DNA of 64,000 nucleotides. Origin: Chrysemys picta bellii (lineage: Eukaryota). The notes beneath the pieces were generated by a model. The model did no database searches, was not told where the DNA came from, and saw nothing but the letters and a program-made list of their open reading frames with translations. Of this stretch, positions 1 to 64,000 are shown piece after piece. Position 1 is the first letter of the stretch. Every line of letters starts with the position of its first letter. Location of the stretch: positions 34,038,001 to 34,102,000 of the forward strand of contig NC_088797.1 in NCBI RefSeq assembly GCF_011386835.1. The letters run 5' to 3'. The translations under genes were made by a program, and so were the position numbers.

Positions 1-27
1 TTCCAGAAAGGCAGCCAGCCTGGAGCT

Positions 28-149
28 TAGGGTGACCAGATGTCCCGATTTTATAGGGACAGTCCCGATTTTTGGATCTTTTTCTTATATAGGCTCCTAT
101 TACCCCCCCCCCCGCCCCGATTTTTCACACTTGCTGTCTGATCTCCCTG
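28..149. mobile_element. Short non-autonomous hAT-type DNA transposon (MITE)
   Basis: Left TIR TAGGGTGACCAGA, degenerate right TIR TCTGATCTCCCTG, and an exact 8-bp TSD CTGGAGCT at 20-27 and 150-157. Confidence 0.8.
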
Positions 150-263
150 CTGGAGCTGGAGAATCCACCCTGCCCTGGGGGGTTTGTTCCACTAGGTTGT
201 CACCATCCCTGTAAAAAACGGGCCTTATTTCTCATTTGAGGTTGTCTGGCTTTTACTCCAAAC

Positions 264-919
264 CTAGTACGCCCACATCTTGAATACTGCGTGCAGATGG
301 GGTCACTCCATCTCAAAAAAGATATGTTGGAATTGGAAAAGGTTCAGAAAAGGGCAACAAAAATGATGAGGGGTATGGAACAGCTTCTGTATGAGGAGAG
401 ATTAATAAGACTGGGACTTTTCAGCTCGGAAAAGAGACGACTAAGAGGGGATAGGATAGAGGTCTACAAAATCATGACTGGTGTGGAGAAAGTGAATAAG
501 GAAGTGTTATTTACTCCTTCTCATAACACAAGAACTAGGGTCACAAAATGAAATTAATAGGCAGCAGGTTTAAAACAAAGGAAAGGACGTATTTCTTCAC
601 ACAATGCACAGGCAACCTGTGGAACTCTGCCAGAGGATGTTGTGAAGGCCAAGACTATAATAGGGTTCAAAAAATAAGTTCATGAAGGATAGGTCCAACA
701 ATGGCTATTAGCCAGGATGGACAGGGATGGTGTCCCTAGCATCTGTTTCCAGAAGCTGGGAATGGGCGGCAGGGGATGGATCACTTGATGAGTACCTGTT
801 CTGTTCATTCCCTCTGAAGCACCTAGCACTGGCCACGGTCGGCAGAGAGGATACTGGGCTAGAAGGACCATTGGTCTGACCCAGTATGGCCGGTCTTATG
901 TTCTTATGGTTCTTGTTCT
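264..919 (+). mobile_element. 5'-truncated CR1 LINE (3' end of ORF2 plus 3' UTR)
   Basis: ORF 291-551 (LEKVQKRATKMMRGMEQLLYEERLIRLGLFSSEKRRLRGD) is typical CR1 RT C-terminus; the element ends in TTATGTTC-type terminal microsatellite units. Confidence 0.9.
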
Positions 920-1605
920 GCCTGTTTATGCTAGATTGAAGAGCCCTCTAGTACCCAGGGCTTTCTCCCCGCGAAGGTCCTTGTACACCGTGATCAATCA
1001 CCTCTAAATCTGCTTTTAGAGACGCTAAACAGATGGAGCTCTTTCCCGTTCTCATAATCAGGCATTTTCTCCAGCCCTTGAATCGTTTGTTGTGGCTCTT
1101 TTCAGCACCCTCTTCAATTTCTCAACATCCAGTCTAAAGTGTGGATCCCAGCGCTATACGCAGTCCCAGTACCAGCCCATCAGTGCCATGTCCTGAGGGA
1201 AAATCACCATCCAGCTACTCCTGTTTATTCATCCATGGGCCGCATTCGCTCTTTTTGGGCAGTCACACTGGGAGCTCATGCTGAGTTGCTGGTCCACTCT
1301 GACTCCCTAGGTCTTTTTCAGTCACTGCTTCCCAGAACACTGTCCCTCATTCTGCAGGGGCTGACCTGCCCTCCTTGGCCCCAGGAGTATAACTTTGCAT
1401 TTGGCTGTATTAAAACACGGGGTTTGAATGGGCGCACTCTACCAAGCGATCAAGGAATGGCCCAACCTGATCACACCATCATCTTTGTGTCATGTGCACA
1501 CTTCACCAGCAGTAACTTTATATTTACTTCCTGGTCACTGATTAAAATGTTAATCAGCACCTGGCCTGGAACCGATCCCTGCAGGACCCCACTAGACACA
1601 CAGCC
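920..1605 (-). mobile_element. Degenerate CR1 LINE fragment, antisense
   Basis: Reverse complement contains CR1 RT-region motifs (GTGTCTAGTGGGGTCCTGCAGGGATCGGTTCCAGGCC; GATGTTGAGAAATTGAAGAGGGTGCTGAAAAGAGCCAC). Confidence 0.7.
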
Positions 1606-2261
1606 CTGCCTCTCCGGCTGGAGCTAAATGACTCTCCATTCACAGAGGCCAGCAGCAGACTCATAAGCCCCTGTACAAGGCCCAGCCCTACCAGGGGACT
1701 GTGCCAGGTGGGTTTCCTAGACACGAGCTCTCAGTGTAAGGGCTAATGTGATCCCAGGATGTGCAGACCGTGAGTGGGCAGTGCAGGGAGGGGATGGGGC
1801 CTCTGTACACAATGTGGCAGAGCCCACAGCCCCACTGTGAAAGCCTGGGGAGGGGCAGAGAGGAGCCACAGGAACGGCCCACAGGCTGGGATCCTGCCAC
1901 CTGGCCAGACACTAAAGCAGCCCTGCAATTCAGAGGGGGCTGCATCCCAAGCTAGAGCCGCGAACATGGGGACATTTCAGACCTGAGGAGGCTCATGAAT
2001 CTCACAGACAAAAGCTGAGCAGAGCCAGGAGCCAACGCTGGCCAAACCCACCCTGGGAAGAAGGGGAAAATGTTTAGCAGGGATTTCCTAGTGGGGCAGC
2101 TCCCCCTGGAATGGGCGCTGAACAAATCCTAACTGGGATCAGCCTCTGGCGTACTAGGCGCTGCACAGACAAGAGACACAGCCTGCCCCCAAGAGCTCAG
2201 ACAAATGGGCAAACAGCAGCATCAAGAGTAACTTGCCCAAGGTCAAAGGCAAAGGTGGGAA

Positions 2262-2440
2262 TAGAACCCAGGAGTCCTGAGTCCCAGCCCCACCTCCTTC
2301 TCAACCACTAGATCCCATGCCCCTCCCAGAGCTAGGGATAGAACCCAGAAGTCCTGGCTCAGAGCCCCTGTGCTCTAACCCCTAGACACCATTCCCCTCC
2401 CAGAGGTGGGATTAGAAGCCATGCATCCTGGCTCACACTC
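2262..2440 (-). repeat. Tandem copies of a tRNA-derived SINE head (representative; many more copies across the window)
   Basis: Recurrent unit rc TCTAGTGGTTAGAG...GGAGCCAGGACTCCTGGGTTCTAT(T/C)CC with A-box and B-box-like motifs. Similar copies near 4470, 16080, 19800, 20500, 26540, 27280, 33080, 33500, 44050 and 48450. Confidence 0.65.
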
Positions 2441-5379
2441 CAGCGTCCTAGCCGGGGCTATATCAGCATAGCGAGGTAAGTCGGAGATGTGAACAAAACA
2501 CCCTGACTGCTGTAGCTCCCAGAGCCGACACAGCTGTGCAGACGAAGGGCATATGTAGACATAACCCTTCCTTTAGGGAGGGGTTCCTACCCCTTTTGTC
2601 GGTGTAAGTTGTGTCTACACCACGGGGCCATGCCGGAAAAGTCCCAACAGACACTGGTCTATGCTGCCTGGCAGGAGGCTGGCCTGGTGTGTCTCTGGGG
2701 AAGCTGCTTTTGCTCCCAGCCCCTACCCCACCACTCCCCCAGCCACGCGCCGGCACTCTGGCTCCCGGCTCACCCAGCAGGCATCTACCTGGGCAGCGGG
2801 AGCTGCGGCACAGCTGGATTTCCACTGGCACTGGGAAGCTCTGTCCTGTGCCTGGCAGCGGGCTGGGATCCCCTGGGGCTAATCCTTTGTTATGGCAGGA
2901 GTATTTGTGGCTCATTCCCCGCTATTTACAAGGGCTTAAGGGATTTGGCTCCAGCTAACACAATAGTCTGAGGGGCCGCCCTCCCTGTGGGTGCTGGTAA
3001 ATACGCTGGGAGCTGACGCAGCATGGGGGGAGGAGGGAGCTTCCCCACTCCCAGCTTGGCCTGTGCTCATCCACCCACATCTACACACACTGCACCAGCA
3101 TCTATTCATCTGGCCATCCAGCACCCGCCTCCAGCCATCCAGCCTTCCCTGGGCACCCCTCTCTCCAGCCAGCCTTTCTTCCCTTCTCCCCATTCCAGTC
3201 ATCTCTCTGTCCATCCATCCCCACACATCCCTTCCCCCATCTTCCCTTCCATTGCGGGGGTCAGGGAGAGCTTTGTTCTCCCGGCATGTCTCCAGTTCCC
3301 CACCCTGCCCATCTCTTGGCCAAGGCTGCTCCCTCTGAGATTCACTCAGGCTCTCTGCCCTCTCCAGCTTTCACCCCCCTCCACTAGTCTCGTTCCCCTG
3401 ATGCTCAGCCACACAGACCTCCCCCCATCCTGCCGGTTGCTCAAGAAAGTGTATGGCTGCATCTCGGCCTCCTCCAGTTGTGGACCTCCAAGCAGCGAGC
3501 ACTTGAGCATCCTCAGGGCAGATACCTCCCTGCTCCTTCCCCAATTCTGGCTGTACCCCACAACTAAGAGATACCCCTTCCATCTCCCAGCTGAGACCTT
3601 GCATCCAGTCCTGGGGCTGCGCTGTGAAAGACCAGGGAGGAGGGTGCACAGAACGACCTGCCTGCTGGGAACCTAACTGCTGGCCAGAGACTGAAGCAGC
3701 TCCCATGATTCAGCATGATGGGGAATGGGGGGATGTGGATGGACCTTGATCCAGGGCTAGAGGCACCAACATGGGAGATTTCTGATCCATGGGGACTCGA
3801 GAATCTCACAGACAAAGGCCTAGCAGGGCCAGTGGCTGGGAGCAGATGCTGGACAAATCCACTCTGGAACGAAGGCAGATGTTTAGCAGGGAGGGGGATT
3901 CCCCACTGGGTAGCTTCCCCTTGGATGGGGGGAGGAGATTCTCCAGTCCTTGGGGGCTTTAAATCCAGGCCAGAAGGCTCTAGGCGATGGTCCTGCCACC
4001 AGATCTGGACTGGGGCAGGAATCGGCTCAAGGGAAGGTGCTGCAGGGGGTCAGACTGTGTGAGTCTAAGGGCCCTTAGCATAGACAGGAGCTCCTGTGCC
4101 GGAACAGCAGCACATTCCCAGCCCTGCTGCAGTGTGGTCCCTCCGCACATGCCCCAGCCCCTCATGCAGCCATTTCCACAGCTTACACTGGCCTTGTGCA
4201 GGGCAGAGGGAGCACATGAGAACAGGGCATTCTGGGTAGAGTTGGCCTGTGGACTGGCTATGTGGGGCTCTGCAGAACATTCGGGGTAGAGCAGGCCTGC
4301 GAGCTGGCGGTGGGGCACCTGCGACAGGAATACCAGGAAACCCTTCTCCCAGAAGGACTGCAAGGTGCTCTGCAAACACCTGTCTGTAGATAGCACTAGT
4401 CCCATCCTACAGACAGGGAAATCGAGGCAGAGAGACCGGTGCAATGTCACACAGCAAATGTGGAAAGAGAACCCAGTAGTCCTGAATTCCAGCCCCCCCA
4501 TCCCCACTCTAACCATTAGATCCCACATCCCCTCCCAGATCTGAGAACAGAGCCCAGGAGTCCTGGCTCCCAAGCCAGTGCCCTAATCACTGGACCCCAC
4601 TCCCCTCAGCCCCTGGCACTCACCCTCCCCCAGTCCCACAAGCACACAAACACACAATCCTCTTGAAGCCACTTGCTCTGCCCATGGGAGCAAGTGTGCC
4701 CCCCCCCCCCCCCCCCGTCTCTGTAGTTGATTCACGGTCTCTTCCAGACCTCTTTAAATAGCCTCTCCCACAGGAGCCCAACAGCAAGGCCCACCCAGGC
4801 TGTGGGGCTGCTGTAGCCCCCACCCCACCCTACCCCCTTCTCCTAGGCCATAGCCTAATTAAGAGGTGTCCTCTTCCAAAATACCCACATGAGCTCACCC
4901 CACCCGGGAAGCAGCGGGGGGCGGACAGAGGGTGGGGGGGGCAGTTTATTATAGAAACCACCTTACAAGGACAGGGCGTCTGGAATAGCAGCAGCCACCT
5001 GATCCCCCTTCCCAATCCCCCAAAACACTCGCATCAGCAGGAACAGCTTCCCAAGCACATGAAACTATCCCTGCTCCACTAACAAGGGGGTGAGGGACTC
5101 AAAACAGACAATCCCCTGCTCTGATCAAACGCCTATTCTTTGTACTGGGGTAGTGCTGAGGATCCCCCGTTGTGCTAAGCACGGTACAAACACAGAACAG
5201 AATGACAGTCCCTGCCCCAAACAGCATACAACTTAATCAGACACTCTGGGGAAAAAATCAAGACATGCAGATTCCTCCAACAGGCGGCTTGGGGGATGGG
5301 GATCCCTGAGGGGGTGTTAGGTTCTCAGACGGAACAATCGGGCAGGTCACCTGTCTGTGTCATGTTGGCACCCTCCCAA

Positions 5380-5560
5380 GCACTGACACACTGGGGTGTG
5401 CACACACACAAACACAGCACTGACACATCAGAGTACACACACACAGACACCCAGAGCACTGATCTGCATAACACTGGTACACAAGGGTACACACACACAC
5501 ACGCACATGCATACCCAAAGCACTGACACACTGGGTTCCACACACACATACGCACACACA
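5380..5560. repeat. CA-rich low-complexity repeat
   Basis: Interrupted (CA)n with repeated CACTGACACA units. Confidence 0.8.
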
Positions 5561-6914
5561 CAACTTGTGCACTGGGCCCTTCCCTGACAACTTAACACAA
5601 GAGTCTAACAAAGAGCCGGTGCAAACTCGCACAGGCGTGGCCCACTAGGGTCAGCTCAGGGCCCACCTACCCCAGTATCCTGTCACCCCAATACCCAGCA
5701 CTAGCTGCTCAGAGGAAGGGGCAAGAGCCCTGCAGTGGTAGGATAACCTGCCCCCAGAGAAAACACCTTCTTGACCCCAACTGCTAGAGTTCAGGGTGTA
5801 GCAGTGAGTTCCACAGGCTGACAGGACCGTGTGTCAATGAGACAACAGGTGAGCAGGGACAGGCAAACATCTGTATGGGGAGGGTGGGGAGCGGTGGCCC
5901 AAGCGCTCTAGTGTGAGCGAGTGGTACTTGTGGGACTCAGGGCAGCATTGTGCAGGCTGGATAAGGGCTGGCAATACCCAGCCTGCAGCTTGACCTAGAC
6001 AGCAGCACCATTCGGTGGGGACTTGTGCCAACAGAAAGGGCTGAATTCTGATCTCCAGAGTCACCCCCTGACTGCAACGAGACCAAGGCCGGATTCTGAT
6101 CTCAGCTTCCCCAGGACCAATCCAGAGTCAACCAGAGATCCCCAGAATTGCCCTGGTGTAGGGAGGATCAGGTCCTGCCCTGACCCTACATCCTGACTTT
6201 TACATTGGAGGCAACTACTTCAAGGAGGGTGGCATTATCTGTGATGTGCCCCTAGCCGGACAGTGCTCCTTGCCAGGAGGGGCAGCCTGGCTGTCCCCTG
6301 GCCACAGAGGCTCTAATAGCCTTTCCTCACCTGATGTAGCTGTGCCACCTCCCTGGATATAGGGTGCCAAGTTAGAGCCTGGTGTTATTGCCGCACGGGG
6401 CACAGGCAGAGAGGATCCCGGGGGGCTGGGGATCAAGATTAGGGCTGGTAGGAGGAAGGAACATCCCACCTTGTGCCATCCCCACCTGCTCAAAGCTCCC
6501 TGCAGCAGTGGCAGACCAGGGGAGAAAGACTCCAATGGTTTGGGCAGAACCAAAGGAAGGGGACACGTGGCTCCCGCGCCCGACGAAGAACAGCAATGTG
6601 CACGCCTGCCATATTGCAGCCCCCTGGGCACGCCTCAGCCGAGAGTTCTGTGGTGCTGGGACCAGGGGCTTTGGGTTAGCAGTTTGGGTTGTGCTCTGGC
6701 TCTAGGGGTTCCTGGGCCCGATCCACCTGGGCATAAGAACATGGACTTGACAGAGGTTCCTGGGGAAAGGGACACAGAATTCGCTGGGCCTGCTCCTGCT
6801 CCGGCTCCCACCCACGCCAGTGGTACTGCATCAATTGCAAGGGAGACAGCCTGGATGTGTTGCGGGCTGAGATCAGGATCAGGCCCACTGCTCTCTGGGG
6901 GTGTCTCACTTTGA

Positions 6915-7660
6915 GAGTGTGTGTGTGAGAGAGAGAGAATGGGGGGAGCTGTTGTGTGTCTGTGTGTGTGTGTGAGTTTGTTGTGGGTCACTGTATGCGG
7001 GAGGGTAGTTGTGTGTAGGAGTGGGATTGTTGTAGGTTAGTATATGTACGGGGTTGTATGTGTGTGAGAGTGGGGTTGTTATGGATCAGTGTATGCAGGG
7101 GAGTTGTGTGTGTATGATAATGGAGTTGTGGGTCAGTGTACAGGGGGGTTGTTGTGGGTCAGTGTATGTAGGGGGGTTGTGTGTGCATGACAGTGGGGTT
7201 ATTGCGGGTCAGTGTATGCAGGGGGGTTGTGGTGTGGGGGTGAGAGTGGGGTTGTGGGTCAGTGTGTGCAGGGGGGTTGTTGTGGGTCAGTATGCAAGGG
7301 GGTTGTGTGTGGGAGTGGGGTTTTGTGGATGGTCAGTGTTTGCAGGGAGGTTGTGTGTGTGTGAGAGTGGGGTTGTTGTGGGTGAGTGTATGCAGGGGGG
7401 TTGTTGTGTGTGGGAATGGAGTTGTGTGTCAGTGTTTGCAGGGAGGTTGTGTGTGGGAGTGGGGTTTTTGTGGGTGGTCAGTGTTTGCAGGGGGGTTGTT
7501 GTGGGTCAGTGTTTGCAGAGGGTTGTTGTGGGTGTATGAGTGGGATTGTTGTGGGTCACTGTATGCAGGGGGGTTGTTGCGTGTGTGTGAGTGGGGTTGT
7601 TGTGGGTCAGTGTTTGCAGGGGTTGTTGCAAGGGAGAGTTTGGGTGTGTGGTGTGTGTGC
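6915..7660. repeat. GT-rich degenerate minisatellite in ACTN3 intron 1
   Basis: Repeated GTTGTGGGTCAGTGT(A/T)TGCAGGGGGGTT-like units interspersed with (GT)n. Confidence 0.8.
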
Positions 7661-8632
7661 GTGAACCAATCGCCCGAGGTTCTCACAGCCACTGCACACA
7701 CAACATCTCGGCCCAAGCGGGCGAGCATGCCACATACACCTGGAGGAGCCTGGTGCACCGCCTGCCCCGAGCCCAGATTGCCCAGATCGCAGCGAGGCAG
7801 GTGGATATATTTAGCCCAGCAGGGCTCTTGCATCCCCATCATTCCTGACATAGTTTGGATGCCACAGACTCTGTTCCAGGACACACGCGGCCGCCTCCTC
7901 GAACTCCCCACTGCTGGCGTCACCCATCTGGGGCTGGGGGCTGGGAAGGGGCATCAAGCCGTATCAGTTACCCTTGCACAGCAGCTGCCTGCTCCAAAGA
8001 TCACCTCCCCACACCCGCCACTTTGGGGCTTGGCTCCTGACAATCCTACATGGCATGGAGCCCGGCTCTCCAACCTTGTGCACTGCTTGGAGACTGCCCT
8101 TGCAGAGATGGGGGCTTCTGCCTGCCCCTGTAACCCGGGACACCTGGGGCTGCCCATTGCAGAGATGGAGCCCTGTGCCCGGCCCCTGTAACTCCAAGCA
8201 CCTGGCACCGCTCGGAGGCTGCCCTCACAGAGATGAGATCTGGCCTGCACCCACCCGTGTAACCCCTAGCACCAGTCAGTGGCTGCCCCCCAAAAGCCCC
8301 AAATCTTTACAGTAATGGCATCCCGTACCTGTCCATCCAGTGCCTAACTCGGCCTCTCTCCTGCTCAGGATCCCCCCCTCCCCCGAGTCCCACCTGACTC
8401 TCTCGCTTGCAGAGATGGGGCCCTGGGCCAGCTTCTCACCATAGTGCCTGGCACCTCTCTGAGGTTCCCACCCTGCTGAGTTTCCCCCATGGGCCCTGAC
8501 TCTCCCCATCAGGCAGACACAGCACCTTGCCCAGTTCTCCAAACCTGGGTACCATGGGAACCCCCCCACAGCAGCTCTCGCAGGCTCCCACCCTGCTTCC
8601 CCTGCCCATAACTGTCCCCCATAGCCACCCAC

Positions 8633-8764
8633 CTTCCTCTGCTGCTTCTCCCAGGCGGGGTCCAGCAACAGGTCCCGGTCCCAGTCCTCCTCCTGCTGCA
8701 TGTACTCTTCGGTCATCATGTACGAGTGGTTGTACTGGATATGGCTCTCTACTTGCGTGGTCAT
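8633..8764 (-). CDS. ACTN3: Alpha-actinin-3, coding exon 1 (rest of gene lies left of the window)
   Basis: 132 nt, [44 protein letters not shown], then donor GTGGGT. The [18 protein letters not shown] motif is the alpha-actinin N-terminus. Paralog called from the head-to-head arrangement with ZDHHC24, as in human. Exon 2 was not seen in 1-8632. Confidence 0.85.
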
Positions 8765-9374
8765 TGTGGCTTGTCCTCTTGTCCCTCTCTGCACGTCTGA
8801 CTGTCCCCTCTTCCCCCTTAGCCTCCGGTTGTCCCTCTCACAGGCCCTCCTCGCTGCTCTGTACTGCCCCTTGCCCAAGGCACCAGCTCCCTTCTCCTGG
8901 AGGTCAGATCCCCCTGCCCCTGGTGGCTGGCAGCTTTGCCCTGTCCCGAGCTCCTGGTCAAAAAATACCCACGTGACTGGTCCCCATTAAGTATTATCAG
9001 CCTGGGGAAGGGGGATCAGGTTCCACCTTTAAAAGGCCAGGGGGAGGATATAGAGGGGCTGTCCTCACCAACCAGGGAGGGTGAGGACAGCTGCTGGCAG
9101 GCCACAGACCCGACCCTCCCTCCTTGCAGGCTCTTAAAGGGACCTTGTACCTGGAGGGGAGGGAGGATGGCTTGCTGGTGGTCTGGGGACAGGAAATGCA
9201 CAATAAGCCCCAGCGGGAGCTGGGGGCGGCCAGTTCCCAATGAGGAGCAGAGGTGTCAGACCTGGAAAAGGCCATTAAGTCATCAGGAGGAACCCAGGGC
9301 CAAGGAATGAGCTGGGAGCAGGGATAGGATGGCGTCAGCTGCAAAAATCAAAGGGAGGCAGCTTGGCCAGTGAT

Positions 9375-9485
9375 AGAGCCAGGACTCCCGGGTTGCACTC
9401 CCAGCTCTGCCAGTGCCCTGTTGTGTGACCTTGACCAAGTTCCATCCCTGCTCAGTGCCTCAGTTTCCCAGCTCTAAAATCAAGG
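9375..9485 (+). mobile_element. MIR-like CORE-SINE fragment
   Basis: TGTGTGACCTTGACCAAGT...GTGCCTCAGTTTCCC...TAAAAT core. Related cores near 4390-4470 (-), 15750-15785 and 23470-23520. Confidence 0.6.
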
Positions 9486-10384
9486 GACTGACACTCCCCT
9501 CCCCCCCCCCCCCCGCACCCCACACAAAGCTCTTGGAGATACTTGCAAGAAGCACAAGTCTAACTACCATTCTGCAAGTCCCCTGCAGGGAAGAACATGT
9601 CACTGACCAGTGCCATGCATGGGGGGAGACCTGGGAGGGCAATACCATATCCATCAGCCAGCACCTGGCAGCGAAGCTGTGACCTGGTACCCCACCCCCA
9701 TCCCAGCAACACATAAACACCCCAGGCACCTGCAGGGGGGCTCAGGTGGGGAGATTGCCCCGGGAAGGGAAAGCTGTAGGGACTAGGGGAGCTGACTTAG
9801 AGAACACTGATTCCCCCCAATTCAGCAGCACTGCAGGTCTCAAGTGCCCTCTCCCTGTGCTGTAGCTCTGGTTACACCAGGGCTATTATTAGCAGCACAG
9901 GCTGGGCTGGGCGCTCCCAGAAGTGGCTAGCGATTGTGGGCCGGAGAGGAAATCTCAAAGGAGGACCCAAATTTCCAGGTACCTGAACCCTCACCTTTTG
10001 CAGACCGGGCCCATTTGCCTCCCCAAAAATGGCAGTTCCCCCTCCACCCCAAACACTAATCGCTTGGCTCTGGGATTTCAAGGCACTGTCCAGCACTGCC
10101 ACTGCCTGGCAGCATGTGTCCAACCACAGGGTGTGGCATCCCACAGGACAGCATGTGGAATGGTGGGTGTCTCTGGCCTGCACTTAGCAGGGGAGGGTCT
10201 GTACCAAACAAGCAACCCAAAGGAGATACCATGGAATGAACCTCCAGGGCAGGGGCTGGACTGCACCGAGGTGTGGCAGCGGGACAGAGCATGGGCCCGG
10301 GAACAAGGGGGTAGGGTGGCCACCTTGAAAAAGGGCAAAGCTCTGCTAATTTCATCTGAGACCTATGGGCATTGTGGGCCCTCA

Positions 10385-11104
10385 GGCACGGTGACCCCAT
10401 TCCCCTCACTGGGCACCATGACTCCCCTGGGCACCATGTCTCCCCCAGGCACGGTGACCCCGCTCCTCTCACTGGGCACCAGGACTTCCCCGGGCACGGT
10501 GACCCTGCTCCCCTCACTGGGCACCATGACTCCCCCGGGCACCATGTCTCCCCCGGGCACGGTGACCCCGCTCCTCTCACTGGGCACCATGTCTCCCCCG
10601 GGCACGGTGACCCCGCTTCTCTCACTGGGCACCATGTCTCCCCCGGGCACGGTGACTCCACTCCTCTCACTGGGCACCATGTCTCCCCCGGGCACCATGT
10701 CTCCCCCAGGCACGGTGACCCCGCTCCTCTCACTGGGCACCAGGACTTCCCCAGGCACGGTGACCCTGCTCCCCTCACTGGGCACCATGACTCCCCCGGG
10801 CACCATGTCTCCCCCGGGCACGGTGACCCCGCTCCTCTCACTGGGCACCATGTCTCCCCCGGGCACGGTGACCCCGCTCCTCTCACTGGGCACCATGACT
10901 CCCCCGGGCACCATGTCTCCCCCAGGCACGGTGACCCCGCTCCTCTCACTGGGCACCAGGACTTCCCCGGGCACGGTGACCCCGCTCCTCTCACTGGGCA
11001 CCATGTCTCCCCCGGGCGCGGTGACCCCGCTCCTCTCACTGGGCACCATGTCTCCCCCGGGCGCGGTGACCCCGCTCCTCTCACTGGGCACCATGACTCC
11101 CCCC
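10385..11104. repeat. 720-bp composite VNTR of 27-bp and 18-bp monomers
   Basis: 14 copies of GGCACGGTGACCCCGCTCCTCTCACTG and 19 copies of GGCACCATGTCTCCCCCG variants; 14x27 + 19x18 = 720. Confidence 0.95.
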
Positions 11105-11109
11105 TGAGC

Positions 11110-11230
11110 ATCGTGATTGGTCGATCGCGGTTTCTGTCAGAGGGAAGGTTGGGCAAAGGGGCCCTCCCAGCCCCTGATTGGCCGGGCGCGCTGCCGCACC
11201 CGAGCTGGAGGCGGAAGCGGAGGCCGAGGA
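11110..11230 (+). promoter_or_regulatory. ZDHHC24 CpG-rich core promoter
   Basis: Inverted CCAAT boxes (ATTGG at 11116-11120 and 11177-11181) and an ETS-like GCGGAAGCGG at 11211-11220, about 200-300 bp before the ATG. Confidence 0.55.
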
Positions 11231-11434
11231 GAGTGAAAGAGAGGCCTCCCTAGAGCCCCGACCCGGGACAGAGACCCACCCCCCCCGGTGCAGAGATCTT
11301 GGGGAGGGCACCAGGCCCAGGAGAGACGCCCCCTCCCCTTAGGGCAGGGTGGCAGTCAGCACCCCCGCCCCACCCGGCGGGAGAGGCTGATCTGTGCCCC
11401 TGGGAGCGCTCGCGTGGGGCGCCCCCTGGCAGCC

Positions 11435-13505
11435 ATGCAGGCGGGCTGGGGCGGGCGGTGGCCGCGCCTGGATGCCGCGCTGTGCCTGCCCCTGTGTGTG
11501 ACCGTGGCCCTGATGGGGGCCTTGTGCATAGAGGTGCTCTGCCTGCTTCTCTGGGCTGCGGAGCCCACCCAGCTGCCCCTGGCCCTGCACCTGCCCCTCC
11601 TGCTCTTCCTCCTGGCCAACGTGCTGGGCAACATGGGCCTCTTCGTCACCACCAGCCCAAGCATCAAAGGTGTCATGCTGTCCGAAAGCGCCGTGGGACA
11701 GGGCTGGGAGTGAGTATGGCTGGGCTAGAGGGAGGCAGAGGGCTCTCCCACAGCCCAGAGGCACCTTCATCTCAGGGCCAGGTAAGGGATCCCTATGTAA
11801 ACAGCCCTGGTACCCCACTCCAGAGGTGGCTGCATCTCTGTGCCAGGTGAGAGATGGGATCCCTGTATAAACAGCCCCACTCCCCTCTACCCCCATGGCG
11901 GCTTCATCTTTGTGCCGGGCGAGGGATGGGATCCCTGTATAAACAGTACCTGCGCCCCACCTGAGGCAGCTGCAGCTCAGCACCGGGCAAACTTTAGGTT
12001 GGTGCTAGAGCACTGTCAGCTGCCATTCGCTGAGTTTGTGAGAGAGCTCTTCTACAAGATGGGGCATGGCAGTGGCCTGGGATTGGGATGGGGACAGTTG
12101 CCCATTGTCCTTTGCTGGGGACTCCCTGCCCAGGACTGCCCTGCTTTTGGGGCTGCCACTCTATTTCCGGCCCTAGGGAAAGCACAATATGACGTGCTAT
12201 TGGAATGGGGGGGGGGAGAGAGAGACAGAGAAACGCTGCATCACCCCCCTGATTCCCTTCCAGGTACTGCTACACCTGCCAGTCCCATGTCCCCCCCCGC
12301 TGTCTCCACTGCTACACCTGCAATGTGTGCATGCTGCGCCGGGACCACCACTGTGTGCTGCTGGGCCAGTGTGTGGGCTACCATAACTACCGTTACTTCC
12401 TGTGCCTCCTGCTGCACGGCTGGGTGGCCCTGCTCTACGCCAGCCTGCTCAACGCTGACATCTTCATGGACCTCCTGCACGAGGGAGTCACCCTGCACAG
12501 CATCGTCCTCCTCCTTATGCCGTGGCTCATGCTGCTGACGGGTACAGCCATGGCAGGACCTGCCGGGAGGGGTCCATCCACATGTGGGGACTGAGCACCA
12601 CTGGTTTCCCTGGGACCAAGCTGTTCTCAACTGGTTTTATTAAAAAAAACCCCTAGGAAATACCTAGATAAAAAAACTTTGTGAGTTGCAGCCGAGCCTC
12701 GGGAACATCAGATCAAAATTTGGTGATTTTGGGCATCAGCCAGAAGCTCCATAAAGGGCCCTGATTTTATATATTGCTGATCCTCTACCCTCTGAAAAAT
12801 AGAGCCTTTTAGGACATCTCCTTGGAAACTGAGAAACCCCTAAATCACATGTTGCTTTTGCAGATTGTGGTTTGAGTGTGCACCTCGGGGGCTCTTCCAG
12901 CATAGGCAGCTCCTTAGAAACCCCACAACCCATTCCCCTGTCACCTGAGCCACCAAGCCCTCCCTCAGTCCCTACTCCAGAGGCCACTATGATATCCCAG
13001 TATAAACAGTCCCTGTGCCCTACCCCAGAGGCCGGCGCATGTCAGTGGAACAGGGAGCAGAGCAGGGTTAATGAGAACATGCCAATACCTGGTTGTGACT
13101 GGGGGATGCTAGGTGCACCCTTGGGGAATGCTAGGTGCACCCTTGGGGAATGCCTGGCTCCTAGCACTGACTGCACCCCCTTGTGTTTCCCCAGGCCAGG
13201 TGAACACCTCGACTTTCATCTATGCTTTCATGGCTGACACCTGCGTGGTCAGTTTCCTCTTCTGCTCCGGCTTCCTGTTCTTACACGTGCTGCTAAGCCT
13301 GCGTGGCCAGACGACCAGGGAGTGTTTTGGGAAGAGCCGCTGCTATGACCTGGGCTGGCGTCGCAACCTGCAGGAGGCATTGGGGGACAGGTGGCACCTC
13401 GTCTGGCTGTGCCCGCTCCTGGCCTCTCCCCTTCCTGGGAATGGCCTGGCCTTCGAGAGCAGAGCTCTCCGCACTGAGCCCTCCACCAAGGCAGTCATTT
13501 TCTGA
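11435..13505 (+). CDS. ZDHHC24: Palmitoyltransferase ZDHHC24 (287 aa, 3 exons)
   Basis: Exons 11435-11709, 12264-12541, 13195-13505, all GT-AG and phase-consistent (864 nt). DHHC cysteine-rich domain YCYTCQSHVPPRCLHCYTCNVCMLRRDHHCVLLGQCVG; adjacent to ACTN3. Confidence 0.92.
11760..11975. repeat. Dispersed tandem repeat family GGGATCCCTGTATAAACAGCCCC...GGTGGCTGCATCTC
   Basis: The same unit recurs as short arrays at about 28310-28625 and 34700-34985, and near 13000. Confidence 0.6.
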
Positions 13506-13654
13506 AGGTGGGTTCAGGAGCCACTCCCAATGCTGAGGGGGTAGGATGTGCCACGGTCCCAGCCACTTTGCCAACACCAGCTGACTGGCATAATGGGTAG
13601 GGCACTGGGGTGCAGGACTTCTGGTTTCTGTTCCCAGCTCTGCTGCTGACCTTG

Positions 13655-15733
13655 TACAAGAAGAGAGTCTCTAAATACAGCAGAAATAAGAGTAAGACTA
13701 AGGAAAGTGTAGGTCGTTACTCAATGGGGAAGGAGAGCATATAATGGAGGAGAGAGAGAGAAGGTTGAAGTGTTTAATGCCTTTTTTGCTTCAGTCTTCA
13801 CTAAAAAGGTTAATTGGGAGCAGATGCTTAACAATTACTATTAGCATGGGGGAAGGATCTCAGACCAGATTAGGGAAAGAACAGATTAAAGGAGATGGGG
13901 GGAGGGAACAATCTTCATATATGTTAAGGGTTGTTGTAAAGAGGCCAATGTTCTCCATGTCCACCGAAGGTAGGACAGACAGTCATGAGCTTAATCTGCA
14001 GCAAGAGAGATTTAGGTTATAGTAGGAAAAACTTCCTAACTATAATGGTAGTTAAGCTCTGGAACAGGCTTCCAGGGGTGGTTGTGGAATCCCCATCAGT
14101 GGAGGTTTTTAAGGACATGTTGGACAAACACCTGTCAGGGATGGTCTAGGTTTTACTTGGTTCTGCTTCAGTGCTGGGAGGTGGACTTGATGGCCTCTTA
14201 AGGTCCCTTCCAGCCCTGCAGTTCCATGATTTTATAGTATTTAGATAAGTTAGATGTATTCACGTTGGCAGGGCCTGATGAAAATTGCCCGATGGTACTT
14301 AAGGAACTAGCCAAAGCAATCTCAGAACCATTATGGTGAGGTCCCAGGGGACTGGAAAAGGGTAACATAGTATCTGTCTTTAAAAACGGGGGAGGGGGGA
14401 GTAGGACCTGGGAATGTATAGACCAGTCTGCCTAACTACAATACAGGAAAGATACTGGAACAAATGATTAAACAACCAGTTTGTAAGCACCTAGAAGAAA
14501 CTAGGGTTATAAGAAATAGCTGCACGGGTTTGTCAAGAACCAATCATACCAAACCAATCTAATTTCCTTCTTTGACAGGGTTACTGGCCTAGTGGATAAA
14601 GGGGAAGCAGTGGACATGATTTCTGGACTTTAGTAAAGCTTTTGACGCAGTCCCACAGGACAGTCTCTTAAGTAAACTAGGGAAATGTCGTCTAGATTAA
14701 ATTGCTATAAAAGGCTGCACAACTGGTTGAAAGACCATCCTCAAAGAGTAGTTCTCAATGGTTCGCTGTCAAACTGGGAGGATGTATTCAGTGGGGTCCT
14801 GCAGGGGTCTGTCCTGGATCTGGTTCTATTCAGTATTTTCACTAATGCCTTGGATGATGGAGCGAAGAGTATGCTTATAACATTTGCAGATGATGCCCAG
14901 TTGGGAGGGGCTGCCAGCTCTTTGGTGCATGGAATTAGAATGAAAAATGATGGTGATAAACTGGAGAACTGATCTGAAATCAGCAAGGTGAAAGTCAGTA
15001 CAGACAAGTGCAAAGTACTCCATTTAGGAAAGAAAAATGAAATGCACAACTATCAAATGGGGACGTATTGGGTAGGCAGTCGGGTTGCAGAAAAGGATCT
15101 GGGGGGGTAGTGGATCACAAATTGAACATGAGCCAAGAGCATGATGCTGTTGTGAAAAGGGCAAATGTCATGCTGGGCTCTGTCAGCAGCAGGGGGCGGA
15201 TGGAAGACACAGGAGGTAATTGCTGTGCTCTGCTCAGCACTGTTGAGGCCTCAGCTGGAGTGCTGGGTCCCGTTTTGTGTCCCACACTTTAGGAAAGCTC
15301 TGAACAAACAGGAGAGTCCATAGGAGAGCAAGGATTTGTGAGGAACGGTTGAAAGAATTGGGCATGTTTAGGCGAGAGAACTGAAGGCTGAAGGGGGACA
15401 TAAGTCTTCAAATATGTAAAAGGTTGTACTAAAGAGGATGGTGAGCAATTGTTCTCCATGCCCACCTAGGGTAGAACAAGAAATAAATGGCTTAATTCAC
15501 AGCAAGGGAGATTTAGGTGGCTATCAGGAAAAACTTTGTAACTCTCAGGTGGTTAAGCACTGGAACAGATCACCCAGGGAGGATGTGGAATCTCCGTCAC
15601 TGGAGGTTTCAAGAACAAGTTAGACACACACCTGTCAGGGATGGGCTAGATCTATGTAACGCTGCCATAGCGTGGGGCTATGGATTAGATGGCCTCCTGA
15701 GGTCCTTTCCAGCCCTACAATTCTATCATTCTA
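13655..15733 (+). mobile_element. Degenerate CR1 LINE with a nested CR1 3' fragment (about 13885-14235)
   Basis: RT motifs (GVLQGSVLDLVLFSIFTNALDDG...FADDAQLGG, ORF 14685-14972) and two CR1 3' termini (GGTCCCTTCCAGCCC...ATGATT at about 14200-14232; GGTCCTTTCCAGCCCTACAATTCTATCATTCTA at about 15700-15733). Confidence 0.85.
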
Positions 15734-18289
15734 CATCCTTTCCCTGCTCTGTGCCTCAGTTTCCCCATCTGTAAATGGGAATGATCCCTCACTAGATGAA
15801 TTCACTAATGAGGTAAGGGTCAGCAGCTGGTGGGCTGAGGGACAGACCGGCACTCAGACAGAGAGAGAGCCTAGCTCGAGACACTGCTGTTCTATTGGTA
15901 TTACCTAGGTAGCACCTAAAAGCCTTGCCCCCCACAAGATCAGGTGCAGCACAGACACAGTGGGAGACAGGCCCTGCCCCAAGAGCTCTCAGTCTGAACA
16001 GACAAAGGACGGAAAGGAAACAGGCACCAAGAGAGTGAAGGGACTCCCCCAAAGTCACTGGAGAGTCAGCAGCAGAGCCAGGGACAGAACAGAACCCAGG
16101 AGTCCTGGCTCCCATACCTCCCTCCTCCCCTGCCGCTCTAACCACTAGACCCCTCTCCCCTCCCAGAGCTGGGGATGGAACCTAGGAGTCCTGTTTCCGA
16201 GCCCCCACACTGTAACCCACTGGCCTGTCACCCTACTTCATAATCAGTTCATCCCAAGCTTAGGCTACTCTGCTCCAGTTATTGCTGGTTGTGGAGCTGG
16301 CAACCTCAGGCCTGTGGGAGGGGGAGTGAATTTATGCTGGCCAGTCTGTGGCTGAGATCCAGGGATCATCCCCCACCCTCTCTCGTCCCTGTCAGGCATT
16401 GAGAGGGGCCAGAGATGGGGGACACAAAACTGCTCTGGGTTTGTCCCATCGGAGGCCTGGCCCATGATGGCCCAGGTCAGCTCTGATCCCTCCCTCTCTG
16501 ATTGCAGGTCTCCTTCTGGATGGCGCTACAGTACTGCAGTGGGGCTGGCACTGGGTTTGCCTCTCCCCGGAGGGGGAGCGCTGCCGAGGGGCAAGTGTCA
16601 AGCTGTGTCCACTGCTCTGCCCCATGGATTACTGGCACCTGACCTGGGTCCTGACACTGCCCGGTGGGTGATTGAGCCAATCTGCACTGGACTCTGCAGT
16701 TGTTGGGACTGTTGCGCCAGGCACCGGACAGACTCCAACTGAGATTGGGGGGCCCTGTTGCACTGGGCATAGTGCAGCCCGTGAGCAAGATCAGAGACCC
16801 CTGTTGGTCCAGGTGCAGCTCAAATACAGAATGAGAAACAGTCCCTGCCCTGAAGACCTCACAGTCGTAACAGACCCAAGGTGGGAGGGTAAACAGGCAC
16901 CCAGAGGAAAAGGGACTGCCCAGCTCAGGGAATAGAGCCCAGGAGTCCTGGCTCCCAGTCCAGTGCCCTCCTGACTGCACTAACCTTTTGTGGTTCCCAG
17001 TTCTGCTCCATTTAAAGCACTAGCAGCACAAGACCACCCTTCTGCGAGCCCAGGGCTAAAACTGCTTGTCTTCTGTGTTTGCACAGTTCTCCCATGGCTG
17101 GCCCAGCCCAGCAGGACAGCCCACCCCCCAGAGGCTGGAGTCATTGCCTTACCCAGCCACTCTCCCGGGGGGGGTCCTTTCCTCTGGCACCATCCCCACT
17201 GCTCGCCAATAAAGGCTCCAAGCCCCAGGTGCATGGTGCCTGAAGATTGATTTGTCTGATTCTGGAGGGGCCCGTTCTGAGCCCCAACCTGACCCCCTGC
17301 AGCCTTTCCTGCCCCCGGCCCAGATTTGGGGGTGGGACCACAGCATGGCTTTTAGAGCTGTGCAGCCTGGATGTAAAGTCCCCAAGGGGTGGAGCGTTCC
17401 CCTATCCCAGGAGAGCTGCCTTGCTGAAGAATCCCCCTCACTGCTAAACCTCTGCCCCTCATTCCCCATCTGAATCTGTCTGGCATCGCTCCCAGACACG
17501 GACATCAGTTGGCCTTTGTCCTTGAGATTCCCAAGGCCCCTAGGACCAGCTCAGCAGGGATCCCTGGGCACTGGTGCAGTGGCTGCAGTGCTGGCCCTTG
17601 TAAATTCTTCCCCACAGGGCTCAGCTGCCAAGGCCAGGGGTTGCAGGGTCCTTTAGCTGAGCTTCTGTGTCTCTTGTGTTCAGGGGAGGGCCAGGAGCCA
17701 GTGTACATTGGAAGACCATCAGAGCTGGGCATAGAACCCAGGTGTCCTGGCTCCCAGCCTCCCACCCCTACTCTAATGCACTAGCTTCCCTCCTCCCCCC
17801 AGATCTGGGGGGAGAACCCAGGAGTCTGGGGCCCAAAGCAGGGAAAAGACATGGTGTGGCCTGACATCCTTCCCCTCACTGTCACTCTTCACACACCATT
17901 TCCCCTGCATCCCTGGTGGCCAGGAGCCTTTTAATACAGAGCCGTGGCAGTGTCTGGGCGAGGGCTGGATCTGGGGCCTGTCCCAGCCTCATGGCTGCAG
18001 TGCCTGGGCCTCCGGGCACATCCTTTCCCCACAGTGTGGACAGCCCGGCCTTTTCAGTGGTGGGGAAAGTCCTGCTCGGCTGTCTGCAAGGAACAGAGGG
18101 GAGAGAGTAGTGTCCTCCACTGTGGTCTCCTTTCTGATTCCTGCCCAGAGGGGACGGAGCAGCATGGTGCACTCGGGCATGGAGCCAACCCTGACTTGCT
18201 GCACCATGGGGCCCCCACAAACTGAGCCCTACCCCAGGGGGAGAATCTGCCCCTGGACTACTGCATCTGGCAGCGCAATGGCTACTGAT

Positions 18290-19030
18290 GGCTCCCTAGC
18301 GGTGGGTCCATCATACCCAGTATCCCGCCCCCTTCCCTGCTACTCTGAATCAGATCCCTGGGCCCATCCCACGTGGTATCCCCCCTCCTGGCTCAGACCC
18401 ATGGGCCCATCCCACCCAGTATTCCCACTCCTGCTATCCTGGGTCAGACCCCTGGGCCCATCCAGCCTGTTATCACCCCTGGGCCCATCCAGCCCGGTAT
18501 CCTCCGCCCTGGCTCAGACACCCTGGGCCTATCCAGCCTGATATCCGCCCTCCTGCCTCAAACCCCTGTGCCCATCCAGCCTGGTATCCTCTGCCCTGGC
18601 TCAGACCCCTGGGCCCATCCAGCCCTCCCCTGCACTGGATGCCGGTACCCCACCTCGAAGAAGCTGTCGACAATCTTGTTGGTGGTGGCGGCCTGGGAGC
18701 GGAACTGCTGCTGGAGGTGCTCAACTGACGCCATCAGCTGCAGGTAGGTGAAGAGCAGCTGCTTCTCCCTGCTGGGATGGGGCAGAGTGACTTCCTCGGG
18801 GTCAGAGCCTGCTCTCCTAAGGGGTGCTACCTCCAGAGTCCCCTCCTGCCAGGGCCCCTCTGGATACATGTGCCCCTGGAACTGATCTGTGGTGGGCGAT
18901 ACCAGGCCAGATGGGCCTGTGGATCTGATTGGGGGGGGGGGGGCAGATACCAGGCCAGATGGGCCTGTGGATCTGATGGGGGGGGGCAGATACCAGGCCA
19001 GATGGGTCCATGGATCTGATGGGAGAGAGG
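18290..19030. repeat. GC-rich minisatellite flanking and overlapping the last CATSPER1 exon
   Basis: Units like CCCTGGGCCCATCCAGCCTGGTATCCTCTGCCCTGGCTCAGA at 18290-18625, and a related inverted-orientation unit GATACCAGGCCAGATGGGCCTGTGGATCTGAT at 18898-19020. Confidence 0.7.
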
Positions 19031-20121
19031 GGCTGGAAAGGCCCATTACCCCACTCTGACGTGCCCCATGTTGGCTATTTCCACATGGGATGGAGGGAAG
19101 AGGCTGTGCTATGGGGGCCCCTTACCTCTCGCTGCCATCCATGTGCTTGATGAGCTGAGCCAGGAAGGCTTCATCGTCCTCCAGCTTCATGTGTCCCTCT
19201 GTGGGGGGACAGAGAGAGACCTCTGTGGGACTCCAGCCAGGCGGGAGACACCAGCCTCCACCCACCCCAGGGAGGAGAACCCACAGCAGGGGGTGGCGTG
19301 TGGGTGAGACGAATTTGCTGGATCTCAACAATGGCCTGGAACCCTCTTGCCCCACAGTGTCTGGGGGCTGAACACGTCATGGAGACAGAGAGCCCCCTAG
19401 AGGGGGTTCCCCACAGTGCAGGCACTTGGGAGCCTGGTATCCAAGGGTCAGACCCATGGGCCCATCCAACCCGGTATCCCCCACTCCCTAAACAACCTCG
19501 GGGGTGGGGGTCATACTGCCCTTTTGAACTGTCCCCCACCAGCCAGAGGTAGAGGGAGGGGAGCTTACCCTGGGCTGGCTTGCCTGATACAATATCTTCT
19601 ATGCTGCTCTCCTTGGGCTGCAGCAGACTCTGTAACACAAGGGTGGGGGGGGGGAGAGAAGAACAAGCCCAGCATTAAACATGGACCCGACAGGGGGAAA
19701 AGCCCATTGTCCCCTTGTTTCAGTGGGGGAAACTCAGGCATGGAGGGAGTCGGGGACAGAACCAGGAAGAGGACCCAGGAGCCCTGACCTCCACCACCTC
19801 CTGATTCTAACCACTAGATACCACTCTCCTCCCAGAGCCAAGGATAGAATCTAGGAAGCCTGCCCCACCCCCCATAACCACTAGAGACCATTGCCCTACC
19901 AGAGCTGGGAGTCCTAGCTCCTAACCAAACACCCCTGCTGTAATCCACTAGACCCCACTCCCTTCCCAGGCTGGAATAGCTGGGCTGCTGAGACAACTCC
20001 CTCACATGCCTACTTCCCCCATTCCTTAGGGTGTGGGAAGAGGCACCTTCTGCTTCTGCAGCTCTTGGCGCTTGATCAGGGTCAACTGGAAATTGTCCAC
20101 CAGGACAGCAATGACCAGGCT

Positions 20122-20152
<31 letters not shown>

Positions 20153-23100
20153 GATAAGGCTGGGACACGGGTCCTTCCCCCTCTAAGGGACACCGGCTCT
20201 GATCAGGTCCCCAGGTGTGGGAACTGGCTGGCTCAAGCTGGGGGATATGGGCCTATTTCCCTCTCCAGGGGCTGAGTGCCATGAGGGAGGAGGTGTGTGG
20301 AGGGGCATAGGGATATGGAACTAGGATGAGGAGGGGATGGGAGAGCTGGGGTCAGGGGAGGACCAGTGTGCTGAAGGGGCTGGACTCACTTAAGGAAGGT
20401 GAAGTACTCAATGAGGATGTAGGCCATCAGGAAGAAGATAATGTATGAGGCACCTGAAAAGGGAAGGGTGAGCTTCTATTGGGCATGGAGCAGTGTCAGG
20501 AAAAGAATCCAGGAGTCCTGGTTCCTGGCCATAACCCAATATATACCCAACCACTCTATAACCCAATAGATCTCACTCCCCTCCCAGAACTGGAGCTAGA
20601 ACCCAGAAGTCCTGGCTCCCAGCCCCTTGTCCCCCTTGCTCTAAGCACTAAGACCCCCCTTCCCTCCCAGCATGGGGATAGAACACCAGGGTCCTGTCCT
20701 ATGGTGCAGGGGTGGGGAAGGTGTCTCACCCCCTTGGACGCTGTCCAGGTAGATGAAGGACCAGTCGTCTAGCGTGAAGAGCTGGAAGAGGGTGAAGATG
20801 GTGTCGAAGAGCTCCCCGAAGCGATGGGGGTCAGAGTTCTGGAACAGGTCATGCAGCACCACCGAAAACATGACTGGGGGGTGAGGGGGTAAGGAGCAAC
20901 AGTGCTGTGAGCCAAGGACCTCCCAATGCCGCCTGGGGAGGGGGGTGCAGAGGGGTTACAGGAACCTGCTGAGTCTGACATATGTGGTCTAGTTCACCAA
21001 AGAACATCATGTGAGGTCTCAGATACAAGCCGGCGTCACTCCGCTATCATCAGGAAAGGCACGTGAGGAGGATGCTGTGTAAGGAGTTCTGTACCTGCAC
21101 TGACAATATGGTCTGACAGCTGTGGCTGGGGCCACCAGCAAGGGTAGAAAAACAGGTTTCCTGTCAGACGAGGGCCAGTTAGCCATGGATCTGTCTGCAT
21201 GCGTACTGTGTACTGGCTCCTTCACAAGGGGTCGCCTAGCACCAGTCTGACTGCAAATGAAGGCGTGCAAGAACTTCAGAAAGAAACTAACAGGAAGAGA
21301 AAGTGGGGGAGGGGGGAGACCTTACCTTGAGATGCACTTCAAAGGTTTGCTTGACTATATTTGGGGGGCAGAGAAAACAGACAGGAATCCCTCACCTAGG
21401 AAGGGAAGGGACAGCAGGTTTGCTTCCTGAATGTGGGATCTCAGCCAGGCTTGGTGGAACATACTGGAGTGACCTTTAGGTGAGATCAGGCTCTTTCAAC
21501 AGGAGGGTGCCCAGAGAGTTAAGCTGAGGTGTTAGAAAGTGGGCAACAATTTTGTTTTGTGTCTTTGCTTCCAATATGTCACTGGAGTCTCAGTTCCCGG
21601 ACAATACACTTATTGTTTTCCCTATAAATGCAGGTGCCGTGGTGCCAGGCAAAGGGGTGGGCCTGAGCTGACTTACCAGCTGCTTTGTACAGCCCCTTTG
21701 GGAGCAGTAAGCCTGGGAAGTCTGGGAGTGTCCAGCGGCTAAAGGGCTGGATCCTGCAGGACATGCTTCGAGCACTCAGGGCTGGGGTGTGCCTGTCATG
21801 ACCTGAACAGAGAGAGTGGGTCTTGCGGGGGCCTGGAAGGCCGGGCTGGTGCTGCCAGAGGCTGGTGGGTTTAGGCAGCCGATCTATAGTAGGCACAGAC
21901 AAGGCTGCTTCATGCTAAAGGCAGGTGGTGGTGAGGTGCCTCCCAGCCCTGGCAAGCATCAGGTACCCCCAGGAAGAGAGCCCTTGCTGCACCCTGACCC
22001 CACAGGGGAGAGAGCCCCGCTGCACCCCCTCGCCTTCCATAGCACCCCCCATTCATCTCACTGTGGGGAAGGACAGAGCCCCCTCCTCCCGCCCCATGGC
22101 AGGATACAGAGGCAGGTGAACATCAGCAGCAGGATGGCCCCGATGGACGGGCCAGACAGCGCGAAGGTGCTTGTCAGCTCCTGCAGGTTCTCCAGCACCC
22201 TGGGGGCAGAAATAGGGGGTTTGTGGGGGGCCTCAGGGCTGCAGGAGACCCATGGGATCTGCTGTGGATGGGGCACTGGCCAGAAAAGAACCCACTCATG
22301 GGGGTTGTCCCAGGGCACGTGGGGAGGGGAGTGTGAGGTTACCAAGGGGGACAGAGGGATGGCACTGGGGTCAGCAGGGGCGTGGTAGCACAGGGCAGGG
22401 GGACAGCACCTGGGGGACAGGGAGAAAGCAAGGGGGGAACCCAGGTGGCAGAGCACCCAGGGGGTAGGGAGCAAAGGGGCACCCAGGGAGGCACAGCAGG
22501 GAAGGCCACCCAGAGGGGCAGGGAAAGAGCAAGGGGGCATCCAGGTGTCACACCAGGGGAGGGCCCCTGGGGGGCAGGGAGAAGGCAGGGGTCATAGCAA
22601 AGCTACAGCACCCAGGGCCCCAGCTCCATTGCCCAGCGCTTCACTCCCTCTACCCCTCATGCCCGCCAGGCACTGACCGCAGTGTGAGCAGCAGCCTCAG
22701 GACCCGCACAGCCCGGACACCCTTGAAGACGCGGAGCACGCGGAAGAGGCTGACAGCGTTCTCGTGGGTGTTGTGGCCCGGGGAGATGAGGAGCGGCAGC
22801 ACAAAGTCCAGCACCATCATGATCATGACGAAAAAATCTGTGAGAAAGAGGGAACAGCCTCGAGGAAAGGAGGCACTACTACAGTTCCCCAACACCCACT
22901 TCCCCTGCACACGCACATCACCCCCTCCCAGGCACTCGCCTGCTCCCTTGCCCCGCTGCCCTGACCCCCAGGCCACCCCCAGGTGGCTCGTCTCAGCCCC
23001 CCCATGGACCCCAGCCACTGGGAATCTCTCTGCCCCACCTCTGAGTCAGGGTTCCCTGGCCCCCTCCCATGGTAACCCACCAATGTCATTCCAGGGATTG

Positions 23101-24887
23101 CGGAAGTAGTCGAGGTCCAGGGCGATGAGTTTCAGCAGTGCCTCCAGCACGTACACACACAGGAAGACAGCGTCCATGGCAGAGAAGAACCACTCTGAGG
23201 GGGTGAGGGGGCTGGCGTGAGGTCACGTACCCACTAGGCAATTCTGCCCTCACCATCCACGCCCGGCCTAGAGAACAAACCCTGTGTGACAACGGGCACC
23301 CACACGCTGGACTCAGCCCCTTCCTGAATGCAGACAGCATGGCCTAGTGGGAACGGGAGCCAGAACTCCTGGGTTCCCTCTCTGGGTAGAGGGGTTCCTA
23401 GTGGTTAGAGCAGGGGTGCTGGGAGCCACAAGTCCTGGGTTCTATTCCCAGCTCTGCTACTGATCTCCTGTGTGACCTGGGGCAACGTGCTCCCACTTGG
23501 TGCCTCAGTTTCCCCATGTCTATTCAGACTCTGAGCTCCTCTCACCCAGGTTAGCAGGCACTACCATAATACCCAGCATAACCATGAGCTAGTCCCTGAG
23601 GTGAGATGGACACACCTGCTTGGAAGGGGAAATGGGGTGACCTCAACGGGGGGTGGCAGCATCTCTTAGGTTAGCAGGGGGCACTGGGAAGACCACTGTC
23701 TGGGTGAGAGGGAACTGGGCAGAGAGCAATAGGCCAACCCTATGACTGGGTGATAGGGTGTCCTAGGGTGAGTGTGGGGCAATGGAGCAACCCCAGGCTT
23801 GGTGGAAGACAGTGGATCTGGGGCAGGATGGAAGGGGTCAATCCCGATAGCTGAGATGGGGGAGCAATGGGGCTATCCCCATGTATGGTGGGGAGGGAAA
23901 TGGGATGATTCCCATGGCCAGACAAGGGCAGGAGGGGAGCAATCCCCATGGCTGGGATGGATGGGAGGGGTAATGGGATGATTCCCATGGCCAACCCAAG
24001 GCCAGGGGGTGATCCCCGTGGCTGGGACGGGGGGAGGGGTAATGGGATGATCCACATGGCCAGACCAGGGTGTGTGGGGGGGTGATCCCCATGGCTGGGA
24101 TGGCGGGGAGGAGAATGGGATGACTCCCATGGCCAGGCCAGGGCGGGGGCAGCCTTACCTCCACGGACCTGCACCGCGGCGAAGGTCTGCACCACCAGCA
24201 CTGCCGTGTGGATGAAAACCACAGTGAGGATGAAGAGTTCGAAGGCCAGCAGATGAGTGAGCTTGTGGATGATGGCCCGCAGGGTCAGCAGCCGGGGCAA
24301 GGTCCTCTCCCACGCCAGGCGCAGCAGGACCATGGTGCCCCTCCACTTCCGCCCCTGCCGGGGGTCCTGCTTCCCTGGGCACAGATGCCACAGATCAGCC
24401 ATGGTAGGGAAGGAACAGGACAAATGATAGTTATGGGAGGCGGGGCAGGGCGGGCTGTGGGTTGTATGGGGGGCTGTGTAGGGGGCAGGAGCAGCCTGTG
24501 GGGGACTTGGGGTGCAGTAAGGTTCCATGTTCCCTCTGGCTCTCCTCAGGCAGTGGTACTGGGGCTTGGGGGGGGGAGTATGGGGTGTTTGGGGGGGGTT
24601 GCAGGATGGGGAGAGCATTATAGCGGGAGGAGCCCCATCTTCCCTTTGGCTCTTATTGGGGAGAGGTGTTGGGCAGTGGGGGGTTGGAAGCTGGGGTGGG
24701 GGCGTATGCAGAGGGGTGGGGGGATGGGGTGTCCAGGGAGCAACCTATTACCTTTCAATATCTTCGTGGGGTGGGAGGAGGCCGAGGTGGCTTGCAAGGA
24801 GGCCTGGGAGACAGGGGGCATCTCCTCCTTGTATGGAGGCTTCTCCATCTGGATGCCGGACACAACAGGCACGGTCAGGTAGTCCAT
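18558..24887 (-). CDS. CATSPER1: Cation channel sperm-associated protein 1 (predicted 447 aa, 11 coding exons)
   Basis: Exons 24887-24752, 24374-24159, 23194-23081, 22837-22678, 22199-22108, 20873-20730, 20453-20390, 20119-20047, 19629-19569, 19198-19126, 18768-18558; phase-consistent (1344 nt). Six-TM channel with S4 FRVLRVFKGVRAVRVLR and pore TLDDW. LAFELFILTVV...QTFAAVQVRGEWFF and LLFTYLQLMASVEHLQQQFRSQAA match recalled CatSper1 segments. First and last exon limits are less certain. Confidence 0.88.
23870..24140. repeat. Minisatellite in CATSPER1 intron 2
   Basis: About four alternating units ATGGGATGA(T/C)TCCCATGGCC... and ATCCCC(A/G)TGGCTGGGA(T/C)GG. Confidence 0.7.
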
Positions 24888-25964
24888 GGTGTATGTGTGC
24901 CCCAGCTCCCCGTGACTGGGATCCTGCAACCCAATTCCCTCAGCGACCCCCAAATGCCCCTCCCTCCTGCTGTCGTGTCCCCAGCCAAGCCCACGTCCCA
25001 GACTGATTTCCTGGTGGCCCCAGAACCCTGGGGGCCTGGAGGTTCTAGATCAGAGCCCCCGCCTTTGTAATGCTGTCACTGTGGTGACTCCTAAACACCA
25101 CAGTGAGGGGAGGGGACAGGGCAGGGGCCTAGGAGGGGGGTTCTGTAGGACCAGGGTGGGGCTTAGCAGTATGGAGTGAGCCTGGGTTGGGCCCCAGGAA
25201 GGAGCTGGGGGGCAGAGCATGGTCAGGGGGGCAGGGCAAGGTGAGGCCTAAGGCTGTAGGGAGGAGTCGGGGATGGGGGAGTGTCTGGGGGGGGTGCAGA
25301 GTAGGAGGTGGAGGGGGCAGGGGCTCTGTGAAAGGGCGGAGGAGGCAGGGATAGGGCCTAGCTGTCTGGGGAGGACTCTGTGTCGGGCCCAGGGTGGGGT
25401 GAGGGGGCTGTGAGGCCCAGGATGGGGTGGGTGTCTGTGTGGAGGGGTAGGGCAGGGAGTCTGCAGAGTGGGGTGGGGGCCAGGAGGAGTGTAGAGCAGG
25501 AGGGGGAGCACTATTGCAGCTCCCTGACCTGCTGCAATAGCAGCCCCTAGTGCTTTCACTTCCTCTCCCCTGCTCTCCCTTCCCCCCACTGTGATGAAGG
25601 GTCCTATCCCCTCCCTCCTGAATCTGGACTGTACTGGGAGCTCTGGCCTATGCTGTTCACCCAGAGAACCTAACCTGGGTCCGAGCAGGACAGCTCCAGC
25701 CCATCCCCATTGCCCCACTGCCCCTGTGCCTGTGCAGGCCCATCGTTCCTGACAGATCCAGCTGAGGGTGTGGAGACAAGGAGCTGGTTCCGACGCCACT
25801 TGGGGAGGGGGTGACTCCGGTTTCACCCAGTGGATCTGAGATCAGAATCGGCCCCTACCCACTGCAGTCAATGGGTGACTCTCGACTGACCCCAGGAATC
25901 AAGGGGATCAGATAGGGACCCTACATTAATGCAATGAATGAAAGTCATTGGGGCTGAGTTAGAT

Positions 25965-26374
25965 CAGTGGCTCTCAACCTTTCCAGACGACTGTACCCCT
26001 TTCAGGAATCTGATTTGTCTTGCGTTCCCCCAAATTTCACCTCACTTAAAAACTGCTTGCTTATAAAAACAGACATAAAAATACAGAAGTGTCACAGCAC
26101 ACTGTTACTGAGAAATTGCTGACTTTCACAGTTTTACCACATTATAAAATAAATCCATTGGAATATAAATATTGTACTTACCTTTCAGTGTATAGTATAT
26201 AGTGCAGTATAAACAAGTCATTGTCTGCATGAAATTTGAGTTTGCACTGACTTCGCTAGTGCTTTGTAGGTAGGTTGTTGCAAAACTAGGCAAAGATCTA
26301 GACTAATTGATGTACCCCCTGGAAGACCTCAGCGTACCCCCAGGAGTATGTATACCCCTGGTTGAGAACCACTG
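25965..26374. mobile_element. hAT (Charlie-like) MITE, 410 bp
   Basis: TIRs CAGTGGCTCTCAACC / GGTTGAGAACCACTG and an exact 8-bp TSD AGTTAGAT at 25957-25964 and 26375-26382. Confidence 0.9.
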
Positions 26375-26927
26375 AGTTAGATGACAACTGATTGGTGACC
26401 CACCATGTCCAGCACCCCCATCTCACCCTGTGAGCCCCCTTCACCAGGAACCAAACTTGGGATAATTCATTACCATGCGGGTGTTGCTTTGATCGGGGAA
26501 CACCATAGAAATGCAGTTATTAATACTAGCAGAGATGCAAATAGGAACCAGGAGTCCTGGTTCCCCCTGCCCCATCTAATCCACTAGACCCCTCTCCCCT
26601 CCCACAGCTGAAGACAGAACCCAGGAGTCCTGGCTCCCCACCCCCATGCACTAACCCACCAGGCTGCAGACCGCTCACATCATTATCAGCAGACAGCTCC
26701 GTCCCTCGGGGAGCAGAGAGTTAACACTGCATTTCCTGCAGCTCAGAGAAGCCGTGGGGCAGGCGGTGCAGGGAGACAGTGTGGGGACTGTGGGGGGGAA
26801 CGAGAAGGGACCCCTTTCTCTCCTGCCTCCTGCCCTGCCCCATCCCCACGTGAGACCCTCAGGAGGTGTCCCCTGAGGTTGCGGATCCAGCACAAGACCC
26901 AGCTTTCCCGGGCACCCGGTGCTGTCC

Positions 26928-29900
26928 ATGGCTCTGGAGTGCCAGCCCCTGGGCACAGTATCTGTGCGCCTGCAGATTGGGCTGTCCCGAGAGTCATACA
27001 TGCTTCCCCCAGAGGAGCTGGGTTACGGGCACCTGCGGCACCTGGCAGTGGAGCTGGTGGAGAGGAAGGTAATGGGGCTAAGCTGGAGGGGTGTTGAGAA
27101 GGGGAGCGCAGGTGAAAAGGCCAGGATCCAGGGTGTGGGGATGGGAAGGGGCCCCCAGAAGGAATCACAGAGGTTGTGCCCAGATGCCCATGCTGGGTCA
27201 CGGAGACACCAGGGGAGTTTGCTCAATATCTGATTAGTGCTTGGAATTTAGGGGAGCAGCTGTGGAACCCAGCAATGTCCTGACTTCCAGCCCCAGCTGC
27301 TCTAACCGTGAGTCCCCACTCCCCTCCCAGAACCGGGGACAGAATCTGAGAGTCCTGGCTCCCACCAGCCATGTTCTAACTACTAGGCTTCACTCCCCTG
27401 CCTCAGCTAGGAATAGAATCCAAGAGTCCTACCTTCCAGCACCTCCCCTGTTCTAACCACTAGACTTCACACCCCTTCCTGAGCTAGGAATAGACCCCAG
27501 GCATCCTGCCCTCCCTCCCTTTAACCACTATTCCTCCTCCCCTCTTGATGCCTGGAGATTGATTTGCTGTTCTCCTGAGACAGATTAAATGAGGCACAGC
27601 CTGGGGGAAACACAGGGCTGGACACTGCAGTGTCCCACAGATAGGGTAGCAGATGGGAGGTGCTGGGCTGCCAGGCGGCAGGTGGCTCGCTCCCTGGGGA
27701 ACCTCATGGCACTCAGAGCCCTTGGACAGCACCCTTGAGGGAGAAGGGGGGGCGCATGGTGTGGGGCAGGGGTCTGATCTTACCAGGGGACCTGCAGACA
27801 GGATTCGAGGTCGGGGAAAAGATGATGTGACCCAAGTGTAGGATGACTGGGGGGATATAGAGCCCTGGTCCAGGGCCAAAGCGGGAACATCCTTAATATT
27901 GGGGGAGGGTCTGAGCCTGAGCCTGCCCCCCTGCTGCGGACCTGCGCTCTCTCATTCACAGGAGGGTGGCTATTCAAAGGTTCCCTGTCTCCCCCGCATT
28001 TCCTTTGCCCCCTGCCCCCTCCCCGCCAGTTTCCATCTCAGGACAGCACAGGGAGCACTTGGGTGGGTGGGGGTGCTGCAGCAGCCATGCTGAGTCAATC
28101 TTTCCACTGCGGCTGGGGTCAGCGGGGCCCTGTCCCTCCTACCTGCGCTCTGAGGGCCTGCCCCCTCCCCGGCTGCCCAGTCGCCCTGCACCGAGCAAGT
28201 GAGAGAGGAAACCGCCCTAACCAGCAGAGCAGCTTGTTTCCGCTCCGTGCTCACTTGTGGCATTGCAGGGGGGGCTCGACTGGCTGCAGGGAGCGGGGAG
28301 TCTCATACAACTAGCCCTGTACAAACAGTCCCCGCGCTGAACCCCAGAGGCGGCTGCATGTCAGCGCCAGGCAAGGGATCCCTGTATAAACACCCCATGC
28401 AGCCCAGCCCAGAAGCAGCTGCCTCTCAGCACCAGGCACAGAAGCCTTGTATACAAAACCACCATGCCCCACTCCAGAGGTGGCTGCATCTCAGTGCCAG
28501 GCGAGGGATCCCTGTATAAACAGCTCCTGCACCCCACCCCAGAAGGGGCTGCATCTTGGTGCTGGGTAAAGGACCCCTATATAAACAATCTCCATGCCGC
28601 ACCCCAGAAGCAGCTGCATTTTAGCTCAGTGCAGTTACAATGAGAACACACAGCATTTCTGTATCAATGCGAGCATTCGAGAAGTGATACAGGAATCCAG
28701 GAGGCTGGTGTTAGTGGTGGGACTCTATCTGTGCTCCCCTCTCTCTCCCAGTGCATCTCAAGCCCTGGCAGGCTGGGGGCTCTGTGGAAGTTGTGCGGGT
28801 GGGGGATTGCTCAGCCAGGGAATGGTGCTGGGAAGAGCTGGAGCCCGCAGCCTGGGAGCAACAAAACCTGGAGCTAGAGAGAAGACTTCATGGCTATAAT
28901 AACCAGTCCTGTTCCGGTCCCATCTTCCCCCGGGGGAGGCGCTAATGTGAGATCACAGGCCAACCTTTACCAGCTAAGAGCAGGCCAGGCTCTCATGGGG
29001 GGGCGAGGTTACTGTCTGGCTCCCCCATAATTCCCCAGAAAGAAACCACGACTCCTGAGTTCTATGCCTGGCTCAGGGAGAGGAGTGGGATCTAATGGTT
29101 AGTGCAGGCCTGGGCGGGCCAGGAGTAGGGTTACCATACGTCTGGATTTTCCCGGACATGTCCGGCTTTTTGGGCCTCAAATCCCCGTCTGGGAGGAAAT
29201 CCCAAAAAGCCGGACATGTCCGGGAAAATAAGGAGGGAGGGCCCGGTGGTGCTCGGCCGGGGGCCGGGGCTGGCGGTGCGGGGCCGGGGGCCGGTGCTGC
29301 GAGGCCGGAGCCGGCGGTGTGGAGCCGGCGGTGCTCAGGCGGGGCCGGCGGTGGGAGACCGGGAGCCAGGCTGGGGGCCAGCGGTGCTCGGCAGGGGGCT
29401 GGGGGGTGCTCGGCTGGGGGCTGGCGCCCCAGGGCCCAAGCCGAGCCGCGTGGGAGACGCCGGGGCCAGAGCCTCTTGGCCTGGGCTGGCCGGCCGGCCG
29501 GCAACCACAGGGAACTACTCAGCCGGACTGGGCCGCCCCAGCCCCAACTTATCTGCTGCCTCCCTGTTTCAGGCTTCCTGCAAACATTTGATTAGAGGGA
29601 AGCAGGGGAGGGGGAGGAGCAGGGGGCGGAGCGTTCATGGGAGGGGGCAGAGTTGAGGTGGGGACTTTGGGGAAGGGGCGGAGTTGGGGCGGGGCCGGAT
29701 CCCCGTGGAGTGTCCTCTTTCCTTAAAATTAAAATATGGTAACCCTAGCCAGGAGGCCTGGGTTCTAATGCCATCTCTCTCCTAGTTCCCTGAATACGGC
29801 TTCCTGGGGGTGTCGGAGAAGATCATGCTGTTCCGGCATGACGACGCATCAGAGAATGTACTGGAGCACCTGGGGCCAGACAGTGTCATGCGCGCTGGGG

Positions 29901-32900
29901 ACCTGATTGAGATCGTGCTGTCGGGTGAGACAGTCCTGGGGCACCAGAGCCTGTGGATACCGAATAGGGCCTGGAGGGGAAAGGCCTCAGCTTCCTCTCC
30001 CTGCCCCATCTGAGCCACCCAGTTTCCCACCCTGGGGCAGATCAGAACTGGCGCCCCCTAGAGGACAAAGGCCCCTTGTCCCATTCCCCCATCCCACCCA
30101 GCCAGACCCCATGCCGTAGGGGCAGATCAGAGCCAGTTCCCCACAGAAGAGCAGGCCTTGGACTCCCATTCCCCCTACCAAACCCACCCCTTCCTCACTC
30201 TTCTCTCTCCCCCCAGCCTCAGTTTCCTTGGATTTCACTATCCGGCCCCATGTGCTGCTTGTTCACTCCTACAAGGCCCCAGCCTTCTGCGACTACTGCG
30301 GGGAGATGCTCTGGGGGCTGGTGCGCCAAGGGTTAAAGTGTCAAGGTATGGAGCAATCTGTGTCCACCCCTTCCCTCCCACCCCTGGGACTGACCCAGTC
30401 TCCTGGGTCCCTCCGCCTGACCCTAATCCTCTCCCCCTTCGTGGGTCCTTCTGGTGCCCATAACCCCTCTCTGCACCTGGCCTGATCCCCTGGGTCCCAC
30501 TGGGCAGATGATGCTCCCTCCAGATCTCCTGGGTCCTTTTGGCACACCTCTCCCCAGGCCTGGCTGAACTCCTCAGCCCTTTGCGCACCAGTAGTCCCCT
30601 CCTTCCAGGCCTGCCCAATCTCCTGGAGCCCCTCTGGGGCTCCCAGACCCATGGCCAGGGGGCCCATCTCCCCCCCAGGCCTGGCAGGGAGCCCAGTCCT
30701 CACTCTTCCCTCCCCCCAGGCTGCGGGCTGAACTATCACAAGCGCTGTGCCTTCAAGATCCCCAACAACTGCCGTGGTGTGAGGAGGAATCAGCTGGCCA
30801 GTCGCTCACTGGGTGCTACCACCAGCCCCAGAACCCCTGGCCTTGGCCAGAACGTGGGGGGCAGCCTGGAGGAGGTAGGAGCCGGGACTAACATAGCCAG
30901 GGGAAGGATTCCAGAGGGGAATGGCTCTTGGGTGTTGGGAAGGTCAAGGACTTCAGATGCAATGGATACACTCTGCAAAGGAATATGACGTCTGCTCTAG
31001 CAACTACACCCCACTCCTCTCCCAGAGCTGGATAGAACCCAGGAATCCTGGCTGCTAACCTCCTGCAGTGATGGCTGGATGGGATGGGGAAGGCCAGGCA
31101 GAGACTCAGGATAAATCAGAATTGGGGGTGGTTGGCAACTTGGCTGGAAAGTGGGGTGCAGTGAGGGACAGGGACAGTGCGGAGTTGGGGGGAGGGTGGG
31201 AACACTCACCACACTCTAACATGGACTCTGGTTCCCCTGCAGATCAGTCACTGGAAATGGGGCCAGCAGACGCAGGGCCCTGCACTGATTGGCCGCCCGC
31301 TCTGGAAGGACTGGATGGATCTGAACAGGGTCAAGGTGCCACACACCTTCCAGGTCCACTCGTACACCCGGCCCACTGTGTGCCAGCACTGCAAGCGCCT
31401 GCTCAAGGGGCTCTTCCGCCAGGGGCTGCAGTGCAAAGGTATCACCAGCTGGGACCACACAGAGGATTGGGGTACAGGGCTGACCCCGGGCTGGGACCCT
31501 GCCAGGATTGGGGTGAGGGGCCTGACCTTAGACTGGGACGCTGCTGGGATTGACTTTGGGGTCACTGTGGCCCCACTGGGCTGTAGGGGTACAGAACTTG
31601 GCAACCCAGCTTCAAGCTCTGCCCACATAGCTTCCCCATTCAGCACTGGAAGCTCCTTCTGATGGCATGTCCCAGCAACCACCCCAGCGAGGTGCCTCCT
31701 TTGAGTGCTGTCTGCTGGCCCAGGGAGGCTGCGTTCACAACCACTTATCAAGAGAACCCTGTACAGAGAGCTGGGAGTCACGGTCTCCGTGGCCTCTCCC
31801 CACCCTTCTGGGGCTGACAGGGAACCAGCAGAAACAGTCAAACATGCCAGGGGAACCCACATCATGGGTTCAAAGGGAGAAGTGGGGAGGATTCAGGGGA
31901 CAGAGATAAAAGGGAGGAGCTTCCCTTGATGTAACCAATGAAGCAACACTGCCTGAGTCTGCAAAGAGCCTGAGCCAATTGCTCTGAGGGGGGAACTACC
32001 CCCCTTTTGTCGCAGTGGGAGGTAGCACCCAGCCACACTGCTCCAGGGACCCCAGCAGGAAAAGGAAAGCTGGATCCCGGCTGGCCCGCTGCCCCACGCT
32101 GCCGCCTCTCTTCTCTCCCTGCCCAGACTGTAAATTCAACTGCCACAAGCGCTGCGAGCAGTTCGTGCCGGATGAGTGTGTGGGGGAGGGCCTGGCCCCT
32201 GGCACAGCAGGTAAGGACGGGGCCACAGGGACGGGGGGGGGGGACGACATACCCAGCACTACCCCATTCACGGCCCCAGCTCTGCCCCCTGCTTAGCTTG
32301 CTCACTGGGGAAGCCTGACCCCTCCCGGAGTGCCCCGCACTGCTATCCCACAATGCATTGGGCACAGCCCAGTGACCCTGTCTGGTCAGCATTAAGGCTC
32401 CACTGCTCTAAGCTTGGCTGGGCCAGAAGCTCCACCCCTCGTTACCCTCCCTGTGCTAGGGATAGAACTCAGGAGTCCTGATTCCCCCCTAGGGCACAAA
32501 CAGCACTTTCCTAAGGAGAGGGTCCAGAGCACTCCCTGCCCTGTCTTGCCCCCAGCTTAGTCTCTCCCCCCACTCTCTTCTGTCCCCAGCCCCACACCCT
32601 CCGCACCCCACCCAGCCTGCACTCACCCCCTGCCAGTCCCCCAAATCAGCCCTTATTTTATTACACTGCCTCTGCACCCAGCCTCATGATCGCCCCCACA
32701 CCCCGCTCTGCTCCCAGCCCTGAGCTCTCACCCAGAGAGGTGTCAGGCTGAAGAGCACTGTCCCCCCCCCAGAGCCCAGGCAGTTCTGGGAGCCCCAGGC
32801 CCCATCCTCTTTCTGCGTCTCCTCTTCTGCAGGCAGCACAAAAAGCTCAGACTCAATCTTCCCACCCTCCTGGGGGCTGGGAGTGCCCAGTGCCCATGGG

Positions 32901-35900
32901 TGCCAGGACTGCAGAGGTAGGGAGGGCCTAGGAGGGGTACAGGGTCCCCACACGCTCAGATTTGGCCTGGTCACCCCTCTGGCAGGACAGCCAGGCTCAA
33001 TTTCCAATTCTAGTCAGGGGACAAGGGGGGGCCTGAGCCCTTCTTTGTCATACCCCTGCTTCCAGCCCGTCTGCTCTAACCATTAGCCACCACTCTGCTC
33101 CCAGAGCCAGGCATAAAACCCAGGAATCCTGGTGCCCAGTGGCCCCGCTCTAGTCCCTATTCCCCCTTGTGTTTTCCCTGCTGGCCTCACAGAAAGCAGG
33201 GTATCACACTCTCCCCCTTCACCTACACAGATGGCGAGAGCCCAGAGTGCCCGTCTAGCAAGCCAGAGCCAGTGGAAGGGGAGGCGGATGGGGAGGGCAC
33301 CAGTGGGCACGGGCTGGCAGAGGACACAGAGGAGACAGAGCCCAACCCTGGGACTCTAGAGGCAGAGCTGCACACCAGCCTCAGGTAGGGACCCCCCAAG
33401 GATGGGTATGCGGGGTGTGGGGGAGGCTGCATGGTTCCCCTGGGCCTGCTGCTCCATAGTACAGAATGGGAAGGGTATCACCTATGGGGTCAGCGAACTC
33501 AGGAATCCTGGTTCCCAATCCCTGCTCTAACCACCAGACCTCACTCCCCTCCCAGAGATGGGCATAGAACCCAGGAGTCCTGACCCCAGGGAGCCTGGTG
33601 GGTGGTGGAAGGCTGTACCTTTGGGGGCTGAGGAGTCGAGTATCTGAGTCCCCGTCTCTCCTGGCGCCAGCCCCTGTTTCAGCAGCTACATCCCCTTGAT
33701 GCGGGTGGTGCAGTCCTGCCGGCACACCAAGAGGCGGCGCAGCGCCGTCCTGCTGGAGGGATGGATGGTGCACTTCACTAGCAGGGACCCCATGGTGAGT
33801 GCCCTGGCTGTGGAGAGAGGGTGGTGTTACAGGAGGGTCGGGGTGGAGCCTCAGGCAGGCTGGAATGGGGGATGGAGTCACAGGAGAATGGGAGGCAGGG
33901 ATCATGGATGGGCAGAGGGTGGGGCCACAGATGGATCAGGAGATGGAGCCACAGGTAGGCAGGGTGGGGTGGAGTAACAGGATGGGGCACGGGGTGGGAG
34001 GGTGTCAGGGAGTGGGGCTTGTGGCTGGCCAGGACTGGTTATGTGGGGACTGAGAGGAGGAGAGGGGGATTATTGGCCAGTCTCATTTCAGGGCAATGTT
34101 GGGTCGGGGGGGGCAGCAGAGGTTTGGGCCAGAGGGCCTTGGGATGGGCACATGCCCCCAGAATAATATCTCTGTGCCCCCCAGAGGAAACGCCATTACT
34201 GGGTGCTAGACAGCAAGAGCCTGAGCTTCTTCCACTGTGAGAGCGGAGGCAAGTTCTACAAGGTGAGGGGTCCCATTCCCTACAACACCCTGCTTCCCCA
34301 GAGCCCCAGTCCAAAGCAGCCTGCACTCCCCCCGCAGGACCCCCCTTCCTGATTCCTCACGCCAGAGGAGCCCAGCCACTGTCCAATGGTCTTACTCTTC
34401 CTGCAGGAGCTGCCGCTGTCTGAGATCCTCCAGATCCGCCCCTGGAAGGAGCTGACACCCCTGGCATCCAGCGGGAGCCCCCCCTGCTTTGAGCTGGTGA
34501 CGGAAGCCCTAGTGTACTACGTGGGCGAGCACAGCAGTGAGCGGGAGCCAGGGCAGGTCTGGGCAAGGGCGGAGGCTGGAAAGGCCTGGGCCAGGGCCAT
34601 CCGCCAGGCCCTATGGCCCGTGAACCCTGAGCCTGACGGCTCTGTCCAGGAGCCCAGTGAGTACCATAGGGAACCCTCTACAGGCAGCCATGAGCCCCAC
34701 CCCAGAGCTAGCTGCATCTCAGAGCTGGGTGAGAGATCATCCCTAATTCAACAGCCCCCATGCTGCACTGCAGAGCCAGCCAGACCTCAGTGTTGAGCAA
34801 GGAATCCCTGTGTTAACAACCCCTGGGCCACACCCCAGTGCCAGCTGCATCTAAGTGCTGGGCAAGAAATCCCTGTATCAACAGCCCCTGTGCCATATCC
34901 CAGAGACAGTTGCATCTCAGTACCAGGTCAAGGATCCCTGTATAAACATCCCAAGTGGCCATCTGAGAGGTGGCTGGCTCCTGCTCCCAGGAGAACAGGG
35001 TAGTGGGTCTGGATGTCCCAGTCAGGCCAGGTTCTTCTCATGTCTCCATTGTCTTGTCTCTGCAGATTCTGACTATGAGTCCCCAGATGACACGGTGAGT
35101 TGGAGAGGGTGGCACTGGGGAACCCTAGGAGTTGTGGGGTGCTTGGTCTGGCACAGGGAAGGGGATGAGCAAACATGGGGGCTGGTGTTGGGGTGAGGAA
35201 GCCAGGCATAGGGGATGGTGGCAGGGGTGGCAGGAGCATTAGGCCTGGCTTGTCAGGGTACCATGCTTCAATCCCCCCAACCCTGTCCTTGTCCTTCACC
35301 CCAGGACATCAGCCGTTCCTATCAGATCTTCCCTGACGAGGTGCTGGGCGCTGGGCAGTTCGGGGTGGTGTACGGCGGTAGGTGCCCTCCCCCGCCCCAG
35401 CTCCCATCCTGGCTCCCCCCTCCTGTGTTCCCCAATAATTCCCCTCCCTCTGTGCTGATCCCCCTACCTCCCCAATAATTCCCCTCCCTCTGTGCTGATC
35501 CCTCTACCTCCTCCTTGGGCACAGTCTGGGATCTCAGCTTGCATGTGCGCCCCTCAGGGGCAAACGTGGTCACTACAGCTCCCCAAGTGCCATAGCCATG
35601 CCCATCCCATCACTGCCATGCTTCCAGGAGCATGGTTTGCCCACTGCTCACCCATGGTGTGCTAGTGCACATCTCCCACCAGCCCTGCCCCACACCCCTC
35701 CTGTCCCAGCTCTGCCTCCCCCTCTGCCCCCCAGCCCTGATACCCCTGCCCTGATACCCCACCCCAGGAAAGCACAGGAAATCTGGCCGGGACGTGGCCG
35801 TGAAAGTCATCGACAAGCTGCGCTTCCCTCCCCGGCAGGAAAATCAGTTCCGCAATGAGGTCTCCATCCTGCAGGTGAGCCACTGGGGGTGAAAAACACA

Positions 35901-38646
35901 AAGACCCTGGTGGGAAGGGAGGGGATGTGTGGAAAAGGGGACCCTTGGGTGTACAGAACATGGGGACCCCCTCTGGGAGGGGCCACCACTGATAGGCCCA
36001 GAGATCTCCTCCCTGGACATGTTTGGCTGCCTCTGCCCATCAGCCCCAGTGGGGGAAAGGGGACAATAGCTGGACAGGCAGCACTCCCTCCCCCAATGCA
36101 CTGGGGGCTTTGTTGGGGCCCTGTCCCCTGGAGGGAGCTCCAAGGCAGTCCAGCACCAGCTAGCGGAGAAGGGCCTGCAGGGTTAGAGGCAGGTCTGAGT
36201 GGTGGGGAGGGTTCTTGGGCTGTGTGTGTGTGTCCTGGGGACAGGGGAGGGCTCCAAGGCTAGGGAGGATCCCAGTTCAGGCAGTTCCATCTTCTCCCTG
36301 CCAGAGCCTGCACTCCCCCTGCGTGGTGCACCTGGAGTGCATGTTCGAAGGCCCCGCCCGGCTCTTTGTGGTGATGGAGCGCCTGCGTGGCGACATGCTG
36401 GAAATGATCCTGTCCAGCGAGACTGGGCGGCTGCCCGAACCCCTTGCCAAGTTCCTCACTGCCCAGGTGGGTGCCCCAGCTTGCTCTCCCCGCCCCAACC
36501 CCCTGGAGTGGCATCATTGCAGAGCGAGGAGGACCAAGGAAACTGTCCTGCCTGGGGCTCCCCACAGGTGTCCCCTGCGGGCATGTTAATGATGCTGCAC
36601 CATCCATGATCACAGCTTGCATACTACTCAGAGTCCTTGTGAAAATATACACACCCACATACACTGCTCCCCCACAGCATGCCACTCCCGTCCCCCCACA
36701 TGCTGCTCTCCGTGCCATGCCAGTCACTCTCATGCACTGCTCCCCATCGCTGCTTATCCCCAGCGTGCCCACCACTGTGGTCCTGTCACCATTGCATACC
36801 ACACCCAGGCTCACCACTCAGCATGGTGGTATACTTGTGCACGTCAGCACTGCACATCATTGCACACTCCTCACCATCACTGTGCACATACACACACAAT
36901 CCCCTCTCTGCTCCCCAATGCCTGGGTCACGGTTCACAAAGCACTCATCAGCGCATGTGAGCGTGCAACAGCCCCCATGCCACATCCAGTCTGTGCATGA
37001 GCCCATCAGATACTCCCCCACACACACGGCAGGTAACCACCCCCTCCAGTAACGCTCCTCTGTGCTTGCAGATCCTGTCTGCCCTGCGCCACCTGCACAC
37101 CCGGAACATTGTGCACTGTGACCTCAAGCCAGAGAATGTGCTGCTGGCCTCGGATGAGCCTTACCCCCAGGTGGGACAATCCCTGCACCGCCTCCCAGCC
37201 CACCTCCCTGAAGCCCTGTTCCACCCCCTCAACCCTCTAGCCCCCTCTCCCTGAACACCCATCCTAGCTCTTGCATCCAACTCTCCCTTCCCCTTTCAGC
37301 CAAGACTGTATTACCAATCTTGGGCCAGACCAGAGCTGGCGTCGCCTAAAGGGGACAGGCCCCTACCCCGAGCCAGCCGGTCTCCTCAGAGTCAGGCCCT
37401 CCCAGCAGGGAAATGCCCCATATTCCCCACCCTCATGGTAACCCCTCACCTCTCAGGTGAAGCTCTGTGACTTTGGCTTTGCCCGCATCATTGAGGAGTC
37501 ATCGTTCCGGCGCTCAGTGGTGGGGACCCCAGCGTACCTGGCCCCCGAAGTGCTGCGGCAACATGGCTACAACCGCGCCCTGGACATGTGGGCTGTGGGC
37601 GTCATCATCTATGTCAGCCTGAGCGGGACCTTCCCCTTCAACGAGGAGGAGGACGTCAACGATCAGATCCAGAACGCGGCCTTCATGTATCCCCGGCAGA
37701 CCTGGGCCAGCATCTCCCTCGAGGGTGAGACCGCCTTGCATCCCCTCACACTGCCCCCTCACTTCCAGACTGGTCCTTTTGTATCCCCGGCAGACCTGGG
37801 CCAGCATCTCCCTCGAGGGCAAGACCCCCCCACTCCCCTGCGGCATGCCACTAGCAGCACACTGCCCCTGCACCTCCAGAACATGGCCTGTATGTACCTG
37901 TAGCATCCCTAGGGCACCACCAGAAAATTTGGGTGTTGCAGGCCCTGGCAGCCAATGGCTGTGCTCCCTGGGGGGAGGAGTTGGGGAGAGGTCTTGGCCT
38001 ATGTAACCCCCTCCTTCCCTCCCAGCTGTCAGCCTCATCCACCAGCTGCTGCAGGTGAAGCTGAGGAAGCGACTGAGTGTGAACAAGGCGCTGAACCACC
38101 CCTGGCTGCAGGTACCTTCCCTCCACCCCTCAATCCCTATCCACCCAACCCACATCCCTGCCTGCAGATACCTTCTGTCCCACAATCCACACCCCATAAC
38201 ACACCTCTTCCATCCCCTTGCACTGTCTAGCTCCACGTAACCTCCCTCCACCCTAGAACTCAACACCCTGCTCTCCCCTGCCCAGTTCACCCCAGTCTCC
38301 AGTCCCCGCTCCCAACAGTAAATGGCTAACTCAACCCCCTCCCTAGCTCTCCCCATCCCCTGAAGATTCCTTCCTCAGCACACGGTGCATCCCTGATAGG
38401 AGGAGCCTGGACTCCCCCCAGCACCTGTTGATGAGCTATCTCCATCCCCCCCAGGATTTCCAGACCTGGCTGGCCCTGCGGGAGCTGGAGACCCGTGTGG
38501 GGCAGCGCTACCTCACCCATCCAAGTGACGACGCCCGCTGGCAGCGCCTCGCCCGTGAGCAGGGGCTGGCCTGGCCATCAGGGCTCACCGTTCAGCCCAG
38601 CCTGGAGGAGGAAGGGGACAGCGACAATGCAGGCGAGGGGAGCTGA
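26928..38646 (+). CDS. Serine/threonine protein kinase D family member (821 aa, 18 exons), probably the PRKD4 ohnolog
   Basis: Exons 26928-27068, 29786-29924, 30217-30345, 30720-30874, 31243-31438, 32127-32210, 33231-33384, 33671-33794, 34185-34262, 34407-34656, 35066-35094, 35305-35377, 35768-35874, 36305-36466, 37072-37170, 37457-37724, 38026-38111, 38455-38646; 2466 nt open. Ubiquitin-like N-domain (LQIGLSRE), C1a, C1b, acidic linker, PH domain and kinase ([37 protein letters not shown]). Family is certain; the paralog is inferred from synteny, so no symbol is given. Confidence 0.92.
29126..29747. mobile_element. GC-rich hAT MITE, 622 bp
   Basis: Perfect 13-bp TIRs TAGGGTTACCATA / TATGGTAACCCTA, an exact 8-bp TSD GCCAGGAG at 29118-29125 and 29748-29755, and subterminal CCGGACATGTCCGG palindromes. 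Confidence 0.92.
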
Positions 38647-39046
38647 GCCCTCCAGCCCAGGACTCACTACTCATGGGAAATAGGGGGTGTGGGGACCCCT
38701 CAGCACCACATTGCCCCCATAAACTGATTTCTCCAAACTTGGTGCCATGTGGTCTGTGCAGGGTGCGTGCCCGTCTTGCTGGAGCCCATTCGCATGTGGG
38801 GGGTGTCACAGGCTCAGATTCCCCTGCACAAATGCTGCCCTAGTTCAGACCCCTCCAACATGAAATCCCCCACTCTGAACCCCAGGCCCACCATGGTGCG
38901 TGCCTCCCCTTCCCCATTGATCCCATCCACCTTAGTATCCCTAGTCCATTGCTCCTTGATCAACTGCCCTGCATATGAACAACACCTCCCAACCCCAGCT
39001 ACACGTGACTAGCAGAGAGTTCACAGCAGCTGCTCACAGTTTCACA

Positions 39047-39052
39047 TTTATT
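39047..39052 (-). terminator. AATAAA polyadenylation signal of TMEM223
   Basis: Plus-strand TTTATT about 205 nt past the stop codon. Confidence 0.6.
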
Positions 39053-39256
39053 TCAAAAGCACACAATTGGAGCCCCATCCCCCCAGGACGTAGTGCCCCC
39101 TTCAATGGGGCTGGGCCCTGCTGTCCTCGGGAAAGGCAGGAGGTTGGTGTGGTGTGAATCTGTCCATTGCCCCCAATCTGGGGACTCTTCTCTAACTGTC
39201 CAGCGACCACCCTCCAGGATCCTTGAGCAGTGTGAAGCACCCTCATTCCCCCCCCA

Positions 39257-40586
39257 TCACAGCTTCCTGTAAGCCCCCACGGTGAGGTCAAAAAGCTGTG
39301 GGTTGTAAACCTGGCCCTGCTTGTCCAGAAGGAAGTAAAAGGGCCGACCCTTAACCTTGAGGGGAATCATGGCAGGCACCTCAGAACGATGAGCCATGCA
39401 GGAGACCTGGCGCAGGGGCACAGTGAAAGACGAGCTCAGCCCGAAGGGATAGTAGGTGCTGAGGGTCACATCCCGTCCCCCCTGGCGCAGCACGACCTGC
39501 CACACTGAGCGGCGTGAATACACAAAGCCGGCAGCCACGATCAGTGAACCTGGGGTGGGGAGAAAGAGAGAAAATGAAATCCCCAGATGCCATCCACCAT
39601 ACCCAGACTGGGCTAGCAGGGGGCTGTGGGTTGGGAGGGACTAGCAAAACTGGGGCGGGGGAGGGAGCCCAAGGCTGGATACCCAGGGGCTGCAGATTAG
39701 AACTGAGGGACATCAGCAAGGCTCGGGGTGCAACCACCCCATCTCCCAGCACCAGGATTTAGCTCTGAGTTTCAGAAGCCTGATTCCACTCAGCTGCTCC
39801 AGGTGGCGGTAGCCCAGGCCCAGCTGTGGGGCAGAACCAGGCTCTGATCCCAGATCCCTCTTCCCCAGGGCAATGAACTGGACTCAGATCCAGGCAGCTC
39901 CTAGGCACAGCTCCCTGTCACCGGCCACCCACCCTAGGGTGGGCTCCCTCCTCTGTGGAGAGAGAGTTCCGGGGGAGGGCGTAATCCCATTACCAGTGTC
40001 TTCGGTTCATGCTTCCCCAAGGCTTATCCCTCCCCCACTTCCCCAGGATGCAAGGACTGGAATCACCAGTTCCCCCTGCCTGAGTGCTGACATAGAGGGA
40101 GGGAGGGACTCCCCTGGCCCCCAACCCCCTCTCTCCCCGGGGCCTGCTCCCGGCTCGGGTGCCCCCGCCGCCGCCGCCGCCGCCCGGGGGCCGCTCCCGG
40201 CTCTCACCTACGGTCAGACAGGACACGGTGAATCCGTAGCGCCACTTGTTGGAGGTCGGGTTGATCGAGGCCCCGCCGGGCAAGGTGGGCGCGAGCCGGG
40301 CGCTGGCCGCGGGCCGCCCTGCGGGCCGCAGCTCGCTGAAGGCGAAGTGCGCCAGGTACGCCCAGAACGTGAACTGCCCCGTGCAGAACAGCCCGAGCAA
40401 GCGGAAGAAGCGGGCCCGCTCGTGCCGGAACAGCAGCAGGTCCCGGGGCACGTGCGTGTCCAGGGGGGACAATCCGCGCGCCGGGCCCGCTAAACCCCGC
40501 GCACCGCTGAGCCGGGCCCAGGGGCCCCACACCCTCCACGTGCAGCAGTGCAGTCCCCACAGCCCCAGCTGCCCGGTCCCCGCCAT
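39257..40586 (-). CDS. TMEM223: Transmembrane protein 223 (223 aa, 2 exons)
   Basis: Exons 40586-40208 and 39549-39257 (672 nt). RDLLLFRHERARFFRLLGLFCTGQFTFW...KWRYGFTVSCLTVG and VRQVSCMAHRSEVPAMIPLKVKGRPFYFLLDKQG match TMEM223; directly downstream of NXF1, as in human. Confidence 0.92.
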
Positions 40587-40791
40587 CTCTACGCTGGAGC
40601 GCGGGGGCGTCTGGGACTTGTAGTGATCACGGCTTCTCCCACGTAGGAACCCAGTGCTTCTGTATAGGGGCAGGAGGCCCTGGCCCCTCCCCCGAGCCCT
40701 GGCCCCTCCCCCTTACCCACCGCGCCTCCTGACACTGGGGGATCGCTGTGCTGGGGAAAAGCCATCCGCCACAATGGAATGTGGAGAGGGC

Positions 40792-40828
<37 letters not shown>

Positions 40829-40938
40829 GAGAGAGAGAGAAATTGGGGAGCAACATGGAGAGGCCCTAGAGGGGGGACTGGGGAACGTGAGGGGATGCAT
40901 CCAACAGAGCCTTCAGCCGAGATTCTAACAAACACCAC

Positions 40939-40944
40939 TTTATT
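40939..40944 (-). terminator. Candidate distal AATAAA of NXF1
   Basis: Plus-strand TTTATT about 1 kb past the NXF1 stop and about 350 nt before the TMEM223 ATG. Confidence 0.4.
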
Positions 40945-41916
40945 GAACACGCAGGTCCCAGCACATACAGCCACAGAGAAACAGAGGGCAATGGTGCCCA
41001 GCTCTGGCCTGCAACATTCTGCTTCAGCCCGAAGACTTGGGGGGGGGGGGGGTGTCCACAACACAGATGTACAAGCAGGAAGGGTGAAGCTAGGGTCTTT
41101 CCCCCATGGGTGCAAGGAAACCCCTGGTGCCTGCTACTCCAGTGCTGCCCAGGCATCTAGGAATCTTGCAGCCCCACCCTCTGCCCCTAGCTCTAGGGTA
41201 GGGAATAAGGGAGTGTAGCCAATGACAACCCCATTGCTCCTTAGCTGAGAACACTAACCGTTCCAGATCCCACACAACCCCACAATCCCATCAGCACCTT
41301 AAGGGAAGCTTGTCATCTTCCTGGAGCTGCGCTCTATTTACCCACGCAGCAGCTACTACAATAGACCTGCCAAAACCTGGCAGGTGCTCTGCCCATCTCA
41401 CTCTCAGCATGGCTGAGGCATGTTCTCAAGGAGACAGCTCCAGGGCTTTTAGGGCTGCCTTTCCCCAGAGAGGAATGCAAGTCTATGGGGGGGGGGGGGT
41501 ACACGCTGGGGGATATGAACACCACAGGGTTGAAGTCTGAGGGCAACTTAGCTCATCTGCTAGGAAAGGGCAGGGGCTGTGAGCGGTACACCTAGCCCAG
41601 CTCACTGAAGCCACTCATAGGACTGCTTGTTTTAAAACATACCAAAAAAAGTCATTTTCCCCCTCCAGGCCAAAAACCTGAGGGGAAGGATTCTGGCTCT
41701 GTGCTTGAAGCTTCTGGGTGCCCCAGCAACATCTGCTTCTCAGTCTTGCTTCTGCTGCTGCTAGAAATGGCTGGAGCTGGAGGCAGGGCAGCATGGACAA
41801 GACTGTCTGTATCACCCCCAGCTCCATTGGCCTGCTGCAGGGGCTCCCCCTTCAGAGTTTAGGCCCCCTGGTTGCTCCCAGCGATGAGCCCCCACCTTTG
41901 TTATTTTAAACTTTCA

Positions 41917-41922
41917 TTTATT
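41917..41922 (-). terminator. Proximal AATAAA of NXF1
   Basis: Plus-strand TTTATT about 60 nt past the stop codon. Confidence 0.6.
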
Positions 41923-41980
41923 TACAAAAATTGTCATGGAAAATAAAACATCAGTGGTAGGGGAACTGCAGGGTAACTGC

Positions 41981-44900
41981 TCACTTGAGAAATGCCACGT
42001 CTGGGATCTTCCCCTCCGTCTGAAAGAGACCAGGAACCAGTCACAGGGACTCTGGGCATTGCAACGCCCCCATCGCCCAGGGAAAGGCTGCATAGAACCC
42101 CTGCATCCTGGCTCCAAGCCCCTCACCAATTTATTAGACACCACTCCCCTCCCAGAGGCAGGGATAGTGTCGACATAGGAGTCCTGACTCCTAGCGCAGT
42201 GCCTTCTCCACAAGACTGTCCTTTCTTGTGCCTATGAGGTGCTTTGAAGCAGAGAATGATGGAACCAGGCCCCCTGAGGAAGGCAGTCCCAGGAAAGAAG
42301 ATCCTTGTGGGGATAGGGAGAGGTCAAGGCATCCAAGGTGGCTCCTGGCCCCATCCCACCCTCAATCTCTGGGCACTGAGGCCGCTGGTGGGGAATGAAC
42401 ATGCCCCTGGCTCCTCCCCTCCACCTCTCTGGTGCAGGATTGTGAGAGACCCCAGGCCCCTGGGATAGAGTCAGGCCCAGGCACTGGCTCACCTTGAGCT
42501 GGGTGAAAACCTGGGCTGCCTGGCTGTAGTCCCAGTCGTTGTCCTGGAGGCACCTAGGGCAGAGGGACACTGTCAGTGAGCAAGTGATAGGCCATGGGGC
42601 AGCACCAACCCTCCCCACAACCTTCCCCAGGGCCTACTTACTTTTGGGACCACTCGACGTTCATGCCAGACTGCATGGCGAAGGCCTGTAGCATTTCCTG
42701 CTGCTCGGCCGACAGCGTGGGCACAGGGCTGGACGAGGGCGTGGGTGCTGGCATCACGAAGGCCTTGCGGATCTCCTCTGTGTTCGCTTTGCGCACAAAC
42801 AGCTGGTCGTTCACGATGCACAGCCTGGGGGTGTGTGGAGAGTGAGGCACGGGGGGATGCTCATCCATTCCCTCCCCCAGAGCCAAGGAGATACCATTGC
42901 CCCTCCCCCTGCAATCTCCCCTTCCCCCACTTACCCTGTGATGCCAGCTGGCACAGCAATGAACATGCGGGTGAAGCCTCTCACCATATCCCGGGACTTG
43001 CCATCCACTGCACACACAGAGAACAGAGCCCAGTGAGGGGGGTATGGGGAAAGGGGTCCGCCAGAGGGTATGGGGTCTTAGCAGGGAGGCGCTTGGAAAT
43101 GGAGGGTAGGGGGCTTCTGGACACTCACCTTCCTTGAAGACCCCATGGACAGCAAAGCACAGCAGGGTGTTCTGCAATATGAGAGGGGATGTCACTGAAC
43201 TGCCACCCCCTCACCATGCCCATGGCCCAACGGCTTCTGCCTCCCATTGCCTGACCACTCCCCTTCTGTCCCCCACGAGCACTCTCTCCCCTCACCTCAC
43301 AGCGCAGCCCGCCCTGCCCCCGAGGTGGGGGCATTTTTTCCCACCTCACAGTAGAGCCCGCCATGCCCCCAAGGTGAGGGCATTTTCCCCCACCCCTCAA
43401 CCCCCCTGTCACAGCACAGCCCACCCGGCCCCTGGGATAGAGGCACTCACCGTCTGTGCACAAACATCCACCACAAAGGAGTTAACGTCATGCTGAGTCT
43501 TGGGCAACTCATTGAGGAAGGCCACCACGTTCAGCCTCGTATGCTTGAGCAATTTGAAGCGCAGGGCTGGAGGGAGGAGCGGGAGGTGAGATCCCACCCA
43601 GCCTGACAACCCAGTCACAGCACCACAATCTCAAGTCTGCCCTGCACAGAAACCCAGACCTGAGTCTGCAGAGAGCCTGAGCTGATCACTGCAAGGGGGA
43701 AGTGCTGTTTTGAGTGTGATCGATGCAGCCCCGTGGCACTTACTAGGGTCCTTGAGTTTCTTCACATTCCTGCTGCCCTTGAAGTATTCACTCAGGATGC
43801 TCCTGTTGAGAAGAGATGCCCGGTGAGTAGCTGGGGGACAGTACCCTGGAGCTTCTGCCCCATCAGCCCCACAGGGAAATGCAATGGAAACCTTCCTCCT
43901 TTACCTGGCTCTTAGATTCTCTCTGATCTTCGCAAATGGGAACAGAGGCAGCCTCACCCTACTGGGCAAGGGAGAGGTGAGCCCCATTTAACAGAGTGGG
44001 GAAGGGAATTGCCTGAGGGGGCACTGAGTTGGGGTCGAGCCAGAAACAGAACCCAGCCCCCCTGCTCTAGCCAGAAGACACCACTCACCTCCAAGAGCAG
44101 GTGATAGTACCCAAGAATCCTGATTCCCAGCCCCCCACTCCCATAGACCTCACAGCCCTCCTGTGCCAGGGATAGAACTCAGGCGTTCGCGTTCTCAGCC
44201 CTATGGTCCCTAAGGAGGGCAGTGACTAACCCCTGGTGGACATACCTGGAGGGGTTCTGGGAGAGGAAAGGGATGCTGAGGGAACAGCAGGCCCCATCGT
44301 GGTAGGCATCCAGCAGCCCCTGCCTGTCGCCAGAATCATATACAGAGTAATACCTGCCAGGGAGAGAGCGTGTTAGCAAAGAGCAGCTGTGCTGCTAGGA
44401 CAGTGGCTTCACTATCCCTGCCCCAGAGCTCTCCCCACACCTCAATATCCTGTGCCCCCTGCCTGTGAGACTGGAACAACGTGATCTATATGCCCCCTCC
44501 CCATCCATCCCCATCTAGCTCCCTAAATGACTCATCCTCCCACGTCAAGGTACTTACTGCTGCAGGAAGCGCAGCACCAGCACCTTCAGGTCATCCGAGC
44601 CGAAGTAGCTGCCCTGTGGGTCAGAGAATGTGCCAGTTAGTGCCCTGGCTCGGAGCCCTTTCCCCCAAACCCCTGCCCCAGGGCTTACCCTGCTGGCAGA
44701 GCAGTTAGTGCCCTGGCTCACAGTCCATCCCCTCTCCACACCCCAAGAATGCCTTCCCCAGTCCGGCACCAGGGCCAATCCTGCTGGCAGAGTGATTAAT
44801 GTCCTAAATCAAAGTCCCCCACTCCCTGGCCCCTTTACCTTGCAGGGGGGGAGGGTGGTGGGCGTTTCCACGTCAAAGACAATAGGAGGTGGGAGCTCGT

Positions 44901-47900
44901 GGCCGTCCTGCAGAGAGGCAAAGGTAGAGCAGTGAGCAGAGAGTGCCCCAGCAGTGGGTTCTGAACAGGACAGCCCCAGGTTAGTGCAAAACACTCACCA
45001 GGCGCAGAAGCTTCGGGAACCGCAGTCGTATGGAGCTGTCAAAAATGGGACATGAATCAGTGGGGCCAGCCAGGGCCCAGCCTGACTCCCATGGGGCCTC
45101 CTTCCCTCCCTGACCCCACCACTCTGGGCCTACCCCACATGCCCTTGGCACTGACTCTGCAGGCCACAGAACGGGGCTGCCCCTGTGCCCACCACACTCC
45201 CCCTTCCCCAATGCAGCACCCCATCTCACCCCAGCAGGGCAGGGACCCAGCGCTGAGCAGCTGGGTGGCAGGGACAGAGCAGATATCCCTCCTGCCTTAG
45301 TGAAGAATCTTGGGGCAAGAGACCAGGGCTTTACTACATCTGCTCCCTCCATATCTTGGAGCCTTGGCCAATTTACAGGCCCAGAAATGCTATGGGGCTA
45401 GTGCCGCATGGCTGAAGGGCTCCACACTTACCTGGCTCTTACTCACCTATGCGGCTATTCTCCAGTGAGGAGAGAGTGGGGGTGGGGAGGGGAAGACAAG
45501 GGCAGGATGGCAGGGGGATAGGACATGGATTCCCACAGATCATGGAGCCGCCGTCATTGCAACCAACTTACAGCTGGGGGAAGCTTCCTGCATCAAGGCC
45601 CAGATCTAATTAATGTCCACGCCATGGCACACGGGGCAGGGATGACAGAGGAGAGGGATGCAATGGCACAGAGAAAAGGAGGACAGAACAGGAGGAAAGA
45701 GGGATCTGGGAGCCCAGGAGCAGAGCCTCTTCCTCCCCTAGATGGCTCCTCACACCTACCCCAGACGCATTGGTGCTGCAGAGGTTCGAGAGAGACTCAC
45801 TCTGGGAGAACACAGCATTCTGGTCAATGGAAAGCCCGGGCCTCCTGCTCCTACTCCTGCTCAGAGCCAGTCCTAGCCATGCCTGCTGCCATGGCAGGAC
45901 CTGGGGCCGCTGATGGGCTTGTGTGCAGCTGCTCACCGAGAGCATGAGAGAACAACGTAGCATGTGCCAGGCCCTTACACCAGGAAGGACCCCTCTGCGC
46001 TGACCGCCGTGCGGTCTGGTTTGGCCACTGCACGGCTGTGCCTGTCTTAGGTTGTTCCTTCCGTGAGGAATCTTACCCGTCTCTGGCTAGCCAGCCATTG
46101 TTGAGGGCCAAACAGGGGGCGCAGGGACTGGCAATAACAGCAGCTCCGGGAGTGTTTGGTTCAGAGCGATATGGGGGGCAGCCCCCTAAACATCCATCAG
46201 GGGGCAGAGACAACAAGCCCCTCCTGTGTGCGACTGGGGAGACCAGGTGGCGACAGTGGCTCTCCCATGGCCAGTGTGGGAACAGGGATACTAGAAGAGG
46301 CTATGCATCCTGGAGTCCCAGTGCCCAGGCTGAGGGAGGAGGAATGGGAAGAGAGGGGGAGAGGAAAGCAGTGTAGAGGCAGAGTCTAGCTGTTACTTTA
46401 GGGGAGTAGAGTGCATTGTGGGGAAAGGGGACAGGGCTCCGAACTGGCTGAAATAGAAACCACATCATCAGCCGTGCAGCACTCAGGTCCCATGCGCCCC
46501 TGGGGGCCCCAGTGCCCCAGCCCCAGAGAGGGATGCGGGGAGACAAACACCATCAGTGGGGCCACTGCAAGAGGGGCTGGGATCCAGCTCCCGGCAAGGA
46601 GCTGGCATCTTCGTTCCGCTGCATTGCCCCGCACTGGGCAGGAGAGGCCAAGTGATTGGGGCCAGGCGATCCACGGGCCCCAGAGGCTGCCACTGACCTG
46701 ACATAGCTGGACTGGTCCCGGAAATTGTTGCACAGAGGGTTTCCATCCAACCACAACTCCTCCAGCTTAAGCCCCTTCACCTTGTCCAGCTCGCACTCAG
46801 ACTTCAGCTGTGGCAGGGAAAAAGAGCAGAGGGGCAGACCATGAGTGCAAGGCCACGGAGGGGTGGCCGTCGGACCGGGGATGGTGGCAGCGCCTACCTC
46901 ATTGCGGGTCAGATTGAGGATCTTGAGATTGGTGGCTTTCTGGGCCAGCTCCGCCAGGTCATCCAGCTGGTACAGCTTGTTGCTGGTGAGATTCAGTGAG
47001 AGCAGCTGCAATTGCAGAGTGGACAGAGGGTCAGAGGAGAATCCAAGACAGAACTACCCATCCCCAGCAGGGTGGCATGGCGCTGAGCGCCCAGACCGAG
47101 GTTCCAGGATGCCCCCCCTCCACCCCCACCCCTACCCCTCACCTCCGGGATGTTCTCTTCAATGATTTGCAGCACAGCCTGCATGCAGTTCCGCCGGTTC
47201 AGCACCACATCAATGTTCTGTGCCACCAGGTCTGGAAGAGACGCACAAGCTGAGCACCCCACACCATGGCCCCACCCGCTCCCTCAACATCCCTTCCTCG
47301 ATACCAGCCCCCCACACCTGCCAGGAAAACACGCACCTGGGTCCGTGCGAAGGTTCTTCAAGTCCAGGGACTGCTGGGACCCGTCATATCTCTTACTCAT
47401 GGTGAGCTGAAAGCACAGAGACCATGGGTCAGAGGGGACTGGTCTGCAAAACCCAGCAGTGGAGGGCCTGGGGCAGGCAGGCAGGTCCCTTGCTTGGCTT
47501 CCCTGGGTGCCATGGGATGGAGTCCTGGGGAAGTTTTGCCCAGGCCCACTGCGGTGTAACAAGCTCCTCTCCCCTACACCCCACCCCAATATGCACCAGG
47601 AGCCCCCCAATCAGGAAATAGTGCCCCATTTTCTAGAGAGCTCCCCGAGCTGGGTGCGGGCTTGAAGCACCTCCCCCTGGGCCTCCCCTGCAGAGCCCAG
47701 TGGGGGCACAACAGAGCTACCCTGCACCACTCACCTTCAGCTGCTCAATCTCCTCCGGCTTCAGCTCCTTCTGGACAGACTGGGGTGGAGATGAGTGGTT
47801 GACAATTAGCACCACCTGGAACAGAGGCAAGCTGGGTCACAGAGGGGCAAGAGCCAACACTGGGCAGGAAGCCCATGTCAGGGTACTGGGGGACAGATGG

Positions 47901-50460
47901 AGGGGGTGCCACAGAGGGGGCCCATGCAGTGCAGAGAGGTGTCTGTCAGGCTATGTGAGGACCGGACACAGGACATGTTCCCATGCTAATCCTGCCAGAA
48001 GAGCAGAGACCTGGCCAGGCCCAAGGGGCTCCCAGAGAAAGGAAGGCACAAGGCCAGCTCTAGGCATTACATCGCTCCTTCACCCATGGGGGTCTTTCCA
48101 GCCAGGTGCTAAACACAGAATGGCCCGGGGGAGGGGGAATCATACCTTGTAATTGTCTCGATCTGTGATCTTGCGGGACAGCTGCTTGAGCGCATTGGCT
48201 GTCGTCATATCCTCAATATAGAAGTAGGCCCGGCTTTGGTCGTAGTGGAACTGAGGGAAGAAGACAAGCAAGTTAGGGAGCCCTGGTATCCCCGCCCTGT
48301 CAGGAAGAACCTGGCTGAGCTACGCCTGCCTACAGGCATTCCCATCCCCGCAGCTCCACTGGGGAAGCTGAGGCACAGGGAGGAGGACTGACTCACCCAA
48401 GCCTGCATAGCAAGTCTGTACCAGAACCAGGAAGAGCGCCCAGAAGTCTAGCCTGACTACTAGTGCCCCCCTGCTGCAACCACTAGACTCCACACTTCCC
48501 TCCCAGAATTAGGAATTGAAACCAGGAGTCCTGACTCCCAGACTCCCCTCCCTTTCCAAGAAACGGGTATAGATCCCAGGAGTCCTGACTCTGTCTCCCT
48601 GCTCACAGCTTGCATGACATCTCAGTGCAGCTCTCACCTCCACTGGAGTAAAAGGGACACTGGACAAGTTCTGGAGGGAGCTCAGAAGCCATGACTTGTC
48701 ATACTTCTTTCCATAGGGAATCTAGGAAAAAAAGACACTTGTAAGTAGCATGTCAGTAAGCCGGCAGCAAACTATGGGTCTGGGAGCTAGGGAGGTCTCA
48801 GGGAGCAGCCCTGCTCCTAGGAACCAGGAGCATCAACCAGTGAACAACAAGGTCCTTCCCCCTGCCCAGGGAGCTGCCTGCCGGTCAGACACTTGGCAGC
48901 CAGGCTGGACATTATGCCCCCTTCAGAAACTGAGTCAGAGGGGCAGGACGGCAAGGTGACCTGCAAGGGATGTGCCCTGGGTTACCAGGATGTGCCAGGG
49001 CTGTGGGGTAGGGGCTTGGCCAAATTCCCTGTTCCCTCCCTCACCCTCCAGCACTCACTGTGACCTTGTACCACCTCCTCCGGCTGCTGTTGCGGCTGGC
49101 ACTGCTACTCCGGTCCTGGGGAGTGAGGTCTCGTTTCACTGTGACATGGATGTTGGTGGCACCTCCCCGGCCCCGGTTATGCCAGTCATCGCCTCGCCTG
49201 TTCAGCCGTGACCCATAGGGAGTGCTGGGAAGCGGAGGGACACGAGCGCTTAGCATTAAAGACAGGGGGGATATCTTGAAAGCTAAAGGGACCCAGAAAT
49301 ACCTGATTGAACCCTGTGGTCATCGCTGCATTAGAATAAAATCTCTGCAGCAGCCGCCAGACACAGAGGCCCTATTTATCCCCAGCACAGGAACAGTGCA
49401 GCTTTCCCCTGCTCCCCAATCAAGAGCTGGAGTGGAGCTGGTGCCCCCTGGAGAGGAAAGGCCCCAGATCCCATTCCCTGCCTCCCTGAGCCAACCAGTT
49501 CCCTCACCTTGGGGCCGGACTGAAACAGGCATCCCATAGAAGGCATCCCCCCACCCTGAGCCATTCCATCACACACAATGTCCAACAACACCTCTCACTC
49601 ACTATCTGGTTCGAAGACTATCATGGGCGTCGCTCATGGGAACATCTCCGTCGCCCTCCTCCAGCTGACCAGAAGGGCTGGGACCTGCTACACCTCGGTT
49701 CCACGAGCGGTGGTTCCCCTCACTGTACATCTTGCCTCGGAACGGACCCCGACCTTTCCTCCTCCTCCCAGCGAAGCCCCCACCTGCACTGCCCACACGG
49801 TCATCATGTTCTGTGCAGAGGAGCAGAAGGAGTATCAGACACCATCCAGCGACTTCCCTCTTTGAATGCTTGACACATGGGAAACTGCCCACACTAAACC
49901 CCTAACCCTCCTGAGCCTTTGGGTCTGCATCAGTAGAGATGAGAAAATGCATCAGGCCCTGTCGCTTCCACCCCTTTCCCAGTCCATTCCGCAGGGCTCA
50001 CAGCACACCCCCCCACACACACCACTGCACCCATCCCCCCAGAGCCCCTCATCACCCTGCCCTCCCCCCACGCTGGGCTGGGAGATAGGGAAGACAGCCC
50101 CCAGCCAGCATCCCCTCCGCAGGCCCACCCCCGAGACTGGCACAGGCCCCCCAGAACCCACCCCCAAAGCCCCGCCCTCAAACCCTCTCCCCTCCAGACC
50201 CCAAAGGCCCCGCCCCCTCAGAGGCCCCTCCACAAGCCCCGCCCTCCAACCTTCTCACCTCCAGACCCCAAAGGCGCCACACACCCCCAGCGACCTCCAC
50301 AAGCCCCGCCCTCAAACCCTCTCCCCACCCGACCCCAAAGCTCCGCCCCCCCAAACACCACCCCCAAGAGCTCCCAAAGGCCTCAGCCACAGCCCCCTCG
50401 CCCGCCCGCGTCACCCAGCCCCCCCTCACCGCTGTACCCCCCTTTCCCTTCCTCCGCCAT
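41981..50460 (-). CDS. NXF1: Nuclear RNA export factor 1 / TAP (631 aa, 21 exons)
   Basis: Exons 50460-50430, 49810-49603, 49224-49059, 48721-48638, 48250-48146, 47815-47735, 47406-47337, 47231-47143, 47005-46898, 46807-46698 (110 nt), 45035-44999 (37 nt), 44907-44839, 44613-44558, 44353-44246, 43802-43744, 43566-43451, 43171-43129, 43007-42935, 42824-42642, 42553-42493, 42019-41981; 1896 nt open. RRM, LRR, NTF2-like and UBA ([29 protein letters not shown]) domains. Confidence 0.97.
46019..46113 (-). promoter_or_regulatory. Constitutive transport element (CTE) RNA hairpin in NXF1 intron 10
   Basis: Sense RNA reads GACGGGUAAGA-UUCCUCACGGAAGGAAC-AACCUAAGACAGG; the two flanking motifs match the recalled MPMV/SRV CTE internal-loop core. 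Outer stems AUGGCUG/CAGCCGU and GUUUGGCC/GGCCAAAC close the hairpin. Confidence 0.9.
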
Positions 50461-50499
50461 CGAGGGGGGGCTCCGCGCGCCGCTGCTGGGCGGGGGCGG

Positions 50500-50800
50500 G
50501 GAAGGATAATGTCGCTAGTTGGCCGAGCGGGGGGAACTAGGCAACGATCCCACCGCTCGGCTCCGATCCGCTGACCGAGCGCATGCGTAAACAGCCTCCC
50601 GGAAGGTGCGCATGCGGTGGGCGGCCCGACCGAAGGCATTACGCATGCGTAGCTCAGCAGCATCAGACGCTTTTCGATGGGAGAAGTTACGCGTGCGCTG
50701 AATTCCACCTCCCCCTATTTGTTCCCGAAGAGGTGGCGACCCTACGCATGCTCAGAAAAACCGACGCTCAACGCGGCTCAGAACGCTGCGCACGCCCACA
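50500..50800 (-). promoter_or_regulatory. NXF1 CpG-island promoter with clustered NRF1-type motifs
   Basis: GCGCATGCGT 50579-50588, TGCGCATGCG 50607-50616, ACGCATGCGT 50641-50650, ACGCGTGCGC 50689-50698, ACGCATGC 50744-50751; ETS CCGGAAG at 50599-50605. Confidence 0.6.
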
Positions 50801-51979
50801 AAAGCCCCCTCTCTTTCCTTTCTGTAGTATGTGCCACGGCTGGACGGAGGGACTCTCAGGACAGAGCTTCCCCTGGGTTGAGGGTTCGAGTCTTACCTGC
50901 GGCAGCCGGGACCCCCAATTGGATCTGTGTTTAAGTCGCATCCTAGCAGAGAATGGGGCAGTGGGACCACTAGCTACCTAGATCATCTGCCTTTTCCCCA
51001 TTCCCCCCCCCCCAAGATCCTGGGTTCAAGTCCCACCAGTGGATCCTTGGCTACATTCTGTGGCTGCAGCTTCATCTTTGGGCAGCTGCCCTCTCCTGCC
51101 CCCATTGGCCTCAGTTCCTGGGACCACCACTGTGAAGGTCCCAAGCTTCAGCATCCATGGGGCTATTATAACTCCTTCCATTCCTTGCACAGTGTGACAG
51201 ACACCCACAGGGACCACAGCTCTGCCAAAGGTCCTGCCTTCCTTGTGGGTATAGAGGCAACATGCAAGCCTGTGCTCTTCTATCCATTAGGACAACATGA
51301 CACCCTGTGCACTGGGGATGACATATATCAGAAGGCTGGTATTCCAGCAGCGAAACCCACTTCAGGGGCAAAGGGGATGTAGAAGTGTGGGGGGGGGGGG
51401 GGGGGAGAGAGCAGAAGCCTACCTTCTCCCAGTGCCATGTGCAAGACTAAGGTAAATGCACCCAGGATGAGTGAGCACAACCTCAGCCCTTTCCCACTTG
51501 CCATTTCATCCTGAGTTTTGCACTGTTTCTCCTAAAGTCCCTGGAGGCAGGAGATCACGTAGGAACCACATCTTTCATTTCTAGCCCCCATGTTTGGAGA
51601 GAAAAGGTGGAAACCCTTTTATGAACCAGACCAAAAAGAAATCAACCCCCCCACATCATTTTATAAAATAGAAATCTAGTGATTTTTATGGGGGCCAACT
51701 TTTTTTTTTTTTTAAACCCCTTGAGATTGGCACTATTTGCAACCTCTTTGGGGCGCAGGTTGTCTCTGCTCTGTTTGTGCAGTGCTAGCACAACAGGGCC
51801 CTGGACTAGGGTTCCCACGCACTACCACACACCAACTAATGAACTAGAGGTGGAAAGTGGGAGGTACTGAGCCTGGAGAGGAGCAACTGGTGAGATGAAC
51901 ACACTTTCCAGGGCCCTAAGACTGCAAGAGATCCCACAAACATCATCCACAACCAGAATAGGCATTCCACAAAAACATG

Positions 51980-52700
51980 CCCCAGGCAGTATCTTTTGGG
52001 ACCATATCATATTAAGTGACCACATCACATTAATGCTTTATGCATCTCTGTGGGCCAGCGACTAAATGCACTCCATGGGGGGAGGGTTACCACAGCTCCT
52101 CCAAGAACCAATACCCCAGAGGGCGATTAAGATGAATTACTTAAGCCTTAGGTTGTAAACCCCTCCAGAGAATTGTTTCCCATGGGGAGGTTTGACTATC
52201 TGGTCCAATCTGGCTTTTCCAGAGACCAACAACGGAAGGGGTTTTGCTCTACAAAGGTAAATTGACGCAGGGCCATTTCTCTGATCCAGCAAACAGACAG
52301 GACTTTCTAAGGGGGGACCCCAACCCTTGTGGAATAGTTGGAAAGACTTTAGCCAATTGGGGCCCCATAAAACAGATGGGTGATCTGCACTATTAGCATG
52401 CCTCTAGTCTAGGATCTTCTTTTTTTAAATATGTTCTGTTATGCTTTTACCTTAAAAATACATGTGCTTAAAGAGCTGCATGGCGACTTGTAATTGCTGG
52501 CAACGCGCTGGTCATAGTCCTCAGGCACTGGCTGTGGGACAAACCTGCTTGCTGGAGATATCACAGTGTAAGGCTGTACAGCCTCAAAACCCCAGTGAGG
52601 AGGGAGTGGGATAAGGGTCTCTGCCCAGAGACCAGTGACAGCTGGAGACCTGAGTGGACCACAGGGGGAGATACAGTTGAAGTTAGCCTGAAACTGTGGC
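51980..52700. mobile_element. Possible solo LTR-like element between NXF1 and STX5
   Basis: Composition shift and an end (GATACAGTTGAAGTTAGCCTGAAACTGTGGCA) resembling recalled turtle LTR termini; no TSD confirmed. Confidence 0.3.
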
Positions 52701-54949
52701 ACCCACTTTGCCTTGCATTGCAGGGCTTGTCAGGACACAAATGTCTCAGTGAACCAGAATAAGCTTCTCAGTGAACCTTCCACCCATCCCCTGCAAGGGG
52801 TCTCTCCTTTCATGTCTGCTCCTTCCTGGTTCTGATGCCTGATGCTCTGAGAAGAAACTGAATTGCTGCCACTAGGCCTGGCCCTCTGCTGGTGCCCAGC
52901 ACCCCCACTAGCACTTTTTAATTATCCTATTTGCAGCAGCCCTGTTGCCCCCATCCCAGCATCTGGTTTATATACAGTCTCCCACCACCACTGTCAGCTC
53001 AGCCCAGGGGAGGACCTGGTGTTCCCCTCCCTCTGCCATCTCTCCTAGAGAACAATCAGCAGGTTCCAGCTGGAAGTAGCAGCCAAGCACAGGCCTCTCT
53101 CCCTCTTTCCATCCAAACCCCAGAGGATCAGACCCAGCTGACCCAGGTGGTAGGGCAGGGCAGACTGAGCTCAGTGCAGCTGCAATGGTCTGTACGGCCC
53201 CAGTCTCTCCCCTCCCCACTTTTCTCAGTCAGAGGACACTGTCCAAGTCCTCAATGCATGAAGGAAGCGGGCCAGCTGGTTACCAGCTCAGAGGTGTGGA
53301 GAGCAGGCTCAGCCTAGGAAGCAGCAGGTCACTTCTAGCAGCTTCCCAGGTAGGAGGAGACCAGAGCACAGAGACCTCAGGGTGGCAGCTGGGCCTGCGG
53401 ACATGACCCCCTGGTCTCCCCACCCAGGACAACAGTGGCATCCCTCCCCCACACCCCATGCCATCCCCAGGGCCCAGCCCGCAGGAGACACATGGCCAGC
53501 AGCAAGCTGGGGTTACAGTCAAGCTTTAATTTCTTTTCAGGCTGACTCTGAAAAGCCAGGAAGGGGCAGGTTAAACCCCTCCTCTTCCCCACAGGTCTGT
53601 CTCTCCCCCATCACCTGACTGCAAAGGGATTCTCATTAGGTAGAGGAGGCAGCACCCACATTGGAATGTTAAGACCAGGTGATTGTGGGGAAGAATCCTG
53701 GGGGTGAAGGGGGGCTGAGGTCACAGCAGGGTCATGACCGGGGGTCATCTCAGCCACCATGATCAGGCCCTTAGCGCCTGGGCTCGGCCAGGGCAGGGTT
53801 ATTTACATCAACCATTGGACAGGACATTGTGTGAGAGTGCCAGCAGGGAGAGGAATAAGGCCCCTGCCCCTCCCCACTCTGCTGGGGGAAGGGGCATCAC
53901 CCCATAAGGGGTTGGGGTTTAGCAAGACCATAGAGAGATGGTGAGGAGGGCACCATGGCCTAGCACCTCCTATGATGTTAAGGGAAGGAGCCACACACAG
54001 CTCACCGCAGGGACCACAGTGGAGAGGACTGAGCTCTGCCGCCCCCGCCACAATCACAGCTCAGGTGCAAGGAGCCCAGTGCTGCCTACCCCAGAGAGGG
54101 GCCATCAGCGCAGGGCTCAGAGCACCTATGGCAGCAGGAGCTTCTCTGGGGAAGTCCAGCGCGTGGTGCTTACTTAGGCAACAGGGCAACAGAGCAACAG
54201 CGTGAGGGGGGTGTAGGGGAGACACACCCACCTCTCCCTCTGCACTGACAGCCATACAGACAGACCTATCCAACTGTCAGGGCCAGCCCCAGCTGCAGTG
54301 GCGCCCAAGTGGCCGGGGAGGGGTGCAGAGTGGGGAGTCTGTGCTTGGGGCAGCCTCATAACTATGGGAGAAGGATGAGACTTAAATACACAAAATAAAA
54401 CTAAGGGTGGGGGGAACGGGGCTAACCCGTCACTCAGCCAAATGCCCCACAGGGCTGGCGAAGGCACGTCCGTGGGCAACCCCTTCCCCATGCACACCAA
54501 AGAGCCGCCAGGTGATGAGTGCTGGGGGTGGGGGGCAGTTAGTCCTGGCTGTAGATAGCTGGTGAGCCCCTGCGCAGGATAGGGGGAGGAGTAGCCCCAC
54601 ACAAGGTGTGAGGTGGGCTCTGGTGAGAGTCCCAGCACTAGAGGTTCCTCCAACACTGGTGTCAGCACCCCACAGGCAGCACCCTTTGCTGCAGAGTCCT
54701 GGCGCTACCATACATGGGAACCAAGGCACCTGCCTGCCCCCACTCAGTCCTGGGACGTCCAGCCTGGGAGTTCCCAGAGCTGTAGCAGAGTCCACAGGTC
54801 ACAGCGTGAGGAGGGAGAGCCCCTCTGGCACCAGGCTGCCCCACCTGGGTGAGAACTAAGAGTCCAGCGCATAGATGTCCACGAGTGGCTCCGCCAGAGA
54901 GAGGACGGGGGCTCCAGGTCCTGGGGGAGGGCAGGTGCAAGGGGACAGC

Positions 54950-57844
54950 TCAGGCCAGGAACACCACAAAGATGATGAAAAAGACGATGAGGATGAGGAA
55001 GATCTTGACCATGAGCCAGCGGTTGGAGGTAACTGACTGGAAGTATTTGAGGATCTCGGAATGCGCGGCCTCCACATTCAGCTGGGCGTCCTCCACGTTG
55101 GCATCAATCCTGTGGTGGGGAGAGGGGAAACAATTGACTGATGGGGCCTCTGGACTCCCCCACCACCAGGCCTAGCCCCAGAGGATGAGCTCCAGGCTCT
55201 GGGTGTGACAGAGATTAAGCTTGCCCCCAGGGCCAACGTGGGTGAGTTACAGATGGCCACTGTTCTGTGTGGGGAACTGGTTCCAAGCCTCAGGAATGGG
55301 GGATGAGCCCCCCACTAGGGCTGCAGGGAAGGGAGCAGGAAGCTGTCCAGCCATGCCTATGAAGTTGGTACCTCTGGATGGTCTCCTCTTGCTCTTTCAC
55401 CATGTGCGCCAGCTGCTGGAAGATGGAGCCCAGCTCCACAATGGTGGATTCAATGTTCTGCATGGTGTCCGCCCGGCTCTGGATATACGAATCCTATAGA
55501 GGGGAAGGGGAGTCAGTGCCTGGGGCAGCCCTCATCCCCCCCCATCCTGTCTCTGGAACAGTCCTCCCCATTTCCCCGCACCAGCACCTGTTCGTCAATC
55601 AGCTGCAGCTGCTGGCTCGTCCGGTTGTCCATGTCAATGGCCACGTCCCCCGCCCGCCGTGGTTCATCCTGCAGCATCGCGGAGCCACCTGCAGAGAGAA
55701 GCCAGTGCAGTCAGGGCTGTCAGAGACTGGGGAGCCCCGCAGCCAAGCTCCAGGCCTCCAGACTCCAGGCTCCCAGAGGAGGAAGGCCAGCCCTGCCTCC
55801 ACACAGGAAGTTACCTACTGGTCTCCCTTCCCTAGAAGATGACACCTATGCCCCCCTCAGGGTGCGCCAGCCCCCTCCCCCAAGCATTCTCCCAAGACAA
55901 GGGACTCTGGACTCACCCAGGTTGCTGGCAGTAAGGGGCATCGGGGTGCGGGAGAAGTGCTCACGCCGGCTCCGCTGTTGCTTCAGGTTCTAGGGGAGCA
56001 AGGAGAGATCGGAGCTGGGGTTAGATGGGGGCAGGCAAGGTCTCGGCATGCTAGTTCTCCCATGGAGGGAGGGGAACAGGGGACGCACTCAGATCTTACC
56101 TCTGTTCTCACCTCCAGCACTGACTTGAAGTCATTGGACATTGAGGCCAGTTTGGACTGAAAGGGAGGAAGTGAAAGGTCAAAAGGCAACTGGGAGCAGG
56201 GCCCTGACTCAACTATACCCACCCCAGCTCAAAACCACAGCCCCCTCCACAATCCATTCCCCCTCCACCGGCTCAGAGCCACCCCATTTCCCTCATCAGC
56301 TGCGAACGCCGCCCATTCCCATGCCTGTCTCTAGCAGATCTACTCCCCCTCACCTGCAGCGACACCACAATGGTGTTGGAGTGGGTCTGCACGTGCCGCC
56401 CGCTCTGGCTGCCCTTGGCCCGCACGAAGTCCTGCAGCTGGGCAATCTGCTTGTTCAGGCTGTTGATGTCCTGGGGGAGGGAAATTGGTCCACTCTCAGT
56501 TGAGGCCCACACCCCAACCCGATCCCAGCTGCCCTTTGGCTCCCACCCAGCTGGGGCTGCTGTTCACAGGGCCTTTCGTTCCTGCCCACCCCACCTCCCA
56601 AATAAAGAGGCCATCTCTGTCTCAGCCACCAGGAGATGCAAGCCTAGATCCTTCTAACCTGTTTGATGATGTACGTCAGCTCCTCTATCTCCACCGCCTT
56701 GTCGTCAAACAGGGACTTCCGCTTGGCCACTGGGGACAGAGAGGCGGTTCAAGGGGTGTCCTATGTGAGGCCAACTCACCTGGCAGGCAGTGGGGCGGGG
56801 GACAGCCCCAAGGCCAGCTCATAGGAGTCTCGGCTTATTCCCTCCACCACAAGTGCCCTGCTTTATCATGGCCCCCAGGATCAGAGCTAACAGCCCCTCA
56901 CACATGCAGGTGCAGCACCCATTACCCTCCCTCGCTGCTCCTCAGCGGCCCCATAGCCCATTCCAGCTGAGTGAGACAAGTCTGTGTCTCCTGTTCACAG
57001 TGGCTATAAAGAGGCGAGAAGCCATGTTAACCCCCAGTGCCATCAGCAGCCCTTCCATGTGTGAGCCCACACCCCCAGGCAGCCCCCTCCTACTCTCCCT
57101 CTCCCCCCACTCACAGATGGTCAGCTTCTCCAGCTTGGCAAAGGTGTTGCTGAGATCTTTCCCGATGCGCCTGGATGGAGGCAGAACAGGAGACCAGAGT
57201 TCAGGGTGGGGTAGGGTCTGTGCTCCCCTAGTTGGGGCCTGCTCACTAAACACACCAGCAGGGCACTCCCTCCTTACCCCAGCCCTGACCTCCAGGACAA
57301 CCCCCTCTCACCCCCATTCTAGGCCAGGCAGCCTGTCTCACCATCCCACAAGATTCCTTCCTTGCTCATTGATCCTGAGCCAGCACCACATACTCCCGGT
57401 TAACCAGCTGCTCAGCCCCCTCCCCAAGCCTTGGCTGACCCAGCCCTAGTCCAAGACCAGGTCGCTCCAGCCCCACTCACTTGGCTATGACGGTGAATTC
57501 GCTCCTCTGGCGCATGGCGTTCAGAGCGGGTTTGTTCAGCTGCAGCCCATTCTGAAAGGAGAAAGAGAGACTGAACTCAGGTGTTCTGGGGCTGAGCGTC
57601 TCCCATACTAGCAAGGAGTGGGCCTGATGCCCCACAGGAAACGAGGTCTCACCTGTCTGCTCTGCAAGGACTTGCAGGCGGAGAGGAACTCCTGGGTGCG
57701 ATCGCGACACGACATGGTGTCTGGGAATGACAGGGAGGAGGCGACAGTGGTGGCAGCAGGCGGGGGCAGCTCCTGTATCTGCGAAGGTCCCAGATAAACG
57801 CCCTGATCCGTGTTCTTAGAGCCGTGGCGTTTTCTCGTATTCAT
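54950..57844 (-). CDS. STX5: Syntaxin-5 (long isoform 339 aa; short isoform 296 aa from the ATG at 57715)
   Basis: Coding exons 57844-57653, 57551-57481, 57170-57115, 56729-56659, 56470-56354, 56156-56100, 55989-55917, 55688-55588, 55493-55372, 55109-54950; 1020 nt. MNTRKRHGSKNTDQGVYLG, MSCRDRTQEF, SNARE motif and C-terminal TM helix (LIVFFIIFVVFLA). Confidence 0.96.
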
Positions 57845-59110
57845 TGAGGCTCATAACCTGGCGCTAGGGAGAGGGGCAGCCATGGGCTGAGGGGCTTGGT
57901 TAATGGCAGAGAACCAACACCCCCTCACCTGTCCCCATTAACCCTTTGTCCCATCCTCACTCCTCAGCACACTCACTGTCACATCATCTCCTCTGGTCCA
58001 TTCATCTCTCACTGCAGCAAGGCAGTCAGGCAACTCCAAGGCACCCCTGCCTGCCCATCCAGGAGCAGCCCCTGACACAAGATCCAGACAGGGGTCCAGG
58101 CTCCTATGAGCTCAGAGGGGGATGTAAAAGGCTTCCCCAGCAGAAGCCCCCCAGACGTATCAATGCTATCCTGCCCCAAGTTTCAGTGAGGGCCAGTCCC
58201 CATGTGAGCAGCCCCAGTCAAACAATATGACACTGGGTGACAGAGACAGGCAGGGATGGTGGCAACAGAAGCCAGTGTCAGGATCAGGCCATTAGGATTA
58301 GAGTTCCATACAAGCAGAGGCAGGAAGGGGGCAGAACTGGGGGCCGGGCTCCCCAACAGAACCCAGAGTAAATAAATACTGAAGGCACTTGGGTCCCTGT
58401 CCATATGTTGGGGTAGTCAATTATTTTCTGTCGAGGTCCAAATTTCTTGGTCAAACTATAGTCAAGTCCAGATTCCAGAGACACATTTTTCACACCGCAA
58501 TAAAAACAACAGGTAAATAAAAAGATTTCGGGGTCTGTTCTAAAGTGTCTGGTGGTCCAGATTTGGCCCACAGTCTTGCCTATTAACTACCCCTGTGCAC
58601 CCCGGTGCTTCAGCCCACTTGGTGAGAGCTGCCCCACAGCCCCTTCTGCATACCACTCAGTGTCGCTAACCCCATTAAACAGAGAAGGGAAGGGAAGCGC
58701 AGAGCGGCGGCGGCGGGGGGAAGCGACTTCCACAAAACAGCAAATAACGGCTAGGTGGCAGAGCCAGAGAGAGCTCCCAGGAGTCCTGGCTCCCAGCCCC
58801 CCGCCCGCACCCACTGGGCCCCAGAGCAGGGTGCCTGGGCGGGGGCTCCGAGCGGGGAACTCCGGGGGGTGGGAGGAGCAGGGAGAAGTCACGCGGTAAG
58901 GATCAGCCGGGGCAGACGGCCAGGGGGCAGAGGAACCTTTGGGGAGCACTGAGAGGGGAACCCCGGGGGCTCCTTGGGGAGCACAGAGCGGGGGAGGGGG
59001 ACCCCGGGGGCCCCTGGAAGGGACGCGCAGGGGCGGGGGCTGCCCCATCTGGGCCCAACCCTGCCCGGGGCAAGGGGACTTGGGGGCCCCGGTCCCGCCC
59101 CCCGACTCAC

Positions 59111-59260
59111 CGAGACGCAGATCTACCTCTGGTTGTTACAACCTAGACCCCACCGGCCGGGTACAACGTCACTGCCACGTACGCCTCACGTAACGCGTCA
59201 GCGCGCCACGCCGAGACGTGCCACGCCCCCTCCCCGAGGAGCGGCTTCTTAAAGGGGCCG
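59111..59260 (-). promoter_or_regulatory. STX5 non-coding exon 1 and CpG promoter
   Basis: Donor GTGAGT at 59110-59105; clustered ACGT-core motifs including rc ACGTGGC at 59174-59180, TGACGT at 59166-59171 and further CCACG and ACGTG copies. Confidence 0.6.
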
Positions 59261-59969
59261 CGATTGTCATCAACAGGTTCTGACCCCTAGTAAGTCCGGT
59301 GGGGCGGGGAGCTCGCGCGGGTCGCCCCAGGGGACCAGCCCCTAGCTGCAGGTTTAGCGCGCGGCCCCTTCTGCCCGCCTGCCACCTCCTGGGTGGGGCC
59401 ACACACGACACGGGACCCCTCCGACCCCCCTATACCCAGCCCCCCACAGCCCGGGGACCTCCGAAACTGCCCGTGCAGAACTGCTTTCCCCCCCACACAC
59501 ACGCTCCGCAGGTGTCCAGGGAGCCCACACCCTGCCATGGGGCACTGCCACCCATCCCATGCAATGCCCTGCCCAGGGACACTGGGGCCCGTCTCCACCC
59601 CCTGCCTGGGTGCAGTAAGCCCAGCACAGAAGCAGCTGTGAAAGTTATGTTTATTCCCCCTCTCTGTTAGCAGCAGGGCAGCCGTCTAGGATGGAGGATT
59701 TTCCCCAGTGGCCTTGGCCTCCTTGGGACTGCTCTCCAGGCCAGAATCGCTGGCCCCAGGCAGCGTGGTGGCAGACGTCGTGCTCTTGGTGCTCCTTGTG
59801 GAATCACGCCGGCTACCAAAGATGGAGACACGTCTCCAGATGACCCGGATGTTGAGGCTCTCAGATGAATGCACCTCAGAGGTTGGGTCCACGATCCGCA
59901 GTTGCTGCTTGCACCTAGGCCTGAGCTTGCTGTCTGCAATGGAGGAGCGTAGGCTATCAGCATGTTGAC

Positions 59970-60110
59970 TTTCACTCTATGCATCCGAAGAAGTGAGGTT
60001 TTTACTCACGAAAGCTTATGCCCAAATAAATCTGTTAGTCTTTAAGGTGCCACCAGACTCCTTGTTGTTTTTGTAGATACAGACTAACACGGCTACCCCC
60101 TGATACTTGA
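59970..60110. mobile_element. Short Penelope-like (Neptune-type) retroelement terminal fragment
   Basis: GCATCCGAAGAAGTG...CACGAAAGCTTATGCCCAAATAAATCTGTTAGTCTTTAAGGTGCCAC...GATACAGACTAACACGGCTACCCC resembles the recalled turtle Penelope terminus; flanked by 12-bp direct repeats CAGCATGTTGAC at 59958-59969 and 60111-60122. Confidence 0.75.
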
Positions 60111-60129
60111 CAGCATGTTGACCAGACTA

Positions 60130-63100
60130 CACGCCTACCCCAGGCCTCACCCATCCTTCCTTTTTGTTGGAATTATTTATGCAGGATATTGTCATGACAC
60201 TGATTTAACCATAAATTCCTTTATTGAATCCAAAGGCCAAATGGTATTTATACAATTGCTCTAAACATGCCTACAAAGCCTAAATAATAAGCAATTTACC
60301 ACATCCAGACAATAACAAAACATTTATAAGCATTTGATCATGATACTTACAAATGAGCTAAACCCCAGGGGTACTTAGACCCACATTGGTTGGCTCCAAC
60401 GTGGCCAGGCAGTTATTAGCAATTAATTCATTGAGTTAACTTTTTTCTACCCTTTAACAAATAAGTGATGTCTGTGCCAGGTATTGACTTCAGCTAAAAA
60501 AACAATTGGAGACAGGTCACCCTTATTCCCAGTCTTAATCCAGATAAGATTACAAGCTTCTTTCTACTCTAGGTCTTTCCTCTCTATCTGTCCCCTCCTT
60601 CCTGCTGTCCAACAGTTTTTCCTTTGGACCGGGGTTCACATGGGCCCTAATTTTTGCAATAACACTGGTGTGTGGGGTGGGAAGGGCCATGTTGGCTCAC
60701 TGTAAAACAGATTTTCTTTGTCTGATTTAAAACCATCTGCAGTTACCCGTATTAGTCCGAGGCCTTCTCTTCAGAAATGTCTCCTTATTTCATTAGTTAT
60801 TCTTTGAACCAGAGATGCTCCCTACTTCATGCCTTCTGGCCCTATAACTAATTACTTTCAAGGCCATTCTTTACCACACATATTTCTTCAGCCAAACGTA
60901 AGCTAACTTGAATTCTCTATTTTTTTTATTTATTCTACATTCCCCACTTCGAAACCCTACATACTATGTGGGTTTTACTCCATTAAGCATTTCAAAATAC
61001 TTCTACAATTTTATACAACTGCCAAGCTTTGCAATATAGAATTAACAGAATAATCACCATAATAACACTAGTAATTACCAAAATATTAAATGACCACCAT
61101 TACTATACGGATGTAGTCCCACATTATAAGCTTGCTCTGCCATTACCAGCATAGTTGCTTCACCAACTTCCCAACAGCATCTCAGCTGTACTGTGCAATT
61201 TGGAGACTGCTCCCCCAGAGTGAATTTACATGCTGGCAACTGTCAGTAAGACATGACACCTGCCCATGTAAGTGTCCTCCAGATGCAAACAGCAGTCCAG
61301 GTCTGGGGCTTTCCAGACCTTGTAATTGCCATGCAACACCATATGTGTTGTAGAGCTTTCCAGTACTTCCACTGGTAACTCTGGCCAAGGCTTTTTTCCC
61401 CCACAAACTTCATGGTATTGGACTCTTGTTCCTTTCTTACCCTGCACCAATGAGGATTACCTCCCTTGTACCTAACATTTAGTTTTCTGTGGTCATAAAA
61501 GAGGGCAACCTTCTTTGTTCTGTCATTTAAGGATGCTTTTACTTTATATAGCATGTATTTACAATGTACTATGCATGTTATTGCTTTTGCTTTTTACCTT
61601 TCATGATAGCAATTTAATTTTACCTTGTGCATTTCCAAAAAAAAAAAAATACGTCATGCTTATAAAACAATTCAATGCTTTTTATCAATAAATTCTTTGC
61701 TTTGTTCATTTTTAAGATACAATAAAATGTTAGCTAGATGCTAACTCTTGTTGAAAACACTCCCTCATTTAATCATAGAACTGGAAGGGACCTTGAGAGG
61801 TCATCTAGTCCGGTCCCCTGCACTCGTGGCAGGACTAATTATCTAGACCATTCCTGACAGGTGTCTGTCTAACCTGCTCTTAAAAATCTCCAATGATGGA
61901 GATTCCACAACCTCCTTAGGCAATTTATTCCAGTGTTTAACCACCCTAACAGTTAGGAAGTTTGTCCTAATGTCAAACCTAAACCTCACATGCTGCAATT
62001 TAAACCCAATGCTTCTTGCCCTATCTTCAGAGATTAAGAAAAACACATTTTCTTCCTCCTTGTAACCACCTTGTATGTACTTGAAAACTGTTATCATGTC
62101 CCCTCTCAGTCTTCTCTTTTCCAGACTAAACAAACCCCATTTTTTCAATCTTCCCTCATAGGTCCTGTTTTCTAGATCTTTAATCATTTTTGTTGCTCTT
62201 CTCTGTACTTTCACCAATTTGTCCACATTCTTCCTGAAATGTGGTGCCCAGAACTGGACACAATACTTCAGTTGAGGCCTAATCAGCACAGAGTAGAGCA
62301 GAAGAATAACTTCTCGTGCCTTGCTTACAACACTCCTGCTAATACATCCCAGAATGCTCTTTGCTTTTTTTTTTTTTTTTTTTGCAACAGCGTTACACTG
62401 TTGACTCATATTTAGCTTGTGGTCCACTATGACCCTCAGATCCCTTTCCGCAGTACTCCTTCCTAGGCAGTCATTTCCCATTTTGTATGTGTGCAACTGA
62501 TTGTTCCTTCCTAAATGGATGCAATCCTTCTGCGGCTAGCTTCTGTTAAAATGCTTGGAGTATGTCAGCTTGGTTTCAATGTGACATACCAGTCCCAAAT
62601 AGTTTAGCTTCTATGCCAATTTTTGGCAGGTTTAAGCATTTTAAAGTTTAAATCTTTGTCCATAAAGTCCTTTTGATGGTATTTAACCATTTTTGACCAA
62701 ATTACAGAGACTGCAAATGAGTGAAATTCAATAAAGTTGGTGCATGAATAAGCTAACCATTATTATACAGTATCTCCTTAATGGATTTAACCCTAAACCA
62801 TTATTTGGATTTGTTTTAATTTTAAGGGATTTTAATCTTGTATTCAATTAGCTTTAGTAGAAATATTCTTTTTCCATTTATAAAACACTGCCATGTAGGT
62901 TTTCACTCCCTTAATAATATTTACTTTACACCACAGTTAAACAAAACTTTTGGACAGATTTTTAATGGTTAAGCTCCGTTTCTTATATTCACTGATCTTC
63001 CTTGGTTCTGGGTTGGCTTCTGTTTCCAAAGTACACAGGCATCTGAAAAAGAAAACACAACCTATTCTGGCTCCTCTTTGGAGCTTTTATAGGATTTTAT

Positions 63101-63540
63101 TGAAATAAATCATTTATGTTTCTTTTATCCCTTTTACAGTATACACTGCATATTCCATGGGGAAATGCACGTTCCTTCCATACTTTAACTTCAATTTTTT
63201 ATTTGCTATAACATTATATTAGCCATATATGAATTTTCATGTGAAGTGTAACGGTTTTGTGTTTACAGAATTTCCATGTACTCTTATCAAAGTGACTGAT
63301 TACTCAGAGCCACCTTAAGGCTCCCTGTTCCTACATTGTTTCTCTTGTACTCCTTTCTGCTGCTGTTGCCCCAGAGGTGCACTGTCTCTTCATTCTTCCC
63401 CTGCAGTTCTTTTACCTGCTGTTTTATTACTGCAATAGGATCAGGGTGTCTCCCCACTAGCCAGGTTCTGGCCACCCCTACCACATCCTCTAGCCCTTAT
63501 TTAAAAGGATCTTTAACTTTATAAAAGCATTGAGGTATCC
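60130..63540 (-). mobile_element. Highly decayed LTR-retroelement (ERV/Gypsy) pol-like region
   Basis: AT-rich block with many stops. Minus-strand translations give RNase-H-like GVAWQLQGLESPRPGLLFAS...SKLIMW and integrase-like KYPW...SNAYKCFVIV...IPFGL in the expected order. Confidence 0.45.
61771..62519 (-). mobile_element. Relatively young 5'-truncated CR1 LINE inserted in the decayed element
   Basis: Uninterrupted 217-aa ORF 61843-62496 (RPQLKYCVQFWAPHFRKNVDKLVKVQRRATKMIK...HWNKLPKEVVESPSLEIFKSRLD) and CR1 3' UTR ending TTCTATGATT. Confidence 0.92.
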
Positions 63541-64000
63541 AAAGGTTTAAATGCTAAATAGCAAAGCCAAATAACACTAGCTTCGTTAACACACCTGTGT
63601 TTTGGCAAAAAAAATGTTTGTTTTGCAACTTTGAATGAAAGATTCAAACAGATTTTTAGTGAAATCTTTTAAAAACCAACTCATTTTAAACCATACAAAA
63701 TAGGGTTCTACAAACCAGGAGTGTTGGTTTAAGGCCTTAAAAGCTTACATAATTACACAAATTTATTTCCATTTTTTAAAAAACATTTTTGCTTAACTCT
63801 CCTTGCACTGCTCTAATTATTTTTACACAACCGTACCCCAATTACATTCCCTACTGGTAAATTTGGAGGCAGTCGAGTTCCAGTGGAACCCCCTTATTTC
63901 TATTTAGTGATTTTGACTAAATTGTCCATAGTCAAATTATTCAAATCAGATTGTCTCTGCCTGCAGCAGTCATGTACAATTGATTATTTACAGACTATTC

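Follow-up and report, generated by a model that had tools for sequence, protein, structure and literature searches.

The window, a stretch of 64,000 nucleotides from Chrysemys picta bellii, carries a protein kinase D (PKD) gene at 26928-38646 on the + strand. Among its neighbours, Pfam identified a DHHC gene, a member of the TMEM70/TMEM223 family and NXF1, while CATSPER1 and alpha-actinin (exon 1) were named by their best PDB matches. An earlier note on this DNA had described a complete PKD gene of 18 exons and 821 residues at these positions, and rebuilding from the raw sequence returned the same count, length and coordinates, the reading frame running from an ATG at 26928 through a TGA whose last base is 38646. 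Each of the 17 introns is of the GT-AG type, with a pyrimidine-rich acceptor. The same locus in GCA_011386835.2 (CM062324.1; our L001) is identical to the window at every base, and the product matches a RefSeq protein of this species, "serine/threonine-protein kinase D3-like" (P0401), over its full length at 100% identity. The exons are as follows.

Exon 1, 26928..27068, + strand: start codon, then the first half of a ubiquitin-like domain (ULD; Pfam PF25525); donor AAG|gtaatg
Exon 2, 29786..29924, + strand: second half of the ULD; acceptor ...ctcctag|, donor gtgaga
Exon 3, 30217..30345, + strand: first half of C1a; 30217 yields P0401 and was preferred to another possible acceptor, 30223
Exon 4, 30720..30874, + strand: second half of C1a and linker ending GGSLEE
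Exon 5, 31243..31438, + strand: linker and first half of C1b
Exon 6, 32127..32210, + strand: second half of C1b
Exon 7, 33231..33384, + strand: acidic linker
Exon 8, 33671..33794, + strand: start of the PH domain (IPLMRVVQS...); acceptor 33671 gives the 821-aa RefSeq product
Exon 9, 34185..34262, + strand: PH domain
Exon 10, 34407..34656, + strand: PH domain and its C-terminal helix
Exon 11, 35066..35094, + strand: 29-nt micro-exon in the linker preceding the kinase domain; also an exon in Lepidochelys and Emydura
Exon 12, 35305..35377, + strand: beginning of the kinase domain, including its Gly-rich loop (GAGQFG)
Exon 13, 35768..35874, + strand: VAVK lysine and alpha-C glutamate
Exon 14, 36305..36466, + strand: kinase N-lobe and hinge
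Exon 15, 37072..37170, + strand: catalytic loop HCDLKPEN
Exon 16, 37457..37724, + strand: DFG, activation loop SFRRS and APE; found whole in small, transcriptome-sized runs
Exon 17, 38026..38111, + strand: end of the kinase domain
Exon 18, 38455..38646, + strand: C-terminal tail and stop codon, without the ERVSIL-type ending seen in PRKD1/2

For exon 8, an alternative AG at 33683 could act as acceptor and would shorten the product to 817 aa; it was dropped because 33671 matches the RefSeq protein over its full length.

The product belongs to the protein kinase D family (CAMK group), as defined by a ULD, two C1 domains, a PH domain and a kinase domain with an HCD loop and an S-x3-S activation motif. 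Pfam placed Ubiquitin_PRKD1_N (PF25525) at residues 11-94 (89 bits; cut-off 27), C1_1 (PF00130) in two stretches, and Pkinase at 505-757 (233 bits). The C1 domains, at 105-154 and 222-271, both fit the complete H-x12-C-x2-C-xn-C-x2-C-x4-H-x2-C-x7-C ligand pattern. The Pfam match to the PH family at 360-433 was sub-threshold (18.3 bits against 25.1). The AlphaFold2 model of residues 338-472 adopts a PH fold of seven strands followed by a C-terminal helix (pLDDT 79), for which the best PDB matches in Foldseek are the PH domains of human PKD2 (2COA) and PKD3 (2D9Z), at E = 1e-10; on the strength of this model, a PH domain is present between C1b and the kinase domain. In the latter, GAGQFG (508), VAVK (527), HCDLKPEN (622), DFG (645), SFRRS (656-660) and APE (669) are all kept. 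The zinc ligands, PH domain, catalytic motifs and activation-loop serines listed in the earlier note were thus each recovered by Pfam, the ligand pattern, the motif scan, or AlphaFold2 with Foldseek. No PKD kinase-domain entry stood among the top matches of a PDB sequence search, which was led by CHK2, PKC-beta and CaMK kinases. Two departures from the family were noted. Firstly, the residues preceding the first activation-loop serine read EESS in place of GEKS, nearly all other PKDs having IIGEKSFRRS, and regulation may therefore differ. Secondly, the Gly loop has GAG in place of GSG.

Homology with PKD1-3 suggests how such a protein may work. It would be a diacylglycerol-responsive Ser/Thr kinase, recruited by its two C1 domains to membranes containing diacylglycerol, with the ULD favouring dimerisation and the PH domain probably contributing to autoinhibition; phosphorylation of Ser656 and Ser660, within SFRRS, would activate it. 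Dependence of activation on diacylglycerol or phorbol esters is likewise predicted from the intact C1 domains and from homology.

The human copies of alpha-actinin, the DHHC gene, CATSPER1, TMEM223 and NXF1 are all located at 11q12-13, and the window neighbours are presumably the chromosome 11 members of families with further copies on 14q, 19q and 2p. By these established human positions, the neighbourhood is of the 11q12-13 type, as had been proposed. The order Ion_trans(-), PRKD4(+), TMEM223(-), NXF1(-) is common to Chrysemys, Lepidochelys and Emydura. Frog loci were uninformative on the 11q13 block, the genes within 10 kb being different ones (acylphosphatase in Xenopus, cystatin in Spea), and no neighbours were seen at the Heterodontus PRKD4 locus. 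In the turtle, CATSPER1 and PRKD4 lie head-to-head, about 2 kb apart. An Ion_trans gene also lies upstream of PRKD4, on the opposite strand, in a ray, and the head-to-head layout may for this reason date from the gnathostome ancestor.

Mammals have three PKD genes, and the placement of the turtle gene relative to these is a matter for phylogeny. Proteins in the PRKD4 score range were retrieved using a tuatara fragment (P0004) and then a Pelodiscus protein (P0276) as queries. A careful maximum-likelihood tree was computed under LG+C20 from 61 rows and 819 columns; its PRKD1 and PRKD2 rows are few and mostly partial, and it is without cyclostome sequences and without gar or coelacanth PRKD4. In this tree the clade that includes the window protein has a support of 100/99 and comprises teleost "protein kinase D4" (Danio included), elasmobranch "D3-like" proteins, and lungfish, amphibian, tuatara and turtle sequences. 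Branching within the clade tracks the species tree and, since elasmobranchs, teleosts, lungfish and amphibians all follow this order within it, the clade must be older than the gnathostome radiation. It is sister to PRKD3 (98/94), with PRKD1 and PRKD2 forming the other pair (100/98). The C-terminal ERVSIL-type tail, retained in the hemichordate outgroup as in PRKD1 and PRKD2, is absent from both PRKD3 and PRKD4, in agreement with this topology. A strict residue scan returned a sole PRKD4-diagnostic residue, F760 in DFQTW, which is Y elsewhere. The gene does not nest inside PRKD1, 2 or 3, the outcome that the earlier note had set against its proposal of a separate fourth ohnolog, and both the clade and a constrained-tree comparison (below) support that proposal. 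We are highly confident that the window gene is PRKD4 of the painted turtle, orthologous to the fourth PKD gene of vertebrates and lying between CATSPER1 and TMEM223/NXF1 in a block equivalent to human 11q12-13.

Such a gene is not without precedent. Pedersen et al. 2018 (PMC6298421, supplement, Fig. 3-3) named PRKD4 in the softshell turtle (Pelodiscus), gar and zebrafish, reported four PRKD loci in Pelodiscus, and placed PRKD4 on the paralogon member corresponding to human chromosome 11 (gar LG28), the four PRKD genes occupying four members that correspond to human 14, 19 and 2 plus chromosome 11/gar LG28. The gene and its paralogon assignment have consequently been known since 2018, and the inference of a fourth ohnolog is not new. 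In the full-text literature no paper was found that uses the name protein kinase D4, or PKD4 for a protein kinase D, and no functional study of the protein was found. The name prkd4 occurs in three papers, in one of them as a mere item in a gene list.

Three other readings of the locus were weighed. PRKD3 and PRKD4 may have arisen by a separate early segmental duplication rather than the second whole-genome duplication, in which case the gene would be an ancient fourth paralog and "ohnolog" the wrong word. Room for this is left by a tree lacking cyclostomes and by synteny viewed over the ~60 kb that the window shows, yet the symmetric (1,2),(3,4) topology and the presumed membership of the neighbours in chromosome 11 branches of families also found on 14q, 19q and 2p render it very unlikely. 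The distribution of the four genes over four members of the published paralogon (PMC6298421) weighs in the same direction.

Still less probable is a duplicate of PRKD3 or PRKD2, relocated or confined to one lineage, in place of a separate ancient paralog. The RefSeq name, the position of PRKD3 as the nearest clade and the tail missing from both are what such an origin would explain. It is, however, at odds with the pre-gnathostome age of the PRKD4 clade, and with Pristis and Protopterus, each of which holds a PRKD3 as well as a PRKD4-clade gene. Forcing the tetrapod and lungfish PRKD4 genes into a clade with PRKD3 cost 45.5 lnL units (AU p = 5e-5). Such an origin is opposed, too, by squamate sequences of formerly uncertain identity, which fall in PRKD2 and apart from the turtle gene, and by the four loci of Pelodiscus (PMC6298421). 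The identity given by the database name, PRKD3, was itself discarded: the gene is outside the PRKD3 clade and only sister to it, and the constrained tree was rejected at the p value above.

Returning to PRKD4 as an ancient paralog, the turtle gene is intact and under purifying selection. The same 18 exons, with an intact ORF, occur in three turtles (two cryptodires and one pleurodire) which represent both suborders. Overall dN/dS across Chrysemys, Lepidochelys and Emydura comes to 0.126 and 0.20, with values of 0.06-0.16 for the kinase domain. In C1b, Chrysemys is separated from Lepidochelys by a single non-synonymous change and from Emydura by none. A protein database search returned 29 turtle entries, mostly of 760-880 aa, from ~17 species. 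In runs guessed by a tool to be RNA, 0.91-1.00 of exon 16 words were present, against 0.15-0.22 for a 9-kb genomic stretch with an exon share of ~0.26; small runs of this kind contain the exons and few intron words, which points indirectly, the RNA label being a guess, to transcription of the locus. A decaying, non-functional relic, transcribed or annotated but unconstrained and heading for the loss inferred in mammals and birds, might account for the long reptile branches (turtle+tuatara stem 0.29, turtle stem 0.22), for the odd residues beside the activation loop and in the Gly loop, and for the silence of archosaurs, squamates and mammals in our searches, but it is scarcely credible against this intactness and constraint, the full set of catalytic and zinc-binding residues, and the number of turtle entries.

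Judged by sequence, PRKD4 persists as an intact, constrained fourth isoform in turtles and tuatara, in amphibians and lungfish, and in sharks, rays and teleosts. Protein searches with the tuatara and Pelodiscus queries returned no archosaur (including bird), squamate or mammal protein in its score range; older bird assemblies often lack this GC-rich block. The turtle gene agrees with teleost prkd4/zgc:175248 and with gar LG28 and Pelodiscus PRKD4 in domain order and in the paralogon member (human chromosome 11), and the protein shares the GGSLEE(I/L) linker motif and the F of DFQTW with PRKD4 of bony vertebrates; the context of the activation loop is different in the turtle, EESS against GEKS. 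The teleost entries retrieved are shorter isoforms (640-700 aa) on long branches, whereas tetrapod PRKD4 is full length (~820 aa) and starts with an N-terminus that is very short. PRKD1 and PRKD2 have the same domain architecture (ULD-C1a-C1b-PH-kinase), with HCD in the catalytic loop and SFRRS in the activation loop, but they make up the opposite half of the family and carry a C-terminal tail of the autophosphorylation/PDZ type (ERVSIL/ERVSVL), which the turtle protein lacks. PRKD3 (PKC-nu) is also without this tail; gar PRKD3 is ~60% identical to turtle PRKD4, and among solved PH domains that of PRKD3 (2D9Z) has the highest identity (48%). PRKD3 differs in its long, Ser/Pro-rich N-terminus of ~60-90 residues, absent from tetrapod PRKD4, and forms a separate ancient clade at a different locus (human 2p22).

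The likeness to PRKD3 accounts for the automatic name. In local trials with an alignment of a ray PKD and the translated window exons, the window protein always came under more than 100 PRKD3 sequences. The earlier expectation of a "PKD1-like" label failed here, where the label is "D3-like"; in some other species it is "D1-like". Both serve as examples of misleading automatic names.

Relative to the 2018 paper, the additions made here are incremental: the exact painted-turtle gene model, a wider taxon list, microsynteny, dN/dS, and the observation that PRKD3 and PRKD4 have both lost the C-terminal tail. That PRKD4 is a functionally distinct PKD isoform is a speculative and improbable proposition. 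Under it, regulation of the reptile form may have been rewired, given the altered residues before the first activation-loop serine, an N-terminus of very small length and the lack of a C-terminal tail, and the head-to-head arrangement with CATSPER1 may be ancestral; were this to reflect a shared bidirectional promoter, it could mean a germline or sperm-related role. PRKD4 is also a clear example of differential ohnolog loss, and work in zebrafish and Xenopus may contain PKD redundancy overlooked by designs built on three genes.

In three-frame translation, PKD-type peptides lie on a chain of stop-free segments on the + strand between 26.8 and 38.8 kb, individual segments of which already match the PKD ubiquitin-like domain (ULD), C1 and Pkinase families of Pfam. 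Splice junctions were placed by scoring each in-phase GT/GC-AG pair against PKD homologs, the DNA being read across variable linkers. The resulting gene has 18 exons, with GT-AG boundaries and pyrimidine-rich acceptors at 17 of 17 introns. With an exon-8 acceptor at 33671, its 821-aa product agrees at each residue with the RefSeq protein P0401, 'serine/threonine-protein kinase D3-like [Chrysemys picta bellii]', whose locus (GCA_011386835.2, CM062324.1:34054928-34086646) matches the window without a single base difference; the gene spans 11,719 bp there, equivalent to 26928-38646. The boundaries, exon count and product length proposed in an earlier note were all correct. A second in-frame acceptor AG lies 12 nt away at 33683 and gives an 817-aa product from which PCFS, present in the RefSeq choice (33671), is absent; the two acceptors may reflect alternative splicing.

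The sequence comparisons support identification of the turtle gene as a fourth PKD paralog, PRKD4. We built the PKD tree with IQ-TREE (LG+C20+F+G4; 61 rows, 819 columns; rooted on hemichordate and arthropod sequences), from a sample with few, mostly partial rows for PRKD1 and PRKD2 and without a cyclostome, gar or coelacanth PRKD4. One pair comprises PRKD1 (100/98) and PRKD2 (100/100), with pair support of 100/98; the other comprises PRKD3 (100/100) and a fourth clade (100/99), joined at 98/94. Within the fourth clade, elasmobranchs, teleost prkd4, lungfish, then amphibians and (tuatara + turtles) branch as in the species tree, the window protein lying nearest to Lepidochelys. Reptile and teleost PRKD4 have long branches. 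The tree includes two proteins apiece from Pristis pectinata and Protopterus annectens, one in PRKD3 and the other in the PRKD4 clade; the two clades are therefore paralogs. The earlier note had set nesting inside PRKD1, 2 or 3 against its own claim; the protein falls in the separate fourth clade, and the best tree forcing tetrapod and lungfish PRKD4 together with PRKD3, a grouping chosen after a quick tree and corresponding to that alternative set beforehand, is 45.5 lnL units worse and rejected (AU p = 5e-5). An ERVSIL-type C-terminal tail occurs in PRKD1, PRKD2 and the hemichordate outgroup and is lacking from both PRKD3 and PRKD4; as a character outside the definition of the groups, its absence agrees with the tree.

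The neighbourhood and the repeat copies in and around the gene are as follows.

Features of the window around PRKD4
near 8.6 kb, - strand: alpha-actinin exon 1 (best PDB matches ACTN2, ACTN3)
~11.4-13.5 kb, + strand: DHHC palmitoyltransferase, ZDHHC24-like (Pfam DHHC)
~18.1-24.9 kb, - strand: CATSPER1 by best PDB match ('Cation channel sperm-associated protein 1'); the gene call is a 447-aa Ion_trans product
26928-38646, + strand: PRKD4, between CATSPER1 and the TMEM70/TMEM223-family gene
downstream of PRKD4, - strand: TMEM70/TMEM223-family gene, 223 aa (Pfam)
after the TMEM70/TMEM223-family gene, - strand: NXF1 (Pfam)
28341-28619, and scattered, e.g. 26405-26587, 33080-33130, 33530-33580: copies of the CCCAGGAATCCTGG short interspersed repeat

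In human, ACTN3 and ZDHHC24 map to 11q13.2, CATSPER1 to 11q13.1, and TMEM223 and NXF1 to 11q12.3. The window thus holds the 11q12.3-13.2-type neighbours previously claimed, with human positions taken from established maps. The order Ion_trans (-), PRKD4 (+), TMEM223 (-), NXF1 (-) is identical in Chrysemys, Lepidochelys kempii and the pleurodire Emydura macquarii. In the ray Hemitrygon, too, an Ion_trans gene, a candidate CATSPER1, lies upstream of PRKD4 on the opposite strand. Because CATSPER1 (-) and PRKD4 (+) stand head to head (24887-26928), with ~2 kb between the called coding ranges, they may share a bidirectional promoter. PRKD4 of Xenopus tropicalis is closely followed downstream by an acylphosphatase gene (L002, the Xenopus locus, 53584-57699). 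Human PRKD1 and PRKD3 share their chromosomes with ACYP1 (14q24) and ACYP2 (2p16), respectively, so the frog gene could be a further paralog lost from mammals.

Several repeats were also observed. A G/T-rich tandem array (6961-7629; basic unit ~49 bp, higher-order periods 124-297 bp) lies near the alpha-actinin first exon, and a GC-rich minisatellite (10385-11103; units of 45/63/108/153 bp, the 45-mer in ~15 copies), in which several frames are open and encode a Pro/Gly/Thr-rich repeat, lies just upstream of the DHHC gene. An open stretch of 230 aa at 61846-62535 (- strand) encodes the C-terminal portion of a CR1-type reverse transcriptase from a LINE; it lies in AT-rich DNA with a GC content of 0.36-0.39 vs ~0.6 in the remaining window. 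The short interspersed repeat containing CCCAGGAATCCTGG (translation TQESW/NPG) has many copies in the PRKD4 introns and flanks, and intron 1 holds a 65-bp tandem array. A 94-bp tandem duplication (37686-37735 and 37780-37829) carried the donor site of exon 16 and the 39 exonic nt before it into intron 16, the donor of the second copy having changed from GT to GC (GAGGGTGAGA to GAGGGCAAGA). This second copy with its GC donor is present in Lepidochelys (locus L005, ~22170) and absent from Emydura (L004); the duplication therefore postdates the pleurodire-cryptodire split.

Many kinases matched exon 16 in an exhaustive search, among them an incomplete protein from tuatara (P0004) and a 'D3-like' one from a ray (P0076). 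The latter retrieved elasmobranch 'D3-like' proteins, then PRKD3; the former retrieved a Pelodiscus protein, many teleost 'protein kinase D4' entries, including Danio rerio, and partial PRKD1/2/3. The Pelodiscus protein in turn retrieved 29 turtle entries from ~17 species (mostly 760-880 aa, 821 being a common length), followed by salamander and frog proteins (~820 aa) and a lungfish 'D3-like' protein, and only later by PRKD3, PRKD1 and PRKD2. Among the 8000 scored candidates sharing most words, none from crocodilians, birds, squamates or mammals reached the scores of turtle and amphibian orthologs; in the tree, squamate rows were placed in PRKD2 and bird rows in PRKD3. Absence of PRKD4 from these four groups is suggestive, not proof, because scoring covered just those top candidates and because the GC-rich block around the gene is often missing from bird assemblies.

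The turtle protein has a ULD (11-94), two C1 domains and a kinase domain (505-757), all well over Pfam thresholds. As the earlier note had claimed, every His/Cys ligand is kept in both C1 domains (105-154, 222-271), and the kinase retains GAGQFG, the VAVK lysine, the HCD catalytic loop, DFG, both SFRRS serines (656 and 660) and APE. The claimed PH domain scores 18.3 bits, under the Pfam cut-off, which the frog and zebrafish orthologs exceed; its fold bears the claim out, as an AlphaFold2 model of residues 338-472 (45-row input alignment; pLDDT 79) folds into seven strands plus a helix at the C-terminus, and its best PDB matches are two human PH domains, those of PKD2 (2COA) and PKD3 (2D9Z), at E = 1e-10.

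To place the coding sequences, each of three turtle database proteins was matched with the DNA of its locus, giving 18 exons at homologous positions in Chrysemys, Lepidochelys and Emydura. Nei-Gojobori dN/dS shows that turtle PRKD4 is under purifying selection: the ratio is 0.126 between Chrysemys and Lepidochelys (dS 0.13) and 0.20 between Chrysemys and Emydura (dS 0.235), with the lowest values in C1b (0-0.06) and in the kinase domain (0.06-0.16). Transcription is indicated indirectly: several small sequencing runs, putatively of RNA, contained 0.15-0.22 of the words sampled from 29700-38700, a 9-kb stretch with an exon share of ~0.26, and these or sister runs contained 0.91-1.00 of exon 16 words. 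Whole-genome runs contained 0.96 of the 9-kb stretch.

The observation of an intact fourth PKD is confirmed and its interpretation supported; the existence of PRKD4 is already known, not new. Pedersen et al. 2018 ('Evolution of the Muscarinic Acetylcholine Receptors in Vertebrates', eNeuro; PMC6298421) included PRKD in a set of 15 families that neighbour the receptors in the CHRM1/3/5 paralogon, listed four PRKD genes for the Chinese softshell turtle in a supplementary table, assigned PRKD4 in that turtle, gar and zebrafish, and placed gar LG28 and human chromosome 11 in one paralogon member; a 2026 Prox-family preprint restates this. Teleost genes are named 'protein kinase D4' by NCBI and UniProt, and tetrapod entries are mislabelled 'D3-like' or 'D1-like'. 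The automatic label 'PKD1-like' that had been predicted holds for some tetrapod entries and fails for Chrysemys. Full-text literature searches found no paper on PRKD4 function.

Homology with PKD1-3 predicts that both C1 domains bind diacylglycerol at the Golgi or plasma membrane, that the ULD drives dimerisation, that the PH domain adds to autoinhibition, and that phosphorylation of Ser656 and Ser660 turns on the kinase. PRKD1 and PRKD2 have a C-terminal autophosphorylation/PDZ-type tail, whereas PRKD4 does not. The N-terminus of tetrapod PRKD4 is very short, the ULD beginning at residue 11, and the C1a-C1b linker of bony-vertebrate PRKD4 carries a conserved GGSLEE(I/L) motif. Reptile PRKD4 has IIEESS or IIGESS, not IIGEKS, ahead of the first activation-loop serine, and the Gly-rich loop of turtle PRKD4 is GAG, not GSG. 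Judged from sequence, the short N-terminus, absent tail, linker motif, and activation-loop and Gly-loop changes could set PRKD4 apart functionally.

Follow-up and report, generated by a model that had tools for sequence, protein, structure and literature searches.

A hairpin in intron 10 of the turtle (Chrysemys picta bellii) NXF1 gene (46019..46113, minus strand) is, judging by its sequence and position, almost certainly the turtle orthologue of the single-loop CTE described from the same intron in other vertebrates, and it probably allows NXF1 to bind and export its own intron-10-retaining mRNA. Positions refer to the window, that is, the whole 64-kb stretch of DNA analyzed, and the genes and CTE features within it lie on the minus strand. 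An initial annotation made from the sequence had proposed a CTE hairpin in NXF1 intron 10 of a reptile, and this proposal was supported by the gene model, by a match of 24 to 25 of 27 letters around the loop, and by a canonical predicted fold. The available portion of the report by Wang, Rekosh and Hammarskjold (2015; PMC4338338) describes an NXF1 intron-10 CTE in 36 mammals, zebrafish, and coelacanth and states that neither birds nor reptiles yielded one by BLAST. A literature search, with most subscription journals outside its scope, turned up no description of such an element in a turtle or any other reptile. Papers on the conserved cassette of 110-nt exon, intron, and 37-nt exon may include reptiles.

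The turtle NXF1 coding region (41981..50460) was modeled as 21 exons. The model gave an open frame of 631 amino acids, with GT-AG boundaries at 20 of 20 introns. The CTE-bearing intron is numbered 10 because this 21-exon model places it so. It is a GT-AG intron of 1,662 nt (45036..46697), longer than any of the other 19 coding-region introns (the runner-up has 619 nt), and it is located between exon 10 of 110 nt (46698..46807) and exon 11 of 37 nt (44999..45035), the same boundaries as those given by the initial annotation. The exon preceding intron 10 matched the NXF1 protein of PDB entry 3rw6. An NXF1 exon used as a query had a single match in the turtle genome. Identities of an NXF1 exon were 97 to 100% with four clusters of turtle proteins, 93% with alligator, and at most 90% with birds; the model protein was 97.7 to 98.2% identical to two sea-turtle clusters and 81% identical to alligator. 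Domain matches identified a SNARE-domain exon upstream of NXF1 (54953-55120) and an exon of the TMEM70/186/223 family downstream (40212-40586); the human gene order is STX5-NXF1-TMEM223.

Folding of the minus-strand 95-mer from 46113 to 46019, which the initial annotation had put forward as a check, gave -33.1 kcal/mol (z = -2.5; equaled by 2 of 200 shuffles) and recovered a 6x6 internal loop closed by canonical stems. None of 33 tiles of 95 nt placed along intron 10 in 48-nt steps fell below a z score of -1.7. The fold score by itself is modest, and the excess over chance comes from the sequence match. The predicted structure comprised an outer stem (46098-46092 with 46038-46032; mean pair probability, 0.79 to 0.92 in contexts of 95 to 1,662 nt) and a core (46040..46087), within which the loop was flanked by a 3-bp lower stem (46087-46085 with 46042-46040) and a 4-bp upper stem (46078-46075 with 46052-46049), followed by an apical stem (46072-46066 with 46059-46054). 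In each of five sequence contexts, the largest being the full intron, and at both 37 and 28°C, pair probabilities of the canonical core stems were 0.64 to 1.0, and both loop strands were unpaired with probabilities of 0.88 to 0.94. The 5' strand of the loop (46079..46084) showed one to three differences from the four viral CTE halves used for comparison, and the 3' strand (46043..46048), identical in all four, is the NXF1-binding hexamer named in the available portion of PMC4174252. The CTE lies at intron offset 617 of 1,662 and thus closer to the 5' than to the 3' splice site. Beside the loop is a 5' splice-site-like sequence (46071..46077), with its donor at intron offset 622. The two motifs singled out by the initial annotation each occurred once in the 64-kb window (starts at 46081 and 46053). 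No Rfam family reached its gathering score for the CTE region.

The viral halves were obtained by scanning viral contigs with both motifs, which identified two loci on two contigs (L002 and L003) with two tandem halves each; both are presumed, from their arrangement, to be type-D viruses. At 27 anchored columns, the turtle element matched the four halves at 25, 25, 25, and 24 positions, and the 25 letters that it shares with the viral halves would be expected by chance about 3e-9 times per window (a rough estimate that treats letters as independent). Overall identity between the intron-10 element and the viral halves was 64 to 69%. The loop and its stems were homologous in primary sequence to the MPMV-type CTE, and the initial annotation had likened the core to the NXF1-binding loop of the MPMV CTE. 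The covariation that it had suggested looking for was not seen: six core pairs were invariant across the compared cores and, because they never vary, provide no covariation support. A covariation score of 0.418 over five cores was reached by 0 of 500 shuffles but is not counted as strong because the rows are few and related and the structure was borrowed from one of them; the two-sided change in these cores stems mostly from the viral rows.

As far as the available portion of PMC4338338 describes the vertebrate NXF1 CTE, the turtle element shares with it the gene, the intron number, the position nearer the 5' splice site, the single loop, the donor-like site, and an early intronic stop, a likeness by position, spacing, and described features. 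The loop strands of the human CTE are given there as nt 32 to 37 and 68 to 73, in an element likewise nearer the 5' splice site, and the 36-nt spacing of the strand starts is the same as that in the turtle (46084 and 46048). The same portion presents the donor-like site beside the loop as a conserved CTE feature, raises a possible role of U1, and reports that both retention and reporter function were demonstrated for the zebrafish CTE. With the two-loop CTE of type-D viruses (MPMV type), the turtle element shares the loop strands, the flanking stems, and the anchored letters of each half. The viral CTE, however, consists of two tandem halves that form one long hairpin in a retroviral genome, whereas the turtle element has one loop, shows no tandem duplication, has a different apical stem, and resides in a host intron. 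The term "retroviral-type" in the initial annotation is thus appropriate to the likeness and not to the origin, which the available portion of PMC4338338 argues to be cellular, with uptake by a retrovirus and duplication later in the virus. The gamma-CTE of gammaretroviral pol, as described in the available portion of PMC4174252, contains the same hexamer in a loop but was found by folding and motif, lies inside pol, and is active only as four to eight copies; no wider homology is claimed for it in that portion.

A 12-nt perfect palindrome (46083..46094) overlaps the element, as the initial annotation had reported, but the alternative fold suggested for it did not hold up. Forcing the local palindrome hairpin costs 4.9 kcal/mol, and its closing pair has a probability of ≤0.001. 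The palindrome was judged incidental, and it is most unlikely to act as a two-state switch or as a dimerization site mimicking the two-loop viral CTE. Such a role would draw on the presence of a 12-nt palindrome in just 1.6% of 2,000 shuffled 95-mers, a palindrome self-duplex of -23.2 kcal/mol, a predicted 95-mer dimer lying 10.9 kcal/mol below two monomers, and the two-fold platform that NXF1:NXT1 forms according to the available portion of PMC4330390. Against it, the window contains 28 palindromes of this length (18.5 ± 4.4 in shuffled sequence), none of the eight other CTEs compared (the four viral halves and four ERV-like copies) has the palindrome, most of it is buried in two stems, and the predicted dimer is possible for any hairpin.

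Intron-10 retention was examined in 24 public sequencing runs, ranked by holding the stretch, with 220 sampled words of 44850-47010. The share of words present was 0.86 to 0.89 in 14 of the 24 runs (five studies; these are guessed to be RNA, no RNA label being on record), 0.97 to 1.00 in four large runs, and next to none in six. Predicted shares were 0.884 (0.84 to 0.92) for retention of intron 10 only, 0.94 for retention of one further intron, 1.0 for DNA, and 0.09 for spliced mRNA, with a maximum of 0.21 for any form without intron 10. The word shares indicate that a stable fraction of the transcripts likely keeps intron 10 and no other intron. Read contigs with the spliced joints of introns 11 to 20 were present in three of four runs examined, and these runs are therefore transcripts; the exon 10-11 junction also appeared as a loose end in three of the four. 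Run X6 lacked the main spliced contig. No read contig covered 45036-46000 in the four runs (41800-46000 examined), a gap that is uninformative because the records are filtered. Spliced and intron-10-retaining forms both seem to exist.

Read-through translation of the retained intron encountered an in-frame stop at 46553..46555, 143 nt into intron 10 and upstream of ten junctions. The predicted short NXF1 protein has 398 amino acids, with a 48-residue intron-coded tail and without the NTF2-like or UBA domain. The mammalian short NXF1, in the available portion of PMC5170612, differs in having 356 amino acids and an 18-aa tail, and the stop does not prevent its transcript from being exported and translated. 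By analogy, turtle NXF1 would bind the CTE in its own intron-10-retaining mRNA, the bound protein would export that mRNA, and the exported mRNA would be either translated to the stop at 46555, yielding the short protein, or degraded. Production of the short protein or decay of the mRNA could then feed back on NXF1 output.

A true orthologue could alternatively act mainly in the nucleus, where NXF1, or U1 snRNP bound to the donor-like site beside the loop, would hold back intron-10 splicing and the transcript would be detained or degraded. This is unlikely, although several observations are in keeping with it: the word shares do not distinguish nuclear from cytoplasmic RNA, the early stop with ten downstream junctions makes the transcript a decay substrate, and the donor-like site for which PMC4338338, in its available portion, raises a role of U1 is present. 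Charge loss at two contact residues of the turtle protein (positions 279 and 307) would also favor it. The NXF1-binding loop strand, however, is unchanged, and the export and translation of the mammalian counterpart likewise argue for the export function preferred here.

The 20 CTE-contact residues of NXF1 given in the available portion of PMC4330390 were compared in an alignment of the window model with 75 of 120 homologues (560 to 700 aa; 76 rows in human numbering). By this contact list, the mammalian residue was found at 15 of 20 positions in the turtle and at 13 of 20 in zebrafish NXF1, a protein that works on CTEs. The five differing turtle contacts were R128K and R276K, both conservative and common, N156Q, R279Q, and R307C. 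R279Q was confined to five turtle rows (R or K in 70 of 76), and R307C was found in the window model and in two clusters from sea turtles (three rows; R in 68 of 76); the window segments concerned are 46898-47005 and 46698-46807. Both changes remove positive charge from the LRR contact face, distinguish the turtle from the other vertebrate NXF1 CTE systems, and may weaken CTE binding. The statement of the initial annotation that the autoregulatory loop is intact in this reptile lineage goes beyond what was shown, with these two charges lost.

These substitutions would favor the reading that the element is a vestige no longer recognized by turtle NXF1, as would a fold z score of just -2.5 in an intron in which no tile fell below -1.7. 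That reading is nevertheless very unlikely. The loop and stems still match the distant viral halves at 24 to 25 of 27 columns, and decay has affected three of the four copies that ERVs carry in this genome, a difference that points to continued selection on the intron core. Turtle NXF1 has also kept R249. Every one of the 12 bird rows carried Q at this position, and among the remaining 64 rows of the 76 the residue was R, K, or H. Q249 is reportedly tied to lost CTE support in quail, and R249 reportedly matters for CTE support (Coburn et al. 2001). A literature search for the quail Tap result returned nothing relevant.

The first ERV-borne copy was found by pattern and folding. A DNA search of the genome with the element recovered only the element itself and missed the ERV-like copies, and a loose CTE pattern gave 22 matches in the turtle's own genome versus 103 for a reversed control and was therefore at chance level. 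Among 12 nonwindow matches folded with their flanks, the CTE fold was seen only at C2:289.9 Mb; nine others were judged by eye. The copy at C2:289925262-289925316 (minus strand; about 4963-5017 of L013) is a second full single-loop CTE, with seven of seven core pairs and a fold exactly like that of the intron core, and a 3' loop strand without differences, the 5' strand differing at one position; its apical stem contains a compensated pair and an additional pair. The 5 kb upstream of it showed no pol domain, and the purine tract present at the other copies was absent. No NXF paralogue was found near it by tblastn (30 kb), and no NXF Pfam family was detected in 102 segments. About 13 kb upstream of this copy, a weak exonuclease/endonuclease/phosphatase match (E = 0.005; L015:8311-9261, minus strand) was noted, possibly a neutral sphingomyelinase-like gene.

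Three further copies are decayed, with four of seven core pairs at C2:235.84 Mb (L021/L045), seven of seven at C12:57.75 Mb (L024/L046), and six of seven at C2:241.51 Mb (L040/L047). Together, the four CTE-bearing copies represent an old, dispersed, env-bearing retrovirus-like family. In the three decayed copies, an env-like hydrophobic frame (recognized by eye) was followed at its end by the CTE, a purine tract, and an LTR-like unit, in that order. The purine tract was 14 to 23 nt long (three of four copies), and the LTR-like unit started just past it. At all 17 of the other loci tested, this unit occurred alone, as solo LTRs do. Upstream of the CTE at C2:241.51 Mb, broken matches to reverse transcriptase (RT; E = 6.5e-5) and RNase H (E = 4.6e-12) and a weak match to integrase (E = 0.035) were detected. 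Compared with solved structures, the RT piece was closest to foamy-virus Pol (7.6e-12; best MLV-type RT, 5.3e-8). A homologue search with the RNase H piece returned none at an E value of 1e-10, and comparison of the env-like piece with PDB returned nothing meaningful. In a survey of env-like and LTR-like loci, 3 of 19 were CTE positive; the 16 without a CTE within about 1.5 kb were six env-like copies, nine LTR-like matches, and another single locus. Distant env-like matches without a nearby CTE (66 to 68% over 200 to 350 nt, or short 84% pieces) were located at C6:23.3 Mb (L053) and at C7:39.8, 40.1, 40.2, 58.9, and 59.1 Mb (L062, L056, L067, L058, and L055).

Identities of the four ERV-like copies were 68 to 77% with the intron-10 element, compared with 53 to 65% with the viral halves. 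Because the full copy at C2:289.9 Mb resembles the intron-10 element (77%) more than the viral halves (60 to 64%), and because the RT of another copy is closest to foamy-virus Pol, sequence comparison suggests that the ERV-borne single-loop CTE was picked up from the host, independently of the type-D viruses. The arrangement of the copies is that expected of a nonbetaretrovirus that took a single-loop CTE from its host. Virus-to-virus transfer may instead have been the source, and a turtle as the donor is unproven. There is about an even chance that the NXF1 CTE was captured repeatedly by retroviruses, that an ancient turtle element, with an RT closest to foamy-virus Pol and unlike that of a betaretrovirus, took the unduplicated single-loop form from its host and holds it between env and the 3' LTR, where simian type-D viruses have the doubled CTE, and that Q249 in birds may mark loss of the circuit.

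The turtle CTE is a new reptile member of the NXF1 intron-10 CTEs and fills a gap in the 2015 survey of mammals, zebrafish, and coelacanth. Given this CTE and the signs of intron-10 retention, the gap between fish and mammals is due to sampling, at least for turtles. A bird-specific loss of both the element and R249 becomes a testable idea, and the turtle changes at positions 279 and 307 represent a natural test of which contacts are needed for CTE binding. The single-loop copies carried by ERVs bear on the passage of CTEs from cells to viruses and on how often it has occurred.
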